A stretch of 64,000 bases of DNA from an uncultured Syntrophus sp. (GTDB lineage: Bacteria; Desulfobacterota; Syntrophia; Syntrophales; UBA8958): positions 15,492 through 79,491 of the forward strand of contig CAZNDG010000008.1 in NCBI GenBank assembly GCA_964571695.1, given 5' to 3'. The notes under the pieces were generated by a model, which was not told the DNA's origin, made no database searches, and worked only from the letters and a program-made list of their open reading frames with translations. Both the position numbers and the translations under genes were made by a program. This document shows, piece after piece, positions 1-64,000 of the stretch; the first letter of the stretch is position 1, and each line of letters starts with the position of its first letter.

Positions 1-103
1 CGGTGGACGGTTCAGACAGGGGCAGATAGAGATAGATTGCTTCCAGACGATCCAGGCGCCAATGGCGCAGGATCGTCCGGACCCGCGACAGGGTGTCGCC
101 GCC

Positions 104-1270
104 TCAGCGGTGGACGACAACATGGCCTGCCTGATAGACATCCGTTCTTGTTTCCATCTCGCCCCGGGCCGGAAGGGCAATCTCTCCCGCACTTGCACGG
201 AAAGAGGCCGCCATGTTGACATGCCGGCAGATCTTTTCGATCATCTCACGGTGATGGGGGGGAGGATAGTATGGCTTACGGGGCGTGGGGTCGAAGAGTA
301 AGGACATGTACAAAAAAGATTCCCGGCTCAAGGCCTGATCGGTAATGGCCTGGAAGACCATCGGCGTTACCCGGGAAACCAGGAGTGCTGACTCCCTCAT
401 CCCCGTCCCGGCCGCCGACATCTGGCTGTAGGAATGGGAAGTTACCGCCGTTCCGAAGATCCCCTGCCAGCCTTGTTGACGGGCGTCCTGGATCATATAG
501 GCATTCAGGGTTTTAAATCCGCCGCTCTTACGGTAACGGGGGTTGACGAACCCGGCGGCCAGTTCCGGCATGTCCGACAGCTCGTCGGGGATCATGGCCA
601 TATGTCCGACGAGCTGACCGTTTTCTTCATCGACGGCCACGTAACTGAGCATCCGGCCGTCTTCATTGCGTCGCCTGACCTCCTCGGGATCGTAAAGGTG
701 CTCTTTGATGTAGGTATAGCGATAGGCGAAGTAGGCAAGCTTGGAAATTGTCGCCGACTCTTCCGGACGCATCCGCCGGACGCCGATCCGCGTCGGCGCT
801 TCCTCCTCCTGCCGCGACTCCTCCTCCTGTGCCGCCGTCCCGTCGCCCCGGCGCATGGCGCGCCGGATGAGGATCTCCTGCCCTTTCCAGCCCAGATTCC
901 GGTATCGCACTTCGTCGCTGAACGCGCGAAGGAGCTGCATTCCAAGGCCGCGGCCGCCGCTGTCAACCATTTCCGGCAAACCGGCCTGCTCGCATCGGCG
1001 GAGATAATCTATGTCGAAGGGGATGCCTTGGAAACGGATCAGCAATTCCAGGACGTCATCATGGATCGCCAAGGCCACGGAGATCTTTTCACGCTGACCG
1101 GGCTGATATTCATACTGAATGATGTTGGTGATGATCTCTTAGATAACGAGTTCGGTTTGTCGGGCGATGTCGCTGTCGGCGCCGTCGGCGCCGACATATG
1201 CGGCCGCGGCGGTCTGCAATACGGGTATTGCCGCTAATTCGTTGGCTATAGTTAGAGTTACCGATTCCAT
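104..1270 (-). pseudogene. RsbW/SpoIIAB-like GHKL ATPase domain fused to a GNAT N-acetyltransferase, interrupted by an in-frame TAA at 1139-1141
   Basis: ATG at 1268-1270 follows a GGGAGA SD. The frame reads MESVTLTIANELAAIPV...QTELVI-[TAA]-EIITNIIQYEY...VALAIHDD and continues into the 324-aa track ORF (GTG 1078). The N-part has the E..TN N-box and a GGRGLGM G-box; the C-part is GNAT-like (VDEENGQLVGH...RYRKSGG). Confidence 0.55.
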
Positions 1271-1618
1271 CGGAGAGGTCTCCCTTTATATCTCGGCAAG
1301 AGATCCATGCCGCCCCTTTCCAGGTTGCCTGGCTATGTTCGGCGGCGGCGATCCGGAAAGGTAAGCGGGGGCGATTCGCCCTCATACCCTCACTCCGCGG
1401 AAAATCAATTGGGTAATACCTCTGAATGTGTCGGCGTCCGTTTGCCCCTCCCGGCGAAAGATGCAATCCCGTGGACATTTCCATTGTTAAAATTGCCTTT
1501 GTCTGTTATTTGCCCTGTGATCGGAGATAAAGTAAATCTTCCGCCGGGGAGGGAAACATCTTTCGCCTTTTCCCCCGGTGCGAACCGATTCCTGGGCGCA
1601 GATGAGCAAGGACAACAG

Positions 1619-3532
1619 ATGAAGCATATCATCCTCGGCACCGCCGGCCATGTGGATCACGGTAAGACCTCACTGGTCAAGGCCCTGACGGGCATCGACA
1701 CCGACCGTCTCAAAGAGGAGAAGGAGCGGGGGATTACCATCGAACTGGGTTTTGCCGCCCTGCGACTGCCGGGAGGGATGACGCTGGGCATCGTGGACGT
1801 CCCGGGCCACGAACGGTTTATCAAGAACATGGTGGCCGGGGCCTCCGGCGTCGATCTCCTCCTCCTCGTCATTGCGGCCGATGAAGGGGTCATGCCCCAG
1901 ACCCGGGAGCATCTCCATATCTGCACCCTCCTGGGGATTCGCCGGGGTCTCGTGGCCCTCACCAAGATCGACATGGTGGACGAGGACTGGCTGGCCCTGG
2001 TCCGGGACGACGTCCAGGACTATCTCCAGGGGACCTTCCTCGCCGGGGCGCCGGTCGTTCCCGTGTCGGCGGTGACCGGGGCGGGATTGACGGAACTGGT
2101 GGCCGCCCTCGACGCCCTGGCGGCGACGGTGGGGGAAAAGAGGGATCACGGCGTCTTCCGTCTGCCCGTGGACCGGGTGTTTTCCATGCGGGGCTTCGGC
2201 ACCGTGGTTACGGGCACCCTTATCTCCGGAGCAGTGGGCGTGGGCGACGAAATCGAACTTCTTCCCTCGGGCCGGCAGGCCAAAATCAGGACCATTCAGG
2301 TCCATAATCAGGGGGTGGAGCGGGCGGAGGCGGGTCAGCGGACGGCGATCAACCTCCAGGGGGTGGACCGGGCCGCCGTGGAGCGCGGTGAAGTAATGAT
2401 CCGGCCGGGGACCGTTACGGTTTCCCGGCGTCTCGACGTGCTCCTGAACTACCTGGAGAGCAATGAAAAGGCCCTGAAAAACCGGAGCCTCGTCCGGTTC
2501 CACGTGGGCACCCGGGAGAACATCGGCCGGATCATCATCCTGGACCGGGATGAGGCTCTCCCCGGAGCAGGGGTCAACGGCCAGATGATCTTCGCGGAGC
2601 CGGTGGTGGTCATGGCGGGGGATCACTTTGTTGTCCGGAGCTATTCGCCCATCACCACCACCGGCGGCGGGATCGTCCTCGATCCCCTGCCCCGGAAGCA
2701 CAAACGGATGCAGGCGGCGGTAGGGGAAGAGTTCCGCCTGCTGGCCGCGGGAACGGAAGAGCAGCGGGTAGGCGTCATTGTCGCCCGGGCGGGTTCCGAG
2801 GGGGTTAATATTCCTCGCCTGGTCATGCGGACCGGCCTGGCGGAGAGCCGCCTGCGGAAAATCATCGACGTTATGCTGAACGCCCGGCAGGTCGTCCTGC
2901 TGGATTCGGAAACCCTCCTCGTCGTTTCCGCCGCCGCCTATGCCTCCCTGCAGGAGCAACTCCTCCGGAAGCTTGGCGGTTATCACGAGAAGAACCCCCT
3001 CCGGGAGGGGATGCAGAAAGAGGAGCTGCGGATGAATATCGGCGTCTTCATCCAGGCGAAGCTCTTTAACAAGGCCCTCAAGGATCTGGAGAAGGGCGGT
3101 AAGGTGGTCCTGGAGCGGGAGGCGGTGCGGCTGCCGGAGCATCGGGTCCGGTTGGAGGAGGATCTGGAAACCCTCAAGGGGCGGATCCTGGAGTTGTATC
3201 TCCAGGCCGGTCTCACCCCGCCGACGATCCGGGAGGTTTACGGGCGGTTCCCCGACCGGGCCAAGGACGTGGACAGCGTCCGGATGCTCCTGCTCCGGGA
3301 GGGGAAACTCGTTAAGGTTAACGAAGATCTCCTCTACCACCGGGCCGTCCTGGACAAACTCCAGGAAGACTACCGGGAGATGCTGCTCCGGGACGGCCGG
3401 GCGACGCCCGTTACCTTCAAGGAACTGACGAACCTGAGCCGCAAATTCATCATCCCCCTGATGGAGTATTTCGATACGGCAAAGCTGACGGTGCGCTCCG
3501 GGGATTACCGCCTTCTGAGGGAAAAGCGATGA
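1619..3532 (+). CDS. selB: selenocysteine-specific translation elongation factor SelB
   Basis: [26 protein letters not shown]-loop, DVPGHERF motif, EF-Tu-like domains and a long C-terminal winged-helix region. Track ORF (1307) trimmed to the ATG at 1619, which starts the conserved N-terminus. Confidence 0.9.
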
Positions 3533-4281
3533 ACGGCGGGGACCTCTACCCGGCGGGGACCGAGAGATGTTCCGTCCGTTCCTTTACCGGTGGCTCATGG
3601 AGGGATATGGAAGCGGCGGTCGTCCGGGAGGTTTCCCTGGATGTTTGTCTCAACGGCCGGAAACTGGCGGCCATCGCCTGCGCGGGCCTGCACCTGGAGG
3701 AACTGGCCGTGGGCTGGCTCCGGAGCGAAGGGATAATCCGGAGCGCCCGGGAGATCGCCGCCGCGACCGCGGGCCGGGAGGGAGGATTGGTGGATGTCCG
3801 GACCACCGCCGGCTGGTCCGGCGCCGGCCCGAGCGGGGATCCGGAGCCGCTGCCGTTGCCGGCGGCCGGAGCCGCGACGGTTTCGCCGGAGCGGATCTTC
3901 ACCCTCATGGGGCAGATGGTGGACGCCGCGGACATCCACCGCCGCTCCCGGGGGACCCACGGCGCCGCCCTGGCCGGCGCGGCGGGGATCATTGCGGTCC
4001 GGGAAGACATCGGGAGGCACAACTGTCTCGACATGCTGAGCGGTTACGCCCTCCTGAGCGGTATCGCCGGCGCGGATAAAATGATCCTGAGGACCGGTCG
4101 GGTTTCCTCGGATATTGTCATCAAGATCTGGCGGATGGGCGTCCCGGCGGTGATCTCCCTTTCGGTGCCGACGGCCCTGGCCGTCCGGATCGCCGAGCGG
4201 GCGGGCATCACCCTGGTGGGCGCCGTCCGGGCGCCGTCCCTGACGGTTTACACACATCCGGAACGGGTGGGAGGAGCATGA
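3529..4281 (+). CDS. fdhD: formate dehydrogenase accessory sulfurtransferase FdhD
   Basis: FdhD/NarQ-family features (REDIGRHNCLD, RTGRVSSDIV, GITLVG). ATGA start/stop overlap with selB. Confidence 0.8.
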   Translation: MNGGDLYPAGTERCSVRSFTGGSWRDMEAAVVREVSLDVCLNGRKLAAIACAGLHLEELAVGWLRSEGIIRSAREIAAATAGREGGLVDVRTTAGWSGAGPSGDPEPLPLPAAGAATVSPERIFTLMGQMVDAADIHRRSRGTHGAALAGAAGIIAVREDIGRHNCLDMLSGYALLSGIAGADKMILRTGRVSSDIVIKIWRMGVPAVISLSVPTALAVRIAERAGITLVGAVRAPSLTVYTHPERVGGA

Positions 4282-5255
4282 AAAAAAATATCTATATCAG
4301 AGACATCAAACCGGGGGAAAAGATCTACGACTTCTTTTTCGTGACGGAAAAGAACCTGGCCTATTCCCAGAAAGGCGCTCCCTACCTGAACCTGCGCCTC
4401 AAGGATAAGACGGGGGAGTTGGACGGCAAGGTGTGGGACAACGTCCCGGATCTGGACCAGGCCTTCCGGAAGGGCGATTTCGTCTATCTCCAGACCCGGG
4501 CGGTGCAGTATAAAAACGCCATCCAACTGGCCGTAATGAGCGCCCGCCGGGCCGCCCCCGAGGAGATCGATGCGGCGGAATTCTTTCCCGTGGCCAAGGA
4601 AGAGCCGGAACGGATGTTCCGTGAACTGGAGTCGTTTGCCGACCGGGTGAAGACGCCGGCGCTCCGGGATCTTCTCCAATCCTTCCTGGCCGATGAGGAG
4701 ATCGCCGGTCTCCTCCGGCGCGCCCCCGCCGCCAAGGGGTTTCACCATGTCTATATCGGCGGTCTGCTCGAACACACGCTGTCGGTGGTGCGGATCCTGG
4801 ATCTGCTGAGCGGCCACTACGCGGGGCTCAACCATGACCTCCTCATCGCGGGCGGGATACTGCACGATATCGGCAAGATCTACGAGTATTCCTACGACGG
4901 CCTCATCGACTACACCGATGAGGGGCGCCTCATCGGCCACATCGTCATGGGGGTGGAGATGGTGGACCGCAAGATAGCGGCGCTTCCCGATTTTCCGGCG
5001 CAACTGGCCATGGAACTGCGTCATGTCCTTTTGAGCCATCACGGCGTCCTGGAGTTTGGCTCCCCGAAGCGGCCCAAGACCCTGGAGGCCCTCCTCGTCC
5101 ACTATGTGGATGATCTGGACGCCAAGATCAACGCCATGCAGACCTTCGTTGCCGGTGACGGCAACGAGGATTCGGATTGGACCCCCTTCCACCGCCTCCT
5201 CGAACGCTACCTATACAAGGGAAAGAACGCGGGACGGGGGGAAGGTGCGACCTGA
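4278..5255 (+). CDS. OB-fold plus HD-domain protein, YhaM-type 3'-5' exoribonuclease family
   Basis: N-terminal OB-like region (LRLKDKTGELDGKVW) and HD domain (HHVYIGGLLEHT...GILHDIGK...SHHG). ATGA overlap with the fdhD stop. Confidence 0.7.
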   Translation: MKKNIYIRDIKPGEKIYDFFFVTEKNLAYSQKGAPYLNLRLKDKTGELDGKVWDNVPDLDQAFRKGDFVYLQTRAVQYKNAIQLAVMSARRAAPEEIDAAEFFPVAKEEPERMFRELESFADRVKTPALRDLLQSFLADEEIAGLLRRAPAAKGFHHVYIGGLLEHTLSVVRILDLLSGHYAGLNHDLLIAGGILHDIGKIYEYSYDGLIDYTDEGRLIGHIVMGVEMVDRKIAALPDFPAQLAMELRHVLLSHHGVLEFGSPKRPKTLEALLVHYVDDLDAKINAMQTFVAGDGNEDSDWTPFHRLLERYLYKGKNAGRGEGAT

Positions 5256-5273
5256 ATGGTTCGCGGGGAAGGC

Positions 5274-5591
5274 TTAAGCCGTGAAGGTCTTCAGAATCAG
5301 GAGGATAAGGGCGGCGAGGGCGAACAGGAACCCGACGATCACCATCCGGCGCCGCCGCAGGAAAAGGAGGACCTGATCTTTGTCGGCCAACTCACCACTG
5401 AAGTCGAAGAGGAAGGCGGTAAACAGATAGAGGAGTAAAATCGGCAGGCCGTAGATGATCGTAAGCGGCAGGGCCAGGGACCCCCGGCCGGCCCAGTGAT
5501 GGGCCAGTTCTTTCGGGAACCCGGACAGGAGGAGGATCGCCGCCAGAATCCAGAGCCCGAGATATAGGATATAGAGATGCCGCCGCTTCAT
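5274..5591 (-). CDS. small hypothetical membrane protein (about 105 aa, 3 predicted TM segments)
   Basis: Hydrophobic segments (LYILYLGLWILAAILLL, LPLTIIYGLPILLLYLF, VIVGFLFALAALILLIL). Trimmed to the internal MKRRH start. No family recognised. Confidence 0.4.
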   Translation of the reverse strand: MKRRHLYILYLGLWILAAILLLSGFPKELAHHWAGRGSLALPLTIIYGLPILLLYLFTAFLFDFSGELADKDQVLLFLRRRRMVIVGFLFALAALILLILKTFTA

Positions 5592-5816
5592 GATGGTCTC
5601 TAAATATGCACTTTCGGTTCGGAGGTCAAACGATTTCTTTTGCGGCGACTCCGGGGCAAAGATTGCCCAGGAGTCGAATTTCTTTGACATAAACGGGAAA
5701 ATAAATTATGAGGTCCTCCTCAGTTTGAAATCAAAAAAAAGGGAAAGAGAACGGAAATGGGGGCGAAAGGGGACTTGTCGCCGCCGCCGCCGGGCTGATT
5801 CCCAAAGGGGTAGCGG

Positions 5817-6380
5817 ATGTATTCAGCGAGCGATTTGAGAAAAAACCTGCGGATCAAAATAGACGATGAACCTTACGTCGTCACGGAATTCAATTTCACC
5901 AAGCCGGGGAAGGGACAGGCCCTCTACCGGTGCAAACTGAAAAACATGATCAGCGGCGCCCAGTTCGAACGTACCTTCCGGTCCGTGGACAACTTCGAAG
6001 CGGCGGATCTCCAGGAAAAGAAGATGCAGTACCTCTACGAGCAGGAGGGCAAATACTGCTTCATGGACAACGAGACTTACGAACAGGTCCTCCTTTCGGA
6101 GGATCAGGTGGGTGATGCCCGGAACTACCTTATCGAGAATATCGAGGTGGAGATCCTCCTCTTTGAGGATCGTCCCCTGGGGGTGAGCCTGCCCAATTTC
6201 GTGGATTTCATCGTCACCAAGGCGGAGCCCTGGGCCCGGGGCGACAGTGTTTCGGGGAACACCAAACCGGTGACGGTCCAGACCGGTTATGTCCTCCAGG
6301 TGCCCCCTTTTATCGAAGAGGGGGAAAAGATCCGCGTGGATACCCGCACCGGGGAATATCTCACCCGGGTCAAGGACTGA
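5817..6380 (+). CDS. efp: translation elongation factor P
   Basis: MYSASDLRKNLRIKIDDEPYVV...TKPGKGQALYRCKLKN, the conserved modification loop PGKG with the Lys34-equivalent residue. 187 aa. Confidence 0.92.
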   Translation: MYSASDLRKNLRIKIDDEPYVVTEFNFTKPGKGQALYRCKLKNMISGAQFERTFRSVDNFEAADLQEKKMQYLYEQEGKYCFMDNETYEQVLLSEDQVGDARNYLIENIEVEILLFEDRPLGVSLPNFVDFIVTKAEPWARGDSVSGNTKPVTVQTGYVLQVPPFIEEGEKIRVDTRTGEYLTRVKD

Positions 6381-6446
6381 AGATTCCTCCTGGCTATCGC
6401 CGCGGCAAGGAAGGGATGGCCCCGTTCCTCTTCGTGAGGGGTTGTC

Positions 6447-7370
6447 ATGCATGAGCCCTGGCCCCTGGTCAAGAAACGGCGCACCTTGGCGCTCCGGGCC
6501 CGGATCGTGGGGGAGTTGCGCCGCTTCTTTGCCGCCCGCGATTACCTGGAGATCGAAACCCCCTGCCTGATTCCCGCCCCGGCGCCGGAATTCCATATCG
6601 ATACCATGGCCTGCGAAGGCTGGTTCCTCCATCCCTCACCGGAATTATGCATGAAGCGCCTCCTGGCGGCGGGATACGACCGGATCTTTCAGATTTGCCG
6701 GTGTTTCCGCAAGGGAGAGCGGGGCGCCCGCCATCTTCCCGAATTCACCATGCTGGAGTGGTACCGCCGGGAGGCGGATTACCGGGACCTTATGGTTGAA
6801 TGCGAGGAACTCCTCATCGAGGCGGCCGCCGCCCTCGGTTACGGCGACGTGGTGACCTATCAAGGCGAACCCCTCCGGCTCGGGAAACCCTGGGAGCGCC
6901 TGACCGTCTCGGAGGCCTTTACCCGTTTCGCCCCCCTGCCGGCGGCGGATGCCCTGGCCGGGGACTGCTTCGACGAGATCCTGGCGGTTTATGTGGAACC
7001 ATGGCTGGGAAGGGGGAAACCGACATTTCTGTATGATTATCCACTGCCTTTGGCTTCCCTGGCCCGGGAAAAACAGGGGGAGCCCGCCATCGCGGAGCGC
7101 TTCGAATTGTACATGGCCGGCATCGAACTGGCCAACGCCTTTACGGAGCTGGCGGAGGAGAGGGAGCAGCGCCGCCGCTTCGCCCGGGAGGAGGAGGCGC
7201 GCCGCAAGGCCGGCAAACCTCCCTATCCTTCCCCGGATAAGTTTCTGGAATCATTGACTGATATTGGAGATGCCGCGGGGATTGCCCTGGGGGTGGACCG
7301 CCTGGTGATGATCCTGGCCGATGCCCCGGATATAGACGCGGTGACCGCCTTCACACCGGAAACATTGTGA
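6447..7370 (+). CDS. epmA: EF-P-lysine lysyltransferase EpmA (GenX/PoxA, LysRS class II catalytic-core paralog)
   Basis: LRARIVGELRRFFAARDYLEIETP, FQICRCFRKGERGARHLPEFTMLEWY and GIALGVDRLVM class-II aaRS motifs. About 300 aa with no anticodon-binding domain. Adjacent to efp. Confidence 0.85.
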   Translation: MHEPWPLVKKRRTLALRARIVGELRRFFAARDYLEIETPCLIPAPAPEFHIDTMACEGWFLHPSPELCMKRLLAAGYDRIFQICRCFRKGERGARHLPEFTMLEWYRREADYRDLMVECEELLIEAAAALGYGDVVTYQGEPLRLGKPWERLTVSEAFTRFAPLPAADALAGDCFDEILAVYVEPWLGRGKPTFLYDYPLPLASLAREKQGEPAIAERFELYMAGIELANAFTELAEEREQRRRFAREEEARRKAGKPPYPSPDKFLESLTDIGDAAGIALGVDRLVMILADAPDIDAVTAFTPETL

Positions 7371-7390
7371 ATAGATTCCGAAAAGTCTTG

Positions 7391-7419
7391 TTGACAAGGG
7401 GCGGCTTTTCCTTTACAGG
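7391..7419 (+). promoter_or_regulatory. candidate sigma70-type promoter of the tol operon
   Basis: TTGACA (7391-7396), 17-nt spacer, TACAGG (7414-7419). The -10 is weak. About 40 nt upstream of the tolQ GTG. Confidence 0.25.
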
Positions 7420-7458
7420 TAAGCCCCGAGTGCAAAACAACTTTTGGAGAGGACAAAA

Positions 7459-8208
7459 GTGAAAGAAATTCCTTATGTTGCTATGGCCGGGCTGGGAGGC
7501 CAATTTCAGGGAAGCGTCTTCGGCATGATCCTGGACGCGGGCCTGATGGTGAAATTCGTCCTCCTGCTCCTCCTGGGTTTTTCCGTTGTTTCCTGGGCTA
7601 TCATCTGGCTGAAATACCGGACCTTGAGCAAGGTAAAAAAGGAAAATGACCAGTTTCTCGATGCCTATGTCAAGTCCACCCGCCTGGCCGATATCTTTAC
7701 GGAAGCGAAAAAATTTCCCGAATCGACCCTGGCTGAGGTCTTCCGTTCCGGGTACGGGGAACTGGTAAAAATAACCAAGGCCGTTCGGGAACGGGTGGCG
7801 GGAAGAGATTCCGGCCCCCAGGGCGAGCTGGTTTTCGAACTCAAGGGCCTGGACAATATCGAACGGTCGCTGAGCAGGGCCACGGGCAGCGAAACGGATA
7901 AACTGGAGAAGGCCCTGGGATTCCTGGCGACTACGGGCAGCGCCTGCCCGTTTATCGGTCTTTTCGGCACCGTCTGGGGGATCATGGACACCTTCAAGGA
8001 TATCGGCGCCCGGGGATCCGCGACCCTGGCGGTAGTCGCCCCCGGCATCTCCGAAGCCCTGGTGGCCACGGCGGCGGGCCTCGCGGCCGCAATCCCCGCC
8101 GTTATCTTCTATAATTACTATACGAACCGGGTCAAGAGCCTGGCTATGGAGATGGACGCCTTTGCCACGGAACTGGTCAATATCATGGAGCGGAACTATT
8201 TCAAATAG
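7459..8208 (+). CDS. tolQ: Tol-Pal system protein TolQ (MotA/TolQ/ExbB proton channel)
   Basis: MotA/ExbB-type C-terminal region (GLFGTVWGIM, VAPGISEALVATAAGL). GTG 7459 preferred because GGAGAGG lies 7 nt upstream. First gene of the tolQRAB order. Confidence 0.85.
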   Translation: MKEIPYVAMAGLGGQFQGSVFGMILDAGLMVKFVLLLLLGFSVVSWAIIWLKYRTLSKVKKENDQFLDAYVKSTRLADIFTEAKKFPESTLAEVFRSGYGELVKITKAVRERVAGRDSGPQGELVFELKGLDNIERSLSRATGSETDKLEKALGFLATTGSACPFIGLFGTVWGIMDTFKDIGARGSATLAVVAPGISEALVATAAGLAAAIPAVIFYNYYTNRVKSLAMEMDAFATELVNIMERNYFK

Positions 8209-8220
8209 CGGGCGGGGACA

Positions 8221-8646
8221 ATGAGATTTTCGAGAAAACGCCGTTTCTTCGACAGCAAGCTTGTCGCCGAGATCAATGTCACCCCGCTGGTCGATGTGGT
8301 CCTGGTCCTCCTGATTATCTTCATGGTCACGGCGCCCATGCTGTCCATGGGGATCGATGTCAATCTGCCCCGGGTCAAATCCAAGACCATCGACGTCAAT
8401 GAGGAGAAGCTCGTCCTGACGATCAACAAAGACCGGGAGATCTTTATCAACCGTACCAAGATCCTCAAGGAGGATCTCAAGGTGAAGCTGGAGAACATCT
8501 TTGCCGCCCGCCTCGACAAGGAGATCTTCCTGCGGGCCGATAAAACCGTGGCCTACGGCTTCGTGGTGGAGGTAATGTCGGAGATTCGCAAGGCCGGCGT
8601 CGATAAACTGGGCATGGTGACCGAAACCCCCGAGGAGACGAAATGA
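8221..8646 (+). CDS. tolR: Tol-Pal system protein TolR (ExbD/TolR family)
   Basis: EINVTPLVDVVLVLLIIFMVTAP signature N-terminus, 141 aa, follows tolQ. Confidence 0.85.
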   Translation: MRFSRKRRFFDSKLVAEINVTPLVDVVLVLLIIFMVTAPMLSMGIDVNLPRVKSKTIDVNEEKLVLTINKDREIFINRTKILKEDLKVKLENIFAARLDKEIFLRADKTVAYGFVVEVMSEIRKAGVDKLGMVTETPEETK

Positions 8647-9368
8647 CGTCCCTGGATTACCCGGGGATGCGGGATCGCCGGGGCGATCGACTGTCCTGGC
8701 TGGTCATCCTCTCGCTTCTGGTCCACCTGCTGCTGTTGTCCCTGGCGATTTTTCTCCCCATCCGTTCCGCGACGCCCCGCTTCACCCTCGGTCCCGTCTA
8801 TTCCGTAAACCTGGTAAGTGTCTCCGACAGTATCCTGCGGCGCCAGCCGGCTGCGGACCCTCTCCAGGACATCGCCGGCGCCGTCCTGTCCACGGGGACC
8901 CGGGCGATTAAAAAATCAGTCCGGATGGAAGCCCCACCGATCAGAAGGGTGGATACGAGGCAGAATCTGCGCAATCCGGCGGTGGAGAAGCTCAAGAAAA
9001 AACTGGGCGACAAGACCCCGGCGAGTGCCGAATCGACGTCTCCGGCCGCTTCCGCGGCGGCGGGAGGCCAGATGGACGACCGGCTGGCAGAGTACTACCG
9101 GGTTATCTGGTCCCGCATCAAAAGCCAGTGGGCATTGCCGGGCGGCATCAACCCCCGGAACGACGTGGAGGCCGTCGTCAACATCCGCATCCTGAAAGAC
9201 GGCTCCATCACCGGGATGACCTTCGAAAAAAAATCGGGGCTGGGATATTTCGACAACTCGGTCCTACGGGCGCTGAAGAAGGCCCACCCCCTGCCCCCGC
9301 TGCCGGAATGGTACCGGGAGAACGGCTTGGAGATCGGGATCCGCTTCCTCTCGTCGGACCTGCGGTGA
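8643..9368 (+). CDS. tolA: TolA/TonB-family energy transducer (short form)
   Basis: N-terminal membrane anchor (LSWLVILSLLVHLLLLSLAIF), Pro/Ala-rich linker and a TonB_C-like end (YYRVIWSRIKSQW...VNIRILKDGSI). Lies between tolR and tolB. Confidence 0.6.
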   Translation: MTSLDYPGMRDRRGDRLSWLVILSLLVHLLLLSLAIFLPIRSATPRFTLGPVYSVNLVSVSDSILRRQPAADPLQDIAGAVLSTGTRAIKKSVRMEAPPIRRVDTRQNLRNPAVEKLKKKLGDKTPASAESTSPAASAAAGGQMDDRLAEYYRVIWSRIKSQWALPGGINPRNDVEAVVNIRILKDGSITGMTFEKKSGLGYFDNSVLRALKKAHPLPPLPEWYRENGLEIGIRFLSSDLR

Positions 9369-9396
9369 TCGGGGGATAAAAGGAGATTCGGCAGGA

Positions 9397-10701
9397 ATGA
9401 AAAAAAAATGTGAATGGCAAAAAATCCTCGCGGGGTTGCTGGTCCTGTTTTTTTTGTCTATCCCCGCAACGGGGTCGGCCAAGGTCTATATCGATATCGA
9501 CGCCCCGGGCTTCCAGAAATTCCCCATCGCCGTGGATGTCTTTACCAAAGGGGGAGGAGGGGCGGACCAAGAGGTCAATGCCGTCTGGTTTCCCGACCAG
9601 ATCTCCAAATATCTCGACATGACGGGGTATTTCCGCATCATCCCCCGGAATGCCTTTCTTGAAGACCCCCAGAAAGACCGGACGAAGATCATCTTCAGCG
9701 ACTGGCAAACCATCGGGGCCGATTATCTGGTCAAAGGTCATTTCCAGTCCCAGAACCGGCGGCTGGCGGTGGAGATGCGCCTTTACGATACGGTGCGGGG
9801 AGAAGTGATCCGGGAAAAAAAATATACGGGGCGAAGCGATGAACGGAAAGATATGGTGATCAAGTTTGTCAATGAAATCCTGCTCGCCCTGACGGGGGAA
9901 CGGGGGGTTTTCAATACCAGGATCGCCTATGTCCTCAAGAGAGGGATTAATTCGGAGATCCAGACCGTCGGCTTCGACGGCGCCGGTCAGGAACGGGTCA
10001 CCAATTACGGGTCGCTTACCCTGGCGCCGCGCTGGTCTCCCAACGGCCGCCATATCTCCTTCACCTCCTACAAGGACAACAATCCGGACTTCTATGTCCG
10101 GGACATGAAGACGGCCACGAGAAAGAAGGTCGCCGGTTATCCGGGGTTGAACCTTTCCGGGGCCTGGTCGCCCGATGGGCGCAAGATCCTGCTCACCCTG
10201 AGCAAGGACGGCAATCAGGAGGTGTATATCCTGGATGTGGGGAGCGGTTATCTCCAGCGGCTTACTTATGAATACGCCATCGATGTCTCGCCGGTATGGT
10301 CCGCGGACGGCAAGAAGATCGCCTTCGTTTCCAATCGCGCCGGATCGCCCCAGATATATGTCATGGACAGTGACGGGAGAAACGTAAGGAGGCTGACCTA
10401 TGAAGGAAATTACAACACCTCCCCCTCCTGGTCTCCGAAAGGAACCCGCATTGCCTATGAAAGCACCGTGGGGGGCAATTTCCAGATCTTCACCATCAGC
10501 GCCGAAGGGGGGACGCCCCAGCAGTTGACTTCCCAGGGCGGCGAACATAAGCATCCCTCCTGGTCTCCCGACGGCAGATACCTGGCCATGACGGTAAAGA
10601 GCGGGGGGGTGAACAAGGTCGCCGTCATGAATGCCAACGGGACCAACCTGCGTATCCTCTGCGAGGGCTCCAACCCCGCCTGGTCTCCTTTTTTGGAATA
10701 A
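9397..10701 (+). CDS. tolB: Tol-Pal system beta-propeller protein TolB
   Basis: Signal peptide, TolB N-domain (KVYIDIDAPGFQKFPIAV) and repeated WSPDG/WSPNG propeller blades. Confidence 0.9.
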   Translation: MKKKCEWQKILAGLLVLFFLSIPATGSAKVYIDIDAPGFQKFPIAVDVFTKGGGGADQEVNAVWFPDQISKYLDMTGYFRIIPRNAFLEDPQKDRTKIIFSDWQTIGADYLVKGHFQSQNRRLAVEMRLYDTVRGEVIREKKYTGRSDERKDMVIKFVNEILLALTGERGVFNTRIAYVLKRGINSEIQTVGFDGAGQERVTNYGSLTLAPRWSPNGRHISFTSYKDNNPDFYVRDMKTATRKKVAGYPGLNLSGAWSPDGRKILLTLSKDGNQEVYILDVGSGYLQRLTYEYAIDVSPVWSADGKKIAFVSNRAGSPQIYVMDSDGRNVRRLTYEGNYNTSPSWSPKGTRIAYESTVGGNFQIFTISAEGGTPQQLTSQGGEHKHPSWSPDGRYLAMTVKSGGVNKVAVMNANGTNLRILCEGSNPAWSPFLE

Positions 10702-10822
10702 TCCTCAATCGATGAACAAGGAAAAATTAATTGTTGACCTTTGCCGCCCTTTTTGATTAAAAGGCAAAAAAACCGGCCGCTCCTGAGGCCATAAAGGCAC
10801 TAAAATTACGGGGGTATTTACC

Positions 10823-11653
10823 TTGAAGATTTTCTTGCGGTTCCTCTTGATCCTGGGGTTGTTCGTGCCCTTCAGCGGCTGTGCCACTACCGGGGATCTC
10901 CAGCGCGTGCAGGGGAGCCTGGGCAACAAGATCGGCGATCACGATTCGGAGATCTCAGAATTGAGTGAACAGGCGGCAGCGAACAAGAAGGCCGTCGATG
11001 AACTGCGTACGAAACAGGCCGACGTGAATGCGGACATCACGGTTATTCGTGAACAGCTTCAACAACTCCGGGGCGCCGTGGATCAACTCCAGAAGGAGAT
11101 GGCGGACATCCGGAGCCGGGCGGTGGAAACCAAGGAGTTGAAGGAAAAGCTCGATCAGACATCCTTTAAGATAAATTTTATCGAGAACTTTCTCGGGATC
11201 GGCAAGAAGGATGAACGGACGGCCGGGAATGCGGAGAAACACCACAAAAATCAAGGGAAAAACGGCGTCAAGGCCAAGACGGACAAGGAGTCCCTCTATG
11301 CCGCCGCTTACGACTTGTACAAGGAGGGTAAATACGAAAGGGCTCGAGGAGAATTCCAGCATTTTCTGAAGGCCTTTCCTCAAACGGAATATTCGGGGAA
11401 CGCCCAGTTCTGGATCGGGGAATGCTACTATTTCGAAAAAAGCTACGAAAAGGCCATCCTGGAATATGAAAAGGTTATCAAGAACTATCCGGAAGGCAAC
11501 AAGGTCCCCCAGGCCCTGTTGAAACAGGGGCTTTCCTTTCTGGAACTGGGAGACAAGGCGAGCGCCAGACTGATCCTCCAGAATGTCATCAAGGACTATC
11601 CGAACACAAGTCAGGCCCGGGTGGCCCGTTCCAAGCTCCTGGAAATTAAATAG
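10823..11653 (+). CDS. cpoB: Tol-Pal system protein YbgF/CpoB (coiled coil plus TPR lipoprotein)
   Basis: TTG start, lipobox FSGC, long coiled coil, C-terminal TPR block (YDLYKEGKYERARGEFQHFLKAFPQTEYSGNAQFWIGECYY). Follows tolB. Confidence 0.75.
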   Translation: MKIFLRFLLILGLFVPFSGCATTGDLQRVQGSLGNKIGDHDSEISELSEQAAANKKAVDELRTKQADVNADITVIREQLQQLRGAVDQLQKEMADIRSRAVETKELKEKLDQTSFKINFIENFLGIGKKDERTAGNAEKHHKNQGKNGVKAKTDKESLYAAAYDLYKEGKYERARGEFQHFLKAFPQTEYSGNAQFWIGECYYFEKSYEKAILEYEKVIKNYPEGNKVPQALLKQGLSFLELGDKASARLILQNVIKDYPNTSQARVARSKLLEIK

Positions 11654-11796
11654 GACGACATCGTAAAAAGTCCATATGCAGCGTCGCGCTTCATCTTTCG
11701 TCACTGCGACGCACGCACAAGTAGCCCTCATTCCTCAGAATTCGCACGCCTTGCCTCTGGAGTTTTTTACTTAGCCGTCTTCATGTTGACTTCTTG

Positions 11797-11962
11797 AGAG
11801 CTTTGCATAACTGCGGAAAAATGGTTCGCAAGCGGCGAATCAAATGTTTTTCGCGGTTGCGTGATTGAACTTAACGATTGGTAATGAATAAGGTTTATAC
11901 GTTACCCATTCAGAGGCGAAAAAGATTTCTGAGCCGCGGCGAAGCCATTTTTCAAAGGTCTC
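11797..11962 (+). mobile_element. 166-bp palindromic MITE-like element, copy A
   Basis: 160/166 identical, gap-free, to the reverse complement of 62623-62788, and 145/166 to 27163-27328 (hand alignment). Flanked by TTCTTG at 11791-11796 and 11963-11968. Intergenic between the convergent cpoB and lipoprotein genes. Confidence 0.75.
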
Positions 11963-11997
11963 TTCTTGTGAATTCATTGAATAGGATGACGGGATAA

Positions 11998-12810
11998 TTA
12001 TTCCAGTTTTTTCACCTTCGCGCCCGGGGGAACGGGGAGGTCAAACAACTCCGCCCCGGCGGCGGTCATCGTTTCCAGTGTTACGCTTTCGTACTCCATA
12101 ACCAAGGTTTGCGCCTCCTCCCCCTTCATCTTGACCCGGATCCTCTGGGGCATAGGCGCGCCGTCCACCGGGGCGTAGGCGTCGAAATATACGTTCAGGG
12201 CATCATCTCCGCCATTTTCGGCCGTCTGCTCGCAGCGGCGCAGATAACCAGTTTCCCCATCTATCCAGAGGGACTGCCGGATCCGGCGGTCTCGGGAGGA
12301 GATGTCGAGGCGGTAAGCCGCTCCTTCATGAAAACCTTCCACCCGCTGCGGTTCCACCACCGGAAATGCCGGGCGGCCGCCCGTCAGGAGTGAAACCAGA
12401 TCGCTCACAGTTAGGGAGAGGGGAAAAAAACGGGCAAGGTTTTCCGGAACGGCCGCGCCGGTGTAGTATTCCCCCGTTCCGGGCAGATACACGGCGAGCC
12501 GCCCGGCGTGGGCCGCCAGAAAAAAATTTGGCAAGCCGATCACCGGAATGGCCTCGAGCCGCAGAGAATCCGGTTTCCAGGCCAGGATGGCGAGCTTGAG
12601 GGGATACCGTCCCGTCTCCGTGATTACCGCGATTTCCGCTATGGCCTTGAGGAGACGCCTATCCCGCGACCGAAGGTCGAGGCGGGCCAATGCCTCTTCC
12701 GGGTTGAGGTTGATAGCTTCCCCCGGTTTTGACGTTCCGGTATCGTGGGCGCAGCCTCCGGCAATAAGAGAAAAGAACAGGAATAAGGATAAGATTCGGA
12801 TCCTGATCAT
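11998..12810 (-). CDS. outer-membrane lipoprotein, LolB-like/DUF4292-type
   Basis: Lipobox LIAGGC. About 270-aa soluble beta-rich domain. Overlaps the stop of the upstream TPR gene, a pairing commonly seen for DUF4292 proteins. Confidence 0.5.
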   Translation of the reverse strand: MIRIRILSLFLFFSLIAGGCAHDTGTSKPGEAINLNPEEALARLDLRSRDRRLLKAIAEIAVITETGRYPLKLAILAWKPDSLRLEAIPVIGLPNFFLAAHAGRLAVYLPGTGEYYTGAAVPENLARFFPLSLTVSDLVSLLTGGRPAFPVVEPQRVEGFHEGAAYRLDISSRDRRIRQSLWIDGETGYLRRCEQTAENGGDDALNVYFDAYAPVDGAPMPQRIRVKMKGEEAQTLVMEYESVTLETMTAAGAELFDLPVPPGAKVKKLE

Positions 12811-14480
12811 TTATCCTTCAGGGCGTCGATCTTCCGGGGCAGGGTGGTGCTGGTGGGATTGATCTTCAATGCCCGCTGGTAGGCGGCGAGGGCCTCCTGC
12901 CGGCGGCCGGCTTCCAGATAGGCGTCGCCGAGATGCTCGGCGATGGCGCCGTCTTCAGGGAGGATGAGTGCCGCCTCCTGGAGATACTTGAGGGCCAGTT
13001 CGATCCGGTTCTGTTTGAAGTATGTCCAGCCGAGGCTGTCGATGATGTAGCCGTTGCCGGGCTTGAGCTGCAAGGCCTTGAGAATCAGTTTTTCCGCTTC
13101 ACCAAGATGCATTCCCCGGTCGGCGTAACTGTAACCGATGAAGTTCAGAGCGTCGGCGTGTTCGGGATCGATCTTCAGGATGGTCCGCATCTGCTGAATG
13201 CTCGCTTCGAAGCGGTCCGTCTTTTCGTACAGCACCCCCAGGCTATAGCTTAGATCGGTATTCTCCGGCAGTATCACCATCCCCTCCTTGAGGATCCGTT
13301 CCGCACCCATCCGATCCTGCTGAGCTTCATACAGCGAGGATAGAACCACGTAAAAGCCGGGGACATCCCTTTTCACCTTGATGGCCTGTTCGAGAACGGT
13401 GATCGCGTCCGAAATTTTCCCCTCCTTCTTCCTGATCATGGCGATACGGATCCGGGCGCTGCCGTATAGATCCGAGTTGGGAGGCATCTTCTCCAGGATG
13501 GCGAGTGCCGGGGCGTAGAGCCTTTTTTCCTCGTAAGCCGTCGCCTGCAGATAGGCGTAGCGTTGATCGGCGGGGTATCTCCGGGCCAATTTTTGGAAGG
13601 TGGCCGCCGCCTGGTCGTAACGCCCGCTCTCGATGAAAAGCAGCCCCAGGGTAAGCAGCACCTCCCGGTTATCGGGATCCGACCGGAGGATACGCTGGAA
13701 TTCTTTTTCCGCCTCCGCGTATCGCTTTTCCCGCAGATACATTTCCCCGAGTTTGATGCGGACATGGAGCTTGTCGGGATGGAGGAAGAGATAATCCTTG
13801 AAGGTGTCGATGGCCAAGGAAGTCTGCCGCTGTTTTTCATACGCCAGGGCCAGGTCGATCAGCGCGGCCTCGAAGTTCGGCCGGATTTCCAGCGTCTTTT
13901 TGAGCATTTTTTCCGCGCCCTGGTAATTCTTCATCTCCATGAACACCCTGGCTTCGTAGTAGGCGGCCATGAGGTGCTGGGGGTCCAGGCGCAGCACCTG
14001 TTCGAACATGGCGATCGCTTCCGGGTATTGCTTGGCATCCCCGTATATGACCCCCAGGTAAAACGGTGCGGAGACGTTCCGGGGCTCCTGGCGGACCACC
14101 TGCTTGTAGATCTCCACGGCCCGGGGGTAATTTTTGTCGTTCATATACAGGCCGGCCAGGATGAGGTTCAGATCCACATGGTCCGGATGATCCTTGCGGA
14201 CCTGTTCGCAGAGGTGGATCGCCTTGGCGGCTTCCCCTTTTTCCACATACGCGGCCGCCAGATCGATGGCGATTTCCGGCGCCGCCGGATCGTAGCGCCG
14301 GGCCTTTTCGAATTCCTTGATCGCCTCCTGCGGGTTTTCGTCCAGCATGTGCAGGACGCCCAGGGAATAATGATAGGCGGCCAGATGACCAGGACGGTTT
14401 TTCCCGTACAGGTCCGGCGCCGCGCCGAGGATCATCGACAAGAAAACGAGATAAACGGCGGCCTTGGAAATAGGGTTCAT
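12807..14480 (-). CDS. periplasmic tetratricopeptide-repeat (TPR) protein
   Basis: Signal peptide followed by more than 10 consecutive 34-aa TPR units (e.g. AIHLCEQVRKDHPDHVDLNLILAGLY, YEEALAAYQRALKINP). Confidence 0.75.
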   Translation of the reverse strand: MNPISKAAVYLVFLSMILGAAPDLYGKNRPGHLAAYHYSLGVLHMLDENPQEAIKEFEKARRYDPAAPEIAIDLAAAYVEKGEAAKAIHLCEQVRKDHPDHVDLNLILAGLYMNDKNYPRAVEIYKQVVRQEPRNVSAPFYLGVIYGDAKQYPEAIAMFEQVLRLDPQHLMAAYYEARVFMEMKNYQGAEKMLKKTLEIRPNFEAALIDLALAYEKQRQTSLAIDTFKDYLFLHPDKLHVRIKLGEMYLREKRYAEAEKEFQRILRSDPDNREVLLTLGLLFIESGRYDQAAATFQKLARRYPADQRYAYLQATAYEEKRLYAPALAILEKMPPNSDLYGSARIRIAMIRKKEGKISDAITVLEQAIKVKRDVPGFYVVLSSLYEAQQDRMGAERILKEGMVILPENTDLSYSLGVLYEKTDRFEASIQQMRTILKIDPEHADALNFIGYSYADRGMHLGEAEKLILKALQLKPGNGYIIDSLGWTYFKQNRIELALKYLQEAALILPEDGAIAEHLGDAYLEAGRRQEALAAYQRALKINPTSTTLPRKIDALKDK

Positions 14481-14491
14481 GGCGTTCCGGT

Positions 14492-15871
14492 TCAGTTTTT
14501 GACGAGGTTCTTCTTGAAAATATCCCAGCTCTTCAGCATGTCCACGGCGGCCTTGAGCTGGTTGTCCGCGTTGACATCGCCGAAGGGTCTTTTGAGCGGC
14601 AGATCTTTACGGATCTCATTGTTTTTCAAGCGCTTCTGCAATAGTTCCCCTTCCCGGTCCGGCTCTTCACCGGGCTTTGCCTGCTCCTGGGCGGATTTGA
14701 TATGTCCTTTCAAGTCCTTTTCCCGAATCGGTTCGTGATCTTCATCCTCGCCGTTGCTCCCCGGGCGGATATACTTGACGGTCACATCCGGGGCGATGCC
14801 TTCCGCCTGGATGGAACGTCCCTTGGGGGTATAGTAACGGGCCGTGGTCAACTTCAACGCCGAGCCGTCTTCCAGGGGGATAACCGTCTGTACGGAGCCC
14901 TTGCCGAAGGTCTGGGTGCCCAGGATCAAAGCGCGGCCGTTATCCTGGAGGGCTCCGGAAACGATCTCGGCGGCGCTGGCCGTCCCCTCGTTGACCATGA
15001 CGATCATGGGGGCGGTGAACTCGTCGCTCTTGTCCCGGGCGCTGACCTTGCTCTCCATTCCCTTGGCGCGTCCCTTGGTCGAGACGATGCCGCCGGACTT
15101 GAGGAATATGTCCGAGACCTCGATGGATTGATTCAGAAGGCCGCCGGGATTGTTGCGCAAATCGAGGACAATCCCCTTCAGCGGCTCTTTTTTCGCCGTC
15201 ATCTCCCGGAGGGCTTTTTTCAGGTCGTCGGCGGTCTTGTCCTGGAAAGAGGAGACCCGGACATAGCCGATCCCGTCGTCGAGTAATTTGTGTTTGACGC
15301 TGACGACCTTGATGATCGCCCGGGTGATGACGAATTCGCGGAGCTTGGTTTCATTGCCCCGCAATACGGAAATGGTTACCTTCGTCCCTTTCTCGCCCCG
15401 GAGGCGTTTCACCGCGTCCATGATGGTTATGTCCTTGGTGGATTTCCCGTCGATCATCATGATCTTGTCTCCGGATTTGACGCCCGCCTGGAAGGCCGGG
15501 GTGTCTTCGATGGGGGAAACGACGGTGAGGACGTCCTTATGGATGGTTATTTCGATGCCGATTCCGCCGAAACTGCCCCGGGTCTCCAGCTCCAGTTCCT
15601 TGTACATCTCCGGGGTCATGAAACTGCTGTGGGGATCGAGATTCTTGATCATCCCGTTTATTGCGCCTTGCAGCAGGTTCTTGGCATCCACCGGCTCCAC
15701 GTAATTCTTTTCTACAATATCGAGAACTTCCGTGAAATTCTTTAGATTTTTGTAGATGGAACGGTCCAGGGCCGCGGAAACCTGGCTGTTCAGATACGGG
15801 CCGGCAATTAACGCTAGGGCGGCGATTCCCAGGATCGCCACCCCGAAATAGACGGCAAATCTCTTCTTCAT
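14492..15871 (-). CDS. ctpA: carboxy-terminal processing protease (peptidase S41A, PDZ domain)
   Basis: PDZ segment (GIGIEITIHKDVLTVVSPIEDTPAFQAGVKSGDKI), catalytic NEGTASAAEI (Ser) and TFGKGSVQ (Lys) motifs. Trimmed to the MKKRF start. Confidence 0.85.
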   Translation of the reverse strand: MKKRFAVYFGVAILGIAALALIAGPYLNSQVSAALDRSIYKNLKNFTEVLDIVEKNYVEPVDAKNLLQGAINGMIKNLDPHSSFMTPEMYKELELETRGSFGGIGIEITIHKDVLTVVSPIEDTPAFQAGVKSGDKIMMIDGKSTKDITIMDAVKRLRGEKGTKVTISVLRGNETKLREFVITRAIIKVVSVKHKLLDDGIGYVRVSSFQDKTADDLKKALREMTAKKEPLKGIVLDLRNNPGGLLNQSIEVSDIFLKSGGIVSTKGRAKGMESKVSARDKSDEFTAPMIVMVNEGTASAAEIVSGALQDNGRALILGTQTFGKGSVQTVIPLEDGSALKLTTARYYTPKGRSIQAEGIAPDVTVKYIRPGSNGEDEDHEPIREKDLKGHIKSAQEQAKPGEEPDREGELLQKRLKNNEIRKDLPLKRPFGDVNADNQLKAAVDMLKSWDIFKKNLVKN

Positions 15872-16043
15872 TCGTCTCTTCCTCCACCCGCAAGTGGGAT
15901 GCCCGCCCATAATTGCCGTCCCCGGACATGCTCATCATGTACGGAGCGGAAGGCCGGCGCATCCCCTTAAGGGTAAAATGATTTACCCCTCTCCATACCA
16001 TGCTTTGCGGGAAAAATGCCATAATTATTGGGATGAATGTTTG

Positions 16044-16988
16044 CTATGTCAAAAGGGCGGCGACGGTTTTCCGGAGGGATTCGCCGTCACCGGCGTAGAG
16101 GAGGCGGGGCCGCCGGTCGATATTCTTGACCAGTCCGGAAAGGACCCGCCGGGGGCCGATTTCCACGAAGGTCGTTACGCCCTTGGAGATCAGCATCTCC
16201 ACTGTTTCCTGCCAGCGCACCGGCGAGATCATCTGCATCTTCAGCAACTCCCGGGACGCCGCCGGAGAATGTTCCCGCCGGGGATCGTAATTGGGGATGA
16301 CCGGCAGGCGGGGAGGATGAAAGGCGATCTGTTCCAAATCGGTGCGGAAAAGTTCGGCCGCCGCGGCGAGGAGCCGGGAATGACAGGGAACGCTGATGGG
16401 GAGGGGGACGAACTTCTTGATCCCCTTTTGGGCGGCCGCCTCCCCCACCCGGGCAACGGCCCGGACATCTCCCGAGATGACGATCTGGTTCGGGGCGTTG
16501 AGGTTGGCCAGATCCAGGGTTTCACCGGTCAGGACGCATTCGCGGCAGACCGCCGCCGTTTCTCCGCCGGTGAGACCCAGGATGGCGGCCATGGCCCCGC
16601 GTCCGGGAGGAAGGGCCTCCTGGTGTCGTTTCGCCCGGGCCTGGACAATGGTTACCGCATCTTTTAGAGTCAGCGCCCCCGCGGCATAGAGCGCGCTGTA
16701 CTCGCCCAGACTGTGTCCGGCCGCCGCGATCGGATCGATCTCTCCCGCCTGTTCCCGGAAGAGGGTATAGACCCCTATTTCGAAGGCCAGAACCGCCAGT
16801 TGGGTGTTAACCGTCTGATCCAGATCTTCCTGAGGGCCCTCCAGGCAGAGCCGGGCGATGTCCACTCCCGTGATCTCCCGAACCCGGGACAGGACCTCCC
16901 GGTAGGCGGGGCAGTCCCGGTGGAAATCCGCACCCATGCCGACGAACTGGGATCCCTGTCCCGGAAAGATGAGTGCCCATTTTTCCAT
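16044..16988 (-). CDS. fabD: malonyl CoA-acyl carrier protein transacylase
   Basis: IFPGQGSQFVGMG, AGHSLGEYSAL (active-site Ser) and VPCHSRLL motifs. ATG 16988 preceded by GGAGGAGAG. Confidence 0.85.
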   Translation of the reverse strand: MEKWALIFPGQGSQFVGMGADFHRDCPAYREVLSRVREITGVDIARLCLEGPQEDLDQTVNTQLAVLAFEIGVYTLFREQAGEIDPIAAAGHSLGEYSALYAAGALTLKDAVTIVQARAKRHQEALPPGRGAMAAILGLTGGETAAVCRECVLTGETLDLANLNAPNQIVISGDVRAVARVGEAAAQKGIKKFVPLPISVPCHSRLLAAAAELFRTDLEQIAFHPPRLPVIPNYDPRREHSPAASRELLKMQMISPVRWQETVEMLISKGVTTFVEIGPRRVLSGLVKNIDRRPRLLYAGDGESLRKTVAALLT

Positions 16989-17034
16989 TACGGATCTCTC
17001 CTCCGGTTCTCGATACCGGATCTCCTCACGGCGT

Positions 17035-18681
17035 TCATTCGTGGACATAGATACCCGGCGCCCGATCCCGGGGCGGGTATTTCCGGTTTCCCAGAGGCGG
17101 GGGCGGCCGCCGGGAGTTGTCGTGCTGGCTCAGCCAGGCGGTCCAGTCCGGCCACCAGGAGCCGCGCCTTTCCTCCTGCCGGCGGAGCCAGGCCTCGGGT
17201 TCCTCCGGGAGCTCCGCCTCCCCGCTCCAGTATTTACGCCGCGATCCCTCGGAGTGGGGGTTGATGATCCCGGTGATGTGCCCCTCGCTGGAGAGGACAA
17301 AGCGGCGTCGGCCCGCAACGATCCCGCAGGTGCGAAAGGCGCCGCGCCAGGGGCAGATATGGTCAAGTTGGGTTCCCACGGCGTAGAGGGGCTGTACGAC
17401 CCTGCCCATATCGATGGGACGTTCCCCCAGGGTCAAGGCGTCGCTTTTGGCGAGATTGTTGTGGAGGTAGAACTCCCGGAGATAGTAGGAGCACATGGCC
17501 TCGGGCAGGCGGGTGCTGTCGCTGTTCCAGAAGAGCATGTCGGACTTCGGGGAGGCGGCCCCGTAAAGATAGTTCTGAATATAGTTTCTCCAGATCAGGT
17601 TGTCGGCGCCGAGGATCCGGAAGATCCAGCTCAGGTACCGGGCATCGAGGAATCCGTCCATTTTCATGAGGGCCTCGGTGGCGGCGAGGGAGCGGTCGCT
17701 GATGAAAACCCCCAGATCCCCCGGTTCACTGAAATCCACCAGGGTCGAAAACAGCGTCCAGTCCGCCACCGGCCCGGGGCTTTTCCTCCGTTGGCCCCGG
17801 TTGAGCCAGGCCATGAGGGCCGCCAGGGCCGTGCCGCCGATGCAGTACCCAGCCGCGTGGACCTGGGGACTCCGGCAGATGTGCCGCGCCGCCGCCACCG
17901 CCGCCAGCGCCCCGGCAAACATGTAATCGGAGAAGGCAACCTCCCGCATGGCCTCCGTCGGATTCTTCCAACTGATAGTGAAGACGGTAAACCCCTGATC
18001 CCGTAGATAACGGACCAGGCTGGTCTGGGGGGTCAGATCGAAGATGTAGTACTTGTTGATCCAGGGAGGGATCAGAACCACCGGGAGGGTATAGGTCGTT
18101 TCCGTGGCGGCTTCGTACTGGATGAGTTCCATGATCTCGTTGCGAAAAACCACGGCGCCGGGGGTAATGGCGATATTTTCCCCCACCCGAAAGGCCGTCT
18201 CGTCGGTGATACGGGAGAGATAATCCCCCCTGCTCAGGTCTTCCCAGGCCCGGCCCAGCCCCTGCATGAGACTGGCGCCCCCGGTTTCGAGGAACTTTTT
18301 CATGGCCGCGGGATTGGTCCAGAAGAAATTCGGCGGCGCCATGGCGCTCAAGATCTGTTGGATCCAGAAACGGGCCCGTTGCCGGTCCCGGTCGTTGAGG
18401 TCCCGGGTCAACTCCACCAACTCCCGGAGCCAGATGTCCAGAATGGCATGAAAGCGCCGGTTTAATTTTGCGTTCTTCCGGACGTATTCGAGGAAGACCT
18501 CGCCGGCGTTTTCCTTGTCCTCCGCCGGCAGCTCCGAGGACAGGAGGTGGGGAAACTCTTCCCGGGTCGCCTCCTCCAGACGCCGGAAGAGATCGATGAC
18601 CCGCTCATTCGTCTCTTCCGAGCGGTCCAGCCAGGAACGCTGGACATTCCAGAGGGAAGTCAAAATATCCAGGGGGTCCAT
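17035..18681 (-). CDS. phaC: class I-type poly(R)-hydroxyalkanoate synthase homolog (alpha/beta hydrolase)
   Basis: PPWINKYYIFDL motif and lipase-box GYCIGGT with a Cys nucleophile. PhaC-type N-terminal region. 548 aa. Confidence 0.7.
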   Translation of the reverse strand: MDPLDILTSLWNVQRSWLDRSEETNERVIDLFRRLEEATREEFPHLLSSELPAEDKENAGEVFLEYVRKNAKLNRRFHAILDIWLRELVELTRDLNDRDRQRARFWIQQILSAMAPPNFFWTNPAAMKKFLETGGASLMQGLGRAWEDLSRGDYLSRITDETAFRVGENIAITPGAVVFRNEIMELIQYEAATETTYTLPVVLIPPWINKYYIFDLTPQTSLVRYLRDQGFTVFTISWKNPTEAMREVAFSDYMFAGALAAVAAARHICRSPQVHAAGYCIGGTALAALMAWLNRGQRRKSPGPVADWTLFSTLVDFSEPGDLGVFISDRSLAATEALMKMDGFLDARYLSWIFRILGADNLIWRNYIQNYLYGAASPKSDMLFWNSDSTRLPEAMCSYYLREFYLHNNLAKSDALTLGERPIDMGRVVQPLYAVGTQLDHICPWRGAFRTCGIVAGRRRFVLSSEGHITGIINPHSEGSRRKYWSGEAELPEEPEAWLRRQEERRGSWWPDWTAWLSQHDNSRRPPPPLGNRKYPPRDRAPGIYVHE

Positions 18682-18683
18682 CT

Positions 18684-18950
18684 TCAGGCCCTCTTCTCTC
18701 CCCCGGCGTCAAGCTTTTCAGGGTTTTCGATACGGGCGGCAATCTCCCCGAGGGTGGCGTCCTCGCCGAAGAGGTCAAGGGGGATGGTGACATTGAAGGT
18801 TTCCGCGATAAAATTCTGCAGGTTCACCGCCGCCATGGAATCGAAATCGGGGATGTCCCCCAGACGGGTTTCCGCATCGATGACCATTCCTTCCGTTTCC
18901 GGGAAAAGGTCTTCTATGCCCGTCCTGAGTTTCTTTAACGTATCGGTCAT
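18684..18950 (-). CDS. acyl/peptidyl carrier protein (phosphopantetheine-binding)
   Basis: 88 aa, acidic, with DFDSMAAVNL (a DSx attachment-site Ser at the start of helix II). Only 2 nt separate it from phaC. Confidence 0.65.
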   Translation of the reverse strand: MTDTLKKLRTGIEDLFPETEGMVIDAETRLGDIPDFDSMAAVNLQNFIAETFNVTIPLDLFGEDATLGEIAARIENPEKLDAGGEKRA

Positions 18951-18981
18951 GCCTTTACCTCCTTTTGGATATGTTCCTTAC

Positions 18982-19962
18982 TCAGATCCGGATCAGATTG
19001 GCTCCCCAGGACAAGCCGCCGCCGAAGGCCGCGGTGATCACCAGATCCCCCGGGCCGACAACGCCCTCCGTCCGGGCCTCGTCCAGGGCGATGAGGACCG
19101 AGGCGCTGGCGGTGTTCCCGTAGCGGTCCAGATTTACATAGAATCTTTCCCGTGGGACGTCAAGGATGTCGGCGATGCCCCAGAGGATGTGAATGTTCGC
19201 CTGATGGCACAGGAAGCATTTGATCTCTCTCAGCGCGACGCCGGCCGCCGCCGCGGCCTGGCGGATAACCAGGGGGCCTTTGTCGAGGGTGAAGTTGAAC
19301 ACCTCCTCCCCCTTCATGCGGAAATACGCCGCCCGGGGGTTGGTGATCTTTCCGTAGGGCATCATGGCCCCGCCGCCGGGGACGCAGATCGTTTCACTGC
19401 GGCTGCCGTCGGTGCCCAAAACGGAGTTGAGCACCCCGCGGGCGGCTTCTTCCCGGCCCTGCAGCAGCACCGCCCCCGCCCCGTCTCCGAAATAGGGGTA
19501 GGTGGAGAAATCCTTACGGTTGAGGATCCGGGAATAGGTCTCCGCGGCCACAAAGAGGATGTTTTCGTACTGCCCCGTCCGAATCAGGGCGTCGGCGAGG
19601 TGGAGGCCATAGGTGCTGCCCGCGCATACGGAATTGATATCGAAGGCGAAGGAGCTCCGGGCTCCGAGGAGGTGCTGGAGGCGAGTGGCCGTGGCCGGCT
19701 GGATGCGGTCGGGGGAGGAGGTGGAAAGTATGATCCCCTTGACGTCGGCGGCCGGGAAGGAGATCTTCTCCAGACAGGACCGGGCCGCCTCGAGGGCGAG
19801 GTCGGAGGTGGTCTGATGTTCTCCGGCGTGCCGCCGCGCCTGGACCCCGGTTTTGCTGCCGATCAGGGCCTGGGCCTCCCGGGAAAACTGGGTGAGCCCC
19901 TCGTTGGGAATGACGGTCTCCGGCAGGTAGGAACCGGTGGAGGCAATGACGCCTCTTTTCAT
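18982..19962 (-). CDS. 3-oxoacyl-ACP synthase III (FabH-like KAS III)
   Basis: Cys-His-Asn triad contexts present: DINSVCAGSTYGL, FLCHQANIHIL, RYGNTASASV. Trimmed to the MKRGVIAS start, which has a GGGGGAAAG SD. Confidence 0.8.
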   Translation of the reverse strand: MKRGVIASTGSYLPETVIPNEGLTQFSREAQALIGSKTGVQARRHAGEHQTTSDLALEAARSCLEKISFPAADVKGIILSTSSPDRIQPATATRLQHLLGARSSFAFDINSVCAGSTYGLHLADALIRTGQYENILFVAAETYSRILNRKDFSTYPYFGDGAGAVLLQGREEAARGVLNSVLGTDGSRSETICVPGGGAMMPYGKITNPRAAYFRMKGEEVFNFTLDKGPLVIRQAAAAAGVALREIKCFLCHQANIHILWGIADILDVPRERFYVNLDRYGNTASASVLIALDEARTEGVVGPGDLVITAAFGGGLSWGANLIRI

Positions 19963-20034
19963 ATCGCTTTCCCCCGCTTTTTGATTGAGGAAGATCTCTA
20001 TCACAGAGCGGAAAATCCTGTCAAAAAAAACCCT

Positions 20035-21345
20035 TCAGGATATCACCGGCGGGCCGCTGACCAGCACCTTGTCGATCCGGTGGCCGTCCATGTCCACGAT
20101 CTCGAACCGCCAGTTGCCCCAGTGAAAGTGATCGCCCGTGGTGGGGATTCGTTCCAGATAGGACATGATGAATCCGGCCAGGGTGTGAAAATCGCCCCTT
20201 ACCTCCGCCGGCAGTTTCTGGATCTTGAAATGGGCCTTGAAGTCGTCTATGGAGAGGGCGCCGTCAACGAGCCAGGAGCCGTCCTCGCGGCGGACGATCT
20301 CCCGGTCCCCCCCCTCGCTCAGGGAGGGTATGTCGCCCACGATCGTCTCGATGACGTCGCTGATGGTCACCAGTCCCTGGATGATGCCGTATTCATCCAC
20401 CACCATGGCCATATGGATGGGGGATGTCTTGAACTGTTCCAGGACCTGCCAGGCGGAGATCGTTTCAGGAAAATAGAGGGGTTTCCGCAGCAGGGGCAGG
20501 AGGTCGGGATCTCCCTTTTCCGGGGTGAGCTCCTGCTTCAGGAGGTCCTTGAGATGGAGAAATCCGATGACCTGATCGAGACTGCCCCGGCCGACGGGGA
20601 AACAGGTGTGTTCACCGGTACGGATGATATCCAGATTTTGGGCGAAGGGCTTCGCGGCATCCAGCCAGAGGACGTCCGGACGGGGAGTCATGAGATCACG
20701 GACGCCCAGATCGTCGATGTGGAAGGCCCGGTGACAGATCTCATGCTCCATGGCATGAAAGATGCCGGCTTCCGCTCCCTCTTCGAGGAGCACCTTTACC
20801 TCTTCCTCCGATACGGAACTTTCCGACTTTTTTATGTTCATGACCTTCAGGAGGGCCTCCGTAGAGATATCGAGAATCCAGACCAGGGGGTAGGCGGCAA
20901 GGGAAAGGTAATAGACCGGGCGTGCGGCCAGGGTGGCGATCCGTTCCGCCTTGAACAGGGCCAGCCGTTTGGGGACCAGCTCCCCCAGGACCAGAGAGAG
21001 ATAGGTGATTGCCAGTACCACCAGGGTGAGGCTGATGGTGTCGCTGTACGGGCGGAGCGCCGGATACTGCTGCAGATAGGCGCTCACGGATTTCGCCACG
21101 GTTGCGCCGCCGTAGGCCCCGGACAGGATGCCGACGAGGGTGATGCCGATCTGGATGGTGGAGAGAAAACTCCCCGGTTCTTCGGCGAGGTTCAGGGCCT
21201 TCTCCGCCCCGGCATCGCCGTTTTCCGCTTCGACCCGGAGCTTGGCCTTGCGGGAAGATACCAGGGCGATCTCCGCCATGGAGAAAGCCCCGTTGATCAG
21301 GACCAGAATCAGCAGAATAATAAGTTCGGCAGGCAGAGAAGACAT
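20035..21345 (-). CDS. CNNM/HlyC-CorC family transporter (DUF21, CBS pair, CorC_HlyC domains)
   Basis: N-terminal DUF21 (LINGAFSMAEIALVSSRK), CBS pair, C-terminal transporter-associated domain (GHRIDKVLV). Confidence 0.8.
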   Translation of the reverse strand: MSSLPAELIILLILVLINGAFSMAEIALVSSRKAKLRVEAENGDAGAEKALNLAEEPGSFLSTIQIGITLVGILSGAYGGATVAKSVSAYLQQYPALRPYSDTISLTLVVLAITYLSLVLGELVPKRLALFKAERIATLAARPVYYLSLAAYPLVWILDISTEALLKVMNIKKSESSVSEEEVKVLLEEGAEAGIFHAMEHEICHRAFHIDDLGVRDLMTPRPDVLWLDAAKPFAQNLDIIRTGEHTCFPVGRGSLDQVIGFLHLKDLLKQELTPEKGDPDLLPLLRKPLYFPETISAWQVLEQFKTSPIHMAMVVDEYGIIQGLVTISDVIETIVGDIPSLSEGGDREIVRREDGSWLVDGALSIDDFKAHFKIQKLPAEVRGDFHTLAGFIMSYLERIPTTGDHFHWGNWRFEIVDMDGHRIDKVLVSGPPVIS

Positions 21346-21383
21346 GAGTTGCGATTTCCGGAATTCAAACGATTGTTACGATC

Positions 21384-21412
21384 AATATAGGCGGCTTTTG
21401 CTATGGAGTCAA
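21384..21412 (-). promoter_or_regulatory. candidate sigma70 promoter of the CorC-family gene
   Basis: On the minus strand: TTGACT (21412-21407), exactly 17-nt spacer, TATATT (21389-21384). About 32-nt leader to the ATG at 21345. Confidence 0.45.
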
Positions 21413-21424
21413 GGAAAGACTCCC

Positions 21425-21452
21425 GCAGGTGACTCCGTCTGGAGTCACCTGC
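21425..21452 (-). terminator. 12-bp perfect-stem hairpin after the lexA/small-ORF unit
   Basis: GCAGGTGACTCC-GTCT-GGAGTCACCTGC. On the minus strand it is followed by GGGAGTCTTTCCTT (partly U-rich). Lies 86 nt downstream of the small-ORF stop. Confidence 0.45.
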
Positions 21453-21537
21453 GAAGGAAGGTATGATCAGGAATGACGGCTTTTCCGCTTTGCCGCCGCG
21501 CCTTCGGGAGGCGGTTCCTGGGATGGCGGGAGGGACC

Positions 21538-21768
21538 TCAATAACGAAGGAACAGAATGGGGAGAAAATAGAGGACCGCCAGGAGAATGACCGCGGCGCA
21601 AAAGGCGTCGAGAGACCTTTCCAGCCCCGTAATGGTCCGCTCCCAGTCATGGCCCCGGAGCCGCCGGAGCAATCTCGCCGGGGAAAGACCGGCCCGGAGA
21701 AGACGATCGTTCCGCGCGGCGGCGGGGAAGCCGTATATGCCGTCTGCGTAAGCGCGTAGTTTCATCAT
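21538..21768 (-). CDS. small hypothetical tail-anchored membrane protein (76 aa) downstream of lexA
   Basis: MMKLRAY...; Arg-rich N-part and a single C-terminal TM (FCAAVILLAVLYFLPILFL). AAAGG SD. 54 nt after the lexA stop, same strand. No family recognised. Confidence 0.4.
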   Translation of the reverse strand: MMKLRAYADGIYGFPAAARNDRLLRAGLSPARLLRRLRGHDWERTITGLERSLDAFCAAVILLAVLYFLPILFLRY

Positions 21769-21822
21769 TGATAGCCTGCCTTTCTCAAATCGCCCCTTCG
21801 ATGTGATCAATGTTCGTCAATT

Positions 21823-22410
21823 TTAGAGGTGATACTTTCTGATTACCGCCGTGACCACGCCCCCCATGAGAAGTTCCGCTTTCGGGATGATGGGGGGGTA
21901 TTTGGGATTGGCCGCCTCGAGGCGGACCTGATTCCCTTGTTTGCGGAAATATTTCATCGTCCAGTCGCCGTCCACTTGGGCAACGACGATGTCCCCGTTT
22001 TTCGGCTCCCGTCCCTTCTCGACGATGACGAGGTCTCCCTCCCGAATGCCCTCGCCGATCATGGAGTCGCCGCTGACCTGGAGGAGGAAGGAGGATTCCG
22101 GCCTGGTCACCAGGTATTCATCGAAAGAGATGATGTCCCGGAGTTCCTCTTCCGCGGGGGAGGGAAAACCGGCGGCCACTTCCCCCACCATGGGAATCCC
22201 CCTGGCCCGCCGCCCCGGCGTCAGGTAGCCCTTGCCGTCCTTCTCCAGCAGGCCGTTTTTTAGCAGCTTGTTGATCCAGAAGTGGACGACGCTTTTGGAG
22301 CGGACCCCCAGGAGCGGAAGCATTTCCGCATAACTGGGCATCCGCCGGTGCCGGCGGTGGAAGTCGTCGATGGCCTCGGCCACGCTGGGGACGGTTCTCT
22401 TCGTTTTCAT
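21823..22410 (-). CDS. lexA: LexA repressor (S24 peptidase)
   Basis: N-terminal winged HTH (MPSYAEMLPLLGVRSKSVVHFWINKL), AAG cleavage-site context (GEVAAGFP), catalytic SGDSM and MKYF Lys. Trimmed to the MKTKR start. Confidence 0.9.
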   Translation of the reverse strand: MKTKRTVPSVAEAIDDFHRRHRRMPSYAEMLPLLGVRSKSVVHFWINKLLKNGLLEKDGKGYLTPGRRARGIPMVGEVAAGFPSPAEEELRDIISFDEYLVTRPESSFLLQVSGDSMIGEGIREGDLVIVEKGREPKNGDIVVAQVDGDWTMKYFRKQGNQVRLEAANPKYPPIIPKAELLMGGVVTAVIRKYHL

Positions 22411-22422
22411 GGCCCCACGGTA

Positions 22423-22438
22423 TAGAACATTCGTTCTA
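22423..22438 (-). promoter_or_regulatory. LexA operator (SOS box) of the GAAC-N4-GTTC type
   Basis: TAGAAC-ATTC-GTTCTA, perfect 6-bp arms, 13-28 nt upstream of the lexA ATG. A TTGACA -35-like hexamer (22445-22440, minus strand) abuts it. Confidence 0.65.
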
Positions 22439-22441
22439 TTG

Positions 22442-24754
22442 TCAAGAGTTTTTTTCGTTATTCTCCTCATGACAGACCCGGTCTTTTCCCAGCTCCTTGG
22501 CCTGGTACATGATCTGGTCGACGCGTTTTACAAAGTCCTTCGGGTCTTCCTGGGTTTGGTATTGGGCAATGCCGATGCTTACCGTCATCCGGATGTTTCC
22601 GTCGGGTGCGGGTGCGAAGGTTTCTTTTTTGAATTCCCTTCTGATTCTCTCCGCGGTAATGATGCCGTCGCTGCCTTTGGTTGAGGGCAGCAGGACGGTA
22701 AATTCTTCGCCGCCGTAACGATACGCGGAATCCGTCTTCCGGAGGCATCGCTTGATCACCTGGCCGAGCCCGCTGATTACCCGGTCCCCCTCGACATGAC
22801 CGTAAGTGTCGTTGAAGGCCTTGAAATTGTCGATATCGAGCAGGATGAGGCTCAGTGGTTCTCCATAGCGGTTGACGCGATCGATCTCCATTTTCAACTG
22901 GCTGTAAAAATAGCGGGAATTGTATAGCTGGGAGAGACTGTCGATGATGCTGAGTTCCCGGTATCTTCTTTCACTTTCCCGCAGTTTTTCTTCCGCCTGT
23001 TTTCTCTGTGTTATATCGAGGAAGGTGACCACGGCCCCGGACACCCCGCCGGCGACGATCTGGGGATAGGAGAAATATTCCACGGGGAAGCTGCCGCCGT
23101 CGGCCTTCCACAACACCTCGTCATCGATCTGCACCCCTTTTCCCTCTCTGAATGACTGGTAGATGCGGCAATCTTCCACCGCCATCGGCGTTCCGTTCGG
23201 ATAGGAATGATGGATGAGGTCGTGCATGTTTTTCCCGAGCAACTGGCCGATATCCTCATATCCCAGGATCCGCAGGCAGGCCTGATTGGCAAAGGTGCAT
23301 TTCCCCTCAAGATCGATGCCGTAGATCGCCTCGGCCGTGGAATTCAGGAGCAGTCGCACCTGCGCTTCCGATGCCTTGAGCTTTTCATTCGCCTCCTTAT
23401 GGTCGATGACCCTCCCCAGATACTCCGCGATCGCATCGATCAGCTTCCTTTCCTCCTCGAGAAACGGTCCATTACCGTCGCCGGACACATCGTTTAGATA
23501 GCAGATCTCCAAGGAGCCCACGGACTCACCTTGCCGGATGATATGGGCCGCCATTCTCCTGGTCGTTTCCTGAAAATTCCCCGTCCGGAATTCCCGCTCC
23601 CGCCAGATGATGCGCGCGCAGGCGGATGCGGAATAATTAAAGCCGCCGGGGATCAACTCGACGCTTTTCCGCAATACGTCCTCAATGGCATCGGTTTTTT
23701 CCACGATCTCGGCGAGGGAATAGAGGCATGTCAATTCCTTGTTGCGTTCCTTCAATTCTTCCTCCGCGGTCCGGCGCTGCGTCACTTCCCTCTCCAGACG
23801 CTCCTTCGCGGCGTTGAGTTCCCCGGTTCGTTCCCGGACCCGGTCCTCCAAGCGATCCCTGCTTATCCGCAATTGCGAGGACATTTCGTTGAACGCCCCG
23901 GCAAGCTCCCGCAATTCCCCGCCGGCGGGCTCCGGGATCTCCTCGCCGAGATGGTCGGCGCTGGCCGCGATCGCTTTCGCCTTGTCGCGGAGCATGGCGA
24001 TCGGTAAAACCAGGAAACGGCGATAGATAAAGCTGTGACCGGCGAAAAGGACGCCGAGAATGGCCGTGAGCACCAGCGCAATCTGAACGAAGGTTCTGTT
24101 CATGCCCTCGTAGGCGGCGGTGAGAGGTATGCGCAGGGATATGGCGCTCACCAGGTCGCCTGCCTTCCGGTTGAAACTCCGCTCGGATCCATAATGCTTG
24201 AGAAGATCGGCGGGGGCGTTGCCGGGGGTGCTGTGACAGCGCAGGCAGGACTCTTCCATGGATTCGCCCCTCCTCAAGACCGCTAAATAAGGCTTGCCGT
24301 CCATGGTCCGCATTTCCGAACGGGACTCCAGCGTCCCGTCGTTTTTCAGGGCCGCCAAAAAGGCCCGCTCGTAATCGTCGGCCTCGTTTTCGGGACTCCG
24401 GGCATCCACCGCGGCGTCCTTGAGATAATATCCGGCCGGGTTGAGCTCCAGGAAGTATTTATGGATGCCCCGGATCGCATAGGTGGAGGACATCCAGGAA
24501 GGATCGAAATATTCGGGGGAGCGAAAAGGCGCGGTCCATTCAAAAAGGCGGGGCTTCAAAACATGGGAAAAATAGGTGTGGGTGGCCAGGTTGCGGTCGA
24601 GGAGAATGCGGGCCTTTGCCTCCGCTTCGACCAACGCCTGCTGTTTCATGCCCTGGTTGACGAGCAGGATGATCATGGCGGTGATGATGAAAAACAGGAT
24701 CCCGAGGGTGGCGGTAATGATTCCGGATAATGTGAGATCGGCGATTTTTTTCAT
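22442..24754 (-). CDS. membrane-bound diguanylate cyclase: DUF3365/Tll0287-like domain with CxxCH, HAMP, GAF, PAS, GGDEF
   Basis: TM anchor; periplasmic region with CLRCHS (c-heme motif); second TM plus HAMP; GAF and PAS regions; C-terminal RKTD-x5-GGEEF (I-site plus A-site). Trimmed to the MKKIADL start at 24754. Confidence 0.8.
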   Translation of the reverse strand: MKKIADLTLSGIITATLGILFFIITAMIILLVNQGMKQQALVEAEAKARILLDRNLATHTYFSHVLKPRLFEWTAPFRSPEYFDPSWMSSTYAIRGIHKYFLELNPAGYYLKDAAVDARSPENEADDYERAFLAALKNDGTLESRSEMRTMDGKPYLAVLRRGESMEESCLRCHSTPGNAPADLLKHYGSERSFNRKAGDLVSAISLRIPLTAAYEGMNRTFVQIALVLTAILGVLFAGHSFIYRRFLVLPIAMLRDKAKAIAASADHLGEEIPEPAGGELRELAGAFNEMSSQLRISRDRLEDRVRERTGELNAAKERLEREVTQRRTAEEELKERNKELTCLYSLAEIVEKTDAIEDVLRKSVELIPGGFNYSASACARIIWREREFRTGNFQETTRRMAAHIIRQGESVGSLEICYLNDVSGDGNGPFLEEERKLIDAIAEYLGRVIDHKEANEKLKASEAQVRLLLNSTAEAIYGIDLEGKCTFANQACLRILGYEDIGQLLGKNMHDLIHHSYPNGTPMAVEDCRIYQSFREGKGVQIDDEVLWKADGGSFPVEYFSYPQIVAGGVSGAVVTFLDITQRKQAEEKLRESERRYRELSIIDSLSQLYNSRYFYSQLKMEIDRVNRYGEPLSLILLDIDNFKAFNDTYGHVEGDRVISGLGQVIKRCLRKTDSAYRYGGEEFTVLLPSTKGSDGIITAERIRREFKKETFAPAPDGNIRMTVSIGIAQYQTQEDPKDFVKRVDQIMYQAKELGKDRVCHEENNEKNS

Positions 24755-24765
24755 GAAATGCCTTC

Positions 24766-25938
24766 TTAACTGTAGAGCAGGTCCATCATGTCGAGCATGG
24801 GCCCGGCCGTCTTGATATCCACGATCTTGATGGAGTTGTGATCTTCCGCACCCAGTTCCTTGCGGAAAGCGGCCAGCTCCCGTCCGTCGGGGCAATAACC
24901 GGAGCCGCCCAGGGTGGTGCAGGCGTAAGAGGCCCAAATTCCCGCTTCCGCCATGGCAACGCGAAAATCTTCAAAAGAGAAGGAGGTGCTTCCCGCCAGC
25001 GCCGAGGCGAGACCGGCGGCAAAGGCATCGCCCGCCCCGGTGGCATCCCGGACCCGTTCCGGCGGCAGCAGGGCCTGGCCGTAAATGAGTCCGTCCTTGC
25101 CGTCGCCATGGACGCCGAGGGCGCCGAAACGACCCATGCTGATGACGGCGTTGATCCGTCGTTCCCGGAACCAGGCGATGATTTTCCGGAGGGAGGGGAG
25201 ACGGCCCGCCGTCTTCATGAGGTTCTTGTATTCCCAGATATTCATTTGCATGACCGAGGTCTTGCGGATGGCATCCTCCCAGAATGCGATGCCCAGCTCG
25301 ATCTGGCTGTGACCGAGATTGAGAAAAACGGGCGCCTTTCCCTGCCAGTAATCGATGATGAAACGGGTGCATTCGCCGGGAACATGGGGATGACCGTTGC
25401 TCTTGTCGCCGTAGATGTGGCCGACGATCACCCCTCCCGGTACGATGCCGAGCCCGTGCTCGATGTCATGAAAGCGTTTTTTTAGGTGCTTACGGAAGTC
25501 GTTTCCCTCGACGAATTTTTCCGAAAATACCGTCGTTTGTCCCTGATTGACAAGGAGAGTCGAACGGGGAGTGGCGAGGCGGGAGACAAAGAACTTCCGG
25601 GGGGAGAGGAACTTGGCCAGTTCCGGCCGGTCGGTGATCTTGCCGGCGGCGGTGGAGATGCTGTCCCGGATCAATCTGCCCCGGCCGTCGTTGCCCACGG
25701 GCAGGATAGGCAAAACCGGGTATCCGGCGGCAAGGAGACGAAGAGTATAGTTCAGGCCGCTGCCCCCGAGGCTCTCCTCCTGCCGGACGATCTGCTTGCG
25801 TCCGATCTGCAGGGGGGCGTCACAGCGGACAATGCTTTCGATGGCCCCGCTGCCGATGGCGATTACCGGCGCAGGCGTTTCCGTCCGCGGCGGCATTGAT
25901 TTTTCCGACGTTTTTGTTGAGCGGCGCGACGAAGTCAT
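24766..25938 (-). CDS. PfkB-family carbohydrate kinase
   Basis: C-terminal DATGAGDAFAAGL signature and a ribokinase-like fold pattern. ATG 25938 has a GAGGGA SD; an alternative start exists at 25896. Confidence 0.7.
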   Translation of the reverse strand: MTSSRRSTKTSEKSMPPRTETPAPVIAIGSGAIESIVRCDAPLQIGRKQIVRQEESLGGSGLNYTLRLLAAGYPVLPILPVGNDGRGRLIRDSISTAAGKITDRPELAKFLSPRKFFVSRLATPRSTLLVNQGQTTVFSEKFVEGNDFRKHLKKRFHDIEHGLGIVPGGVIVGHIYGDKSNGHPHVPGECTRFIIDYWQGKAPVFLNLGHSQIELGIAFWEDAIRKTSVMQMNIWEYKNLMKTAGRLPSLRKIIAWFRERRINAVISMGRFGALGVHGDGKDGLIYGQALLPPERVRDATGAGDAFAAGLASALAGSTSFSFEDFRVAMAEAGIWASYACTTLGGSGYCPDGRELAAFRKELGAEDHNSIKIVDIKTAGPMLDMMDLLYS

Positions 25939-25952
25939 TCCCGTCCCTCTTA

Positions 25953-25975
25953 AGTAATTTCACTCAAGTCACTTC
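25953..25975. repeat. 23-bp repeat unit 1 (contains TTCAC-TCAA-GTCAC)
   Basis: AGTAATTTCACTCAAGTCACTTC; 20/23 identical to 26015-26037, 62 bp away. Lies in the nagB-like/PfkB intergenic region. Confidence 0.6.
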
Positions 25976-26014
25976 TTGATACGGGGCCGCCAACGGCGGT
26001 ATGGGACGCTTCCG

Positions 26015-26037
26015 AGTAACTTAACTCAAGTCACTCC
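26015..26037. repeat. 23-bp repeat unit 2 (contains TTAAC-TCAA-GTCAC)
   Basis: AGTAACTTAACTCAAGTCACTCC. With the preceding G it reads as an imperfect palindrome (18/23 self-complementary by hand count). Confidence 0.6.
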
Positions 26038-26076
26038 AGGGTAGGCGCCCCAGGAGGCGTGGGTCGCCATTCAGGC

Positions 26077-26113
26077 AAACAAACACCCTGACGGCCCGCC
26101 GCCCGCCGCCGTC
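26077..26113 (-). terminator. possible intrinsic terminator after the nagB-like gene
   Basis: Minus strand: GACGGC...GCCGTC 6-bp stem with a GC-rich loop, followed by AGGGTGTTTGTTTG. Weak. Confidence 0.3.
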
Positions 26114-26153
26114 TTCCTTTCATCTTCACGGCATCGGCGCTCCGTAATTTCTC

Positions 26154-27116
26154 TTATCCGGTCAAATCCTCGATCTCGACGTTCCGGCTTTTGATCCGGT
26201 CCGCCTGAGCCAGGACGTTTGTCGCCGCCTCCCGGTCCAGGACATAGATCATCTCCCCGCCCCGGTCGGCCAGAACCTTCCCGTAGGAAATGGGCACCTG
26301 ATCGTTGACGTCGCCCAGAAGGGAGGCGGCCACCGGTTCCGCCTTGCGTTTGCCGTTGGCGAGGAGCAACACCTCTTTGGCTTCATAGACCAGCTCCGCG
26401 CCCATGGAGACGGCGAAGCGGGGGCTCTCCTCCCGGTGCGGGAAGTGCCCGTCGGCCACGGCGTTGTCGATGGTGTTGTCGTCCAACTGGACGAGGAGCA
26501 TGCGGTTGCCGGCAAAGGGAATGCCCGCCTCGTGGAAGGCCACGTGGCCCCGGCCGCCCACGCCTATGATGTGCAGGTCGATGCCGCCGGCCGCGGCGAT
26601 CTTCCGTTCATAGGCAGTTAGGATGTCGTTCCTGATCCAGCGCAGATAATCCGACGCGGCATCCGGGCGGATGACGATGGCCTTTCCCTTGTCCGCGCCC
26701 TGCTTTTCCCAGTCGCCGTGGTAGGCGTCCAGCTCCGCCTCCAGCCGCTCCTGGTCGATGAGGGCGCCCCAGGGGACGTAGGTGGCCCGGAAATTTTCCC
26801 GAAGGAGCCCGAAGAGTTCCCGGATCATGAAGAAGGAATAGCTTTCCGGATGCAGCGCCCGCTGCTGGGCATTTTCTCCCGGCAGGCCGATGTATTCGTC
26901 GAGGTTGAAACTGGTTATTTTAGCGGCGGTAAAGGCGCCGCCGCTGGCCGCTTTGGCCAGATGCTTGTAAAGGCCCGTAGGCGTGTTTCCCGTCGCCAAC
27001 CCCAGGACGAAACGGTCCCGGCGGTTAAGGACCTTGCGGATGCTCCCGGCGACGATATCCGCGCCGACCGCGCTCATGTGTTCAAAATCTCTGGTGATAA
27101 TTACTTTGCAAGGCAT
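26154..27116 (-). CDS. nagB: glucosamine-6-phosphate deaminase/isomerase family protein (long NagB-like)
   Basis: LGLATGNTP, FNLDEY and IGVGGRGHVAFHEAG motifs typical of NagB/6-phosphogluconolactonase-fold enzymes. Trimmed to the MPCKVII start with an AAGGAGAA SD. Confidence 0.65.
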   Translation of the reverse strand: MPCKVIITRDFEHMSAVGADIVAGSIRKVLNRRDRFVLGLATGNTPTGLYKHLAKAASGGAFTAAKITSFNLDEYIGLPGENAQQRALHPESYSFFMIRELFGLLRENFRATYVPWGALIDQERLEAELDAYHGDWEKQGADKGKAIVIRPDAASDYLRWIRNDILTAYERKIAAAGGIDLHIIGVGGRGHVAFHEAGIPFAGNRMLLVQLDDNTIDNAVADGHFPHREESPRFAVSMGAELVYEAKEVLLLANGKRKAEPVAASLLGDVNDQVPISYGKVLADRGGEMIYVLDREAATNVLAQADRIKSRNVEIEDLTG

Positions 27117-27162
27117 GGCTTCTCCTTCTATCGTGATCGGTGGGTGATGCCTAAATAGTAAT

Positions 27163-27328
27163 AGGGTTTTGCATAATTGCGGAAAAATGGTTCGCAAGCG
27201 GCGAATCAAATGTTTTCACCGTTTTCTTGATCGAACTTAACGCCCGGTAATGAATAAGATTTATACTTTATCCATTGAGAATCGGAAAAGATTTCTGAGC
27301 CGCGGCGAAGCCATTTTTCAAAGATCTC
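27163..27328 (+). mobile_element. 166-bp palindromic MITE-like element, copy B (most diverged)
   Basis: 145/166 identical, gap-free, to copy A. The inner arm blocks are identical and substitutions cluster in the centre. Flanks are AGTAAT (27157-27162) and AGTATG (27329-27334). Confidence 0.7.
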
Positions 27329-27362
27329 AGTATGTAAACAGTGCGTACCCGGTCTCTCGCGG

Positions 27363-28718
27363 TCAGCCGATGCTTTTTTGGACCAAGTCCGCCACCTGCC
27401 GGCAGTACCGTTCCGTTTCCTCGTTCGTCGGTCCTTCCACCATGACCCGGCACATGTTCTGGGTTCCCGAATAACGGACCAGGATTCGTCCCCGATCGCC
27501 CAGGGCGTTCTCCACGTCCCGGATGGCCGCGACGATCTCCGGGACCGTCTCGATGTCCGGCTTTGATTTGACGTCTATATTGATGAGCTTCTGGGGAAAG
27601 ACCGTCATCACCTTCGCCAGCTCCGATAGGGGCTGTTGCTCCTCCTTCATGGCAACGAGGAGTTGGAGGGCGCTGAGGATGCCGTCTCCCGTGGTGTGCT
27701 CGCGGAGGAAGATCAGATGTCCCGACTCCTCGCCGCCGATGGCCGCCCCCCGGGCCAGCATCTCTTCCAGGACATAACGGTCCCCCACTTTGGTGGCGAC
27801 CATGTCGATGCCCAGGGATTTCAGGGCAAGGGTGAGGCCGAGATTGCTCATTACGGTGGCCACCACCAGGTTGTTTGTGAGTTTACCCTTCTTTTTCATT
27901 ACCTTGGCGCAGATGGCCATGATCTGATCGCCGGTGAGGACGTTACCTTTTTCATCCACGGCAATGAGGCGGTCCCCGTCGCCGTCGAAGGCGAAGCCCA
28001 CATCGGCCCTCCTCTTCGCCAGCTTCTCCACGAGCATCTCCGTATGCTGGGAGCCGCAGTTGTCGTTGATATTGGAACCGTTCGGCTGGTCGAAGCGGGC
28101 CGTTACCTCCGCGCCAAGCTCCAGGAAGGTCTGCGGGGCGACGCGGTAGGTGGCGCCGTTGGCGCAATCCAACTCGATCTTCATCCCTTCGAGGGTATAT
28201 TCCTTGGGAAAGGTGCTCTTCAAAAAGACGATATAACGATCCCGGGCCCCGTCGATGCGGTAGGCCTTGCCCAGCTCCTGGGGGGAGGGGCGGAGATTGT
28301 GCAAGAGGTTTTTCAGGATCAGATCCTCGATCTCCAACTCCGTCTCGTCGGGGAGTTTGTAGCCGGTGCTGGAGAAGATCTTGATGCCGTTGTCCTGATA
28401 GGGGTTATGGGAGGCCGAGATGACGATGCCCGCGTCGGCACGCATGCTCTGGGTGAGAAAGGCGATCCCCGGCGTGGGCATTACCCCCACCATGATGGCA
28501 TCGACGCCCATGGAGCAGATTCCGGAAACGAGCGCGTTTTCCAGCATATAGCCGGAAATGCGGGTATCCTTGCCGATGATGATCCGGGGCCGGTGCCCCT
28601 GGCGCTTGAAGTAATGGGCCGTAGCCTTGCCCACGTTGAGGGCCAGATCCGCGGTCATGGGGTATTCGTTGGCCACCCCGCGAATTCCGTCTGTTCCAAA
28701 GAGTTTTCCCATAAGCAT
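27363..28718 (-). CDS. glmM: phosphoglucosamine mutase
   Basis: KLFGTDGIRG N-terminus, active-site ISASHNPYQDNGIK, GDGDRL metal loop, GGEESGH. Confidence 0.92.
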   Translation of the reverse strand: MLMGKLFGTDGIRGVANEYPMTADLALNVGKATAHYFKRQGHRPRIIIGKDTRISGYMLENALVSGICSMGVDAIMVGVMPTPGIAFLTQSMRADAGIVISASHNPYQDNGIKIFSSTGYKLPDETELEIEDLILKNLLHNLRPSPQELGKAYRIDGARDRYIVFLKSTFPKEYTLEGMKIELDCANGATYRVAPQTFLELGAEVTARFDQPNGSNINDNCGSQHTEMLVEKLAKRRADVGFAFDGDGDRLIAVDEKGNVLTGDQIMAICAKVMKKKGKLTNNLVVATVMSNLGLTLALKSLGIDMVATKVGDRYVLEEMLARGAAIGGEESGHLIFLREHTTGDGILSALQLLVAMKEEQQPLSELAKVMTVFPQKLINIDVKSKPDIETVPEIVAAIRDVENALGDRGRILVRYSGTQNMCRVMVEGPTNEETERYCRQVADLVQKSIG

Positions 28719-28751
28719 CCATCTCCTTTTCGTGATGATGAAAATTGACGG

Positions 28752-28780
28752 CGTATAACCTGCCGTGCAGGTAAAGTCAA
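28752..28780 (-). promoter_or_regulatory. candidate sigma70 promoter of glmM
   Basis: Minus strand: TTGACT (28780-28775), 17-nt spacer, TATACG (28757-28752). The spacer contains the ACCTG/CAGGT inverted repeat. Confidence 0.3.
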
Positions 28781-28793
28781 AGTATTTATTGTA

Positions 28794-34177
<5,384 letters not shown>

Positions 34178-34202
34178 ATCAGCAATTTCAGCGTCTCGAT
34201 CA

Positions 34203-35450
34203 TTAGCCTTTGCAAGCGGGTATGCAATCCAGGACCCGGTTGGAGACGGTATCCACGATGTTCTGCAGCCAATCCGTCCCCGCTTTGATGGTCTGTTCGT
34301 CCAGATTCTGGATGGTTTGGAGGTAGTCTCGGTGTTCCTGGCCCCGGATTTCCATGGCGGCCAGGAAGGATGTCCGGTCTTGGCCTTCCCGTTCCGCTTC
34401 GCTGCCGTCGGTGAAGCAGGCTTCGATAGCGGGCCATTTTTCCATAAATTCCCGTTTCTGCCGGATCAGGGTCTCCCGACGGGCGCCCGAGAGAATCCTT
34501 TCTGAGATGGCGATGGATTGTTCCATCTTTTCCGCCAAGGCCCGGAAACGGCTCAGCCGCTCGCCGATGGCCAGCTCCAGTTTGTCCAGCGCCCCGGCGT
34601 ACAGCTCCCCGCCCAGTTCCCGGGCGACGAAAAAGGGCCGGCGGACGAGAATGTACCATTGCCGGAGGGCGAGAAGATTGGCCAGATAAATGATGTTGTT
34701 GTGGATGCGTCGCCGGATGTCGCCGTAGAAGCCCATGTGAAAATTGACCTCGTAGGCCATGTTCCCCATCTGGCCGAGGAGTTTGCCCCCCTCGGGGCAG
34801 TCCCCCCGATAGACGGTTCCCGCCGAGACGACCGTTCCGTAACCGATCCGGGTGGGTCCCACGATTCCTCCCTGGCCGCCCAAGAAGATCGGGGGCTGAT
34901 TCAGCATGACGCCCCGGGGGACATCGCCGACCAGGGATGGGGTGGCCTTGTCCTGATTCGGGGTATAGTTGAAGTGAATATAAGAGCTTCCCACTTCCGT
35001 ATGGTTCTTCCGGCTCGTTCCTCCGGCGAGGAAGCAGTCGCAGAAGTTGATCAGGCTGCCGAGGGTGACAAAGGGAAAGAGGATCGTTTGTTTAAGACCC
35101 ACGGCATGGGCTCCGTTCGCCTCTTCCTCCAGGAGACAGCCCTCCCGCACCTGGGCGCCGCTGCCCAGATTTGCCTTTTCCAGACATACGGACCGGGTAA
35201 AAAACCCGCCTTTCAGTTCCACCCGGGGCCCCAACTGGCAATCGAGGATCGTAGCGGGGGTCTCGCAACCAAGTTTAACCCCTGGCATGATCAGGGTTTT
35301 TTCCCCGCGGATCCGCGTGCCGCTGTAAAAGATCACTCCCTCGCCGGCGATACGTTCTATCGCCACTTCCGGTCCGATCTCCACGGTGGCCGGATTGGGC
35401 ATGGCCACCCCTTTTTCGAGCAGGAGTCTTATTTTGGGATCGGTGGACAT
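34203..35450 (-). CDS. left-handed beta-helix protein resembling the GlmU C-terminal acetyltransferase domain, plus a helical C-terminal domain
   Basis: Hexapeptide-repeat region (IGPEVAIE..., LGSGAQVREGCLL, GGQGGIVGPTRIGYGTVVSAGTV). No N-terminal nucleotidyltransferase G-x-G-T-R-M-type motif seen. GGAGGAG SD. Confidence 0.55.
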   Translation of the reverse strand: MSTDPKIRLLLEKGVAMPNPATVEIGPEVAIERIAGEGVIFYSGTRIRGEKTLIMPGVKLGCETPATILDCQLGPRVELKGGFFTRSVCLEKANLGSGAQVREGCLLEEEANGAHAVGLKQTILFPFVTLGSLINFCDCFLAGGTSRKNHTEVGSSYIHFNYTPNQDKATPSLVGDVPRGVMLNQPPIFLGGQGGIVGPTRIGYGTVVSAGTVYRGDCPEGGKLLGQMGNMAYEVNFHMGFYGDIRRRIHNNIIYLANLLALRQWYILVRRPFFVARELGGELYAGALDKLELAIGERLSRFRALAEKMEQSIAISERILSGARRETLIRQKREFMEKWPAIEACFTDGSEAEREGQDRTSFLAAMEIRGQEHRDYLQTIQNLDEQTIKAGTDWLQNIVDTVSNRVLDCIPACKG

Positions 35451-35469
35451 ATCTCCTCCGTAATGACGC

Positions 35470-35766
35470 TTAACGTTCCAAACCGAATTTGGTCATCTTT
35501 TTGTGGAAGGTGTTGCGGTTGATGCCCAGATAATCGGCGGCCCGGCTTTTGACGTACTGGGATCGCTCCAGGGCGATCCTGAAGAGGCATCGTTCCACGA
35601 TGGCGGTTACGTCCTCATATACCCTGCTTTTTGCCGCCGTAGTGTCGCCGAGGATCGTGACGATGTCCGCCAGTTTCTGGGAGAGGATTTCTTCCGCCAC
35701 CGCATGGAGGGATGTCGCCCTCTCCTTATTGACCCCCAGCGGTGTTTCTTTGTGATTGTCCTTCAT
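35470..35766 (-). CDS. Fis-family DNA-binding protein (HTH_8)
   Basis: C-terminal SRAADYLGINRNTFHKKMTKFGL HTH. 98 aa after trimming to the MKDNHK start. Confidence 0.65.
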   Translation of the reverse strand: MKDNHKETPLGVNKERATSLHAVAEEILSQKLADIVTILGDTTAAKSRVYEDVTAIVERCLFRIALERSQYVKSRAADYLGINRNTFHKKMTKFGLER

Positions 35767-35792
35767 AAAACCGGCTTTTTTATCCTTACTTT

Positions 35793-36320
35793 TTAGGGAG
35801 TTAATTTCATGTATATGATGACCAGCAGGACAACGGCGGCCACCCAAACCGCCGTGAGGTCGGATATGTTCCGGGTTGGATTATCGATCTGCTCCCTGGC
35901 CTCGGCTTCGATCTCGATCTTTCCCCCATCGAGATGCCGGATGATTTCCCCCACCAGGGTGGAAAAGGAATCATAGGCGTTCGAGATGATATGAAACCCC
36001 TTCTTGGTTGTCAAGAGGATATAGATCCTGCTTCGCACTTTCAGGCAACCCACATGGGTGATGTCACTCCACAGGAGTTCCCTGCTCTTGAGGAGCTTCT
36101 TCAGCGCCACGCCTCCCTCGGAAACCGAAACGCTCCGGTTCATGGCCTCCAGAAAGATCAAGAGGGACAGGCCGGCAAAGACGGTTAGGACGATCCTTTC
36201 CGTTCCGGAACCTTTATATGCCAGGGAGAGGATAAGCAGAAACAGGAGGAGCAGGACGTCGATACCCAAGGGGATGACGAACGACCGGCGGATGCGGTAT
36301 GTGCCCTCGGACATGATCAA
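35793..36320 (-). CDS. hypothetical membrane protein (two N-terminal TM, bacterial PH-like middle region, one C-terminal TM)
   Basis: Hydrophobic segments (VIPLGIDVLLLLFLLILSL, IVLTVFAGLSLLIFL, VWVAAVVLLVIIY). No family assigned with certainty. Confidence 0.45.
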   Translation of the reverse strand: MIMSEGTYRIRRSFVIPLGIDVLLLLFLLILSLAYKGSGTERIVLTVFAGLSLLIFLEAMNRSVSVSEGGVALKKLLKSRELLWSDITHVGCLKVRSRIYILLTTKKGFHIISNAYDSFSTLVGEIIRHLDGGKIEIEAEAREQIDNPTRNISDLTAVWVAAVVLLVIIYMKLTP

Positions 36321-36796
36321 TCCTTTCTGGTGAAAGAACCGCTTTTTCCGCCGCTTTTAGCGACGAGCATGACGTCGGAAATGATCATTTCCCGGTCGGC
36401 GGCTTTGCACATGTCATAGATGGTGAGGGCGGCGACGCTTACGGCGGTCAGGGCCTCCATCTCCACGCCGGTCCGGCCTACGGTTCGTACCCGGGCCTCG
36501 ATGGCGATCTCACCCCGTTCGCGGTTGTCGGTAAAAAAAATATCGATTCCCGTAAGCTCCAGCGGATGGCACATGGGAATCAGGCGCCCCGTTTCTTTGG
36601 CGGCCATGGTCCCGGCGATGCGGGCAACACCGATGACGTCCCCCTTCGGGATACCGCCGTCGGCAATGAGGGCCAGGGTCTCCTGTTTCATCACGACCCG
36701 GCCCCGGGCCACCGCCTCCCTGGTCGTCGGTTCCTTGCCGGTGACATCGACCATTTTTGCCCGGCCCCGCTCATCTACGTGCGTCAGCTTTACCAC
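36317..36796 (-). CDS. moaC: cyclic pyranopterin monophosphate synthase MoaC
   Basis: LTHVDERGRAKMVDV..., PMCHPL, GVEMEALTAVSVAALTIYDM. GTG 36796 chosen because the conserved N-terminus begins there. Confidence 0.88.
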   Translation of the reverse strand: MVKLTHVDERGRAKMVDVTGKEPTTREAVARGRVVMKQETLALIADGGIPKGDVIGVARIAGTMAAKETGRLIPMCHPLELTGIDIFFTDNRERGEIAIEARVRTVGRTGVEMEALTAVSVAALTIYDMCKAADREMIISDVMLVAKSGGKSGSFTRKD

Positions 36797-37028
36797 TTGA
36801 AAACGCCACCTCGCCGCGAAGAATTGTTGCGCGTTTATGCTTTCCCCATCCGCCATCAGGGTCAGGTGCGCAAGGTATGCCACTTTTCCCTTTTCCCAGC
36901 GACGGCTCCGCGCCCTGGTTCATTGCCTTAGGACACAAAACTTATCACAGCCGTTTTTTCCCGTCAAGACAGTTGAAAAATCTCTGGAATTTCTATATAT
37001 ATACCGCGATTTTTCCTTCGGGGGCGTT

Positions 37029-38558
37029 ATGATCGTAAAAGTCCTGGGCAGTTCCGTAATCGGCATTGATGGCTACCTCATCGATGTCGAGGTCTATACC
37101 GCCTCGGGGCTTCCCCAGTTCTCCACGGTGGGCCTGCCCGACGTGGCCGTCCGGGAAAGCCGGGAACGGATCAAGGCGGCGGTCAAGAGTTCCGGCTATC
37201 CCTTTCCCCGTCATCATGTCACCGTCAATCTTGCCCCGGCGGACATCAGGAAAGAGGGCACGGGGTTCGACCTCCCCATTGCCGTCGGCATCCTGGCGGC
37301 GGAAGACGTGGTCCGGCCGGATCTGCTGGGCGCCTACCTCCTCCTCGGGGAGCTGTCGCTCGACGGCCGGATCAAGGGGGTCCACGGGGCGCTGCCGGCC
37401 GCCCTCAAGACCCGGGACCTGGGCCTGCGGGGCATCCTGGTCTCCCCGGAGAACGCCGCGGAGGCCGCCCTGGTGGCGGGTATCGAGGCAATACCCGTGG
37501 CATCCCTCACTGAAGTGGTAGAATTTCTGAATGAGGTCAAGAAGATAGAGCCGGCGCGCCGGGATGAACGGGACGTCTTTTCCGGGACTGAGGATGAGGA
37601 TTGTGATTTCCGGGACGTCCAGGGACAGGACCAGGCCAAGCGCGCCCTGGAGATTGCCGCGGCCGGGGCCCACAATATCCTGCTCCTCGGACCGCCGGGA
37701 AGCGGCAAGACCATGCTTGCCAGGCGCCTGTCCTCCATCCTGCCCGCCCTTTCCTTTGCCGAGGCCGTGGAGGCGGCGAAGATCTATTCCGTCGCCGGCC
37801 TTTTGAATCGCGGCGAGGTGATGATCCGCCGCCGTCCCTTCCGCGCCCCCCATCATACCATCTCCGACGCCGGCCTCATCGGCGGGGGCGCGACGCCCCG
37901 TCCCGGCGAGATCAGCCTGGCCCATCACGGGGTGCTTTTCCTCGACGAACTGCCGGAATTCCGGAAAAACGCCCTGGAGGCACTGCGGCAGCCCCTGGAA
38001 GAGGGGACGGTCACCATCGCCCGGGCGGCCACGACGGTGGTCTATCCGGCCCGCTTTTTGTTCGTGGCGGCCATGAACCCCTGCCCCTGTGGATATTACG
38101 GCGACGCCCGCCAGACCTGCCGGTGCAGCGCCCAGCAAATCCGCCAGTACCAGCGGCGCCTGTCCGGGCCGCTTCTGGACCGCATCGATCTCCACATCGA
38201 AGTGCCGTCACTGCGCTACCGGGAGCTGACGGGGCGCTACCAGGGAGAAACCTCCGCCGTAATCCGGGAGCGGATCGATAAGGCCCGGACCATACAGGAG
38301 CGGCGTTTTGCGGGAAAGATGACTCCCTTCAACGCCCGTATGTCCGACGCCGAGGTCAAGCGTTACTGCCGGATCGATGGGGATGCCCAGCAATTGCTCG
38401 AAATGGCCATGGAAAAGCTCGGACTGAGCGCCCGGGCCTACAAGCGGATCCTCAAGGTGGCCCGGACGATCGCCGATCTCGATGACCGGGAGTGCCTGGA
38501 GGCATCTCACGTTGCCGAGGCGATCCAGTACAGAAATCTTGATCGAAAACTCGTTTAG
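37029..38558 (+). CDS. YifB/ComM-family Mg-chelatase-like AAA+ ATPase
   Basis: Lon-like N-domain (DVEVYTASGLPQFSTVGLPDVAVRESRERI), Walker A GPPGSGKT, GVLFLDELPEF, C4 zinc-like CPCGYYG...CRC. Confidence 0.85.
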   Translation: MIVKVLGSSVIGIDGYLIDVEVYTASGLPQFSTVGLPDVAVRESRERIKAAVKSSGYPFPRHHVTVNLAPADIRKEGTGFDLPIAVGILAAEDVVRPDLLGAYLLLGELSLDGRIKGVHGALPAALKTRDLGLRGILVSPENAAEAALVAGIEAIPVASLTEVVEFLNEVKKIEPARRDERDVFSGTEDEDCDFRDVQGQDQAKRALEIAAAGAHNILLLGPPGSGKTMLARRLSSILPALSFAEAVEAAKIYSVAGLLNRGEVMIRRRPFRAPHHTISDAGLIGGGATPRPGEISLAHHGVLFLDELPEFRKNALEALRQPLEEGTVTIARAATTVVYPARFLFVAAMNPCPCGYYGDARQTCRCSAQQIRQYQRRLSGPLLDRIDLHIEVPSLRYRELTGRYQGETSAVIRERIDKARTIQERRFAGKMTPFNARMSDAEVKRYCRIDGDAQQLLEMAMEKLGLSARAYKRILKVARTIADLDDRECLEASHVAEAIQYRNLDRKLV

Positions 38559-38675
38559 TGATAATGGTGGCGACCAGTCATCAATCGGGAGCAGGGTGGG
38601 GAGTTTTTAACCCGCGCCGGTCTTTCGGCCGTCTTTTGCCGGCTCTCGAACTATCAAGGGGGGAAAGGGAATCTT

Positions 38676-39749
38676 ATGGAAATCAGTATTATTCAGACCG
38701 ATCCGGCGAAAAGGAAGGCCAAGCCGAAAGACGAGTCGAAACTGGGATTCGGAAGGGTCTTCACCGATCATATGTTTACCATGACTTACCATTCCAGCCG
38801 GGGTTGGTACGATCCCGCCGTCCGGCCCTATGAGGATCTCAGCCTCGATCCGGCGGCCATGTGTCTCCACTACGGCCAGCTCATCTTCGAGGGCATGAAG
38901 GCCTATAGGGGCAAAAACGGGGAGATATATCTGTTCCGGCCCGGGGAGAATATCCGGCGGATGAATGAATCGGCCAGACGTCTCTGCATGCCGACCCTGG
39001 ATCCGGAGGTCTTTTTGGAAGGCCTGAAAAAACTCGTCCTCCTGGAAAAGGACTGGATCCCCAAAAGCAGCGGCGCCTCCCTGTATATCCGGCCCACCAT
39101 GATCGCCACCGAGGCGGCCCTGGGAGTCCATCCCGCCGATGCCTATCTGTTCTATATTATTGTCGGTCCGGTAGGGGCTTACTATCCCGAGGGGTTCAGT
39201 CCGACCAAGATTTATGTCGTGGAGGAATACGTCCGTTCCGCTCCGGGGGGGATCGGCTATTGCAAGGCCGCCGGGAACTATGCGGCGAGCCTCATGGCCA
39301 GCGCCATGGCCGTCGAAAAGGGATATACGCAGGTCCTCTGGCTCGATGCCGTGAACAGAAAATACGTGGAGGAAGTGGGGACGAGCAACATCTTCTTCGT
39401 CATCGACGGCGAATTGATCACCCCGCCGTTGGGGGGGACGATCCTGCCGGGCGTCACCCGCGATTCGGTCCTGCGGATCGCCCGCGCCTGGGGCCTAAAG
39501 GTTTCCGAGCGTCTCCTGTCAATGGAAGAGATCCTGGCGGCCTGTCAAAACGGTTCCCTGCAAGAGTCTTTTGCCTCGGGAACGGCGGCCATCGTTTCTC
39601 CTATCGGACAGATATGTTACCAGAATCGGGAGTATGCCATCAATGAAGGCCGCACGGGAAGCCTGACGGAGAGGCTTTACGAGGAGATCCTGCGGATTCA
39701 GTACGGAGAAAAGGAAGACCCCTTCGGCTGGAGGATGCGGATCGACTGA
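38676..39749 (+). CDS. ilvE: branched-chain amino acid aminotransferase
   Basis: FGRVFTDHMF N-terminus, class IV aminotransferase motifs (EGMKAYR, EVGTSNIFF, GVTRDS). Confidence 0.88.
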   Translation: MEISIIQTDPAKRKAKPKDESKLGFGRVFTDHMFTMTYHSSRGWYDPAVRPYEDLSLDPAAMCLHYGQLIFEGMKAYRGKNGEIYLFRPGENIRRMNESARRLCMPTLDPEVFLEGLKKLVLLEKDWIPKSSGASLYIRPTMIATEAALGVHPADAYLFYIIVGPVGAYYPEGFSPTKIYVVEEYVRSAPGGIGYCKAAGNYAASLMASAMAVEKGYTQVLWLDAVNRKYVEEVGTSNIFFVIDGELITPPLGGTILPGVTRDSVLRIARAWGLKVSERLLSMEEILAACQNGSLQESFASGTAAIVSPIGQICYQNREYAINEGRTGSLTERLYEEILRIQYGEKEDPFGWRMRID

Positions 39750-40050
39750 GGGGACAGCCGCGGCGGCACGGATTAGGGACGCTATTCCGGGCACTTGTCC
39801 CGGCAATTCACAAAGGTGTGGAAAAAACTGTTGATAACTATGTGTACAGTTTTCCTAAGTCTATAAATGATACGGTTTTATATCGGATTGCCGCTCTTTT
39901 AGGCAGACTTAAAGTATAAACAAAACAAATAGTTATGCAGGTATTGAAGTTTTTTCATGGGTTAGGCGCCCCGTTGTGTGAGATATGCACATGATCCGGG
40001 AAATGGCATAATTTTTGACCGGTGGGTCATGGCGGTCAGGGAGGTGGAGG

Positions 40051-40734
40051 ATGTATAGAAATTTGTTTCTCATTGGGGTCGTAATAGTGGCGGCCGCCGT
40101 TCTGATCGGGTTTTCCGGGCCGTCCGCGGGGCGGGAGCCGCCCGCCCTGGAGGAGGTGATCCGGGGATTGCAGACCGTCTATGAAAAAACCACCGATCTG
40201 AAGGCGTCGTTCGTCCAGGAGGTTGCCCTGGCGTCGGTGAACCGCAAGGAGCGGGAAGAAGGAACAGTCTATTACAAACCACCCCGGCGCATGCTCTGGG
40301 ATTATACAAAACCGGCGGTCAAAAAGCTGATCATCAATCCCGACAAGGCCTATCTGTATGTCCCCAAGGACCGGGCGGTTTACGTCCAGGAAACGGCCCG
40401 GATCTTCAAATCCCAGCTTATTGTGCGTCTCCTCGACGGGCTCGGGAAGGTGACCGAGGATTTTCAACTTGCCTTCGCGGATCCCGGGGCGCCCACGGAT
40501 AAAAACGGCAATTATCTCTTGGTCATGACGCCGAAAAAGGCCGATCTTGGGGTGGACAGGATCTTCGTGACCCTGAGTCATGAGGATTACACCATCATCC
40601 AATGCCGTTTCGCAGACACTTTCGGCAACCGGACCACGGTGCAGTTCCGCAACATTCAACGCAATATCAAGCTGTCCGACAAGCTGTTCCAGTTCAAGAC
40701 CCCGCCCAAAGTCGAGGTCTATCCGCTTTCATGA
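40051..40734 (+). CDS. lolA: outer-membrane lipoprotein carrier protein LolA
   Basis: Signal anchor, then DLKASFVQE...EGTVYYKPPRRMLWDY...YLYVP (LolA fold pattern). ATG 40051 preceded by GGAGGTGGAGG. Confidence 0.75.
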   Translation: MYRNLFLIGVVIVAAAVLIGFSGPSAGREPPALEEVIRGLQTVYEKTTDLKASFVQEVALASVNRKEREEGTVYYKPPRRMLWDYTKPAVKKLIINPDKAYLYVPKDRAVYVQETARIFKSQLIVRLLDGLGKVTEDFQLAFADPGAPTDKNGNYLLVMTPKKADLGVDRIFVTLSHEDYTIIQCRFADTFGNRTTVQFRNIQRNIKLSDKLFQFKTPPKVEVYPLS

Positions 40735-40756
40735 CCGGATATCGCTTTTGTACGTT

Positions 40757-42982
40757 ATGGGAATAATATTGGGGATCAATCAGGGGGAGGAAAGATTCCT
40801 TCCGACGCGTTCCGGCGACGAGTGGCTCGAGGTCAACGGCCGGGGCGGCTATGCCTCCAGCACCCTGCTGAACTGTCATACCCGCAAATACCATGGTCTC
40901 CTCGTTGCTAAACTGGTCGCGCCGCCGGGGCGTTATGTCCTCCTGTCCAAATTCGAGGACACCGTCATCTGCGGAGGCCGCCGGGAGGCCCTGAGCTGTC
41001 ACGAGTACCCCGGTGTTTTTTTCCCGGAGGAATATTCTTTTCTTAAAGAATATCAGCAGGATCTATACCCGTCTTTTCTCTTTTCCGGCGACGGGCTCCG
41101 GATCAGAAAATCAGTCCTCCTCGTGACGGACGAGGACAGTCTCCTGATCCGTTACGATCCCGAAGCTTGTCCGGCATCGGGGGTGCTGAGGTTGCGGCCC
41201 TTCGTGGCCTACCGGGATTACCACCGCCTGAGCAAGGAGAACCCGTTTCTCAAGGGCAATGCCGCCGCGATCAAAAACGGTTTTTCCCTCAGGCCTTACG
41301 CGGGAATGCCGCCCCTGGTCATCCAGACAAACCTGCGGCCCCGCTGGCAACCGGCGCCTTTATGGTACCATAACTTCGAATATGCCGAAGAAGCGGCCCG
41401 GGGCTATGAACATTCCGAAGATCTCTTCAGTCCCGGGCTCCTGGAGGTGCCGCTCCGGCAGGGCAAGACGGTTCTGGTCCTTGCCTCCCTTACCCCCTTC
41501 TACGGGCGGTTGAGCAAGAAATGGGACGATGAGGTGCGCCGCCGCCGGGAGGTCCGGGACAAGGATGATCGGACCATAGGGATCCTGGCTTCCGGGGGGG
41601 CGCCGGCGGGGAGGCAATTCCCGGGGACGGGAGAGGCATCCGCGGCGTCCGGCGACGACCCCGGCGGAGAAGCGAAAATCGCGGGCCATAGGATGTCTCC
41701 CGGCAATACTGCCGCCGGGACCGCCGGGGAAAGTACCGATCGGGAAATCGTCGCGGCAGTGGCCGTGGAAGAAAAACGGGACATCGCCATCCCGGAAGCC
41801 GACTCTGCCGGGATCGCCGCGGAGCGGGAATTGCTCGGCATCCTCCTGCAGGCGGGAAGACGCTTCCTGATCCGCACCGCCGCGGGGCATCCGGCGATCA
41901 TCGCCGGTTATCCCTGGTTCGGGGAATGGGGACGGGACACCCTGCTGTCCCTGCCGGGACTTGCCTTTTGTTCCGGCCGCCGCCGGGAGGGACTGGAGCT
42001 TCTCGTCCGGATGGCCCGGTTCGAGCGCCAGGGTCTCCTGCCCAACGTCTTCTCCGAACGGGACGCCGATCATGCCTACAATACCGTTGACGCCCCCCTG
42101 TGGTTCTTCTGGGCTGTCCAGCAACTTCTTCTTGACGACGCCGGCGACCGGACCCAGGCGGTGGTGGAGAAGAATCTCTGGCCGGTGATGAAAAACATCC
42201 TTCGCCAGTTCATTCACGGCACCATATTCAACATCTACATGGACGACAACGGTCTGATCCATGCCGGCGCGGATAACCGGGCGCTGACCTGGATGGACGC
42301 CTGCATCGACAACCGCCCCGTGACGCCCCGCCACGGTTACCCCGTGGAGGTTAACGCCCTGTGGTACAATGCCGTCCGCTTTGCCGCCGAACTGGCCGCC
42401 CGGTTCGGGGACCGGGAGTTCTACTTTGACGATCTCATCGAAAAAATTCGCCGGTCTTTTCTGGAGATCTTCTGGAACGACGATGATGCCTGCCTGGGGG
42501 ATGTTTACCGGTCCGGGCGCCTAGACAGATCCATCCGTCCCAATCAGATTTTCGCCGTCTCGCTGCCCCATTCCCCATTGGCGCCGGCCCAGGAGCGCCT
42601 GGTGGTGAAAAAGGTGCAGGACGAACTCCTCACCCCCGTTGGGATCCGTACCCTTTCCCCCCGGGATCCTTGCTATCGGGGCCGTTACGCCGGCTCGCCC
42701 GCCGAACGGGATGGGGCCTATCACCAGGGTACGGTCTGGCCCTGGCTTTGGGGACCCTTCGGAGAGGCCTGGCTCAAGGTCGCCGACGACCGGGAGAAGG
42801 TAAAGACGACCCTTCGGGATCGCCTCCGCACCTTCCTGACCGGCCATTTCCGGGTGGCGGGGATCGGTTGCATCTCCGAGGTCTTCGACGGCGATTACCC
42901 CCACCGGCCCGGGGGCTGCATCGCCCAGGCCTGGTCCACGGCGGAAATCATCCGTCTTTACACCCTCATCGGCAGATCGTAG
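40757..42982 (+). CDS. glycogen debranching enzyme (amylo-alpha-1,6-glucosidase, GDE_N plus GDE_C, archaeal/bacterial type)
   Basis: EWLEVNGRGGYASSTLLNCHTRKYHGLL N-terminus; (alpha/alpha)6 C-domain motifs (GYPWFGEWGRDT, DAPLWFF, YHQGTVWPW). Trimmed to ATG 40757. Confidence 0.8.
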   Translation: MGIILGINQGEERFLPTRSGDEWLEVNGRGGYASSTLLNCHTRKYHGLLVAKLVAPPGRYVLLSKFEDTVICGGRREALSCHEYPGVFFPEEYSFLKEYQQDLYPSFLFSGDGLRIRKSVLLVTDEDSLLIRYDPEACPASGVLRLRPFVAYRDYHRLSKENPFLKGNAAAIKNGFSLRPYAGMPPLVIQTNLRPRWQPAPLWYHNFEYAEEAARGYEHSEDLFSPGLLEVPLRQGKTVLVLASLTPFYGRLSKKWDDEVRRRREVRDKDDRTIGILASGGAPAGRQFPGTGEASAASGDDPGGEAKIAGHRMSPGNTAAGTAGESTDREIVAAVAVEEKRDIAIPEADSAGIAAERELLGILLQAGRRFLIRTAAGHPAIIAGYPWFGEWGRDTLLSLPGLAFCSGRRREGLELLVRMARFERQGLLPNVFSERDADHAYNTVDAPLWFFWAVQQLLLDDAGDRTQAVVEKNLWPVMKNILRQFIHGTIFNIYMDDNGLIHAGADNRALTWMDACIDNRPVTPRHGYPVEVNALWYNAVRFAAELAARFGDREFYFDDLIEKIRRSFLEIFWNDDDACLGDVYRSGRLDRSIRPNQIFAVSLPHSPLAPAQERLVVKKVQDELLTPVGIRTLSPRDPCYRGRYAGSPAERDGAYHQGTVWPWLWGPFGEAWLKVADDREKVKTTLRDRLRTFLTGHFRVAGIGCISEVFDGDYPHRPGGCIAQAWSTAEIIRLYTLIGRS

Positions 42983-43021
42983 CGGTTGCCGTTGACCGTG
43001 CATAAACGCGGTGCAATTGAT

Positions 43022-44587
43022 ATGACGGGGAACGGCAGCCGGGCGGGAGGAAACAGATTCTGGGGGGAAACGACGGCCTTTCTCGCCCTGTTTCTCGACA
43101 ACGTCGGGGTGCTGATCTTCCTAAGCGCGATCCTGGTTTTCACCTTCAATTATCCCGCGGAGATCGTCCTTACCCGCATGATCCCCGGTACGGCCGTGGG
43201 CGTTTTCTGCGGCGACCTCGTCTATACCTGGATGGCCGTCCGTCTGAGGAAGAAGACCGGGCGGACCGACGTTACCGCCATGCCCCTGGGTCTGGATACG
43301 CCCTCCACCATCGGGATCGCCTATGCCGTCCTCGGACCGGCCTATGTGGCCACCCGGGACGCCGAACTCACCTGGCATATCGGCATGGCCACCCTGTTCA
43401 TGATCGGCGCCGTCAAGATCGTCACGTCCTTCTGCGGCGCCTGGCTGCAACGCGTCATTCCCACCGCCGGGCTTTTGGGCCCCCTGGCGGGGATCGGTCT
43501 TTTGCTTTTGGGTTTTCTTCCCCTTCTGGATGTCTTCGGCGAGCCCATCGTGGGTCTCACCGCCCTGGGGATCGTCTTTGCCGTTTTCCTTGCCCGGATG
43601 GAGCTTCCAGGCCGGATGCCCGGAATCCTCGTGGCCGTCGTTTTGGGGACGCTGATCCATCTCATCCTCGGATACGGGGGCTATCTGCCGGAATTCCGCC
43701 CCCCGTCCCTGGAAATGAAACTCTATATCCCCGTTTTTTCTCTCGAATTTCTAAAAAGCCTGCCCCAGAGCCTGCCTTATCTGTCCATTGCCATCCCCTT
43801 CGGGATCATGACCATCATCGGGGGCATCGACAATACGGAGAGCGCCCGGCTGGCCGGGGACGCCTACCGGAGCAGGGACATACTCCTCACCGAGGCCTTC
43901 ACCTCGCTCATTGCCTCCTTCTTCGGCGGCGTGGCCCAGACCACTCCCTACATCGGTCACCCGGCGTACAAGAAGATGGGGGGAACCTACTGGTACACCC
44001 TCTTCACGGGGGTGCTGATCGGGGTGGGGGCGGTGGTCGGATTGTTGTCGTTGTTCGTGGCGGTCATCCCCCGGGCGGCCCTGGCCCCCATTTTTATGTT
44101 CATCGGCTTCGAGATGACGCGGCAGGCTTATCAGGAAGCGCCGTTGCGTCATTCCCCGGCGGTTAGCATCTGCTTTCTCCCCGTGGCGGCCAACATGATG
44201 CTTATCATCCTCGGTCAATTCCTGGGCCCCCTGGCGATCGCGCCGGACACACTGCCGCCACGCCTCCAGATCCTCCATCAGAACCTGACGGTATTGAGCA
44301 ACGGTTTCATCGTCACCGGACTCCTCTGGGGGAGCATGCTGGCCTTTCTCATCGACGGCCGAAAGTGCCGGGCCTCCCTTTGCGCCGTCATCTGCGCCCT
44401 CTTCAGCCTTTGCGGCATCATCCATTCGGTGCTGCCTTCGGGGGAGATCTATCCGCCCTGGCGGCCGGCCGGTTATGCCCATTATCTCGTCGCGGCCGGA
44501 TATGGGTTGCTGGCGGTCGTTTTCGCCGTCCTCCGGCCCAAAGAGGTGGGGGACGACAAGATCTCAAGGAGTGATGGCGGCGGTTGA
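43022..44587 (+). CDS. polytopic permease (NCS2/APC-superfamily-like), substrate unknown
   Basis: More than 10 hydrophobic segments; resembles xanthine/uracil-permease-like families. The start is uncertain (TTG 42986 or ATG 43022). Confidence 0.45.
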   Translation: MTGNGSRAGGNRFWGETTAFLALFLDNVGVLIFLSAILVFTFNYPAEIVLTRMIPGTAVGVFCGDLVYTWMAVRLRKKTGRTDVTAMPLGLDTPSTIGIAYAVLGPAYVATRDAELTWHIGMATLFMIGAVKIVTSFCGAWLQRVIPTAGLLGPLAGIGLLLLGFLPLLDVFGEPIVGLTALGIVFAVFLARMELPGRMPGILVAVVLGTLIHLILGYGGYLPEFRPPSLEMKLYIPVFSLEFLKSLPQSLPYLSIAIPFGIMTIIGGIDNTESARLAGDAYRSRDILLTEAFTSLIASFFGGVAQTTPYIGHPAYKKMGGTYWYTLFTGVLIGVGAVVGLLSLFVAVIPRAALAPIFMFIGFEMTRQAYQEAPLRHSPAVSICFLPVAANMMLIILGQFLGPLAIAPDTLPPRLQILHQNLTVLSNGFIVTGLLWGSMLAFLIDGRKCRASLCAVICALFSLCGIIHSVLPSGEIYPPWRPAGYAHYLVAAGYGLLAVVFAVLRPKEVGDDKISRSDGGG

Positions 44588-44709
44588 CGATAGCCCCGGA
44601 GGTGGAAATCCCGCCGCCGGATAGGATGCATGAAGATACGTGCAGATGCCCCGCAACGACGGGTGTGCGGGGTGATGAAGAGCGCTGGGCTCGGGAGGAG
44701 GAGGTCGCT

Positions 44710-45585
44710 ATGCCATACTATGTAACGGACGATCATGTCCGCCTGTACTACGAGGTGCGGGGAAAAGGACGGCCGGTGGTGCTCATCCACGGCCTGACGG
44801 CCAACCGCCGTCACTTCCGCAAACAGACGCCGGAGCTGTCCGGAGAATTCCAGGTCGTCACCCTGGATCTCCGCGGTCACGGGGACTCGGAGGCGCCGGA
44901 GCACGGCCTGACCCTGCCGCGCCTGGCCCGGGACCTCAGGGAACTGATGGAATATCTGGAACTCAAGGACCTTTCCGTGGTGGGCTGGTCCCTGGGGGCC
45001 CATGTCATCTTCGAGTACGTGAAGCAGTATTCCTGCCGGGGGATAGCGAAGGTCGCGGTGATCGACATGGCCCCCCGACTCCTGAAGGCCCCGGACTGGC
45101 CCTGGGGTCTTCCCGGTGTCTTCAGCAGGAAGACGGGGGATTTCGGTCCCGAGGACAACCTTGTCATGCTGGGAGCCATGCTTGGCGACTGGGAGGCCTA
45201 CAGCCGGATCGTCGCCCAGCGGATCCTGAACAAGTCCCTTTTCGACGACCGGATGGAATTCGACGACCGGGGGGATTTCAAAGGCAAGGCGGATCTTCCC
45301 TGGCTGTATGCCGAGGCCCGGCGGAACACCCCCCATGTTATCATTGCCCTCTGGATTTCTCTGTCCCTCCAGGATTACCGGCCGGTTTTGAAGGAGATCA
45401 CGGCGCCATGCCTGTTGGCCTACGGTATGGAAAGCAACTACTATCCCCCGGAGAATTACGCCTTCATGGCGGAGGCGATGCCACGGGCCCGGACGGTTTC
45501 CTTTGCCGGCTGCGGCCATGCCCTGCACATCCAGGATCCCGAAAGGTTCAACCGGGAACTGATCGACTTCCTGCGGGAAGAGTGA
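44710..45585 (+). CDS. alpha/beta-fold hydrolase
   Basis: VVLIHGLTANRRHF, nucleophile elbow GWSLGA, C-terminal GCGHALHIQDPERF. ATG 44710 preceded by GGGAGGAGGAGG. Confidence 0.75.
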   Translation: MPYYVTDDHVRLYYEVRGKGRPVVLIHGLTANRRHFRKQTPELSGEFQVVTLDLRGHGDSEAPEHGLTLPRLARDLRELMEYLELKDLSVVGWSLGAHVIFEYVKQYSCRGIAKVAVIDMAPRLLKAPDWPWGLPGVFSRKTGDFGPEDNLVMLGAMLGDWEAYSRIVAQRILNKSLFDDRMEFDDRGDFKGKADLPWLYAEARRNTPHVIIALWISLSLQDYRPVLKEITAPCLLAYGMESNYYPPENYAFMAEAMPRARTVSFAGCGHALHIQDPERFNRELIDFLREE

Positions 45586-45600
45586 ACACGGAGGCGCCGC

Positions 45601-46749
45601 CTACCGGAGCATGATGAGGAAGAGACCCGCGGCCACCGCCGTGCCGATCACGCCGGCCACGTTGGGCCCCATGGCGTGCATCAGGAGGAAGTTGTGCTTG
45701 TCTGCCTTCTGGCCTTCGACCTGGGATACCCGGGCCGCCATGGGTACGGCGGAGACCCCGGCGGAGCCGATCAGGGGGTTGATCTTCTCTTTCAGAAACA
45801 GATTCATGAGTTTGGCCATGAGCACCCCCCCGGCGGTGCTCATGGAGAAGGCGACGATGCCGAGGATGAAGATGAAGATCGGCTGCGGCTTGAGAAAGGA
45901 TTCGGCGTTCATCGTCGCTCCCACGGACAGCCCCAGGAAGATGGTGACGATGTTCAATAGTTCGTTCTGGGCGGCATGGCTCAGCCGCTGGACCACCCCG
46001 CTTTCCCGGAAGAGGTTGCCGAGAAACATCATCCCCATGAGCGGCGCCGCGGGCGGTACGAGGAGGCAGATCACCACGGTGCCCAGGAGGGGAAAGATGA
46101 TCTTTTCTCTCTTGCTGACGGCTCGCATCTGCTTCATCTTGATTTTACGTTCCGCCTCGGTGGTGAGAAGCCGCATGATCGGCGGCTGGATCAAGGGCAC
46201 CATAGCCATGTAGGAATAGGCCGCCAAGGCGTTGGCCCCCAACAGATGGGGGGCGAGGATGGCGGTGAGATAGATGCAGGTCGGGCCGTCCGCCCCGCCG
46301 ATGATGCCGATGGAGGCCGCCTCCTTGATGCTGAATCCGAAGAGGAGGGCGGAAAAGAAGGAGATGTAAACCCCCAACTGGGCCGCTGCCCCGAGGATCA
46401 ACACCTTGGGGTTCGCGATCATCGGTCCGAAGTCGGTCAGGGCACCGACGCCCATGAAGATGAGGCAGGGGATCAGTTCGTTGGCGACGCCGTAATCGTA
46501 GAACCATTGAATCAGATTGCGGTGCGCCTCACCGCCGTGGTGGGAGAAGCCCATGATCGGCGCCAGGGGGAGATTGGCCAGGAGGATGCCGAAACCGATG
46601 GGGACCAGCAACAGGGGCTCGAAGCCTTTCTTGATGGCCAGATAGATGAATAGAAACGATACGAGCCACATGACCAGATGGCCGATCTGGAGATAGAAGA
46701 AGCCGGTGTTGACGATTACCTGATTCAGCATGGGAAAATTCTCAACCAT
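45601..46749 (-). CDS. Na+-translocating decarboxylase beta subunit (OadB/GcdB/MmdB family)
   Basis: Polytopic, with family-typical segments ([51 protein letters not shown]). Confidence 0.85.
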
Positions 46750-46912
46750 TGGCCTGGTCCTCTTTCCGGGCGGTCTTGGCCGTTGGTTTTTTATTCCCGG
46801 TGAAGATGCTCATGGCCATTACGCTCAGCATCAACAACACGAGGCTCAAAAATACTCCTGTGAATCCGCCTACAAACACCATCAGGGCCTGTGACCAAAT
46901 CGCATCGTTCAC
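46742..46912 (-). CDS. OadG-like small membrane subunit of the Na+-translocating decarboxylase (56 aa, below the ORF-track length cutoff)
   Basis: Hand translation from GTG 46912 (AAGGAA SD): [56 protein letters not shown]. Single TM plus a basic tail. Its stop overlaps the oadB-like ATG (ATGGTTGA). Confidence 0.6.
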
Positions 46913-46950
46913 GTCTGTTTCCTTTCCCGTTCTTTATTCAAAGGCGCCGG

Positions 46951-46979
46951 ATCTTATAAAAAAACTTTGCCGGTGTCAA
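46951..46979 (-). promoter_or_regulatory. candidate sigma70 promoter of the oadG/oadB-like pair
   Basis: Minus strand: TTGACA (46979-46974), 17-nt spacer, TAAGAT (46956-46951). About 32-nt leader to GTG 46912. Confidence 0.4.
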
Positions 46980-47196
46980 TTTATGATTCCGGTTCTCCTT
47001 TCTGCATCTTAAATCTTCCCGGTGTCCCGCAATTCACCGCCCCGTCCCTGTGTCCCGTTTCCGACCGACATCCGGTTTGCCTGCCGCGGTCGAAACCGTG
47101 GCGATGGACGCCGACGGAACAGCGGATCTTATTTGCCGGGGGGTAAGGAGATGGGGCAGCAACGGGAACTTCACGGGATGGTTGGCGCCGCGTCTG

Positions 47197-47233
47197 AAAA
47201 AGGAGGAGACCGGGGAATGACGCTTCCCCGGTC
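47197..47233 (-). terminator. intrinsic terminator downstream of the transporter gene
   Basis: Minus strand: GACCGGGGAA-GCGTCA-TTCCCCGGTC (10-bp stem) followed by TCCTCCTTTTT. Confidence 0.5.
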
Positions 47234-47296
47234 CGAATAACACCCGGCCGCTCAAAACCGGGCATATTGATTTCTGAATAATGTTCTTTGAATTTT

Positions 47297-47328
47297 CTAC
47301 CGGCCGCCGGTTTCGGGGCGGCCGGTAG
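47297..47328. other. perfect 12-bp GC-rich inverted repeat 25 nt after the transporter stop codon
   Basis: CTACCGGCCGCC-GGTTTCGG-GGCGGCCGGTAG. No U-tract on either strand. Confidence 0.5.
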
Positions 47329-47353
47329 AAATCCTTATCTCAATAAACCAAAA

Positions 47354-48082
47354 TTACTTCACCAACGGTTTGGGTACGAAGTAGATCGCTTTCCCATAGA
47401 CGGTGTTGCAGGTAATGGCCCCGGCCATGTAAATGCCGATCCAGCCCACGATTATCAACAGCCATCCCGCAAAGGGCTTCAGGACCTTCGGATCCCCGAA
47501 CCAGCCGGAATCCATGCCCACGATGCACCACAGAACGATATCGACCAGGATGACGAGGATGAACATGGCCGCGCTGCTCTTGGCGTAAGCGGGCGTAACG
47601 GCCGTCAGGAAACCCGCGCCGGCCATCCAGAGCCAACCTTCCACATGGACGGCCTTGCCGACCATGGCGCCTACGGCCTTGCCGATGCCGGCCTTAGCCG
47701 CTGCGAGCTGCTCCGGCGTAAGCATCTTCACATCCGTGACCCCGGCCGCGGCCATGGCGGCGTCCATGGACTCCTTGGCCGCCTTGGGAATGAAGATGAA
47801 ACTAATGGAATACCATTTGGCGAAGACGCTGAGCGCCGCCGCAAGCATGAAGAATGCCGAGAAGAACAGAAAGACGTTGCCGCCGGTGATGTTATGATCC
47901 TTCAATTCCATCACCGCCACGGTGTACTGAACGAGACAACCGCCGAGGAGCCAGGCCGCCAGCAGGGGAAAACCGGAGATATCCACTTTACCAAGAAACA
48001 CCGCCCCAAAACCGAAACAGGCCACGGCCAGCGCGGCCAGGCCTCCAGGACCTGGAGTTGCGAAACTATGTTCGTGTGCCAT
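47354..48082 (-). CDS. GPR1/FUN34/YaaH (SatP-type acetate/succinate channel) family protein with an internal Ala-rich insert
   Basis: N-terminal ATPGPGGLAALAVACFGFG resembles the NPAPLGL signature. Six hydrophobic segments. Strong AAGGAGGG SD. Confidence 0.5.
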   Translation of the reverse strand: MAHEHSFATPGPGGLAALAVACFGFGAVFLGKVDISGFPLLAAWLLGGCLVQYTVAVMELKDHNITGGNVFLFFSAFFMLAAALSVFAKWYSISFIFIPKAAKESMDAAMAAAGVTDVKMLTPEQLAAAKAGIGKAVGAMVGKAVHVEGWLWMAGAGFLTAVTPAYAKSSAAMFILVILVDIVLWCIVGMDSGWFGDPKVLKPFAGWLLIIVGWIGIYMAGAITCNTVYGKAIYFVPKPLVK

Positions 48083-48596
48083 AAAAAACCCTCCTTATTT
48101 CTTCATTACGATAAGAAAATAATAAAATGAAGCGATCAAACTAATCTAAACATGCCATTTGCCGCTTTTTTCTCCTTCTCATCCCCCCTTTCCCCACAAC
48201 AGTCTCCTCTTCTCCGCAAATCAAGCGATTTGCCTTTCCGTCAAAAGGTAATTGCCAAATTATGGATAAAAAATTATTCGCTGTTCCGACATGGAAGCTA
48301 CGTGAATCGAAATCGACCACATCCGCCCGCCCCTCCGGGGGCGAATGGAGATCGCCACTCCGCCGCAAAACCAAGCCGTAACAGTCCCGGTCGCGGAGCT
48401 TGCCGATGTGCTCTTTTCCTCACCTTTTCCATATCTAAAAGTGTGCCAGAAAAATATCTTCATGAAATCGAATACTTGCAATAAAGAGAATGAAGAAATC
48501 ACGATATTTAGCGAAATCGGTTGTGAAATAAGGCGATCTCCGTTATATATCGCCCGGCCGCGGAGGCCCAGATCTCGAAAAAGGGGAAAAATCAAC

Positions 48597-50183
48597 ATGG
48601 ACGAGTTAGGAAACGAATTTTTCCGGCAGGCCACCATCCGGCTCTGCAGCAGTCTGGAAATAGAAAAGGAGATGTTCAACTGTCTCGCCTATCTGCGGAA
48701 TTATCTGCCCGCCCGGGAGATGCTGCTGATCATCTTCGATCCGATCCCGGGGTTGATCCACAATCTGGCCCGGGTGAGTCTGGACGGGATCGGTAAACCC
48801 TTTCGCTCCAAATCACTCTCGGAGGAGGCGATCTGCCGGATCAACTATGACACCGCCACCTGGCAGGAGGTCAAGATTCTCGATCGACTGGAATTGCACC
48901 CTGCCGGTTGGATCCTCTATGACCATGTAAATCTGTCCATGACCTCCATGATGTACATCAGTCTGGTGATTGAAGGAAAACGACTGGGATCGATCGTCTT
49001 TCTGGCGGACGGCAGGGGGATGTTCAAAAGAGAGCATGCCGACCTCATCTCCCAATTGCGGGAACCTTTTATCATCGCCGTCTCCAACGCCCTGCGCTAC
49101 CGGGAGTTGACCAAGCTGAAGGATATCCTGGACGCGGAAAATCAGGACCTCACCCGGGAGCTGAGATATGTTACGGAAGATGATATTGTCGGCGCCGATT
49201 TCGGTCTGAGGCAGGTGATGGAGATGGTCAGGCAGGTGGCCTCCCTCAAGAGCCCCGTGTTGCTCCTGGGAGAGACCGGGGTGGGGAAGGAGGTGGTTGC
49301 CAACGCCATTCATTACGCCTCCCCGCGGCGAGAGCGGCCGCTGGTCAAGGTGAACTGCGGTGCCATTCCCGAGAGCCTCATGGACAGCGAATTATTCGGT
49401 CACGAGCGGGGGGCCTTTACCGGGGCCATCGCCCAGAAGAAGGGCCGCTTCGAGCGGGCCGACAAGGGCAGCATCTTTCTCGACGAGGTTGCCGAACTGC
49501 CGCCGTCCATTCAGGTAAGGCTGCTCCGGGTGCTGCAGAACGGAGAAATCGAGCGGGTGGGAGGGGCGGAAACCATCCCGGTGGATATCCGCGTCATCGC
49601 CGCCACCCATCGCAACCTGGAGGAGATGGTGCGCACCGGCAACTTCCGGGAGGATCTCTGGTTCCGCCTCAATATCTTTCCCATCATAATTCCCCCCCTG
49701 CGGAACAGACAGGGAGACATCCCGAACCTGATCCGTCATTTCATGGAGAAGAAGGCCCGGGAACTGAAGATTCACACCCCGCCGCCCATGTCCGCCCAGG
49801 CCCTGGAAAGGCTCAAGGAGTATCACTGGCCGGGCAATGTCCGGGAGTTGGAAAATCTCGTCGAACGGGAATTGATCAGAAGCAGGGGCACCAACGGCAA
49901 CCGTTTCATGACCTTCGAGCATTTCCGGTGGCCCCGGCGTTCCGGCCCGGCCTGGGGCGTCCCGGAGGGCAACGGGAATGTCCTGACCCTGGACGAGGCG
50001 ATGGCCCAGCATATCCAACTGGCCCTGGAACAGGCCCAGGGCAAGATCTACGGGTCCGACGGCGCGGCCGCTTTGCTGGGAATCAACCCCAACACCCTGC
50101 GCAGCCGGATGAAGAGACTGGGGATCTTTCCGACCGGCTCCCAGAACCGGCGCCGGCTCCGGGAAGTAGCGACGCAAGGTTAA
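48597..50183 (+). CDS. sigma54-dependent transcriptional activator (GAF-like sensor, AAA+ domain, Fis-type HTH)
   Basis: LLLGETGVGKE Walker A, GAFTGA sigma54-contact loop, IFLDEV, C-terminal HTH (AAALLGINPNTLRSRMKRLGI). Trimmed to ATG 48597. Confidence 0.88.
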   Translation: MDELGNEFFRQATIRLCSSLEIEKEMFNCLAYLRNYLPAREMLLIIFDPIPGLIHNLARVSLDGIGKPFRSKSLSEEAICRINYDTATWQEVKILDRLELHPAGWILYDHVNLSMTSMMYISLVIEGKRLGSIVFLADGRGMFKREHADLISQLREPFIIAVSNALRYRELTKLKDILDAENQDLTRELRYVTEDDIVGADFGLRQVMEMVRQVASLKSPVLLLGETGVGKEVVANAIHYASPRRERPLVKVNCGAIPESLMDSELFGHERGAFTGAIAQKKGRFERADKGSIFLDEVAELPPSIQVRLLRVLQNGEIERVGGAETIPVDIRVIAATHRNLEEMVRTGNFREDLWFRLNIFPIIIPPLRNRQGDIPNLIRHFMEKKARELKIHTPPPMSAQALERLKEYHWPGNVRELENLVERELIRSRGTNGNRFMTFEHFRWPRRSGPAWGVPEGNGNVLTLDEAMAQHIQLALEQAQGKIYGSDGAAALLGINPNTLRSRMKRLGIFPTGSQNRRRLREVATQG

Positions 50184-50275
50184 AGATATTGACAGCCGGC
50201 GGAAAATAACCGAGAATGACCTTCCCCTGGAGATGCAGGGTTGGATAGCCGGATCGAATCAACCTCCTGTTCATC

Positions 50276-51292
50276 ATGAAACTGATTTATGCCACCGATG
50301 TTCATGGCTCCTTCGAGCGGGTGCGGGAACTGCTCCGTCTTACCACGGCCGATATTTACATCATCGCGGGCGATCTGGTGGATATACCGTTCTATACCGT
50401 GCAGACGGCGCGTCGTTACCATGACCTCCAGACATATTTTCACAGTCTGAGGCGGGACCGGGGCAAGACGGCCGCCACCCTCGATGATTTCGTCGCGACG
50501 CTCCTGGAGGAGCCCGATCTGCCCGGCGAGGTGTGGGAGAAAGGAGACCGGTTTCGCTACGAGACCATGCGGGCCCGAAATATCCTCCAGATGCACTACC
50601 GGCTTCTGGACAATATCCTCTCCCTGGCCACGGCGGGGACGGCCTTCACCCTGCCGGGCAATCACGACATGGATCTCCGCCATACGAGGCTCCGGCGCCG
50701 GGACCTCCATCTCCAGTGTCACGAGGCAGGCGGGATAAGAATCGCCGGGTACGGGGGAGCGGCGGGAAATACCCCGGGCATCCCGGAACGTTTCGGGGTG
50801 GCCTATCGAGAAGGCGCGGGTGGCGAGAGCGATGAAATGTACCGTTTTTTCCAAGCCGTGCGGCCCGATGTCATCGCCGTACATCAGCCTCCTTATGGAA
50901 TTCACGATTATGCCCCTCCCATGGGCGAAACTGGTTCCCATGCCCTGCGCCGGTATTGCGAACGATACCCCGTGCTCCTCTGCCTCACGGGGCACCTCCA
51001 CGACCAGTGGGGGCTGGAGGAAGTGGAGGACACGGTGTTTCTCAACCCCTCCCATTTCGGGGAAATCGTTCAGGAGAACGGAACGATTGCCGAAGGAGGC
51101 TTCTTCCATGAATTGGAAATTTACGGCCAAAAGATCGGCGGCGTCCGGCACCGGAAACTGGTGGGGGATGTGATCCACGACCTGGTGTTTTATGAGCGCC
51201 GGGAAGGAGAATGGGCCCGGCGGGTGGCGGACCGGGAACGTTACGGGGCGCTGCTGAGGGGGATCAATTGCGAGCCGCCGGGAGACGCTTAG
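50276..51292 (+). CDS. calcineurin-like metallophosphoesterase
   Basis: MKLIYATDVHG, IIAGDLVD, LPGNHD and LTGHLH metal-ligand motifs. Confidence 0.7.
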   Translation: MKLIYATDVHGSFERVRELLRLTTADIYIIAGDLVDIPFYTVQTARRYHDLQTYFHSLRRDRGKTAATLDDFVATLLEEPDLPGEVWEKGDRFRYETMRARNILQMHYRLLDNILSLATAGTAFTLPGNHDMDLRHTRLRRRDLHLQCHEAGGIRIAGYGGAAGNTPGIPERFGVAYREGAGGESDEMYRFFQAVRPDVIAVHQPPYGIHDYAPPMGETGSHALRRYCERYPVLLCLTGHLHDQWGLEEVEDTVFLNPSHFGEIVQENGTIAEGGFFHELEIYGQKIGGVRHRKLVGDVIHDLVFYERREGEWARRVADRERYGALLRGINCEPPGDA

Positions 51293-51319
51293 CGCCGTCG
51301 GCCGGGAAGGGCGGAAGAG

Positions 51320-52420
51320 ATGACGAAAAAAGGCGAAGCGGATGTGAGGTTGCTGGGGAGGATGGCGAATCTGGCGATTTCCTGCCTCACCGAGGAGGAG
51401 GTAGTCGCCGTTGCGGCCCGTTTCCTGCCGCAGCTTTTTCCCGGGGAATCCGGGGCGCTTTTTCTCCGTCCCGCCGCCGGGAAGGAGTATGAACCGGCGG
51501 CGTCCTGGGGCGAGGAGAGGGCATGGCATCCCTTTCCCGGCGCCGATTGCTGGTCCCTGCGCCGTCGCCGTCTCCATAGCGTCCGCCAGGGAAAGGACCA
51601 ACCCCTCTGCCCCCATTCCGATCACGATCCGGAGCGGTGGATTTCCCTCTGCATCCCCATGACGGCCCGGGAAGATGTCCTGGGTGTTTTCCACGTCCTG
51701 ATCCCGGTGGAAGAGGGCTCGGCCGGGAGTGGGGAAAGGCTTGGTGACCGGCAGCTTCCGGGTGGTAATCCGCGCCCGGCCGCGGATGCGGAGGTTTGGG
51801 AACCCGGCGGATCGGAAGCCTCCCTGGGTGAAGGGACGGATGAAAGGAGGCTGGCGGCCCTGACGGCGGATATCCTGACGATGATTTTCGTTAATCTCCG
51901 GCTGCGACGGCAGATCGACGATCTCTCCGTCCGGGATGCCCTGACGGGATGCTTCAACCGCCGCTATCTGGAGGACAGCCTTGCCAGGGAAATCAAGATC
52001 GTCCAGCGGACCCGGCGGCCTCTGGCGGTGGTCCTCATGGATATCGACCATTTCGGGCGGTTCACCGATGCCTTCGGTCATGGGGCGAGCAGCATGGCGC
52101 TCCGGGAACTGGGGGACTTTCTCCGGAAGAATGTCCGGGATACGGATCTGACCTGCCGCTACGGAGCCGATGAATTCGCCCTCTTGTTCCCCGACACGGA
52201 TCTGGCCGGCGCCCGGCGCCGGGCGGAACATCTTCACGCCATGCTTCGGGATCTCTCTCTCCATGGCGGCGGCTCCCACCTGCGCCGGATCACCCTGTCC
52301 ATGGGCGTTGCGGCCTATCCCGATCAGGGGGAAACGTGGGGAGATCTCATGGAGGCGGTGAAGGCCGCCTTGAAAAGGGCCAAGCAAGGCGGTCGGGATC
52401 GGGTCTGCGGCGGCGAGTAG
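51320..52420 (+). CDS. GAF-GGDEF protein with a degenerate A-site (GADEF)
   Basis: RDALTGCFNRRYL, MDIDHFGRFTDAFGH, RDTD-x5-GADEF (I-site RxxD retained; second Gly of GGDEF replaced by Ala). Confidence 0.75.
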   Translation: MTKKGEADVRLLGRMANLAISCLTEEEVVAVAARFLPQLFPGESGALFLRPAAGKEYEPAASWGEERAWHPFPGADCWSLRRRRLHSVRQGKDQPLCPHSDHDPERWISLCIPMTAREDVLGVFHVLIPVEEGSAGSGERLGDRQLPGGNPRPAADAEVWEPGGSEASLGEGTDERRLAALTADILTMIFVNLRLRRQIDDLSVRDALTGCFNRRYLEDSLAREIKIVQRTRRPLAVVLMDIDHFGRFTDAFGHGASSMALRELGDFLRKNVRDTDLTCRYGADEFALLFPDTDLAGARRRAEHLHAMLRDLSLHGGGSHLRRITLSMGVAAYPDQGETWGDLMEAVKAALKRAKQGGRDRVCGGE

Positions 52421-52526
52421 AGAATATGTCGCCGGCCCCGGCCCATGATCGCCGGCCGGGCGAGATGATTTACTTTTTACCGACAATCTGCCATATATAG
52501 CCCCGGTGAAGGGAGGGATGATGGGC

Positions 52527-53789
52527 ATGCGGGTCCTCATGTTCGGGTGGGAGTTTCCCCCCCTGGTCAGCGGCGGCCTGGGCACGGCCTGCCACGGAAT
52601 CACCCGGGCGCTTGCCCGGCTCGGCCACCAGTTGGTTTTTGTCATGCCCCAGGGCGAAGGCGCCGCGGCCTTTCCGGGGTTGACCATCGTTTCGGCGTCT
52701 GCGGTCCTCGGTGCGGCGGCCGCGGCCCGGTCTTTCCCGTCGGCGTCGGCCGATGCCCCCGACCCTTTGCCAATCCGCCTCGTTCTCCATCCATATCTGA
52801 CTGTTCGTCCCCCGAAAAACGGCGTCCCGGCGGCCCGGGAATGGCCGGCCGACAGCCTGCTGTCCGGCGCCGGCGGTTACGGGGCCGATCTTTTCACCGA
52901 GGTTGGCCGCTATGGCGAGGCGGGGGGTATCGTGGCCGCCCGGACGGGCTTCGAGGTCATTCACGGCCACGACTGGATGGCCGTTCCCGCCTGTCTGGCG
53001 GCCCGCCGCGTCTCCGGGCGACCCTTTGTCCTCCATATCCATTCCCTCGAATATGACCGGAGCGGCGCGGGGGTCAACAGCGAGATCTGCGCCTTGGAAC
53101 GCCGGGGATTGGAGGCGGCCGACCGGGTCATTGCGGTCAGTAATTACACGAAGGAGATGATCGTCCGGCACTATGGGATCGCCCGGGAGAAGATCGCCGT
53201 GGTGCATAACGCCGTGACGGCGGCGGAGGGGAGAAAGGCCTATGGCGTCCCCGCCGGAGACGGAGAAAAGCGGGTCCTTTTCCTGGGGCGGATCACCTTT
53301 CAGAAGGGGCCGGAATACTTTGTCGAGGCCGCCGCCCGGGTCCTCAAGGAGATGCCAGAGACCACCTTTATTATGGCCGGCTCCGGGGATATGATGCCGG
53401 AGATGGTGGAAAAGGTTGCCGAACTTAAGATCGGCAGGCGTTTTCATTTCACCGGCTTCCTCCAGGGCCGGCAGGTGGAGGAGGCCTTTGCCGGTGCGGA
53501 TCTCTATGTGATGCCCAGTGTCTCCGAGCCCTTCGGGATCGCCCCCCTGGAGGCGATGATGTACGACGTTCCCGTGATCGTTTCCCGGCAGTCCGGGGTG
53601 GCCGAGGTCCTGAAACACGCCCTGAAGGTGGATTTTTGGGATGTGGACGCCCTGGCCGAAAAGATGATCGCCATCCTTAAATATCCGCCGCTGGCGGGGG
53701 AGATGGTCGTCCGGGGCCGGGAGGAACTACGGGGACTGCGCTGGGAAGCCGTGGCCCGGAAGATTGTTGCCGTGTACAAGTCGTTATGA
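52527..53789 (+). CDS. GT4-type glycosyltransferase, glycogen-synthase-like
   Basis: MRVLMFGWEFPPLVSGGLGTAC N-terminus; C-terminal GT-B motif (MPSVSEPFGIAPLEAM). ATG 52527 lies 9 nt after GGGAGGG. Confidence 0.7.
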   Translation: MRVLMFGWEFPPLVSGGLGTACHGITRALARLGHQLVFVMPQGEGAAAFPGLTIVSASAVLGAAAAARSFPSASADAPDPLPIRLVLHPYLTVRPPKNGVPAAREWPADSLLSGAGGYGADLFTEVGRYGEAGGIVAARTGFEVIHGHDWMAVPACLAARRVSGRPFVLHIHSLEYDRSGAGVNSEICALERRGLEAADRVIAVSNYTKEMIVRHYGIAREKIAVVHNAVTAAEGRKAYGVPAGDGEKRVLFLGRITFQKGPEYFVEAAARVLKEMPETTFIMAGSGDMMPEMVEKVAELKIGRRFHFTGFLQGRQVEEAFAGADLYVMPSVSEPFGIAPLEAMMYDVPVIVSRQSGVAEVLKHALKVDFWDVDALAEKMIAILKYPPLAGEMVVRGREELRGLRWEAVARKIVAVYKSL

Positions 53790-53976
53790 TCTGTCGTCCG
53801 TGTCCCGACTCCCATGTCCATTTCCACCGGGAGGAGGAGGTTATTCGTGAGTGAATACGGAGAGAAAAGTCGGCAGGCCCGTCTGAGGGAACCGACGATT
53901 CACCCGGCGGGTGGCGGGTGGCGCCGGGGCGCGGTGGCCAACCGATACACGGCGCGCCTCCGGCGGGGATGAATGC

Positions 53977-55167
53977 ATGACCGCCGTTTGCCTTTACTTT
54001 CAGGTCCACCAACCCCGACGCCTGCGGCGCTATCCGGCGTTCGCGATCGGGCGGGAGCATGATTACGAAGATGAGGCCGGCAACAGGAAGATTTTGGACA
54101 AAGTCGTCGATAAGTGCTATCTTCCCGCCAATGACCTCCTTTTCAGGCTGATCGATCGGCACGGAGGGAAGTTCCGCCTGTCCTTCTCCATAACGGGGGT
54201 GCTTCTCGATCAACTGGAGCGTTTTCATCCGGAGGTCATAAAGAGCTTTCAAGCGCTTGCCGGGACGGGATGCGTGGAGTTTCTCAACGAGACCTATTAT
54301 CATTCCCTGGCCTTTTTATACAGCGATGGGGAATTCCGCGGCCAGGTTGACCGGCACCGCCGGTGGATCGCGGAGCTCTTCGGCCAGGAGGGAGAGACAT
54401 TTCGCGCCACGGAGCTGATCTACAGCGACGACCTGGCGGCGGCTGCGGCGGAGATGGGGTACCGGGCGATCCTTGCCGAAGGGGCGGCGGCCGTCCTGGG
54501 GCCGGGGGATCCGAACCGGGTTTACGAGGCGGCCGTCGCCGGGGAAATCCGTGTATTGCCTCGCAATTACCGACTTTCCGACGACATTTCCTTCCGCTTT
54601 TCCCGGCGAGGCTGGGAGGGTTACCCCCTGACCGCGGAAAAGTACGCCCACTGGCTTCACGGGCTGCAAGGTCCGGAGGCCGTGATCAACCTGTTCATGG
54701 ACTATGAGACCTGGGGCGAGCATCAATGGCGGGAGACGGGGATCTTCTCCTTTCTGAAAGCGCTGCCGGGGGAAATCCTCGCCGGGGCGGATTTCGCCTT
54801 CGTGACGCCCCGGGAGGCGGCGGCCCGGAAGCCGGCGGGAGTGCTGTCCGTGCCGGGGTTCTGTTCCTGGGCCGACACGGAACGGGACCTTACGGCCTGG
54901 CGGGGCAATGCCATGCAGCGGGATGCACTGGAGTCCCTTTACGGGCTGGAGGAGGCGGTGGCGGCAAAGGGGGACCGGGACCTGGCGGAGCAGTGGCGGC
55001 GGCTCCAGACCTCGGACCATTTCTATTATATGTGTACGAAATGGTGCGCCGACGGGGATGTGCACAGGTATTTCAACCCCTATCCGTCCCCCTATGACGC
55101 CTACATCAACTACATGAATATCCTGGACGATTTTTCCAGGAGGGTGGGAAAGGAAAAAGGATCATGA
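53977..55167 (+). CDS. GH57-family glycoside hydrolase (alpha-amylase/AmyC-like)
   Basis: CLYFQVHQPRRLR N-terminus, WGEHQW and a (beta/alpha)7-type pattern. Trimmed to ATG 53977. Confidence 0.7.
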   Translation: MTAVCLYFQVHQPRRLRRYPAFAIGREHDYEDEAGNRKILDKVVDKCYLPANDLLFRLIDRHGGKFRLSFSITGVLLDQLERFHPEVIKSFQALAGTGCVEFLNETYYHSLAFLYSDGEFRGQVDRHRRWIAELFGQEGETFRATELIYSDDLAAAAAEMGYRAILAEGAAAVLGPGDPNRVYEAAVAGEIRVLPRNYRLSDDISFRFSRRGWEGYPLTAEKYAHWLHGLQGPEAVINLFMDYETWGEHQWRETGIFSFLKALPGEILAGADFAFVTPREAAARKPAGVLSVPGFCSWADTERDLTAWRGNAMQRDALESLYGLEEAVAAKGDRDLAEQWRRLQTSDHFYYMCTKWCADGDVHRYFNPYPSPYDAYINYMNILDDFSRRVGKEKGS

Positions 55168-58100
55168 CGGAAGTCCGCGACGGTTATCTGTTCGAGGTGA
55201 GCTGGGAGGTCTGCAACAAGGTTGGCGGCATCTACACCGTGATCGCCAGCAAACTGCGGGAGGCGCTGAATGTCTATGGGGACCGCTATATCCTCTTGGG
55301 GCCCGATCTGAAGACCAATGTGGATTTCGAGGAGACCGACGAGGACTGCTGGGCGAAGATAAGAGAAGGGACGGCGATCAAGGATATCCCCTGTCGCTTC
55401 GGCCGGTGGAAAATATCCGGGGAGCCCAAGGCGATTCTGGTGAGCGCCGGCAAGAAATATGACAAGGACCAGCTCCTGTTTCGGCTCTGGGAGGCCTTTG
55501 GCGTCGATTCCATCGCCGGCGGCTGGGATTACGTCGAACCCGTCATGTTCAGCTTTGCCTGTGGGGAGGTCATCGAGACGATCTACAACCTTGCCGTCCG
55601 CCCCTACAACCTTGCCGCCGTCGCCCACTTTCACGAGTGGATGACCGGCGCCGGTCTGCTCTATCTGAAAAAGCGCGTTCCCGAGGCGGGAACGGTGTTT
55701 ACGACCCATGCCACGATCCTCGGCCGTTCCCTTGCCGGGGCCGGGGTGGACATCTACGGGATGATGGAACATCTCGCCCCCCAGCGGGAGGCGAGCGCCC
55801 ACAACATAACCGCCAAATATTCCATGGAAGCAGTCACGGCCCGGGAGGCCGACTGCTTCACCACGGTGAGCGAGATCACCGCCGCCGAGGCGAAGAACTT
55901 CCTCTCCCGGACCCCCGATGTCATCACCCCCAATGCCCTGGATATGGAGAACATTCACGACTACGCCCTTTCCCGGGCGCCCGCGGAACGTTCCCGGGAG
56001 AAGCTCCTTGCCGCGGCGGCCCGGTTTCTCCGCCGTGAGCTTCCCGAAGAGACAAGGATACTGATCATTTCCGGGCGCTACGAGTATCACAACAAGGGAA
56101 TCGACATCTTCCTCGAGGCGTTGGGACGCCTGGAGAAGGAGGGCCGCGGCGGACCCAACGTGCTGGCCCTCCTGTTCGTTCTGGGGGGCTACACGGATCT
56201 GATTCCCGCCCTGCGGGACGATGCGGGACGCTGTGAAACAGGCAAGTTTCCCCTGGCGACTCACCGCCTCCACAACGAAGGGGCGGATCCCATTCTGCAG
56301 GCCTGCAACCGCCTGGGCTTGACGAACCAGCCGGGGGGCAAGGTACAGGTCGTCTTCAATCCCGCTTATCTCAACGGTCATGACGGCCTCATCAACATGT
56401 CCTACTATGATGCCCTGTCCGGTTGCGACCTGGGGGTATTTCCGTCCTACTACGAGCCCTGGGGCTACACCCCCCTGGAAAGCGTCGCCTATGGGGTCCC
56501 CACCGTCACCACGGATCAGGCGGGTTTCGGCCTCTGGTGCGAACGGACCTGCGGGGAGAACGGGGGGGTGATGCTGTTGCAGCGACGCGGCCGGCCGCGC
56601 CCGTCCATAGAGGATCATCTCTTCCGGATCGTCGGCGATTTTCTGGACTGGACGCCCGAGGAGATGGCGGCCCGCCGCCGGAGCGCCCGCGAGGTAGCCC
56701 TGCGGGCCAATTGGCGCGATTTTTTTGATTATTATTTGCAGGCCTACGACCAGGCGGGAAGCCGAGCCCTGAACCGGGCGGAGCAAGCGGCCGCAAAGGC
56801 GGAACGGGCCGAAGTCCGGCATGTGTATGCCGGCGCCGTTTCCGCCCAGCCCCACTTTCGTTCCTTCACCGCCGTGGCTAATCTCCCCGAGCAGATCATC
56901 CGACTCCGGGAGCTGGCCTACAATCTCTGGTGGACCTGGAACCCCCGGGCTTTGGATCTCTTTGCCACCCTCGATTTGAAGCTCTGGGCGGAGATGGGCA
57001 ACAACCCGGTGCGGATGCTGGAAACGGTTTCCCCGGACATCCTGCGGGAAGCGGCGGCCAACGCCAGCTATCTGGACCTGTATAATCGGATAATGCAGCA
57101 ATTCGACGACTACCTGGGGGAGAAGGGACCCCGGCGGCGCCTGCCCGCGACGGCGGGACTCCGCTGGGCATCGCCGGTGGCCTATTTTTCCGCCGAATAC
57201 GGGCTCCACGAATGCCTCCCCATCTATTCGGGAGGACTGGGGACCCTGTCGGGAGACCATCTCAAGACGGCGAGCGATCTCAATCTGCCCCTGGTGGCCG
57301 TGGGACTTCTCTACAAGAACGGTTATTTCCGCCAGGTCATAGACGAGCAGGGCCGCCAGACGGAGGCATACCCGGAAAACGATTTCTCCAGCATGCCCGT
57401 CCGGATCGTCCAGGACGACAAGGGGAATGAGGTGCAGATCGCCATCGATCTGCCCGGGCGGACCCTCTTTGCCAATATCTGGGAGGTAAAGGTGGGCAAG
57501 GTTTCCCTCTATCTCCTGGACACCGATGTGCCGCGCAACACCCAGCAGGACCGGGCGATCACCGCCCGGCTTTACAGCGCCGATCAAAAGACGCGGATCG
57601 AGCAGGAGATCCTCCTTGGGGTGGGGGGGGCGCGGCTCCTCAAAAAGCTGGGAATCAGGCCCCGGGTTTATCATATCAACGAGGGGCATTCGGCCTTTCT
57701 CATCTTCGAGCGAATCGAATCCCTGATGCACGAGGAAGGTTTGACCTTCGAAGAAGCGGCGGAGGTGGTGCGGGCCAGCAGCGTCTTTACGACCCACACC
57801 CCCGTGGAAGCGGGCAACGAACGCTTTTCCCGGGAGATCATGGAGCATTACTTTTCCGGATTCATCAAACGCTCGGGGCTTTCGTGGGCGCAGTTCTGGG
57901 AACTGGGACGCCGCGACGGCGGGGAGGAGAAAAACTTCTTCATGAATATCCTTGCCTTCAAGATGACCATCCGCAGCAATGCCGTCAGTCTGGTCCACGG
58001 CCAGGTCTCCCGGCGCATGTGGCGGGATGTCTGGAAAGGCTTCGACGATACGGACATCCCCATCCGCCACATAACCAACGGCGTCCATGTCCTTTCCTAT

Positions 58101-59420
58101 CTTGCCCCCCGGATGAGGAATCTCCTCGACGCCTACCTGGGGATAGACTGGGAAAAGAACCTTCCCGACGGCGAGCGGTGGAGCCGCGTTCAGGATATCC
58201 CCGACGCCTTGCTCTGGCGGGTGCGCTATGAACTGAAACAGAAGACCATCGACCTGATCCGGGAAGACATCTCCAAGGGGGGGGCAAAGTATGGCACGGC
58301 CCATGTCTGGCGGGAGGAGCTATTTGCCAGATTGAATCCCGGGGCGCTGATGATCGGCATTGCCCGGCGTTTTGCCCCCTACAAGCGGGCGGATATGATC
58401 CTCGCGGACCTGGATCGTCTGGACCGGATCGTCAACCATCCCCACCGGCCCGTCCATCTGGTGTTTGCCGGCAAGGCCCACCCCAACGACGGCGTCGGCA
58501 AGCAGCTTGTGGAAAAGGTCGTGGGGATCTGCCGGGACGACCGCTTCCGGGGGCGGATCTTCTTCCTGGAGAATTACGACATACGGGTCGCCCGCCATCT
58601 GGTCCAGGGCGTCGATCTGTGGCTCAACAACCCCCGCCGCCCCCTCGAGGCCAGCGGGACCAGTGGCATGAAGGTGGTGATCAACGGCGTCCTCAATATG
58701 AGCGTTTCCGACGGCTGGTGGGTGGAGGGATACAACGGCGCCAACGGCTGGACGATCGGACCCGTGCTAAAGGGATATGAGGACCCCCCCCCCGATGCCG
58801 ATTTGGAAGACGGTCAGTCCCTCTACAATATCCTGGAAAATATGGTGATACCGGCATTTTACGATCGAGATGCCGCGGGTATTCCGGTCAAATGGCTGGC
58901 GGCGGTGAAACAATCCATGCAATTCCTGGCCCCCCAATTCAATACCGACCGGATGATCCAGGAGTATCTCCGGGACGTGTATGAGCCGGCGGCCCAACGG
59001 GAGAGCGAACTTGCCGCCGAGGGATATGCCCTGGCCCGGCGGCTGGCCGATTGGAAAGGTAAGCTCCCCATGCGTTTTTCTTCCCTCAATCTCATCGACG
59101 TGAGCGTCGAGGGGATTCACGGCGATACGGTCATGGTGGATCAGCCCCTGAAGATCAGCGCCCGGATCGATCCCGGCAAGCTGGCGCCGGAGGAGATCCG
59201 GGTGGAGATAATGATCGGCCGCCGGAACGGCCACGATTTTGTCCGGCCTCCGGATTGCGTCCCCTTGAAAATTGCCGGAAGATCCCCGGAAGGGGTCCTC
59301 ACCTTCTCCACGGAGTATATTGTAAGGGAGAACGGCCTGTACAATTACGGTCTCCGGGTTATCCCCCGGCACGAGCACCTGGCCTCGAAACTGGAGACGG
59401 GGCTTATTCTGTGGGGATAG
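55164..59420 (+). CDS. fusion protein: GT3 (eukaryote-type) glycogen synthase N-half plus DUF3417/GT35 alpha-glucan phosphorylase C-half
   Basis: N-half: FEVSWEVCNKVGGIYTVI and YYEPWGYTPLES. C-half: NLWWTWNP, YFSAEYGLHECLPIYSGGLGTLSGDHLK and the PLP-lysine motif EASGTSGMK. One uninterrupted 1418-aa frame; ATGA overlap with GH57. Confidence 0.8.
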   Translation: MTEVRDGYLFEVSWEVCNKVGGIYTVIASKLREALNVYGDRYILLGPDLKTNVDFEETDEDCWAKIREGTAIKDIPCRFGRWKISGEPKAILVSAGKKYDKDQLLFRLWEAFGVDSIAGGWDYVEPVMFSFACGEVIETIYNLAVRPYNLAAVAHFHEWMTGAGLLYLKKRVPEAGTVFTTHATILGRSLAGAGVDIYGMMEHLAPQREASAHNITAKYSMEAVTAREADCFTTVSEITAAEAKNFLSRTPDVITPNALDMENIHDYALSRAPAERSREKLLAAAARFLRRELPEETRILIISGRYEYHNKGIDIFLEALGRLEKEGRGGPNVLALLFVLGGYTDLIPALRDDAGRCETGKFPLATHRLHNEGADPILQACNRLGLTNQPGGKVQVVFNPAYLNGHDGLINMSYYDALSGCDLGVFPSYYEPWGYTPLESVAYGVPTVTTDQAGFGLWCERTCGENGGVMLLQRRGRPRPSIEDHLFRIVGDFLDWTPEEMAARRRSAREVALRANWRDFFDYYLQAYDQAGSRALNRAEQAAAKAERAEVRHVYAGAVSAQPHFRSFTAVANLPEQIIRLRELAYNLWWTWNPRALDLFATLDLKLWAEMGNNPVRMLETVSPDILREAAANASYLDLYNRIMQQFDDYLGEKGPRRRLPATAGLRWASPVAYFSAEYGLHECLPIYSGGLGTLSGDHLKTASDLNLPLVAVGLLYKNGYFRQVIDEQGRQTEAYPENDFSSMPVRIVQDDKGNEVQIAIDLPGRTLFANIWEVKVGKVSLYLLDTDVPRNTQQDRAITARLYSADQKTRIEQEILLGVGGARLLKKLGIRPRVYHINEGHSAFLIFERIESLMHEEGLTFEEAAEVVRASSVFTTHTPVEAGNERFSREIMEHYFSGFIKRSGLSWAQFWELGRRDGGEEKNFFMNILAFKMTIRSNAVSLVHGQVSRRMWRDVWKGFDDTDIPIRHITNGVHVLSYLAPRMRNLLDAYLGIDWEKNLPDGERWSRVQDIPDALLWRVRYELKQKTIDLIREDISKGGAKYGTAHVWREELFARLNPGALMIGIARRFAPYKRADMILADLDRLDRIVNHPHRPVHLVFAGKAHPNDGVGKQLVEKVVGICRDDRFRGRIFFLENYDIRVARHLVQGVDLWLNNPRRPLEASGTSGMKVVINGVLNMSVSDGWWVEGYNGANGWTIGPVLKGYEDPPPDADLEDGQSLYNILENMVIPAFYDRDAAGIPVKWLAAVKQSMQFLAPQFNTDRMIQEYLRDVYEPAAQRESELAAEGYALARRLADWKGKLPMRFSSLNLIDVSVEGIHGDTVMVDQPLKISARIDPGKLAPEEIRVEIMIGRRNGHDFVRPPDCVPLKIAGRSPEGVLTFSTEYIVRENGLYNYGLRVIPRHEHLASKLETGLILWG

Positions 59421-59554
59421 CCGCGACTCGGCGGGTGAAGTTGCCTTATATGGACTTTTTTGTGTTTTCGTCATTATGGTTCTTTGATCTTTTCGGGGCT
59501 GCCGGCGGAATGAGGCGGATGACAGCGAGATCTTGAAAGGGGGTTAGCCAAGGC

Positions 59555-61657
59555 ATGAGCAAAGGGGTATTTATCGCCACCATCGAGCCGCGAAGCGGCA
59601 AGTCCCTGGTCGTTCTGGGGATGATGAACGCCATCGTGAACCAACGGGGTTGCGTCGGCTATTTCAAGCCCGTCATCGACGCCGACGGCCGGGGTGCAAA
59701 GGACACGCATATCGAGATGATCCGGAAATACTTCGCCCTGCCCTTCGAGTACGAAGCCCTTTACGGCTTTCGCCGCCATGAGATCGCGGCCCTCCTGCTC
59801 CGCAAGGACGATTACAATGTAGTGGCCACCCTGCTGGACAAGTATAAACAGATTGAGGACGCCTGTGATTATACTATTGTGGAAGGAACTGATTTTCTTG
59901 GCAAAAACACCTTTTTTGAATTCGATGCCAATGTAGCCCTCCCGAAAAATCTGGGCATTCCGGCGATTATCGTCGTTTCCGGGGCGGAAAAGACGCCGGA
60001 AGAGATAAAGAACGGCGTCCTCGCCGCCTACAGAGGGTATAAGGAGGGGGACGTGGAGGTCCTGGCCGTGGTGGTCAACAAGGTGCATGGGGACGAAGTC
60101 CCCCATATCGAGCCCCTGTTGCGGCCCGTGCTGCCGGCTGAAACAGTGCTGGCGGTGATCCCGGAGAACCCCAAGTTGAAGAATCCCACCTTTCGCGAGG
60201 TTAACGCCGCCCTGGGCGCCCGGACCCTCTTCGGCCGCCATCGCCATGAGAACCGGGTCGATCATACCGTCGTCGGGGCGATGCTCCTCTCCCATTTTCT
60301 GAAACATCTCCAGGACAACACCCTGATCGTCACCCCGGGGGACCGGGCGGACATCATCGTCGGTGCCCTCCAGGCCAACATCTCCCGGAACTATCCCCGC
60401 CTGGCCGGGATCATCCTTACCGGCGCCCTGGATATGGAACCCGCCATCGTGAAGCTCATCGAAGGCCTGCAAACCGTGGCGCCTATAAGTGCCGTAACCA
60501 CGGGGACCTACGAAACGGCCAACCGGGTCGGGGCGGTGCATTCCCGGATCTATGCCGGCAATACCCGGAAGATCGCCCTGGCCATCGATGAGTTCGACCG
60601 GTACATGGACATGGAGAAACTGGGGGAAAAGATGGTGACTTTCAGGAAGGCCGGCATCACCCCCTACATATTCCAATACGGCATCGTAAAGCGTGCCAGG
60701 AGCAGGCGGCGGCATATCGTCCTGCCGGAGGGGGATGACGACCGGATCCTCACGGCCGCCGCCCGCCTCGTGGAGCAGGAGGTGGTGGACCTGACCATCC
60801 TCGGGACCAGGGAAGAAGTCCTCACGGCGGGGAAGCGCCTCGGCGTCAATCTGGACCGGGAGGACATACGCATCGTCGATCCCGTCCGGTCGGAAAATTA
60901 TCAGGATTACGCCGCCACCCTCCATGAGCTGCGGAAGGAGAAGAACGTCACCATCGAGATGGCCAGAGACCTCATGACCGATGTGTCCTACTTCGGCACG
61001 ATGATGGTTTACAAAGGACACGCCGACGGCATGGTCTCCGGGGCCGTCCATACGACCCAGCACACCATCCGGCCGGCCCTGCAGTTCGTGAAGACCAGGC
61101 CGGGCGTTTCAGTAGTCTCTTCGGTTTTCTTCATGTGCCTTCCCGACCGGGTGTCCGTCTTCGGGGATTGCGCGGTGAATCCCGATCCCACCGCGGAAGA
61201 GCTGGCGGAAATCGCCATCTGCTCGGCGGAAAGCGCGGTGATGTTCGGCATCGAACCCCGGGTCGCCATGCTCTCCTATTCCTCGGGAACCTCCGGGCAG
61301 GGGGCGGACGTGGAGAAGGTCCGCCGGGCCACGGAGATCGTCCGGGAGCGGCGCCCGGAACTGAAGATCGCCGGCCCCATCCAGTACGACGCCGCCGTGG
61401 ATCCCGGCGTGGGGAAACAGAAAATGCCCGATTCCGACGTTGCCGGCCAGGCCAGCGTCCTGATCTTTCCCGACCTGAACACGGGCAACAACACCTACAA
61501 GGCCGTCCAGCGGGAAACCGGCGCCCTGGCCATCGGCCCCATGCTCCAGGGGCTGAATAAGCCCGTCAACGACCTGAGCCGGGGCTGCACGGTGGAGGAC
61601 ATCTTCAACACCGTGGTTATCACCGCCATTCAGAGCCAGGAGGGGATGACTGATTGA
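59555..61657 (+). CDS. pta: phosphate acetyltransferase, long form (DRTGG/CobQ-like N-domain plus PTA_PTB)
   Basis: GVFIATIEPRSGKS N-domain; C-terminal IVLPEGDDDRIL, SGAVHTT and GPMLQGLNKPVNDLSRG motifs. 700 aa. Confidence 0.9.
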   Translation: MSKGVFIATIEPRSGKSLVVLGMMNAIVNQRGCVGYFKPVIDADGRGAKDTHIEMIRKYFALPFEYEALYGFRRHEIAALLLRKDDYNVVATLLDKYKQIEDACDYTIVEGTDFLGKNTFFEFDANVALPKNLGIPAIIVVSGAEKTPEEIKNGVLAAYRGYKEGDVEVLAVVVNKVHGDEVPHIEPLLRPVLPAETVLAVIPENPKLKNPTFREVNAALGARTLFGRHRHENRVDHTVVGAMLLSHFLKHLQDNTLIVTPGDRADIIVGALQANISRNYPRLAGIILTGALDMEPAIVKLIEGLQTVAPISAVTTGTYETANRVGAVHSRIYAGNTRKIALAIDEFDRYMDMEKLGEKMVTFRKAGITPYIFQYGIVKRARSRRRHIVLPEGDDDRILTAAARLVEQEVVDLTILGTREEVLTAGKRLGVNLDREDIRIVDPVRSENYQDYAATLHELRKEKNVTIEMARDLMTDVSYFGTMMVYKGHADGMVSGAVHTTQHTIRPALQFVKTRPGVSVVSSVFFMCLPDRVSVFGDCAVNPDPTAEELAEIAICSAESAVMFGIEPRVAMLSYSSGTSGQGADVEKVRRATEIVRERRPELKIAGPIQYDAAVDPGVGKQKMPDSDVAGQASVLIFPDLNTGNNTYKAVQRETGALAIGPMLQGLNKPVNDLSRGCTVEDIFNTVVITAIQSQEGMTD

Positions 61658-61670
61658 CCCCGTCCCCTGG

Positions 61671-62459
61671 TCATGAGCGCTTCCAGAAATTCCCGTCGGC
61701 GCCGACCACCATCTCTTCCCCGGGGATGCTCCTGTTTGCCGCGGCCATTCCTTTTTTGACGATCATGGGCAGTCCCGAGCAACACGGCACCTCCATTATG
61801 GCCGTGGTGACGCTCCGGATGTCCGCGGTGCGGAAAATGTCGGCAAACTTCTCCGTATAACCCTGGACGTCATCGAATTTCGGACATCCCATCAGTACCA
61901 CCTTTCCCTTCATCAGATCACGGTGGAGGGTCGGCATGGCCGCGGCCGTGCAATCCGCGAGGACAAGGAGATCGGCCCCTTTCAGGAAGGGGGCGTGCGG
62001 GGGGATGAGCCGAATCTTTACCGGCCAGTGGGAGAGGGATGATCCTCCGTTCCATGTCTGGATCTCCGCATCCCTTCCGCCTTTCCCCTTATGCCTCGGG
62101 CCTTTTTCCACCCGGATCTCCCTTGGCCGGTTTGCCTCCTGGCAGGAGGAGGCCGGTCCGATGATCCGGATCTGGGTGGAAGGGCATCCGCAGGGCAGTA
62201 CGTCGGAATTCCCGGCCGCAAGATGGCGCCGCGCCACGGCTTCTTCATCGAAAGGCGCCGCTTCCCGCTCGATGAGGCGCAGCGCCCCGGTGGGACAATC
62301 CCCGATACAGGCGCCCAGGCCGTCGCAGTAGCTCTCGGCCACGACCCGCGCCTTGCCGGCGATGATTTTCAGCGCCCCCTCCGCGCATCCGGGGACGCAG
62401 TTTCCGCAGCCATTGCAGAGTTCTTCATCGATTTCGATTATCTTGCGCAATACCTTCAT
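61671..62459 (-). CDS. 4Fe-4S dicluster-domain iron-sulfur protein
   Basis: CNGCGNCVPGC and CDGLGACIGDC cluster motifs, plus a Cys-rich C-terminal domain (LADCTAA, GCPKFDD, VPCCSG). AAAGGAGAT SD. Confidence 0.7.
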   Translation of the reverse strand: MKVLRKIIEIDEELCNGCGNCVPGCAEGALKIIAGKARVVAESYCDGLGACIGDCPTGALRLIEREAAPFDEEAVARRHLAAGNSDVLPCGCPSTQIRIIGPASSCQEANRPREIRVEKGPRHKGKGGRDAEIQTWNGGSSLSHWPVKIRLIPPHAPFLKGADLLVLADCTAAAMPTLHRDLMKGKVVLMGCPKFDDVQGYTEKFADIFRTADIRSVTTAIMEVPCCSGLPMIVKKGMAAANRSIPGEEMVVGADGNFWKRS

Positions 62460-62537
62460 GACATCTCCTTTCCGGAAAATTCGCCGGCGATATTGACAGG
62501 CGAGGCTGAATGATGGATTGATGTTCTTTCGGTTGGG

Positions 62538-62579
62538 ACTATAACCGGAAAGAAAAAGTAAAACCTTAACTTAAGTCAA
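62538..62579 (-). promoter_or_regulatory. candidate CRP/FNR-type class II promoter of the Fe-S protein gene
   Basis: Near-palindrome TTAAC-TTAA-GTCAA (62566-62579, 13/14 symmetric). Minus-strand -10 TATAGT (62543-62538). If the TSS is 7 nt beyond the -10, the palindrome centre lies at about -41.5. Confidence 0.4.
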
Positions 62580-62622
62580 AAGCCGGACATATTTCCACAT
62601 CCGGGATGAGAACATGGACAAT

Positions 62623-62788
62623 GAGACCTTTGAAAAATGGCTTCGCCGCGGCTCAGAAATCTTTTTCGCCTCTGAATGGGTAACGTATAAACCTTATTCA
62701 TTACCAAGCGTTAAGTTCAATCACGCAACGGCGAAAAACATTTGATCCGCCGCTTGTGAACCATTTTCGCGCAGTTATGCAAAGCTCT
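62623..62788 (-). mobile_element. 166-bp palindromic MITE-like element, copy C (inverted orientation)
   Basis: The reverse complement is 160/166 identical to copy A, gap-free. Plus-strand flanks are GACAAT (62617-62622) and AACAAT (62789-62794), 5/6 identical. Confidence 0.75.
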
Positions 62789-62956
62789 AACAATGTACAT
62801 GAGGCATTGTCAAGAAGAAAACTTTCGGAAGATTGCCGGAAGCGGCGGAGCCTTCCGAAAACACGACCGCGGGGCGACGTTGCAACACTATGAAAACAAT
62901 GGCGTCTTCCGGACGGACGGTCCGGGGAAGTTTTGTCGTGCCGGGAAGGATCATGT

Positions 62957-63181
62957 TCATCTCCTGGTGATGAGCCAGATGATGAGGGTAAGGACAATAC
63001 TGGCGATGATGCTGGTGGTAAGGGGGAAGTAAAAGGTGAATTTTTCTCCCCGATAGAAGATATCCCCGGGTAGTTTGCCCAGCCAGGGGATCTTGCCGCC
63101 GAGCAGAATGATGAGGCCTACGCCGGCGACGGCAAGACCCGCTATCAGCAATATCTTTCCTAAATTTGAAAAATCGCTCAT
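62957..63181 (-). CDS. DUF2905-family small membrane protein
   Basis: 74 aa. LGKLPGDIFYRGEKFTFYFPLTTSI matches the DUF2905 signature, flanked by two TM helices. Confidence 0.7.
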   Translation of the reverse strand: MSDFSNLGKILLIAGLAVAGVGLIILLGGKIPWLGKLPGDIFYRGEKFTFYFPLTTSIIASIVLTLIIWLITRR

Positions 63182-63292
63182 CTTATGTACGCGAAACAGG
63201 TGATTGTTGTTTATAGATCACCGCGGGTGATTCATGTCCGTTATCCTCTGGCCGGCGGCGCCGATTCGCGTCCGGCCCCCGCGGAAGGCCCC

Positions 63293-64000
63293 CTACAGCG
63301 CCTCCCGGTATGCGACCGTCTCGCCGGTCAGGGGGGCCGTAAAAAGATAGGTGCCGTCGGCGCGAGGATGACGCCCCTGACCCGTGAGTGTGATCTTTCC
63401 TTTGCCGTCCGGGATGTCGAGGATCAGCCGGGGAACCAGGTAGCCGGGTAGCCGGCCCGCAAGCGCCTGGGTAAGCCGGATGGCCCGGTCCAGGGGGATC
63501 CGGAAGTGGGAGATGCCCGGCGCCAAATCGGGATAATGGAGATAGTAGGGGAGGATGGCCGCTTCCCCGAGGGCGGTTGAAAGCCCCAGCAGTTCCTCCT
63601 CCGTATCATTTACGCCTTTGAGCAGCACACTCTGATTCAGCAGGAACCTTGCCGGTCGCAGCGCCCGCGCTGCCCGCAGGAATTCCGCCGTGATTTCCAG
63701 GCGGTGATTCACATGGAAAACGATTACGTCCAGTTGCGCCGCCACGGGACCGAAGCTTTCACACCGGTCGGGGTCATAGACCGGATACCGGGTGTGCAGG
63801 CGGACGGAGCGCGCCCCCGCCTTCCTTAACGCGCCGATGACGGCCGTGAGGGTTTCATCGGCCAGCGACAGGGGATCGCCGCCGGAGAGGATGACCTCAT
63901 GAATTCCCCCGTGGGCGGCGAGGTAATCGCAGGCCTCAGCCAATTCCTCCGGTGTGAGATCGGAAGAACAACCGCTCAGCCTGTCCCTCCGAAAGCAGAA
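63293..64000 (-). CDS. epmB: KamA-family radical SAM lysine 2,3-aminomutase, EpmB-like (5' end beyond the window)
   Basis: The frame stays open to the window edge and reads ...FCFRRDRLS (end of the CxxxCxxC radical-SAM motif), then VILSGGDPL. The region after the motif has EpmB-like length. efp and epmA are in the same window. Confidence 0.6.
   Translation of the reverse strand, partial: FCFRRDRLSGCSSDLTPEELAEACDYLAAHGGIHEVILSGGDPLSLADETLTAVIGALRKAGARSVRLHTRYPVYDPDRCESFGPVAAQLDVIVFHVNHRLEITAEFLRAARALRPARFLLNQSVLLKGVNDTEEELLGLSTALGEAAILPYYLHYPDLAPGISHFRIPLDRAIRLTQALAGRLPGYLVPRLILDIPDGKGKITLTGQGRHPRADGTYLFTAPLTGETVAYREAL

Follow-up and report, generated by a model that had tools for sequence, protein, structure and literature searches.

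What are the three closely similar repeats that lie between genes in a 64-kb stretch of DNA (the window) from an uncultured Syntrophus sp., and how did they come to be there? A sequence-only reading of the window had taken them for a non-autonomous transposon moved in trans and, alternatively or additionally, for a hairpin RNA. In this study, we showed that the repeats are mobile, as seen from flanking duplications, empty sites and a nested insertion, that they are non-coding, and that they belong to a family which is spread over several species and has formed lineage-specific subfamilies. Very probably this is a family of MITEs mobilised in trans by a transposase making 5-bp staggered cuts. 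MITEs are small elements of about 30-300 bp without a transposase gene, and the features by which they are recognised were found here: small size, no ORF, many dispersed copies, terminal inverted repeats, duplications of constant length and variable sequence, and presence or absence at orthologous sites. The proposal of a transposon moved in trans is upheld by the further copies, the duplications, the empty sites, the lack of an Rfam match and the lack of a transposase in the window.

When the sequence was re-read, the three copies were found at the places originally proposed. Copy A lies at 11796-11962 (+), copy B at 27162-27328 (+) and copy C at 62623-62789 (−), each being 167 bp long. Copy A is of the window-type subfamily and scored 158 bits against the family profile with nhmmer, copy B is the most diverged of the three, and both B and C have T as the first base. 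Ungapped identity was 160/166 for A and C and 145/166 for A and B, exactly as counted by hand before, and 141/166 for B and C, with E values of 4e-76 and 2e-55 in blastn between the copies within the window. The G+C content of the element is ~42% (copies about 40-44%) against 59.8% for the window. Mismatches between A and B were located at element positions 1, 4, 6, 16 and 163 and at 17 positions within 56-124, with zero in 17-55 and 125-162, in agreement with the earlier remark that the arms of copy B are intact while its centre is diverged.

Copy A is situated between two convergent genes, a CpoB/YbgF-like TPR gene (end 11653) and a 270-aa gene (end 11998). Copy B is flanked by glmM, whose stop is at 27363, and by a NagB/6PGL-like gene starting at ~27119, and is antisense to both; copy C lies upstream of a ferredoxin gene in sense arrangement. 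Gene calls thus agree that A, B and C are all intergenic, as had been claimed, in three different gene arrangements (convergent; antisense between co-directional genes; sense) and beside unrelated housekeeping genes. A riboswitch or shared 5' leader was considered, as all copies first seemed to face gene starts, and was rejected because the neighbours are unrelated and the genes on either side of copy A are convergent. A possible sigma-54 promoter (TGG-N10-GC), considered by eye for the arms, was also rejected, the match being too weak.

The boundaries were determined from 76 full-length copies aligned with their flanks. The element is 167 bp long, from 5' GAGAGCTTTGCATAAC to 3' CAAAGGTCTC; the earlier length of 166 bp was corrected because similarity in the family alignment begins one base further 5'. 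This extra 5' base is G in 70 of the 76 copies and in 44 of 51 copies of a second set, which was selected through the other arm with the already-seen copies excluded. In copy A, the left terminal inverted repeat GAGAGCTTTGCATAAC (16 nt; 11796-11811, +), a terminus which also stands at both ends of other small elements, is followed by the left inner arm (GAAAAATGGTTCGCAAGCGGCGAATCAAA...; 11817-11853, +), the most conserved left-hand block. An A+T-rich variable centre (11854-11916, +; 31% G+C) separates it from the right inner arm (...GATTTCTGAGCCGCGGCGAAGCCATTTTT; 11917-11952, +), which pairs with the left inner arm, and the element is closed by the right terminus CAAAGGTCTC (11953-11962, +), whose 10 nt match the left terminus in inverted orientation. 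Inverted termini and pairing inner arms, both noticed before, were reproduced: GAGAGCTTTG agrees with the reverse complement of CAAAGGTCTC (GAGACCTTTG) at 9/10 positions, and the reverse-complement match between the inner arms is 80% over 40 nt. The two inner arms, ~37 nt each, are nearly invariant and imperfectly complementary, and the left one contains a sub-hairpin, TTCGC-AAGCG-GCGAA, between an A-run and a T-run. The termini are asymmetric (left 16 nt, right 10 nt), and the family profile scored ~160 bits in the forward and ~35 bits in the reverse direction, indicating that the element has a definite orientation and is no perfect palindrome.

Mean column conservation was 0.93-0.98 in the inner arms, 0.86-0.90 at the tips and 0.75 in the centre. 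For the left inner arm the mean was 0.95, with 0.94 in copies outside the selection by the scan pattern, and the arms were also the best conserved part among 11 copies not chosen via the scan pattern. The left inner arm is probably the part bound by a transposase. Tips that are less conserved than the inner arms are unusual for a MITE, and this was counted against the MITE explanation.

To define the family, genome contigs were scanned with a 24-mer from the right arm and then with a 24-mer from the left arm, which gave at least 87 DNA stretches and at least 103 more, respectively. The hosts listed for the right-arm matches were nearly all MAGs labelled Syntrophales, Syntrophaceae or 'delta proteobacterium'. 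A profile made from the window copies and iterated once was searched against the fetched loci (labelled L001 etc.), yielding 135 and 97 non-overlapping hits for the loci of the two scans. Further copies in relatives, for which the sequence-only reading had suggested a search, number more than 200; they come from at least 8 Syntrophales/Syntrophaceae MAGs, with at least 64, at least 34, at least 31, at least 26, at least 19, at least 11, at least 4 and at least 4 distinct instances per MAG. The element was also seen on two single short contigs from MAGs of phyla unrelated to the main hosts, L057 (JAUSPO, 'Bacillota') and L209 (JAKQOW, 'Acidobacteriota'), which are more likely mis-binned Syntrophales contigs than cases of horizontal transfer.

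The flanks of these copies record transposition. A perfect 5-bp duplication was present in 32 of the 76 copies, whereas 2000 shuffles of the flanks gave 0.54 on average and 5 at most. The identity between flanks was 0.70-0.79 at each of the five positions, 0.37 at the sixth, and about 0.25-0.31 at other offsets or lengths. In the second set, 17 of 51 copies had a perfect 5-bp duplication against 0.52 by shuffling, and the duplications sought at additional copies are therefore real in both sets. The duplicated 5-mers are A+T-rich and differ from copy to copy, which argues for true duplication and not for a fixed target motif. Flank comparison in the window gave TTCTT on both sides of copy A (left 11791-11795, right 11963-11967; strand not applicable), ATTGT on both sides of copy C in element orientation (5' 62790-62794, 3' 62618-62622), and AGTAA/AGTAT, a 4/5 match, for copy B (left 27157-27161, right 27329-27333). 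Accordingly, the short duplications reported earlier at the ends of the three copies were present, perfect in A and C and at 4/5 in B, and their length was revised from 6-7 bp to 5 bp.

Orthologous sites with one copy of the target were also found, as the sequence-only reading had proposed to look for: four clean filled/empty pairs between species, in which the empty site keeps a single 5-mer. In one pair the filled site reads cattccc GGTGC (182 bp) TGTGC agg in L075 and the empty site cattccc TGTGC aga in L045; the other pairs are L065/L037 (TGTTG), L009/L011 and L007/L069. In L051 (~1500-1710, minus strand), one full copy has inserted into the left arm of a second one and is flanked by its own duplication, TCTTG/TCTTG. 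Other insertions, with the same flanks, are common to species (L027/L034, L071/L049 and L001/L031), and these shared insertions together with the empty sites indicate long-lasting activity of the family. Similarity ends exactly at the termini in well over 100 copies whose flanks are unrelated. The site of copy A was filled in 8 of 8 metagenome contigs carrying the neighbouring protein gene among the matches listed, and no empty site for this copy was seen among these 8 contigs. At the copy B locus of the relatives L098 and L099, the glmM-nagB-like order is kept with a spacer of about 30-46 nt and no element.

The centre of the element falls into three sequence subfamilies of equal length. Since the centre is not conserved across the subfamilies, no conserved ORF is possible. 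Apart from the window itself, MAG JAKQIZ alone showed the window-type centre among the matches listed, at 97-99% identity, and such confinement fits lineage-specific bursts. Besides the main size class of 165-167 bp, variants of ~64, 85, 144, 187 and 210 bp occur. The ~64-nt form is exactly the product expected from deletion between the 8-nt direct repeats GCGGCGAA of the two arms. Two loci that share an orthologous site differ in this way: L069 (6777-6942) has the full element and L007 (2130-2180) the 64-nt form; the flanks and the duplication ATATC are identical, showing that the deletion occurred in place. Other ~64-nt forms are L087:5452-5516 and L084:4575-4631, and the 187-nt forms have an additional palindrome of ~22 nt. 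A rearranged copy was observed at L002:6603-6778, with a left-terminal piece inverted beside the right end. An exact IHF consensus, AATCAATAAATTA, occurs at element positions ~77-89 of the family alignment (e.g. L004:4014-4179). An IHF site as a part of the centre was rejected, as it is found in 22 of 61 copies which all belong to one subfamily and are related by descent, and it is absent from the window copies.

GAGACCTTTGCATAAC also terminates, on one side or on both, small elements of 122-170 bp whose interiors are unrelated to the studied family. They were located at L197:2789-2921, L221:1944-2065, L243:2600-2721 and L244 ~2090-2265 (minus strand), the other end of the last one being TTTTTCAAAGGTCTC, like in the studied family. 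Perfect 5-bp duplications flank the elements in L197 (TCTAT) and L221 (AAGGA), and the interiors of this second group are rich in GTCATTCCGG...CCGGAATGAC hairpins. A terminus and a 5-bp duplication that are common to unrelated elements point to one trans-acting enzyme, and the second group is probably mobilised by the same enzyme as the studied family. The 16-mer terminus is likely the unit recognised by the shared enzyme, with the right end of the studied element likely a shortened version of it. Three solo 16-nt termini were seen on one strand of L182, a low-G+C contig of MAG JADFWA, at 4843-4858, 6490-6505 and 6515-6530. Every one of them precedes a minus-strand ORF by no more than ~50 nt. 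Two form a tandem pair spaced by 9 nt, and one overlaps a putative ATG (GTT ATG CAA AGG TCT C...). These solo termini could be excision remnants or something else.

The transposase was searched for in several ways. No transposase domain was detected by Pfam among the ~46 ORFs of the window, as the sequence-only reading had stated, and neither the window nor ~1.6 Mb of related DNA yielded a transposase partner. Pairs of the terminus 0.6-3.5 kb apart with a 5-bp duplication were absent from ~1.1 Mb of related DNA, and a search for inverted GAG...CTC repeats spaced by 0.6-3.5 kb and bordered by identical 5-mers gave chance-level matches only. In the two batches of loci, none of the left-arm-only matches ran into a transposase-sized ORF; the solo-arm matches proved to be copies that are truncated, nested or have an internal deletion. 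Matches to the terminus beyond the known copies revealed no autonomous element, and a gapped pattern from the subterminal sequence of the second family retrieved three more MITEs and no autonomous element. All-against-all megablast for IS-like repeats returned only syntenic blocks between species. No similar sequence was found by blastn in 72,556 plasmids or in the viral contigs of IMG/VR. The full-length IS with these termini that the sequence-only reading had expected to be sought was consequently not met with in the window, the related loci, the plasmids or the viral contigs.

As a lead to the enzyme, IS5-type families typically have a GAG... terminus and make duplications of 2-4 bp, and the families known for 5-bp duplications (Tn3, the IS2 group, IS1380, IS1634 and IS1202) have other termini. 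To our knowledge, no catalogued IS family combines a GAGA(C/G)CTTTGCATAAC terminus with a strict 5-bp duplication. Two or more structurally different MITE families with this terminus and no partner found might be explained by a transposase type not yet described, and the complementary changes between the arms are a hint at a transposase acting on the folded hairpin. We regard it as rather unlikely that the mover is of such a kind, or that the host has co-opted the elements as bidirectional terminators or regulatory hairpins.

For the MITE family, the following mechanism is proposed. A transposase encoded elsewhere in the genome, presumably of the DDE type and still present in these genomes, would bind the arms and the termini, with the inner arms serving as its putative binding sites. 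After excision or copying of the element, the enzyme would integrate it at A+T-rich targets by making cuts with a 5-bp stagger, and repair of the staggered cuts would leave the 5-bp direct duplication.

The hairpin was the other explanation offered by the sequence-only reading. Here a structured RNA would be primary, a ~140-nt hairpin acting as an sRNA, an mRNA stabiliser or a bidirectional intrinsic terminator, and the multi-copy state secondary. Both strands do fold far better than shuffled sequences (z −4.2 and −4.1), but equal folding on the two strands is a property of any inverted repeat. The left-arm sub-hairpin with its A-run and T-run fits the simple pattern of an intrinsic terminator on both strands (window 11822-11851, copies B and C likewise), and according to crude ORF-based gene calls for 88 copies, 28 lie in convergent and 12 in divergent spacers. 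An excess of convergent over divergent spacers is usual for tolerated selfish repeats. Against a dedicated RNA, all four orientations to neighbouring genes occur among the 88 copies, the window copies being in three configurations. Rfam gave no hits for the whole window at the gathering threshold, and a search of 11650-12100 at E up to 10 returned only an irrelevant match of 9.8 bits outside the element; the element thus matches no Rfam family, a point that had been left for checking. The supposed '-10-like box' turned out to be part of the terminal inverted repeat, and the promoter scan gave one weak 9/12 match which lies partly in the flank. Terminator-like MITEs such as SPRITE have been noted in a MITE review (PMC10969869), in keeping with an RNA role. 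The hairpin plus T-run in a dispersed repeat is shared with them, whereas the elements studied here, as putative terminators, stand in every orientation, also upstream of genes.

Some complementary double changes between the arms would also fit a structured RNA, yet the helices are almost invariant, leaving little covariation, and those pair columns that do vary show no pairing in 44-50 of 61 copies. Covariation was set aside as evidence on RNA, because nearly invariant helices neither support nor refute it. The exceptions are one U-A to C-G switch at the level of a subfamily and a correlation between CCNNTG, just outside the left A-run, and CANNGG, just outside the right T-run. In 27 copies the right 6-mer departs from the majority CAAAGG, and in 7 of these the two motifs are fully complementary, compared with 2.5 expected by shuffling (P about 0.002); the changes affect either arm and comprise six different dinucleotide pairs. 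Simple recognition of ends by a transposase does not predict such arm-to-arm complementarity, which was counted against the MITE explanation. Possibly it reflects templated correction in a quasi-palindrome during replication, or selection on the folded strand. An RNA function alone leaves the duplications, the empty sites and the nested insertion without explanation. With equal z values on the strands, mixed gene orientation and near-invariant helices, the hairpin-RNA alternative found no support, and we consider it very unlikely; a hairpin RNA may possibly be a by-product of transcription that runs through the element. A REP/REPIN- or IS200/IS605-type palindrome, mobilised in single-stranded form by a tyrosine (HUH) transposase, for example RAYT, would likewise be a long imperfect palindrome, intergenic and in high copy number, and the complementary arm changes would fit recognition of a folded single strand. 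Elements of these types are known to insert without target duplication beside a fixed short motif; in the studied element a variable 5-bp duplication is strongly supported, the empty sites hold one copy of the target, and no RAYT-like gene was seen in the window, so that this explanation is highly improbable. Least probable of all, to the point of being negligible, are segmental duplication or gene conversion remnants of one intergenic region: the high identity of A and C (96%) would agree with them, but they are refuted by the sharp ends at the termini with unrelated flanks, the duplications, the empty sites and the spread over several species. The MITE family mobilised in trans is thus the preferred explanation.

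The MITE family can be compared with prokaryotic MITEs such as Chunjie of Geobacter uraniireducens, Correia of Neisseria, the pneumococcal RUP and the enterobacterial ERIC/IRU (PMC10969869, PMC3184786), which are likewise small, non-coding, multi-copy and mostly intergenic, with terminal inverted repeats, target-site duplications and a possible long hairpin on transcription. Chunjie is 178-235 bp long and has partial copies (PMC10969869), and the studied element too has size variants and truncated copies. No sequence relation to Chunjie, Correia, RUP or ERIC/IRU was found. The usual MITE duplication is a TA dinucleotide (PMC4133298); unlike usual MITEs, the studied element has a 5-bp duplication, asymmetric termini and arms that are better conserved than the tips. 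The closest functional analogues are TIMEs, which are non-autonomous, 262 bp long, with 38-bp inverted repeats conserved in Tn3-family transposons, and which use A+T-rich targets with 5- or 6-bp duplications (PMC4133298). The studied element is likewise non-autonomous, with A+T-rich targets and a 5-bp duplication, whereas the defining 38-bp Tn3 repeats are absent from it and its termini are GAGAGC/GAGACC, a comparison that rests on the blastn search against the 72,556 plasmids, which are expected to include many Tn3-family transposons. Tn3-family repeats begin with GGGG. Correia elements have a TA duplication and a 26-bp terminal repeat and are set apart by this description from the studied element with its variable 5-bp duplication.

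In the literature searched, no paper linking MITEs with Syntrophus or Smithella was found, and the terminus sequence appeared there only as an unrelated Streptobacillus primer. Syntrophales are not mentioned in the 2024 MITE review (PMC10969869). It is well supported that the elements form a previously undescribed MITE family in Syntrophus-like bacteria, with relatives that share the termini. The family is clearly an ordinary kind of selfish DNA, and the general understanding of MITEs is unchanged by it. It documents a MITE family for poorly studied syntrophic anaerobes, which are known mostly from metagenome bins, and it accounts for broken contigs and for spurious small ORFs in their MAGs. 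Insertions that are polymorphic between species offer markers for the comparison of strains and species, and the defined terminus GAGACCTTTGCATAAC together with the 5-bp duplication is a handle for seeking the transposase.

Among the window ORFs, four had no Pfam match at E up to 0.01: 18547-21390 (+, 947 aa), 34203-35450 (−, 415 aa), 42986-44587 (+, 533 aa) and 50180-52687 (−, 835 aa). The third-position G+C of the 947-aa ORF is 0.62, against ~0.75 in its neighbours.

Follow-up and report, generated by a model that had tools for sequence, protein, structure and literature searches.

A FabH-like KAS III, a dedicated acyl carrier protein (ACP) and a class-I-like PHA synthase homologue (PhaC) are encoded together in a conserved cassette, which probably supplies 3-hydroxyacyl thioesters to a polyester synthase, via either ACP or CoA. 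More tentatively, and as judged from sequence, the cassette may constitute a self-contained carrier-protein-based PHA route, in which PhaC would take the ACP thioester directly. Gene content, conservation, intact catalytic residues and the non-canonical docking surfaces of FabH and ACP are all observed. No published description of a FabH-ACP-PhaC cassette was found in the literature searched, in line with the preliminary description of this DNA, which had not recognised the arrangement as a characterised pathway.

The FabH-ACP-PhaC cassette and its conservation

In the window, that is, the whole analysed stretch of 64,000 nucleotides from an uncultured syntrophic anaerobe of the order Syntrophales (Syntrophus sp.), the block is made of four genes:

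18982..19962, minus strand: FabH-like KAS III, 326 aa from the M at 19962
18684..18950, minus strand: acyl carrier protein (ACP), 88 aa, with DFDSM as the predicted phosphopantetheine attachment site
17035..18681, minus strand: PhaC-like, class-I-like PHA synthase homologue, 548 aa, with PhaC_N
16044..16988, minus strand: FabD, malonyl-CoA:ACP transacylase, 314 aa from the M at 16988, matching TIGR00128

The four ORFs were found as initially described, as were the motifs PPWINKYYIFDL and GYCIGGT (PhaC) and DFDSM (ACP), and the intergenic gaps are 31, 2 and 46 nt, given starts at 19962 (FabH) and 16988 (FabD). The FabH reading frame runs on upstream as far as a GTG at 20004, and both homology and the typical N-terminus MKRGVIASTGSYLP start at 19962. 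Upstream of the fabD start, the ORF stays open to an in-frame ATG at 17048, which corresponds to a 14-nt overlap with phaC. The block is flanked by unrelated genes, for a CNNM/CorC transporter on its upstream side and for an S41 Ctp protease on its downstream side.

A search for the block in other genomes, one of the checks proposed at the outset, showed that its core recurs: the order FabH-ACP-PhaC is present in 33 loci of Syntrophales, Desulfobacterales and Syntrophobacteraceae, with PhaC identities ranging from 96% down to 42%, and in all cases phaC comes immediately after the ACP gene, at distances of -4 to 63 nt. A chance adjacency of the core genes is ruled out by the order and the tiny gaps kept in these 33 loci. 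All the cassette members known come from uncultured organisms. In the phylogeny, also proposed as a check, the 33 cassette PhaCs form a single clade (SH-aLRT 100), and the clustering of the cassette label on the PhaC tree was reached in none of 500 shuffles. Among 151 sampled genomes of the order, this PhaC type occurs in 31, all of which also carry the FabH type; many genomes of the order have no class-I-like PhaC match other than the cassette one. These data support a FabH-ACP-PhaC core that has been inherited as a unit, with a single origin on the PhaC tree and a functional linkage.

Cassettes of other lineages contain, in addition, two unrelated types of FabG-like ketoreductase, which were recruited separately: the first in loci L012, L018 and L022 (NF006072, 309.8 against a cut-off of 298), and the second in loci L099, L101 and L021. 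The Syntrophobacteraceae cassettes include, behind phaC, a small phasin-like gene with homology to a tandem pair of genes adjacent to PhaR in the class III PHA locus of the source genome; relatives of this family carry the JGI label 'polyhydroxyalkanoate synthesis regulator phasin'. Together with FabD, these accessory genes are those that the proposed pathway needs, and the supply of ketoreductase and phasin in the cassettes of other lineages favours a carrier-bound route feeding a polyester synthase, which was the first of the two alternatives originally offered. The earlier remark that ketoreductase, phasin and PhaR are missing nearby stands for the window, and no FabG-like SDR was found on the entire 88-kb contig. 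It does not hold for the genome, where another contig carries a complete class III PHA locus (PhaE, PhaC, PhaJ, PhaR and two phasin-like genes). The source genome also encodes a class I PhaC as an orphan.

The KAS III, its carrier protein and FabD

The cassette FabH shows the domains PF08545 and PF08541, passes NF006829 (307.9 against a cut-off of 249), scores under the cut-off of TIGR00747 (269.3 against 292.1) and has a FabH, 4dfe, as its nearest solved structure (E 8.7e-60). Its Cys113/His253/Asn283, equivalent to E. coli C112/H244/N274, are invariant in 30 orthologues, which bears out the intact triad noticed earlier, and the position of E. coli F87 is Gln in all 30. The basic AcpP-docking patch of E. 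coli FabH, which we take from docking-site mutagenesis to be R249 with K214, K256 and K257, is lacking in the cassette enzymes: the R249 position is Asn in 27 of the 30 and His in the other 3, and the three Lys positions are variable and mostly non-basic.

As for the ACP, it is recognised by PP-binding (25.5 against a cut-off of 20.8) and gave zero matches to NCBIfam, including the AcpP model TIGR00517. Its helix II (DSMAAVNLQNFIAETF, versus DSLDTVELVMALEEEF in E. coli AcpP) is devoid of the acidic residues D38, E41, E47 and E49 of the E. coli protein, which places it outside the housekeeping AcpPs as defined by TIGR00517 plus an acidic helix II. The Ser of DS(M/I/L) is kept in all the ACP orthologues among those listed (alignment of 34), and the nearest solved structure is that of an orphan carrier protein (2lki, E 0.007). 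A true acpP is additionally present in 29 of 31 related genomes. With the docking residues gone on both sides, basic in FabH and acidic in helix II of the ACP, the two proteins look, at the sequence level, like a private pair.

In other Syntrophales families, this FabH-ACP pair is found at loci where PhaC is missing and glycolipid-type genes come next. These encode a GT2, an LpxL-type acyltransferase, a B12 radical SAM enzyme and an MMPL-type protein, the last being an MMPL-methyltransferase fusion, and the FabHs of these pairs nest within the cassette FabH radiation. Such sharing with loci lacking PhaC suggests a portable starter module. Acyltransferases of the LpxL class use acyl-ACPs as donors, and the pair looks like a module that passes ACP-bound acyl groups to whichever transferase comes next. 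Syntrophales without the pair contain no FabH closer than about 30% identity, which also speaks for a private pair, and this absence of the cassette type indicates that it is not the housekeeping initiator of the order.

FabD passes TIGR00128 (294.2 against a cut-off of 260.9), is 42% identical to E. coli FabD with Q11, S92, R117 and H201 all kept, and belongs to the ordinary housekeeping type, which adjoins acpP in most Syntrophales. In the source genus, the acpP locus (rpmF-acpP-fabF) is devoid of fabH and fabD, which must therefore lie elsewhere, and the cassette FabD is apparently the sole canonical copy, probably serving fatty-acid synthesis as well. Moreover, fabD follows phaC in Syntrophales loci only, and is absent from the cassettes of Desulfobacterales and Syntrophobacteraceae. 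FabD is thus outside the conserved core, and the initial view of it as a private member of the module is not maintained.

The housekeeping type of FabD and the composition of the acpP locus would favour a reading in which the four genes have no joint function and are neighbours by history, with FabH, ACP and FabD engaged in ordinary fatty-acid synthesis, and PhaC acting as a normal PHB synthase whose substrate comes from thiolase and reductase genes at other loci. Such a reading is highly improbable and largely refuted by synteny, given a FabH-ACP-PhaC order kept across three orders with near-zero spacing. It would also have to accommodate a FabH type that is missing from Syntrophales without the pair and has lost the AcpP-docking residues, and an ACP that falls outside the AcpP model, relatives carrying a true acpP too.

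The PhaC homologue and the proposed pathway

The architecture of a single polypeptide with PhaC_N and an alpha/beta-hydrolase domain (about 550-600 aa) was found in the 548-aa PhaC: PhaC_N (PF07167) covers residues 80-226 (E 3.8e-52), and Abhydrolase_1 aligns with residues 219-470 at E 1.5e-4, under its cut-off (22 against 25.8). The original assignment to class I stands as regards PhaC_N, the box and the triad, but not as regards the class I model TIGR01838, with a score of 532.4 bits under the curated cut-off of 622.65; the cut-offs of classes II and III are likewise not reached. The protein is about 40% identical to proven synthases across the whole catalytic domain, with 375 bits against the PHA synthase 9knj and 319 bits against C. 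necator PhaC (5hz2). Cys280 (GYCIGG), Asp440, His468 and Trp385 align with both structures and are invariant in 84 PhaCs (34 from cassettes and 50 others). Only about 8 clade-specific positions separate the cassette PhaC from ordinary class I synthases, and the signature of the clade is Ser380, which in all members replaces a CAP-helix Phe conserved in classes I and II (F420 of C. necator).

Both this Ser and the score under TIGR01838 would fit a PhaC homologue that is not a polymerase but a Cys-dependent ester-forming acyltransferase, moving ACP-bound 3-keto- or 3-hydroxyacyl groups onto another acceptor, for instance a sugar, a lipid or a further hydroxy acid, so that an ester lipid or a short oligoester would be formed in place of storage granules. 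RhlA, an alpha/beta-hydrolase joining two 3-hydroxyacyl-ACPs, offers a precedent, and further arguments come from the reuse of the FabH-ACP pair ahead of glycolipid-type genes, with FabHs nested in the cassette radiation, and from the two other PHA synthases already present in the source genome. A non-polymerase is nevertheless quite unlikely, since PhaC differs from class I at so few clade-specific positions. The identity to proven synthases, with PhaC_N, the catalytic triad and the dimer Trp all kept, stands against it, as do the phasin-like gene of the Syntrophobacteraceae cassette, the status of PhaC as the only class-I-like match in many genomes of the order, and the lack of conserved acceptor-making genes beside the cassette. 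In addition, the F420S change in C. necator PhaC raised polymerase activity and did not abolish it (PMC5509742).

The preferred carrier-bound route to a polyester would start with FabD, which would transfer malonate from malonyl-CoA onto the dedicated ACP. The dedicated KAS III would then condense malonyl-ACP with a primer, either acetyl-CoA or some other short acyl-CoA, producing 3-ketoacyl-ACP and CO2, and a FabG-like ketoreductase would follow to give (R)-3-hydroxyacyl-ACP; in the source genome, this enzyme would act in trans, a candidate being the 75% identical ketoreductase orthologue at C1:329662-330456. Neither an elongating KS nor a dehydratase or enoyl reductase was seen in annotated cassettes, so the chain should stop at the 3-hydroxy stage after one condensation. 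Finally, PhaC, translated right behind ACP, would accept the 3-hydroxyacyl group on Cys280, straight from the ACP thioester, and polymerise it. We infer every one of these reactions as well as the choice of primer, and the most inferential step of all is the direct hand-off between ACP and PhaC.

Such a hand-off would be favoured by an ACP gene that is always immediately ahead of phaC, by the lack of any thioesterase, CoA ligase or PhaG-like gene in the cassettes annotated and, by analogy, by the reuse of the pair ahead of an LpxL-type acyltransferase. A weak argument may be drawn from charge, as cassette PhaCs have a mean net charge of -1.9 versus -8.4 in their relatives, in a comparison that ignores phylogeny, and cassette ACPs average -10. 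Against the hand-off, the residues of the CoA adenine pocket are retained: M225 and P229, the adenine-pocket residues in the Chromobacterium PhaC-CoA structure (PMC7214940), correspond to F and P in WINKYYIFDLTP of the cassette PhaC, and work cited in PMC7214940 showed the 3'-phospho-ADP moiety of CoA to be important in its binding by known PhaCs. Likewise, the clade-specific positions are few, and the sequence gives no sign of a switch from CoA substrates. The pathway as a whole also has to face a window cassette without its own ketoreductase, a FabD that is housekeeping and not private, and a malonyl route that costs ATP, which would be odd for an energy-limited syntroph already equipped with class III and class I synthases.

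The retained pocket, together with the class I catalytic and dimer residues and the few clade-specific changes, would also agree with the same supply route ending on CoA, the acyl group being moved from ACP either by FabH or FabD, through a transacylase side activity, or by an enzyme encoded elsewhere, and PhaC being an ordinary CoA-dependent class I synthase. It would be the natural counterpart of engineered E. coli in which over-expressed fabH or fabD feeds PhaC: over-expression of either gene with phaC yields PHB (Taguchi et al. 1999, as cited in PMC11539682), and fabH mutants combined with fabG and phaC yield copolymers (PMC3896788). FabD is indeed present in Syntrophales cassettes, but it is missing from those of Desulfobacterales and Syntrophobacteraceae, and it keeps Arg117, the binder of the malonyl carboxylate. 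Moreover, an ending on CoA would make the dedicated non-canonical ACP superfluous, as a malonyl-CoA-using KAS III of the NphT7 type would suffice, and would leave the constant abutment of ACP and phaC unexplained; it is considered somewhat unlikely.

Under the direct hand-off, PhaC might be, although this is proposed with reserve, the first carrier-protein-dependent polyester synthase, polymerising (R)-3-hydroxyacyl groups straight from a dedicated ACP. If true, FabH, ACP and PhaC would form a 'type II' polyester synthase, comparable to type II FAS and PKS, and the synthesis of storage polymer would be shielded from the main catabolic intermediates of these syntrophs, namely their pools of (S)-3-hydroxyacyl-CoA and acetoacetyl-CoA.

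Comparison with known systems

The cassette PhaC shares with class I PHA synthases (C. necator, Aeromonas caviae and Chromobacterium sp. USM2; 5hz2, 5t6o, 5xav, 6k3c and 9knj) the single subunit, the PhaC_N plus alpha/beta-hydrolase organisation, the G-x-C-x-G-G box, the Cys-Asp-His triad and the dimer Trp, and its catalytic domain aligns to class I structures with E values from 3e-111 to 1e-91. Unlike them, it scores under the TIGR01838 cut-off, carries Ser for the CAP-helix Phe, was never found linked to phaA/phaB at the cassette loci and always lies behind a dedicated ACP and KAS III.

Engineered E. coli with FabH or FabD (and FabG) plus PhaC combines the same activities, namely KAS III, malonyl transacylase, 3-ketoacyl-ACP reductase and PHA synthase, in the accounts given by PMC11539682 and PMC3896788, and in this way connects a malonyl-dependent condensation with polyester. 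These pathways are artificial: they draw on the pool of housekeeping AcpP and get to CoA through side activities, whereas the cassette is an operon conserved in nature that brings a non-canonical ACP of its own. In Pseudomonas, PhaG and RhlA likewise obtain their monomers from (R)-3-hydroxyacyl-ACP, and not from thiolase or beta-oxidation. RhlA, an alpha/beta-hydrolase, forms the ester bond of its dimer directly from two 3-hydroxyacyl-ACPs. However, PhaG and RhlA, neither of them a PhaC homologue, draw on the general FAS II pool at C8-C12, whereas the cassette contains no PhaG- or RhlA-like gene but a private one-round KAS III/ACP pair. In the engineered NphT7-PhaB-PhaC pathway, an enzyme of the KAS III family takes the place of thiolase, and C4 formation for PHB is driven by the decarboxylation of a malonyl thioester. 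NphT7 works on malonyl-CoA and does not require an ACP, whereas the cassette FabH, which passes the FabH model NF006829, invariably comes with one. Set beside these systems, the cassette points to a putative, so far undescribed, malonyl-driven and carrier-protein-bound way to polyester building blocks.

The four-gene block and its FabH-ACP pair

The preliminary description placed a PHA-synthase homologue among four minus-strand genes of the window, and their coordinates, intergenic gaps (31, 2 and 46 nt) and motifs (PPWINKYYIFDL, GYCIGGT and DFDSM) were all confirmed.

Genes of the block in the window
18982-19962 (ORF open to 20004), minus strand: KAS III (FabH-type), passing NF006829 (307.9, cut-off 249)
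18684-18950, minus strand: carrier protein (ACP) of 88 aa, matching a generic PP-binding model only
17035-18681, minus strand: PhaC homologue of 548 aa (PhaC_N, E 3.8e-52)
16044-16988 (ORF open to 17048), minus strand: FabD, passing the TIGR00128 equivalog (294.2, cut-off 260.9)

The PhaC aligns with solved PHA synthases (9knj, 375 bits; 5hz2, 319 bits) and scores 532 with the class I model TIGR01838, under its cut-off of 622.65, while family scans of the ACP gave no match to any AcpP model. The block is flanked by unrelated genes, which encode a CNNM/CorC transporter, an S41 protease, a TPR protein, a LexA-like protein and a GGDEF sensor. The CNNM/CorC-type gene (20035-21345, minus strand) lies upstream of FabH, at a distance of about 70-180 nt in the window and in five of the closest Syntrophales loci (77-90% identical), and of about 440 nt in L002; it was not found beside FabH beyond the closest Syntrophales loci. 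A promoter and terminator scan placed promoter-like sites before the CNNM gene and before ctp, and showed no clear terminator on the minus strand beyond fabD. The block has a single strong promoter-like site upstream (21412-21384), and as this site precedes the CNNM gene, the cassette may be co-transcribed with that gene in this genus.

The FabH is 34% identical to that of E. coli and keeps the catalytic triad, and the pocket gate F87 is replaced by Gln in all 30 orthologues compared. R249 has become Asn or His, and K214, K256 and K257 are non-basic, these four being the AcpP-docking residues of the E. coli enzyme; helix II of the ACP, for its part, lacks the acidic D38, E41, E47 and E49 of AcpP. 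These complementary losses argue for a private FabH-ACP pair, insulated from housekeeping fatty-acid synthesis. Moreover, cassette-type FabH is absent from the Syntrophales without the pair, where the best matches are 25-31% identical, so that it is not the housekeeping initiator of the order.

The private module had been proposed to include FabD as well, and this part does not hold. FabD keeps Q11, S92, R117 and H201, and most genomes of the order have homologues of it (44-57% identity), as a rule next to acpP. In this genus the cassette copy and a distant one (38%) on contig C55 of the same assembly are the only ones, and the acpP locus lacks plsX, fabH, fabD and fabG, so the FabD of this genome is most likely shared with fatty-acid synthesis. 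Some families (f5 and f13) have a second FabD copy besides that of the cassette.

Conservation of the cassette and its accessory genes

A locus scan with one genome per species yielded 80 loci, of which the closest to the window come from Syntrophales MAGs. The order FabH-ACP-PhaC recurs in Syntrophales and Desulfobacterales, with PhaC identities from 96% down to 42%, and also on Syntrophobacteraceae contigs. In the 33 loci that keep this order, the ACP gene is always immediately 5′ of phaC (gaps of -4 to 63 nt), and FabH-to-ACP gaps are mostly 28-80 nt; in the DNA of L027, the TAA stop of the ACP is directly followed by the GTG start of phaC. As for the fourth gene, FabD follows phaC only in Syntrophales, so the conserved core is one of three genes. 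That the four genes are merely adjacent is very improbable.

In a maximum-likelihood tree of 81 PhaCs, built like the others by a quick method, all cassette PhaCs fall in one clade (33 rows, SH-aLRT 100), the one member whose neighbours are not visible being on a contig of 1.8 kb. The sister groups are PhaCs of Rhodoferax/Burkholderiales and Gammaproteobacteria, which stand alone amid unrelated genes. The cassette PhaC type was found in 31 of 151 genomes in an even sample of the order, all 31 also having the FabH type, and in only 6 of 401 genomes sampled across the phylum. In the protein database, at least 120 clusters show 48% identity or above; the matches listed all come from uncultured organisms and bear names as varied as class I synthase, alpha/beta hydrolase and hypothetical protein. 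The cassette members studied here are likewise all from MAGs. A MAG labelled Syntrophus aciditrophicus shows an unusual arrangement (L016:5524-7248, protein P0040, 574 aa), where the N-terminal half of FabH runs directly into PhaC residues 130-548 in one ORF; its C-terminal half is deleted, as are the ACP and the PhaC N-terminus, and the locus would be either a decayed cassette or an assembly artefact.

The ketoreductase noted as missing is indeed absent from the window's surroundings, with no FabG-like SDR on the whole 88-kb contig, but two SDR types occur in the cassettes of other lineages. The first lies between phaC and fabD on the complete Syntrophales chromosome L012, and also 3′ of phaC in L018 and in the Desulfobacteraceae locus L022; it passes the 3-ketoacyl-ACP reductase model NF006072 (309.8, cut-off 298). 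The second, unrelated type is found 3′ of phaC in L099, L101 and L021, and the window's own genome carries a 75%-identical orthologue elsewhere (contig C1:329662-330456). In the two Syntrophobacteraceae loci L099 and L101, a small gene of 88-90 aa stands between phaC and the SDR, with 33-38% identity to two tandem small genes beside PhaR on contig C9 of the window's assembly. Neither this gene nor its C9 relatives matched any family in Pfam or NCBIfam scans, and they are labelled phasin-like here from their genomic context and from the JGI name of many relatives, 'polyhydroxyalkanoate synthesis regulator phasin'. The annotated cassettes showed no elongating ketosynthase, dehydratase, enoyl reductase, thioesterase or CoA ligase, so that, by gene content, the sets would amount to a single round of condensation, reduction and esterification, with a granule-protein homologue added in one lineage.

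Ten Desulfobacteraceae-type cassettes (L022, L024-L026, L028-L030, L032, L033 and L036) have a conserved 168-aa gene just upstream of FabH, whose weak PilZ match (E 3e-4) is below cut-off; it may encode a regulator that makes the cassette responsive to c-di-GMP. Upstream of the cassette in a Desulfobacterales MAG of 29% GC (L034:74-3762) stand a DUF3141-TerB fusion (640 aa) and another alpha/beta-hydrolase of PhaC-like type (585 aa).

PHA and carrier-protein genes outside the cassette

The assembly (3.4 Mb, 116 contigs) contains three PhaC_N-bearing genes, namely the cassette PhaC, the class III PhaC on contig C9 and, on C6, an orphan of class I that is 38% identical to the cassette enzyme. 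Two further loci of this assembly, and two kinds of loci from other genomes that hold the FabH-ACP pair without PhaC, are relevant here.

Loci outside the cassette
C9:11240-18692: complete class III PHA locus, with PhaE, PhaC, a double-GAF protein, a MaoC/PhaJ hydratase, an alpha/beta-hydrolase, two small genes and PhaR
C55:3645-11683: second specialised lipid cluster, with the only other carrier protein of the genome
L104:6331-13983 and L108:6131-11277 (family f8): pair heading operons with GT2, an MMPL-methyltransferase fusion, an LpxL-type acyltransferase and a B12 radical SAM enzyme
L103/L106:3281-10329 (one genus of family f19): pair between an NTP-transferase/APH-kinase fusion and GT2-DUF4922

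The alpha/beta-hydrolase of the C9 locus has 521 aa and a GFCQGG box, and the two tandem phasin-like genes encode 90 and 99 aa. Together with the class I PhaC on C6, this locus indicates that ordinary PHA machinery is present outside the window; the reported lack of phasin and PhaR is thus correct for the window and not for the genome.

A true acpP was not found in this assembly, while it scored above cut-off in 29 of 31 relatives. In congeners it lies within yceD-rpmF-acpP-fabF-rpiB-glyA, and none of these genes, including the essential rpmF and glyA, was found here by comparison with the congener L095 (G003:C58:1-9000). The region is wholly missing although the assembly is rated 98.6% complete. 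The absence of acpP is an assembly gap, and the idea of the cassette ACP as the housekeeping carrier of an acpP-less genome was rejected, since the whole rpmF-acpP-fabF-rpiB-glyA region is missing.

The C55 cluster runs FabD-like, acyl-CoA dehydrogenase-like, KAS III-like, possibly FabA/Z-like, FabG-like, KAS I/II-like, an ACP of 82 aa and an acyltransferase-like ORF, where the FabD, KAS III, FabG, KAS and ACP labels come from searches and the remaining ones from reading the ORF sequence. At least six other Syntrophales genomes have a similar distant KAS III-like gene, with a weak ACP match some 3-4 kb away. As canonical FabH is largely absent from the order, C55-type clusters may be its real system for initiating fatty-acid synthesis.

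The idea that the cassette FabH type is exclusive to PhaC loci was rejected, since 15-16 genomes of the order sample have it without the PhaC type. In six such genomes inspected (f6, f8 and f19), an ACP of the same kind comes after FabH, and the pair has no PhaC next to it. The f8 operons include an MMPL-methyltransferase fusion of about 1026 aa and a radical SAM enzyme that is B12-binding, and the f8 and f19 clusters look like uncharacterised glycolipid or acyl-sugar pathways; L105 (f6) and L107 (another f19 genus) have the pair on its own. Because the FabHs of the PhaC-less loci nest within the cassette FabH radiation and the partners vary, the pair seems to be a portable starter module, which would pass an acyl group on its ACP to the next enzyme in line, be it one that forms esters or amides, and which is reused for apparent glycolipid-type clusters besides the PhaC cassette. 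Such portability supports a direct hand-off from ACP to PhaC. It also keeps alive the reading in which the cassette PhaC makes a non-polymer ester product such as an ester lipid, as the same pair heads glycolipid-type clusters without PhaC, though we hold this outcome to be quite unlikely.

The substrate of PhaC and known supply routes

Judged from sequence and genomic context, as are all functions given here, the cassette probably supplies 3-hydroxyacyl thioesters to a polyester synthase. Across 34 cassette PhaCs and 50 others, Cys280, Asp440, His468 and Trp385 do not vary, and a scan for clade-specific residues gave only 8 columns that set the cassette clade apart from 45 relatives. The clearest signature is Ser380 (Ser in 100% of the clade, Phe in 96% elsewhere), the equivalent of F420 in C. 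necator and of F387 in Chromobacterium, a CAP-helix position at the dimer/LID contact; an F420S mutant shows higher activity and a shorter lag (PMC5509742). None of the 8 columns could be attributed to carrier choice on sequence. In the Chromobacterium PhaC complex, the CoA adenine is held by M225 and P229 (PMC7214940), whose equivalents in the cassette PhaC are F and P. These two positions give no sign of lost CoA binding, and loss of the adenine pocket was thus rejected as support for ACP use.

A route in which the acyl group would pass through CoA before reaching PhaC is favoured by the intact CoA pocket, by how few changes are specific to the clade and by engineered systems that pair fabH or fabD with phaC; we nevertheless judge it unlikely. 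Our tentative preference is for PhaC polymerising directly from the ACP thioester, given the constant abutment of the ACP gene and phaC, a core with no transacylase, the way the pair behaves elsewhere and the weakly less acidic cassette PhaCs, in a charge comparison that ignores phylogeny. If the synthase draws directly on ACP thioesters, what counts as a PHA synthase substrate would have to be redefined, and metabolic engineers would gain a compact, thiolase-free module of three or four genes whose monomer is set by the primer pocket of the KAS III.

No published description of a natural FabH-ACP-PhaC operon was found in the literature searched, drawn mostly from outside subscription journals. 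The hosts are strict anaerobes living near the thermodynamic limit, where acetoacetyl-CoA and 3-hydroxybutyryl-CoA are catabolic intermediates, and supply through the cassette would be irreversible, driven by malonyl decarboxylation. To our knowledge, all characterised PHA synthases use CoA thioesters, and three natural routes to their monomers are known to us: thiolase with a reductase, PhaJ drawing on beta-oxidation, and PhaG drawing on the general fatty-acid synthesis pool. A natural operon in which a PHA synthase is coupled to a KAS III and an ACP dedicated to it would add a fourth.
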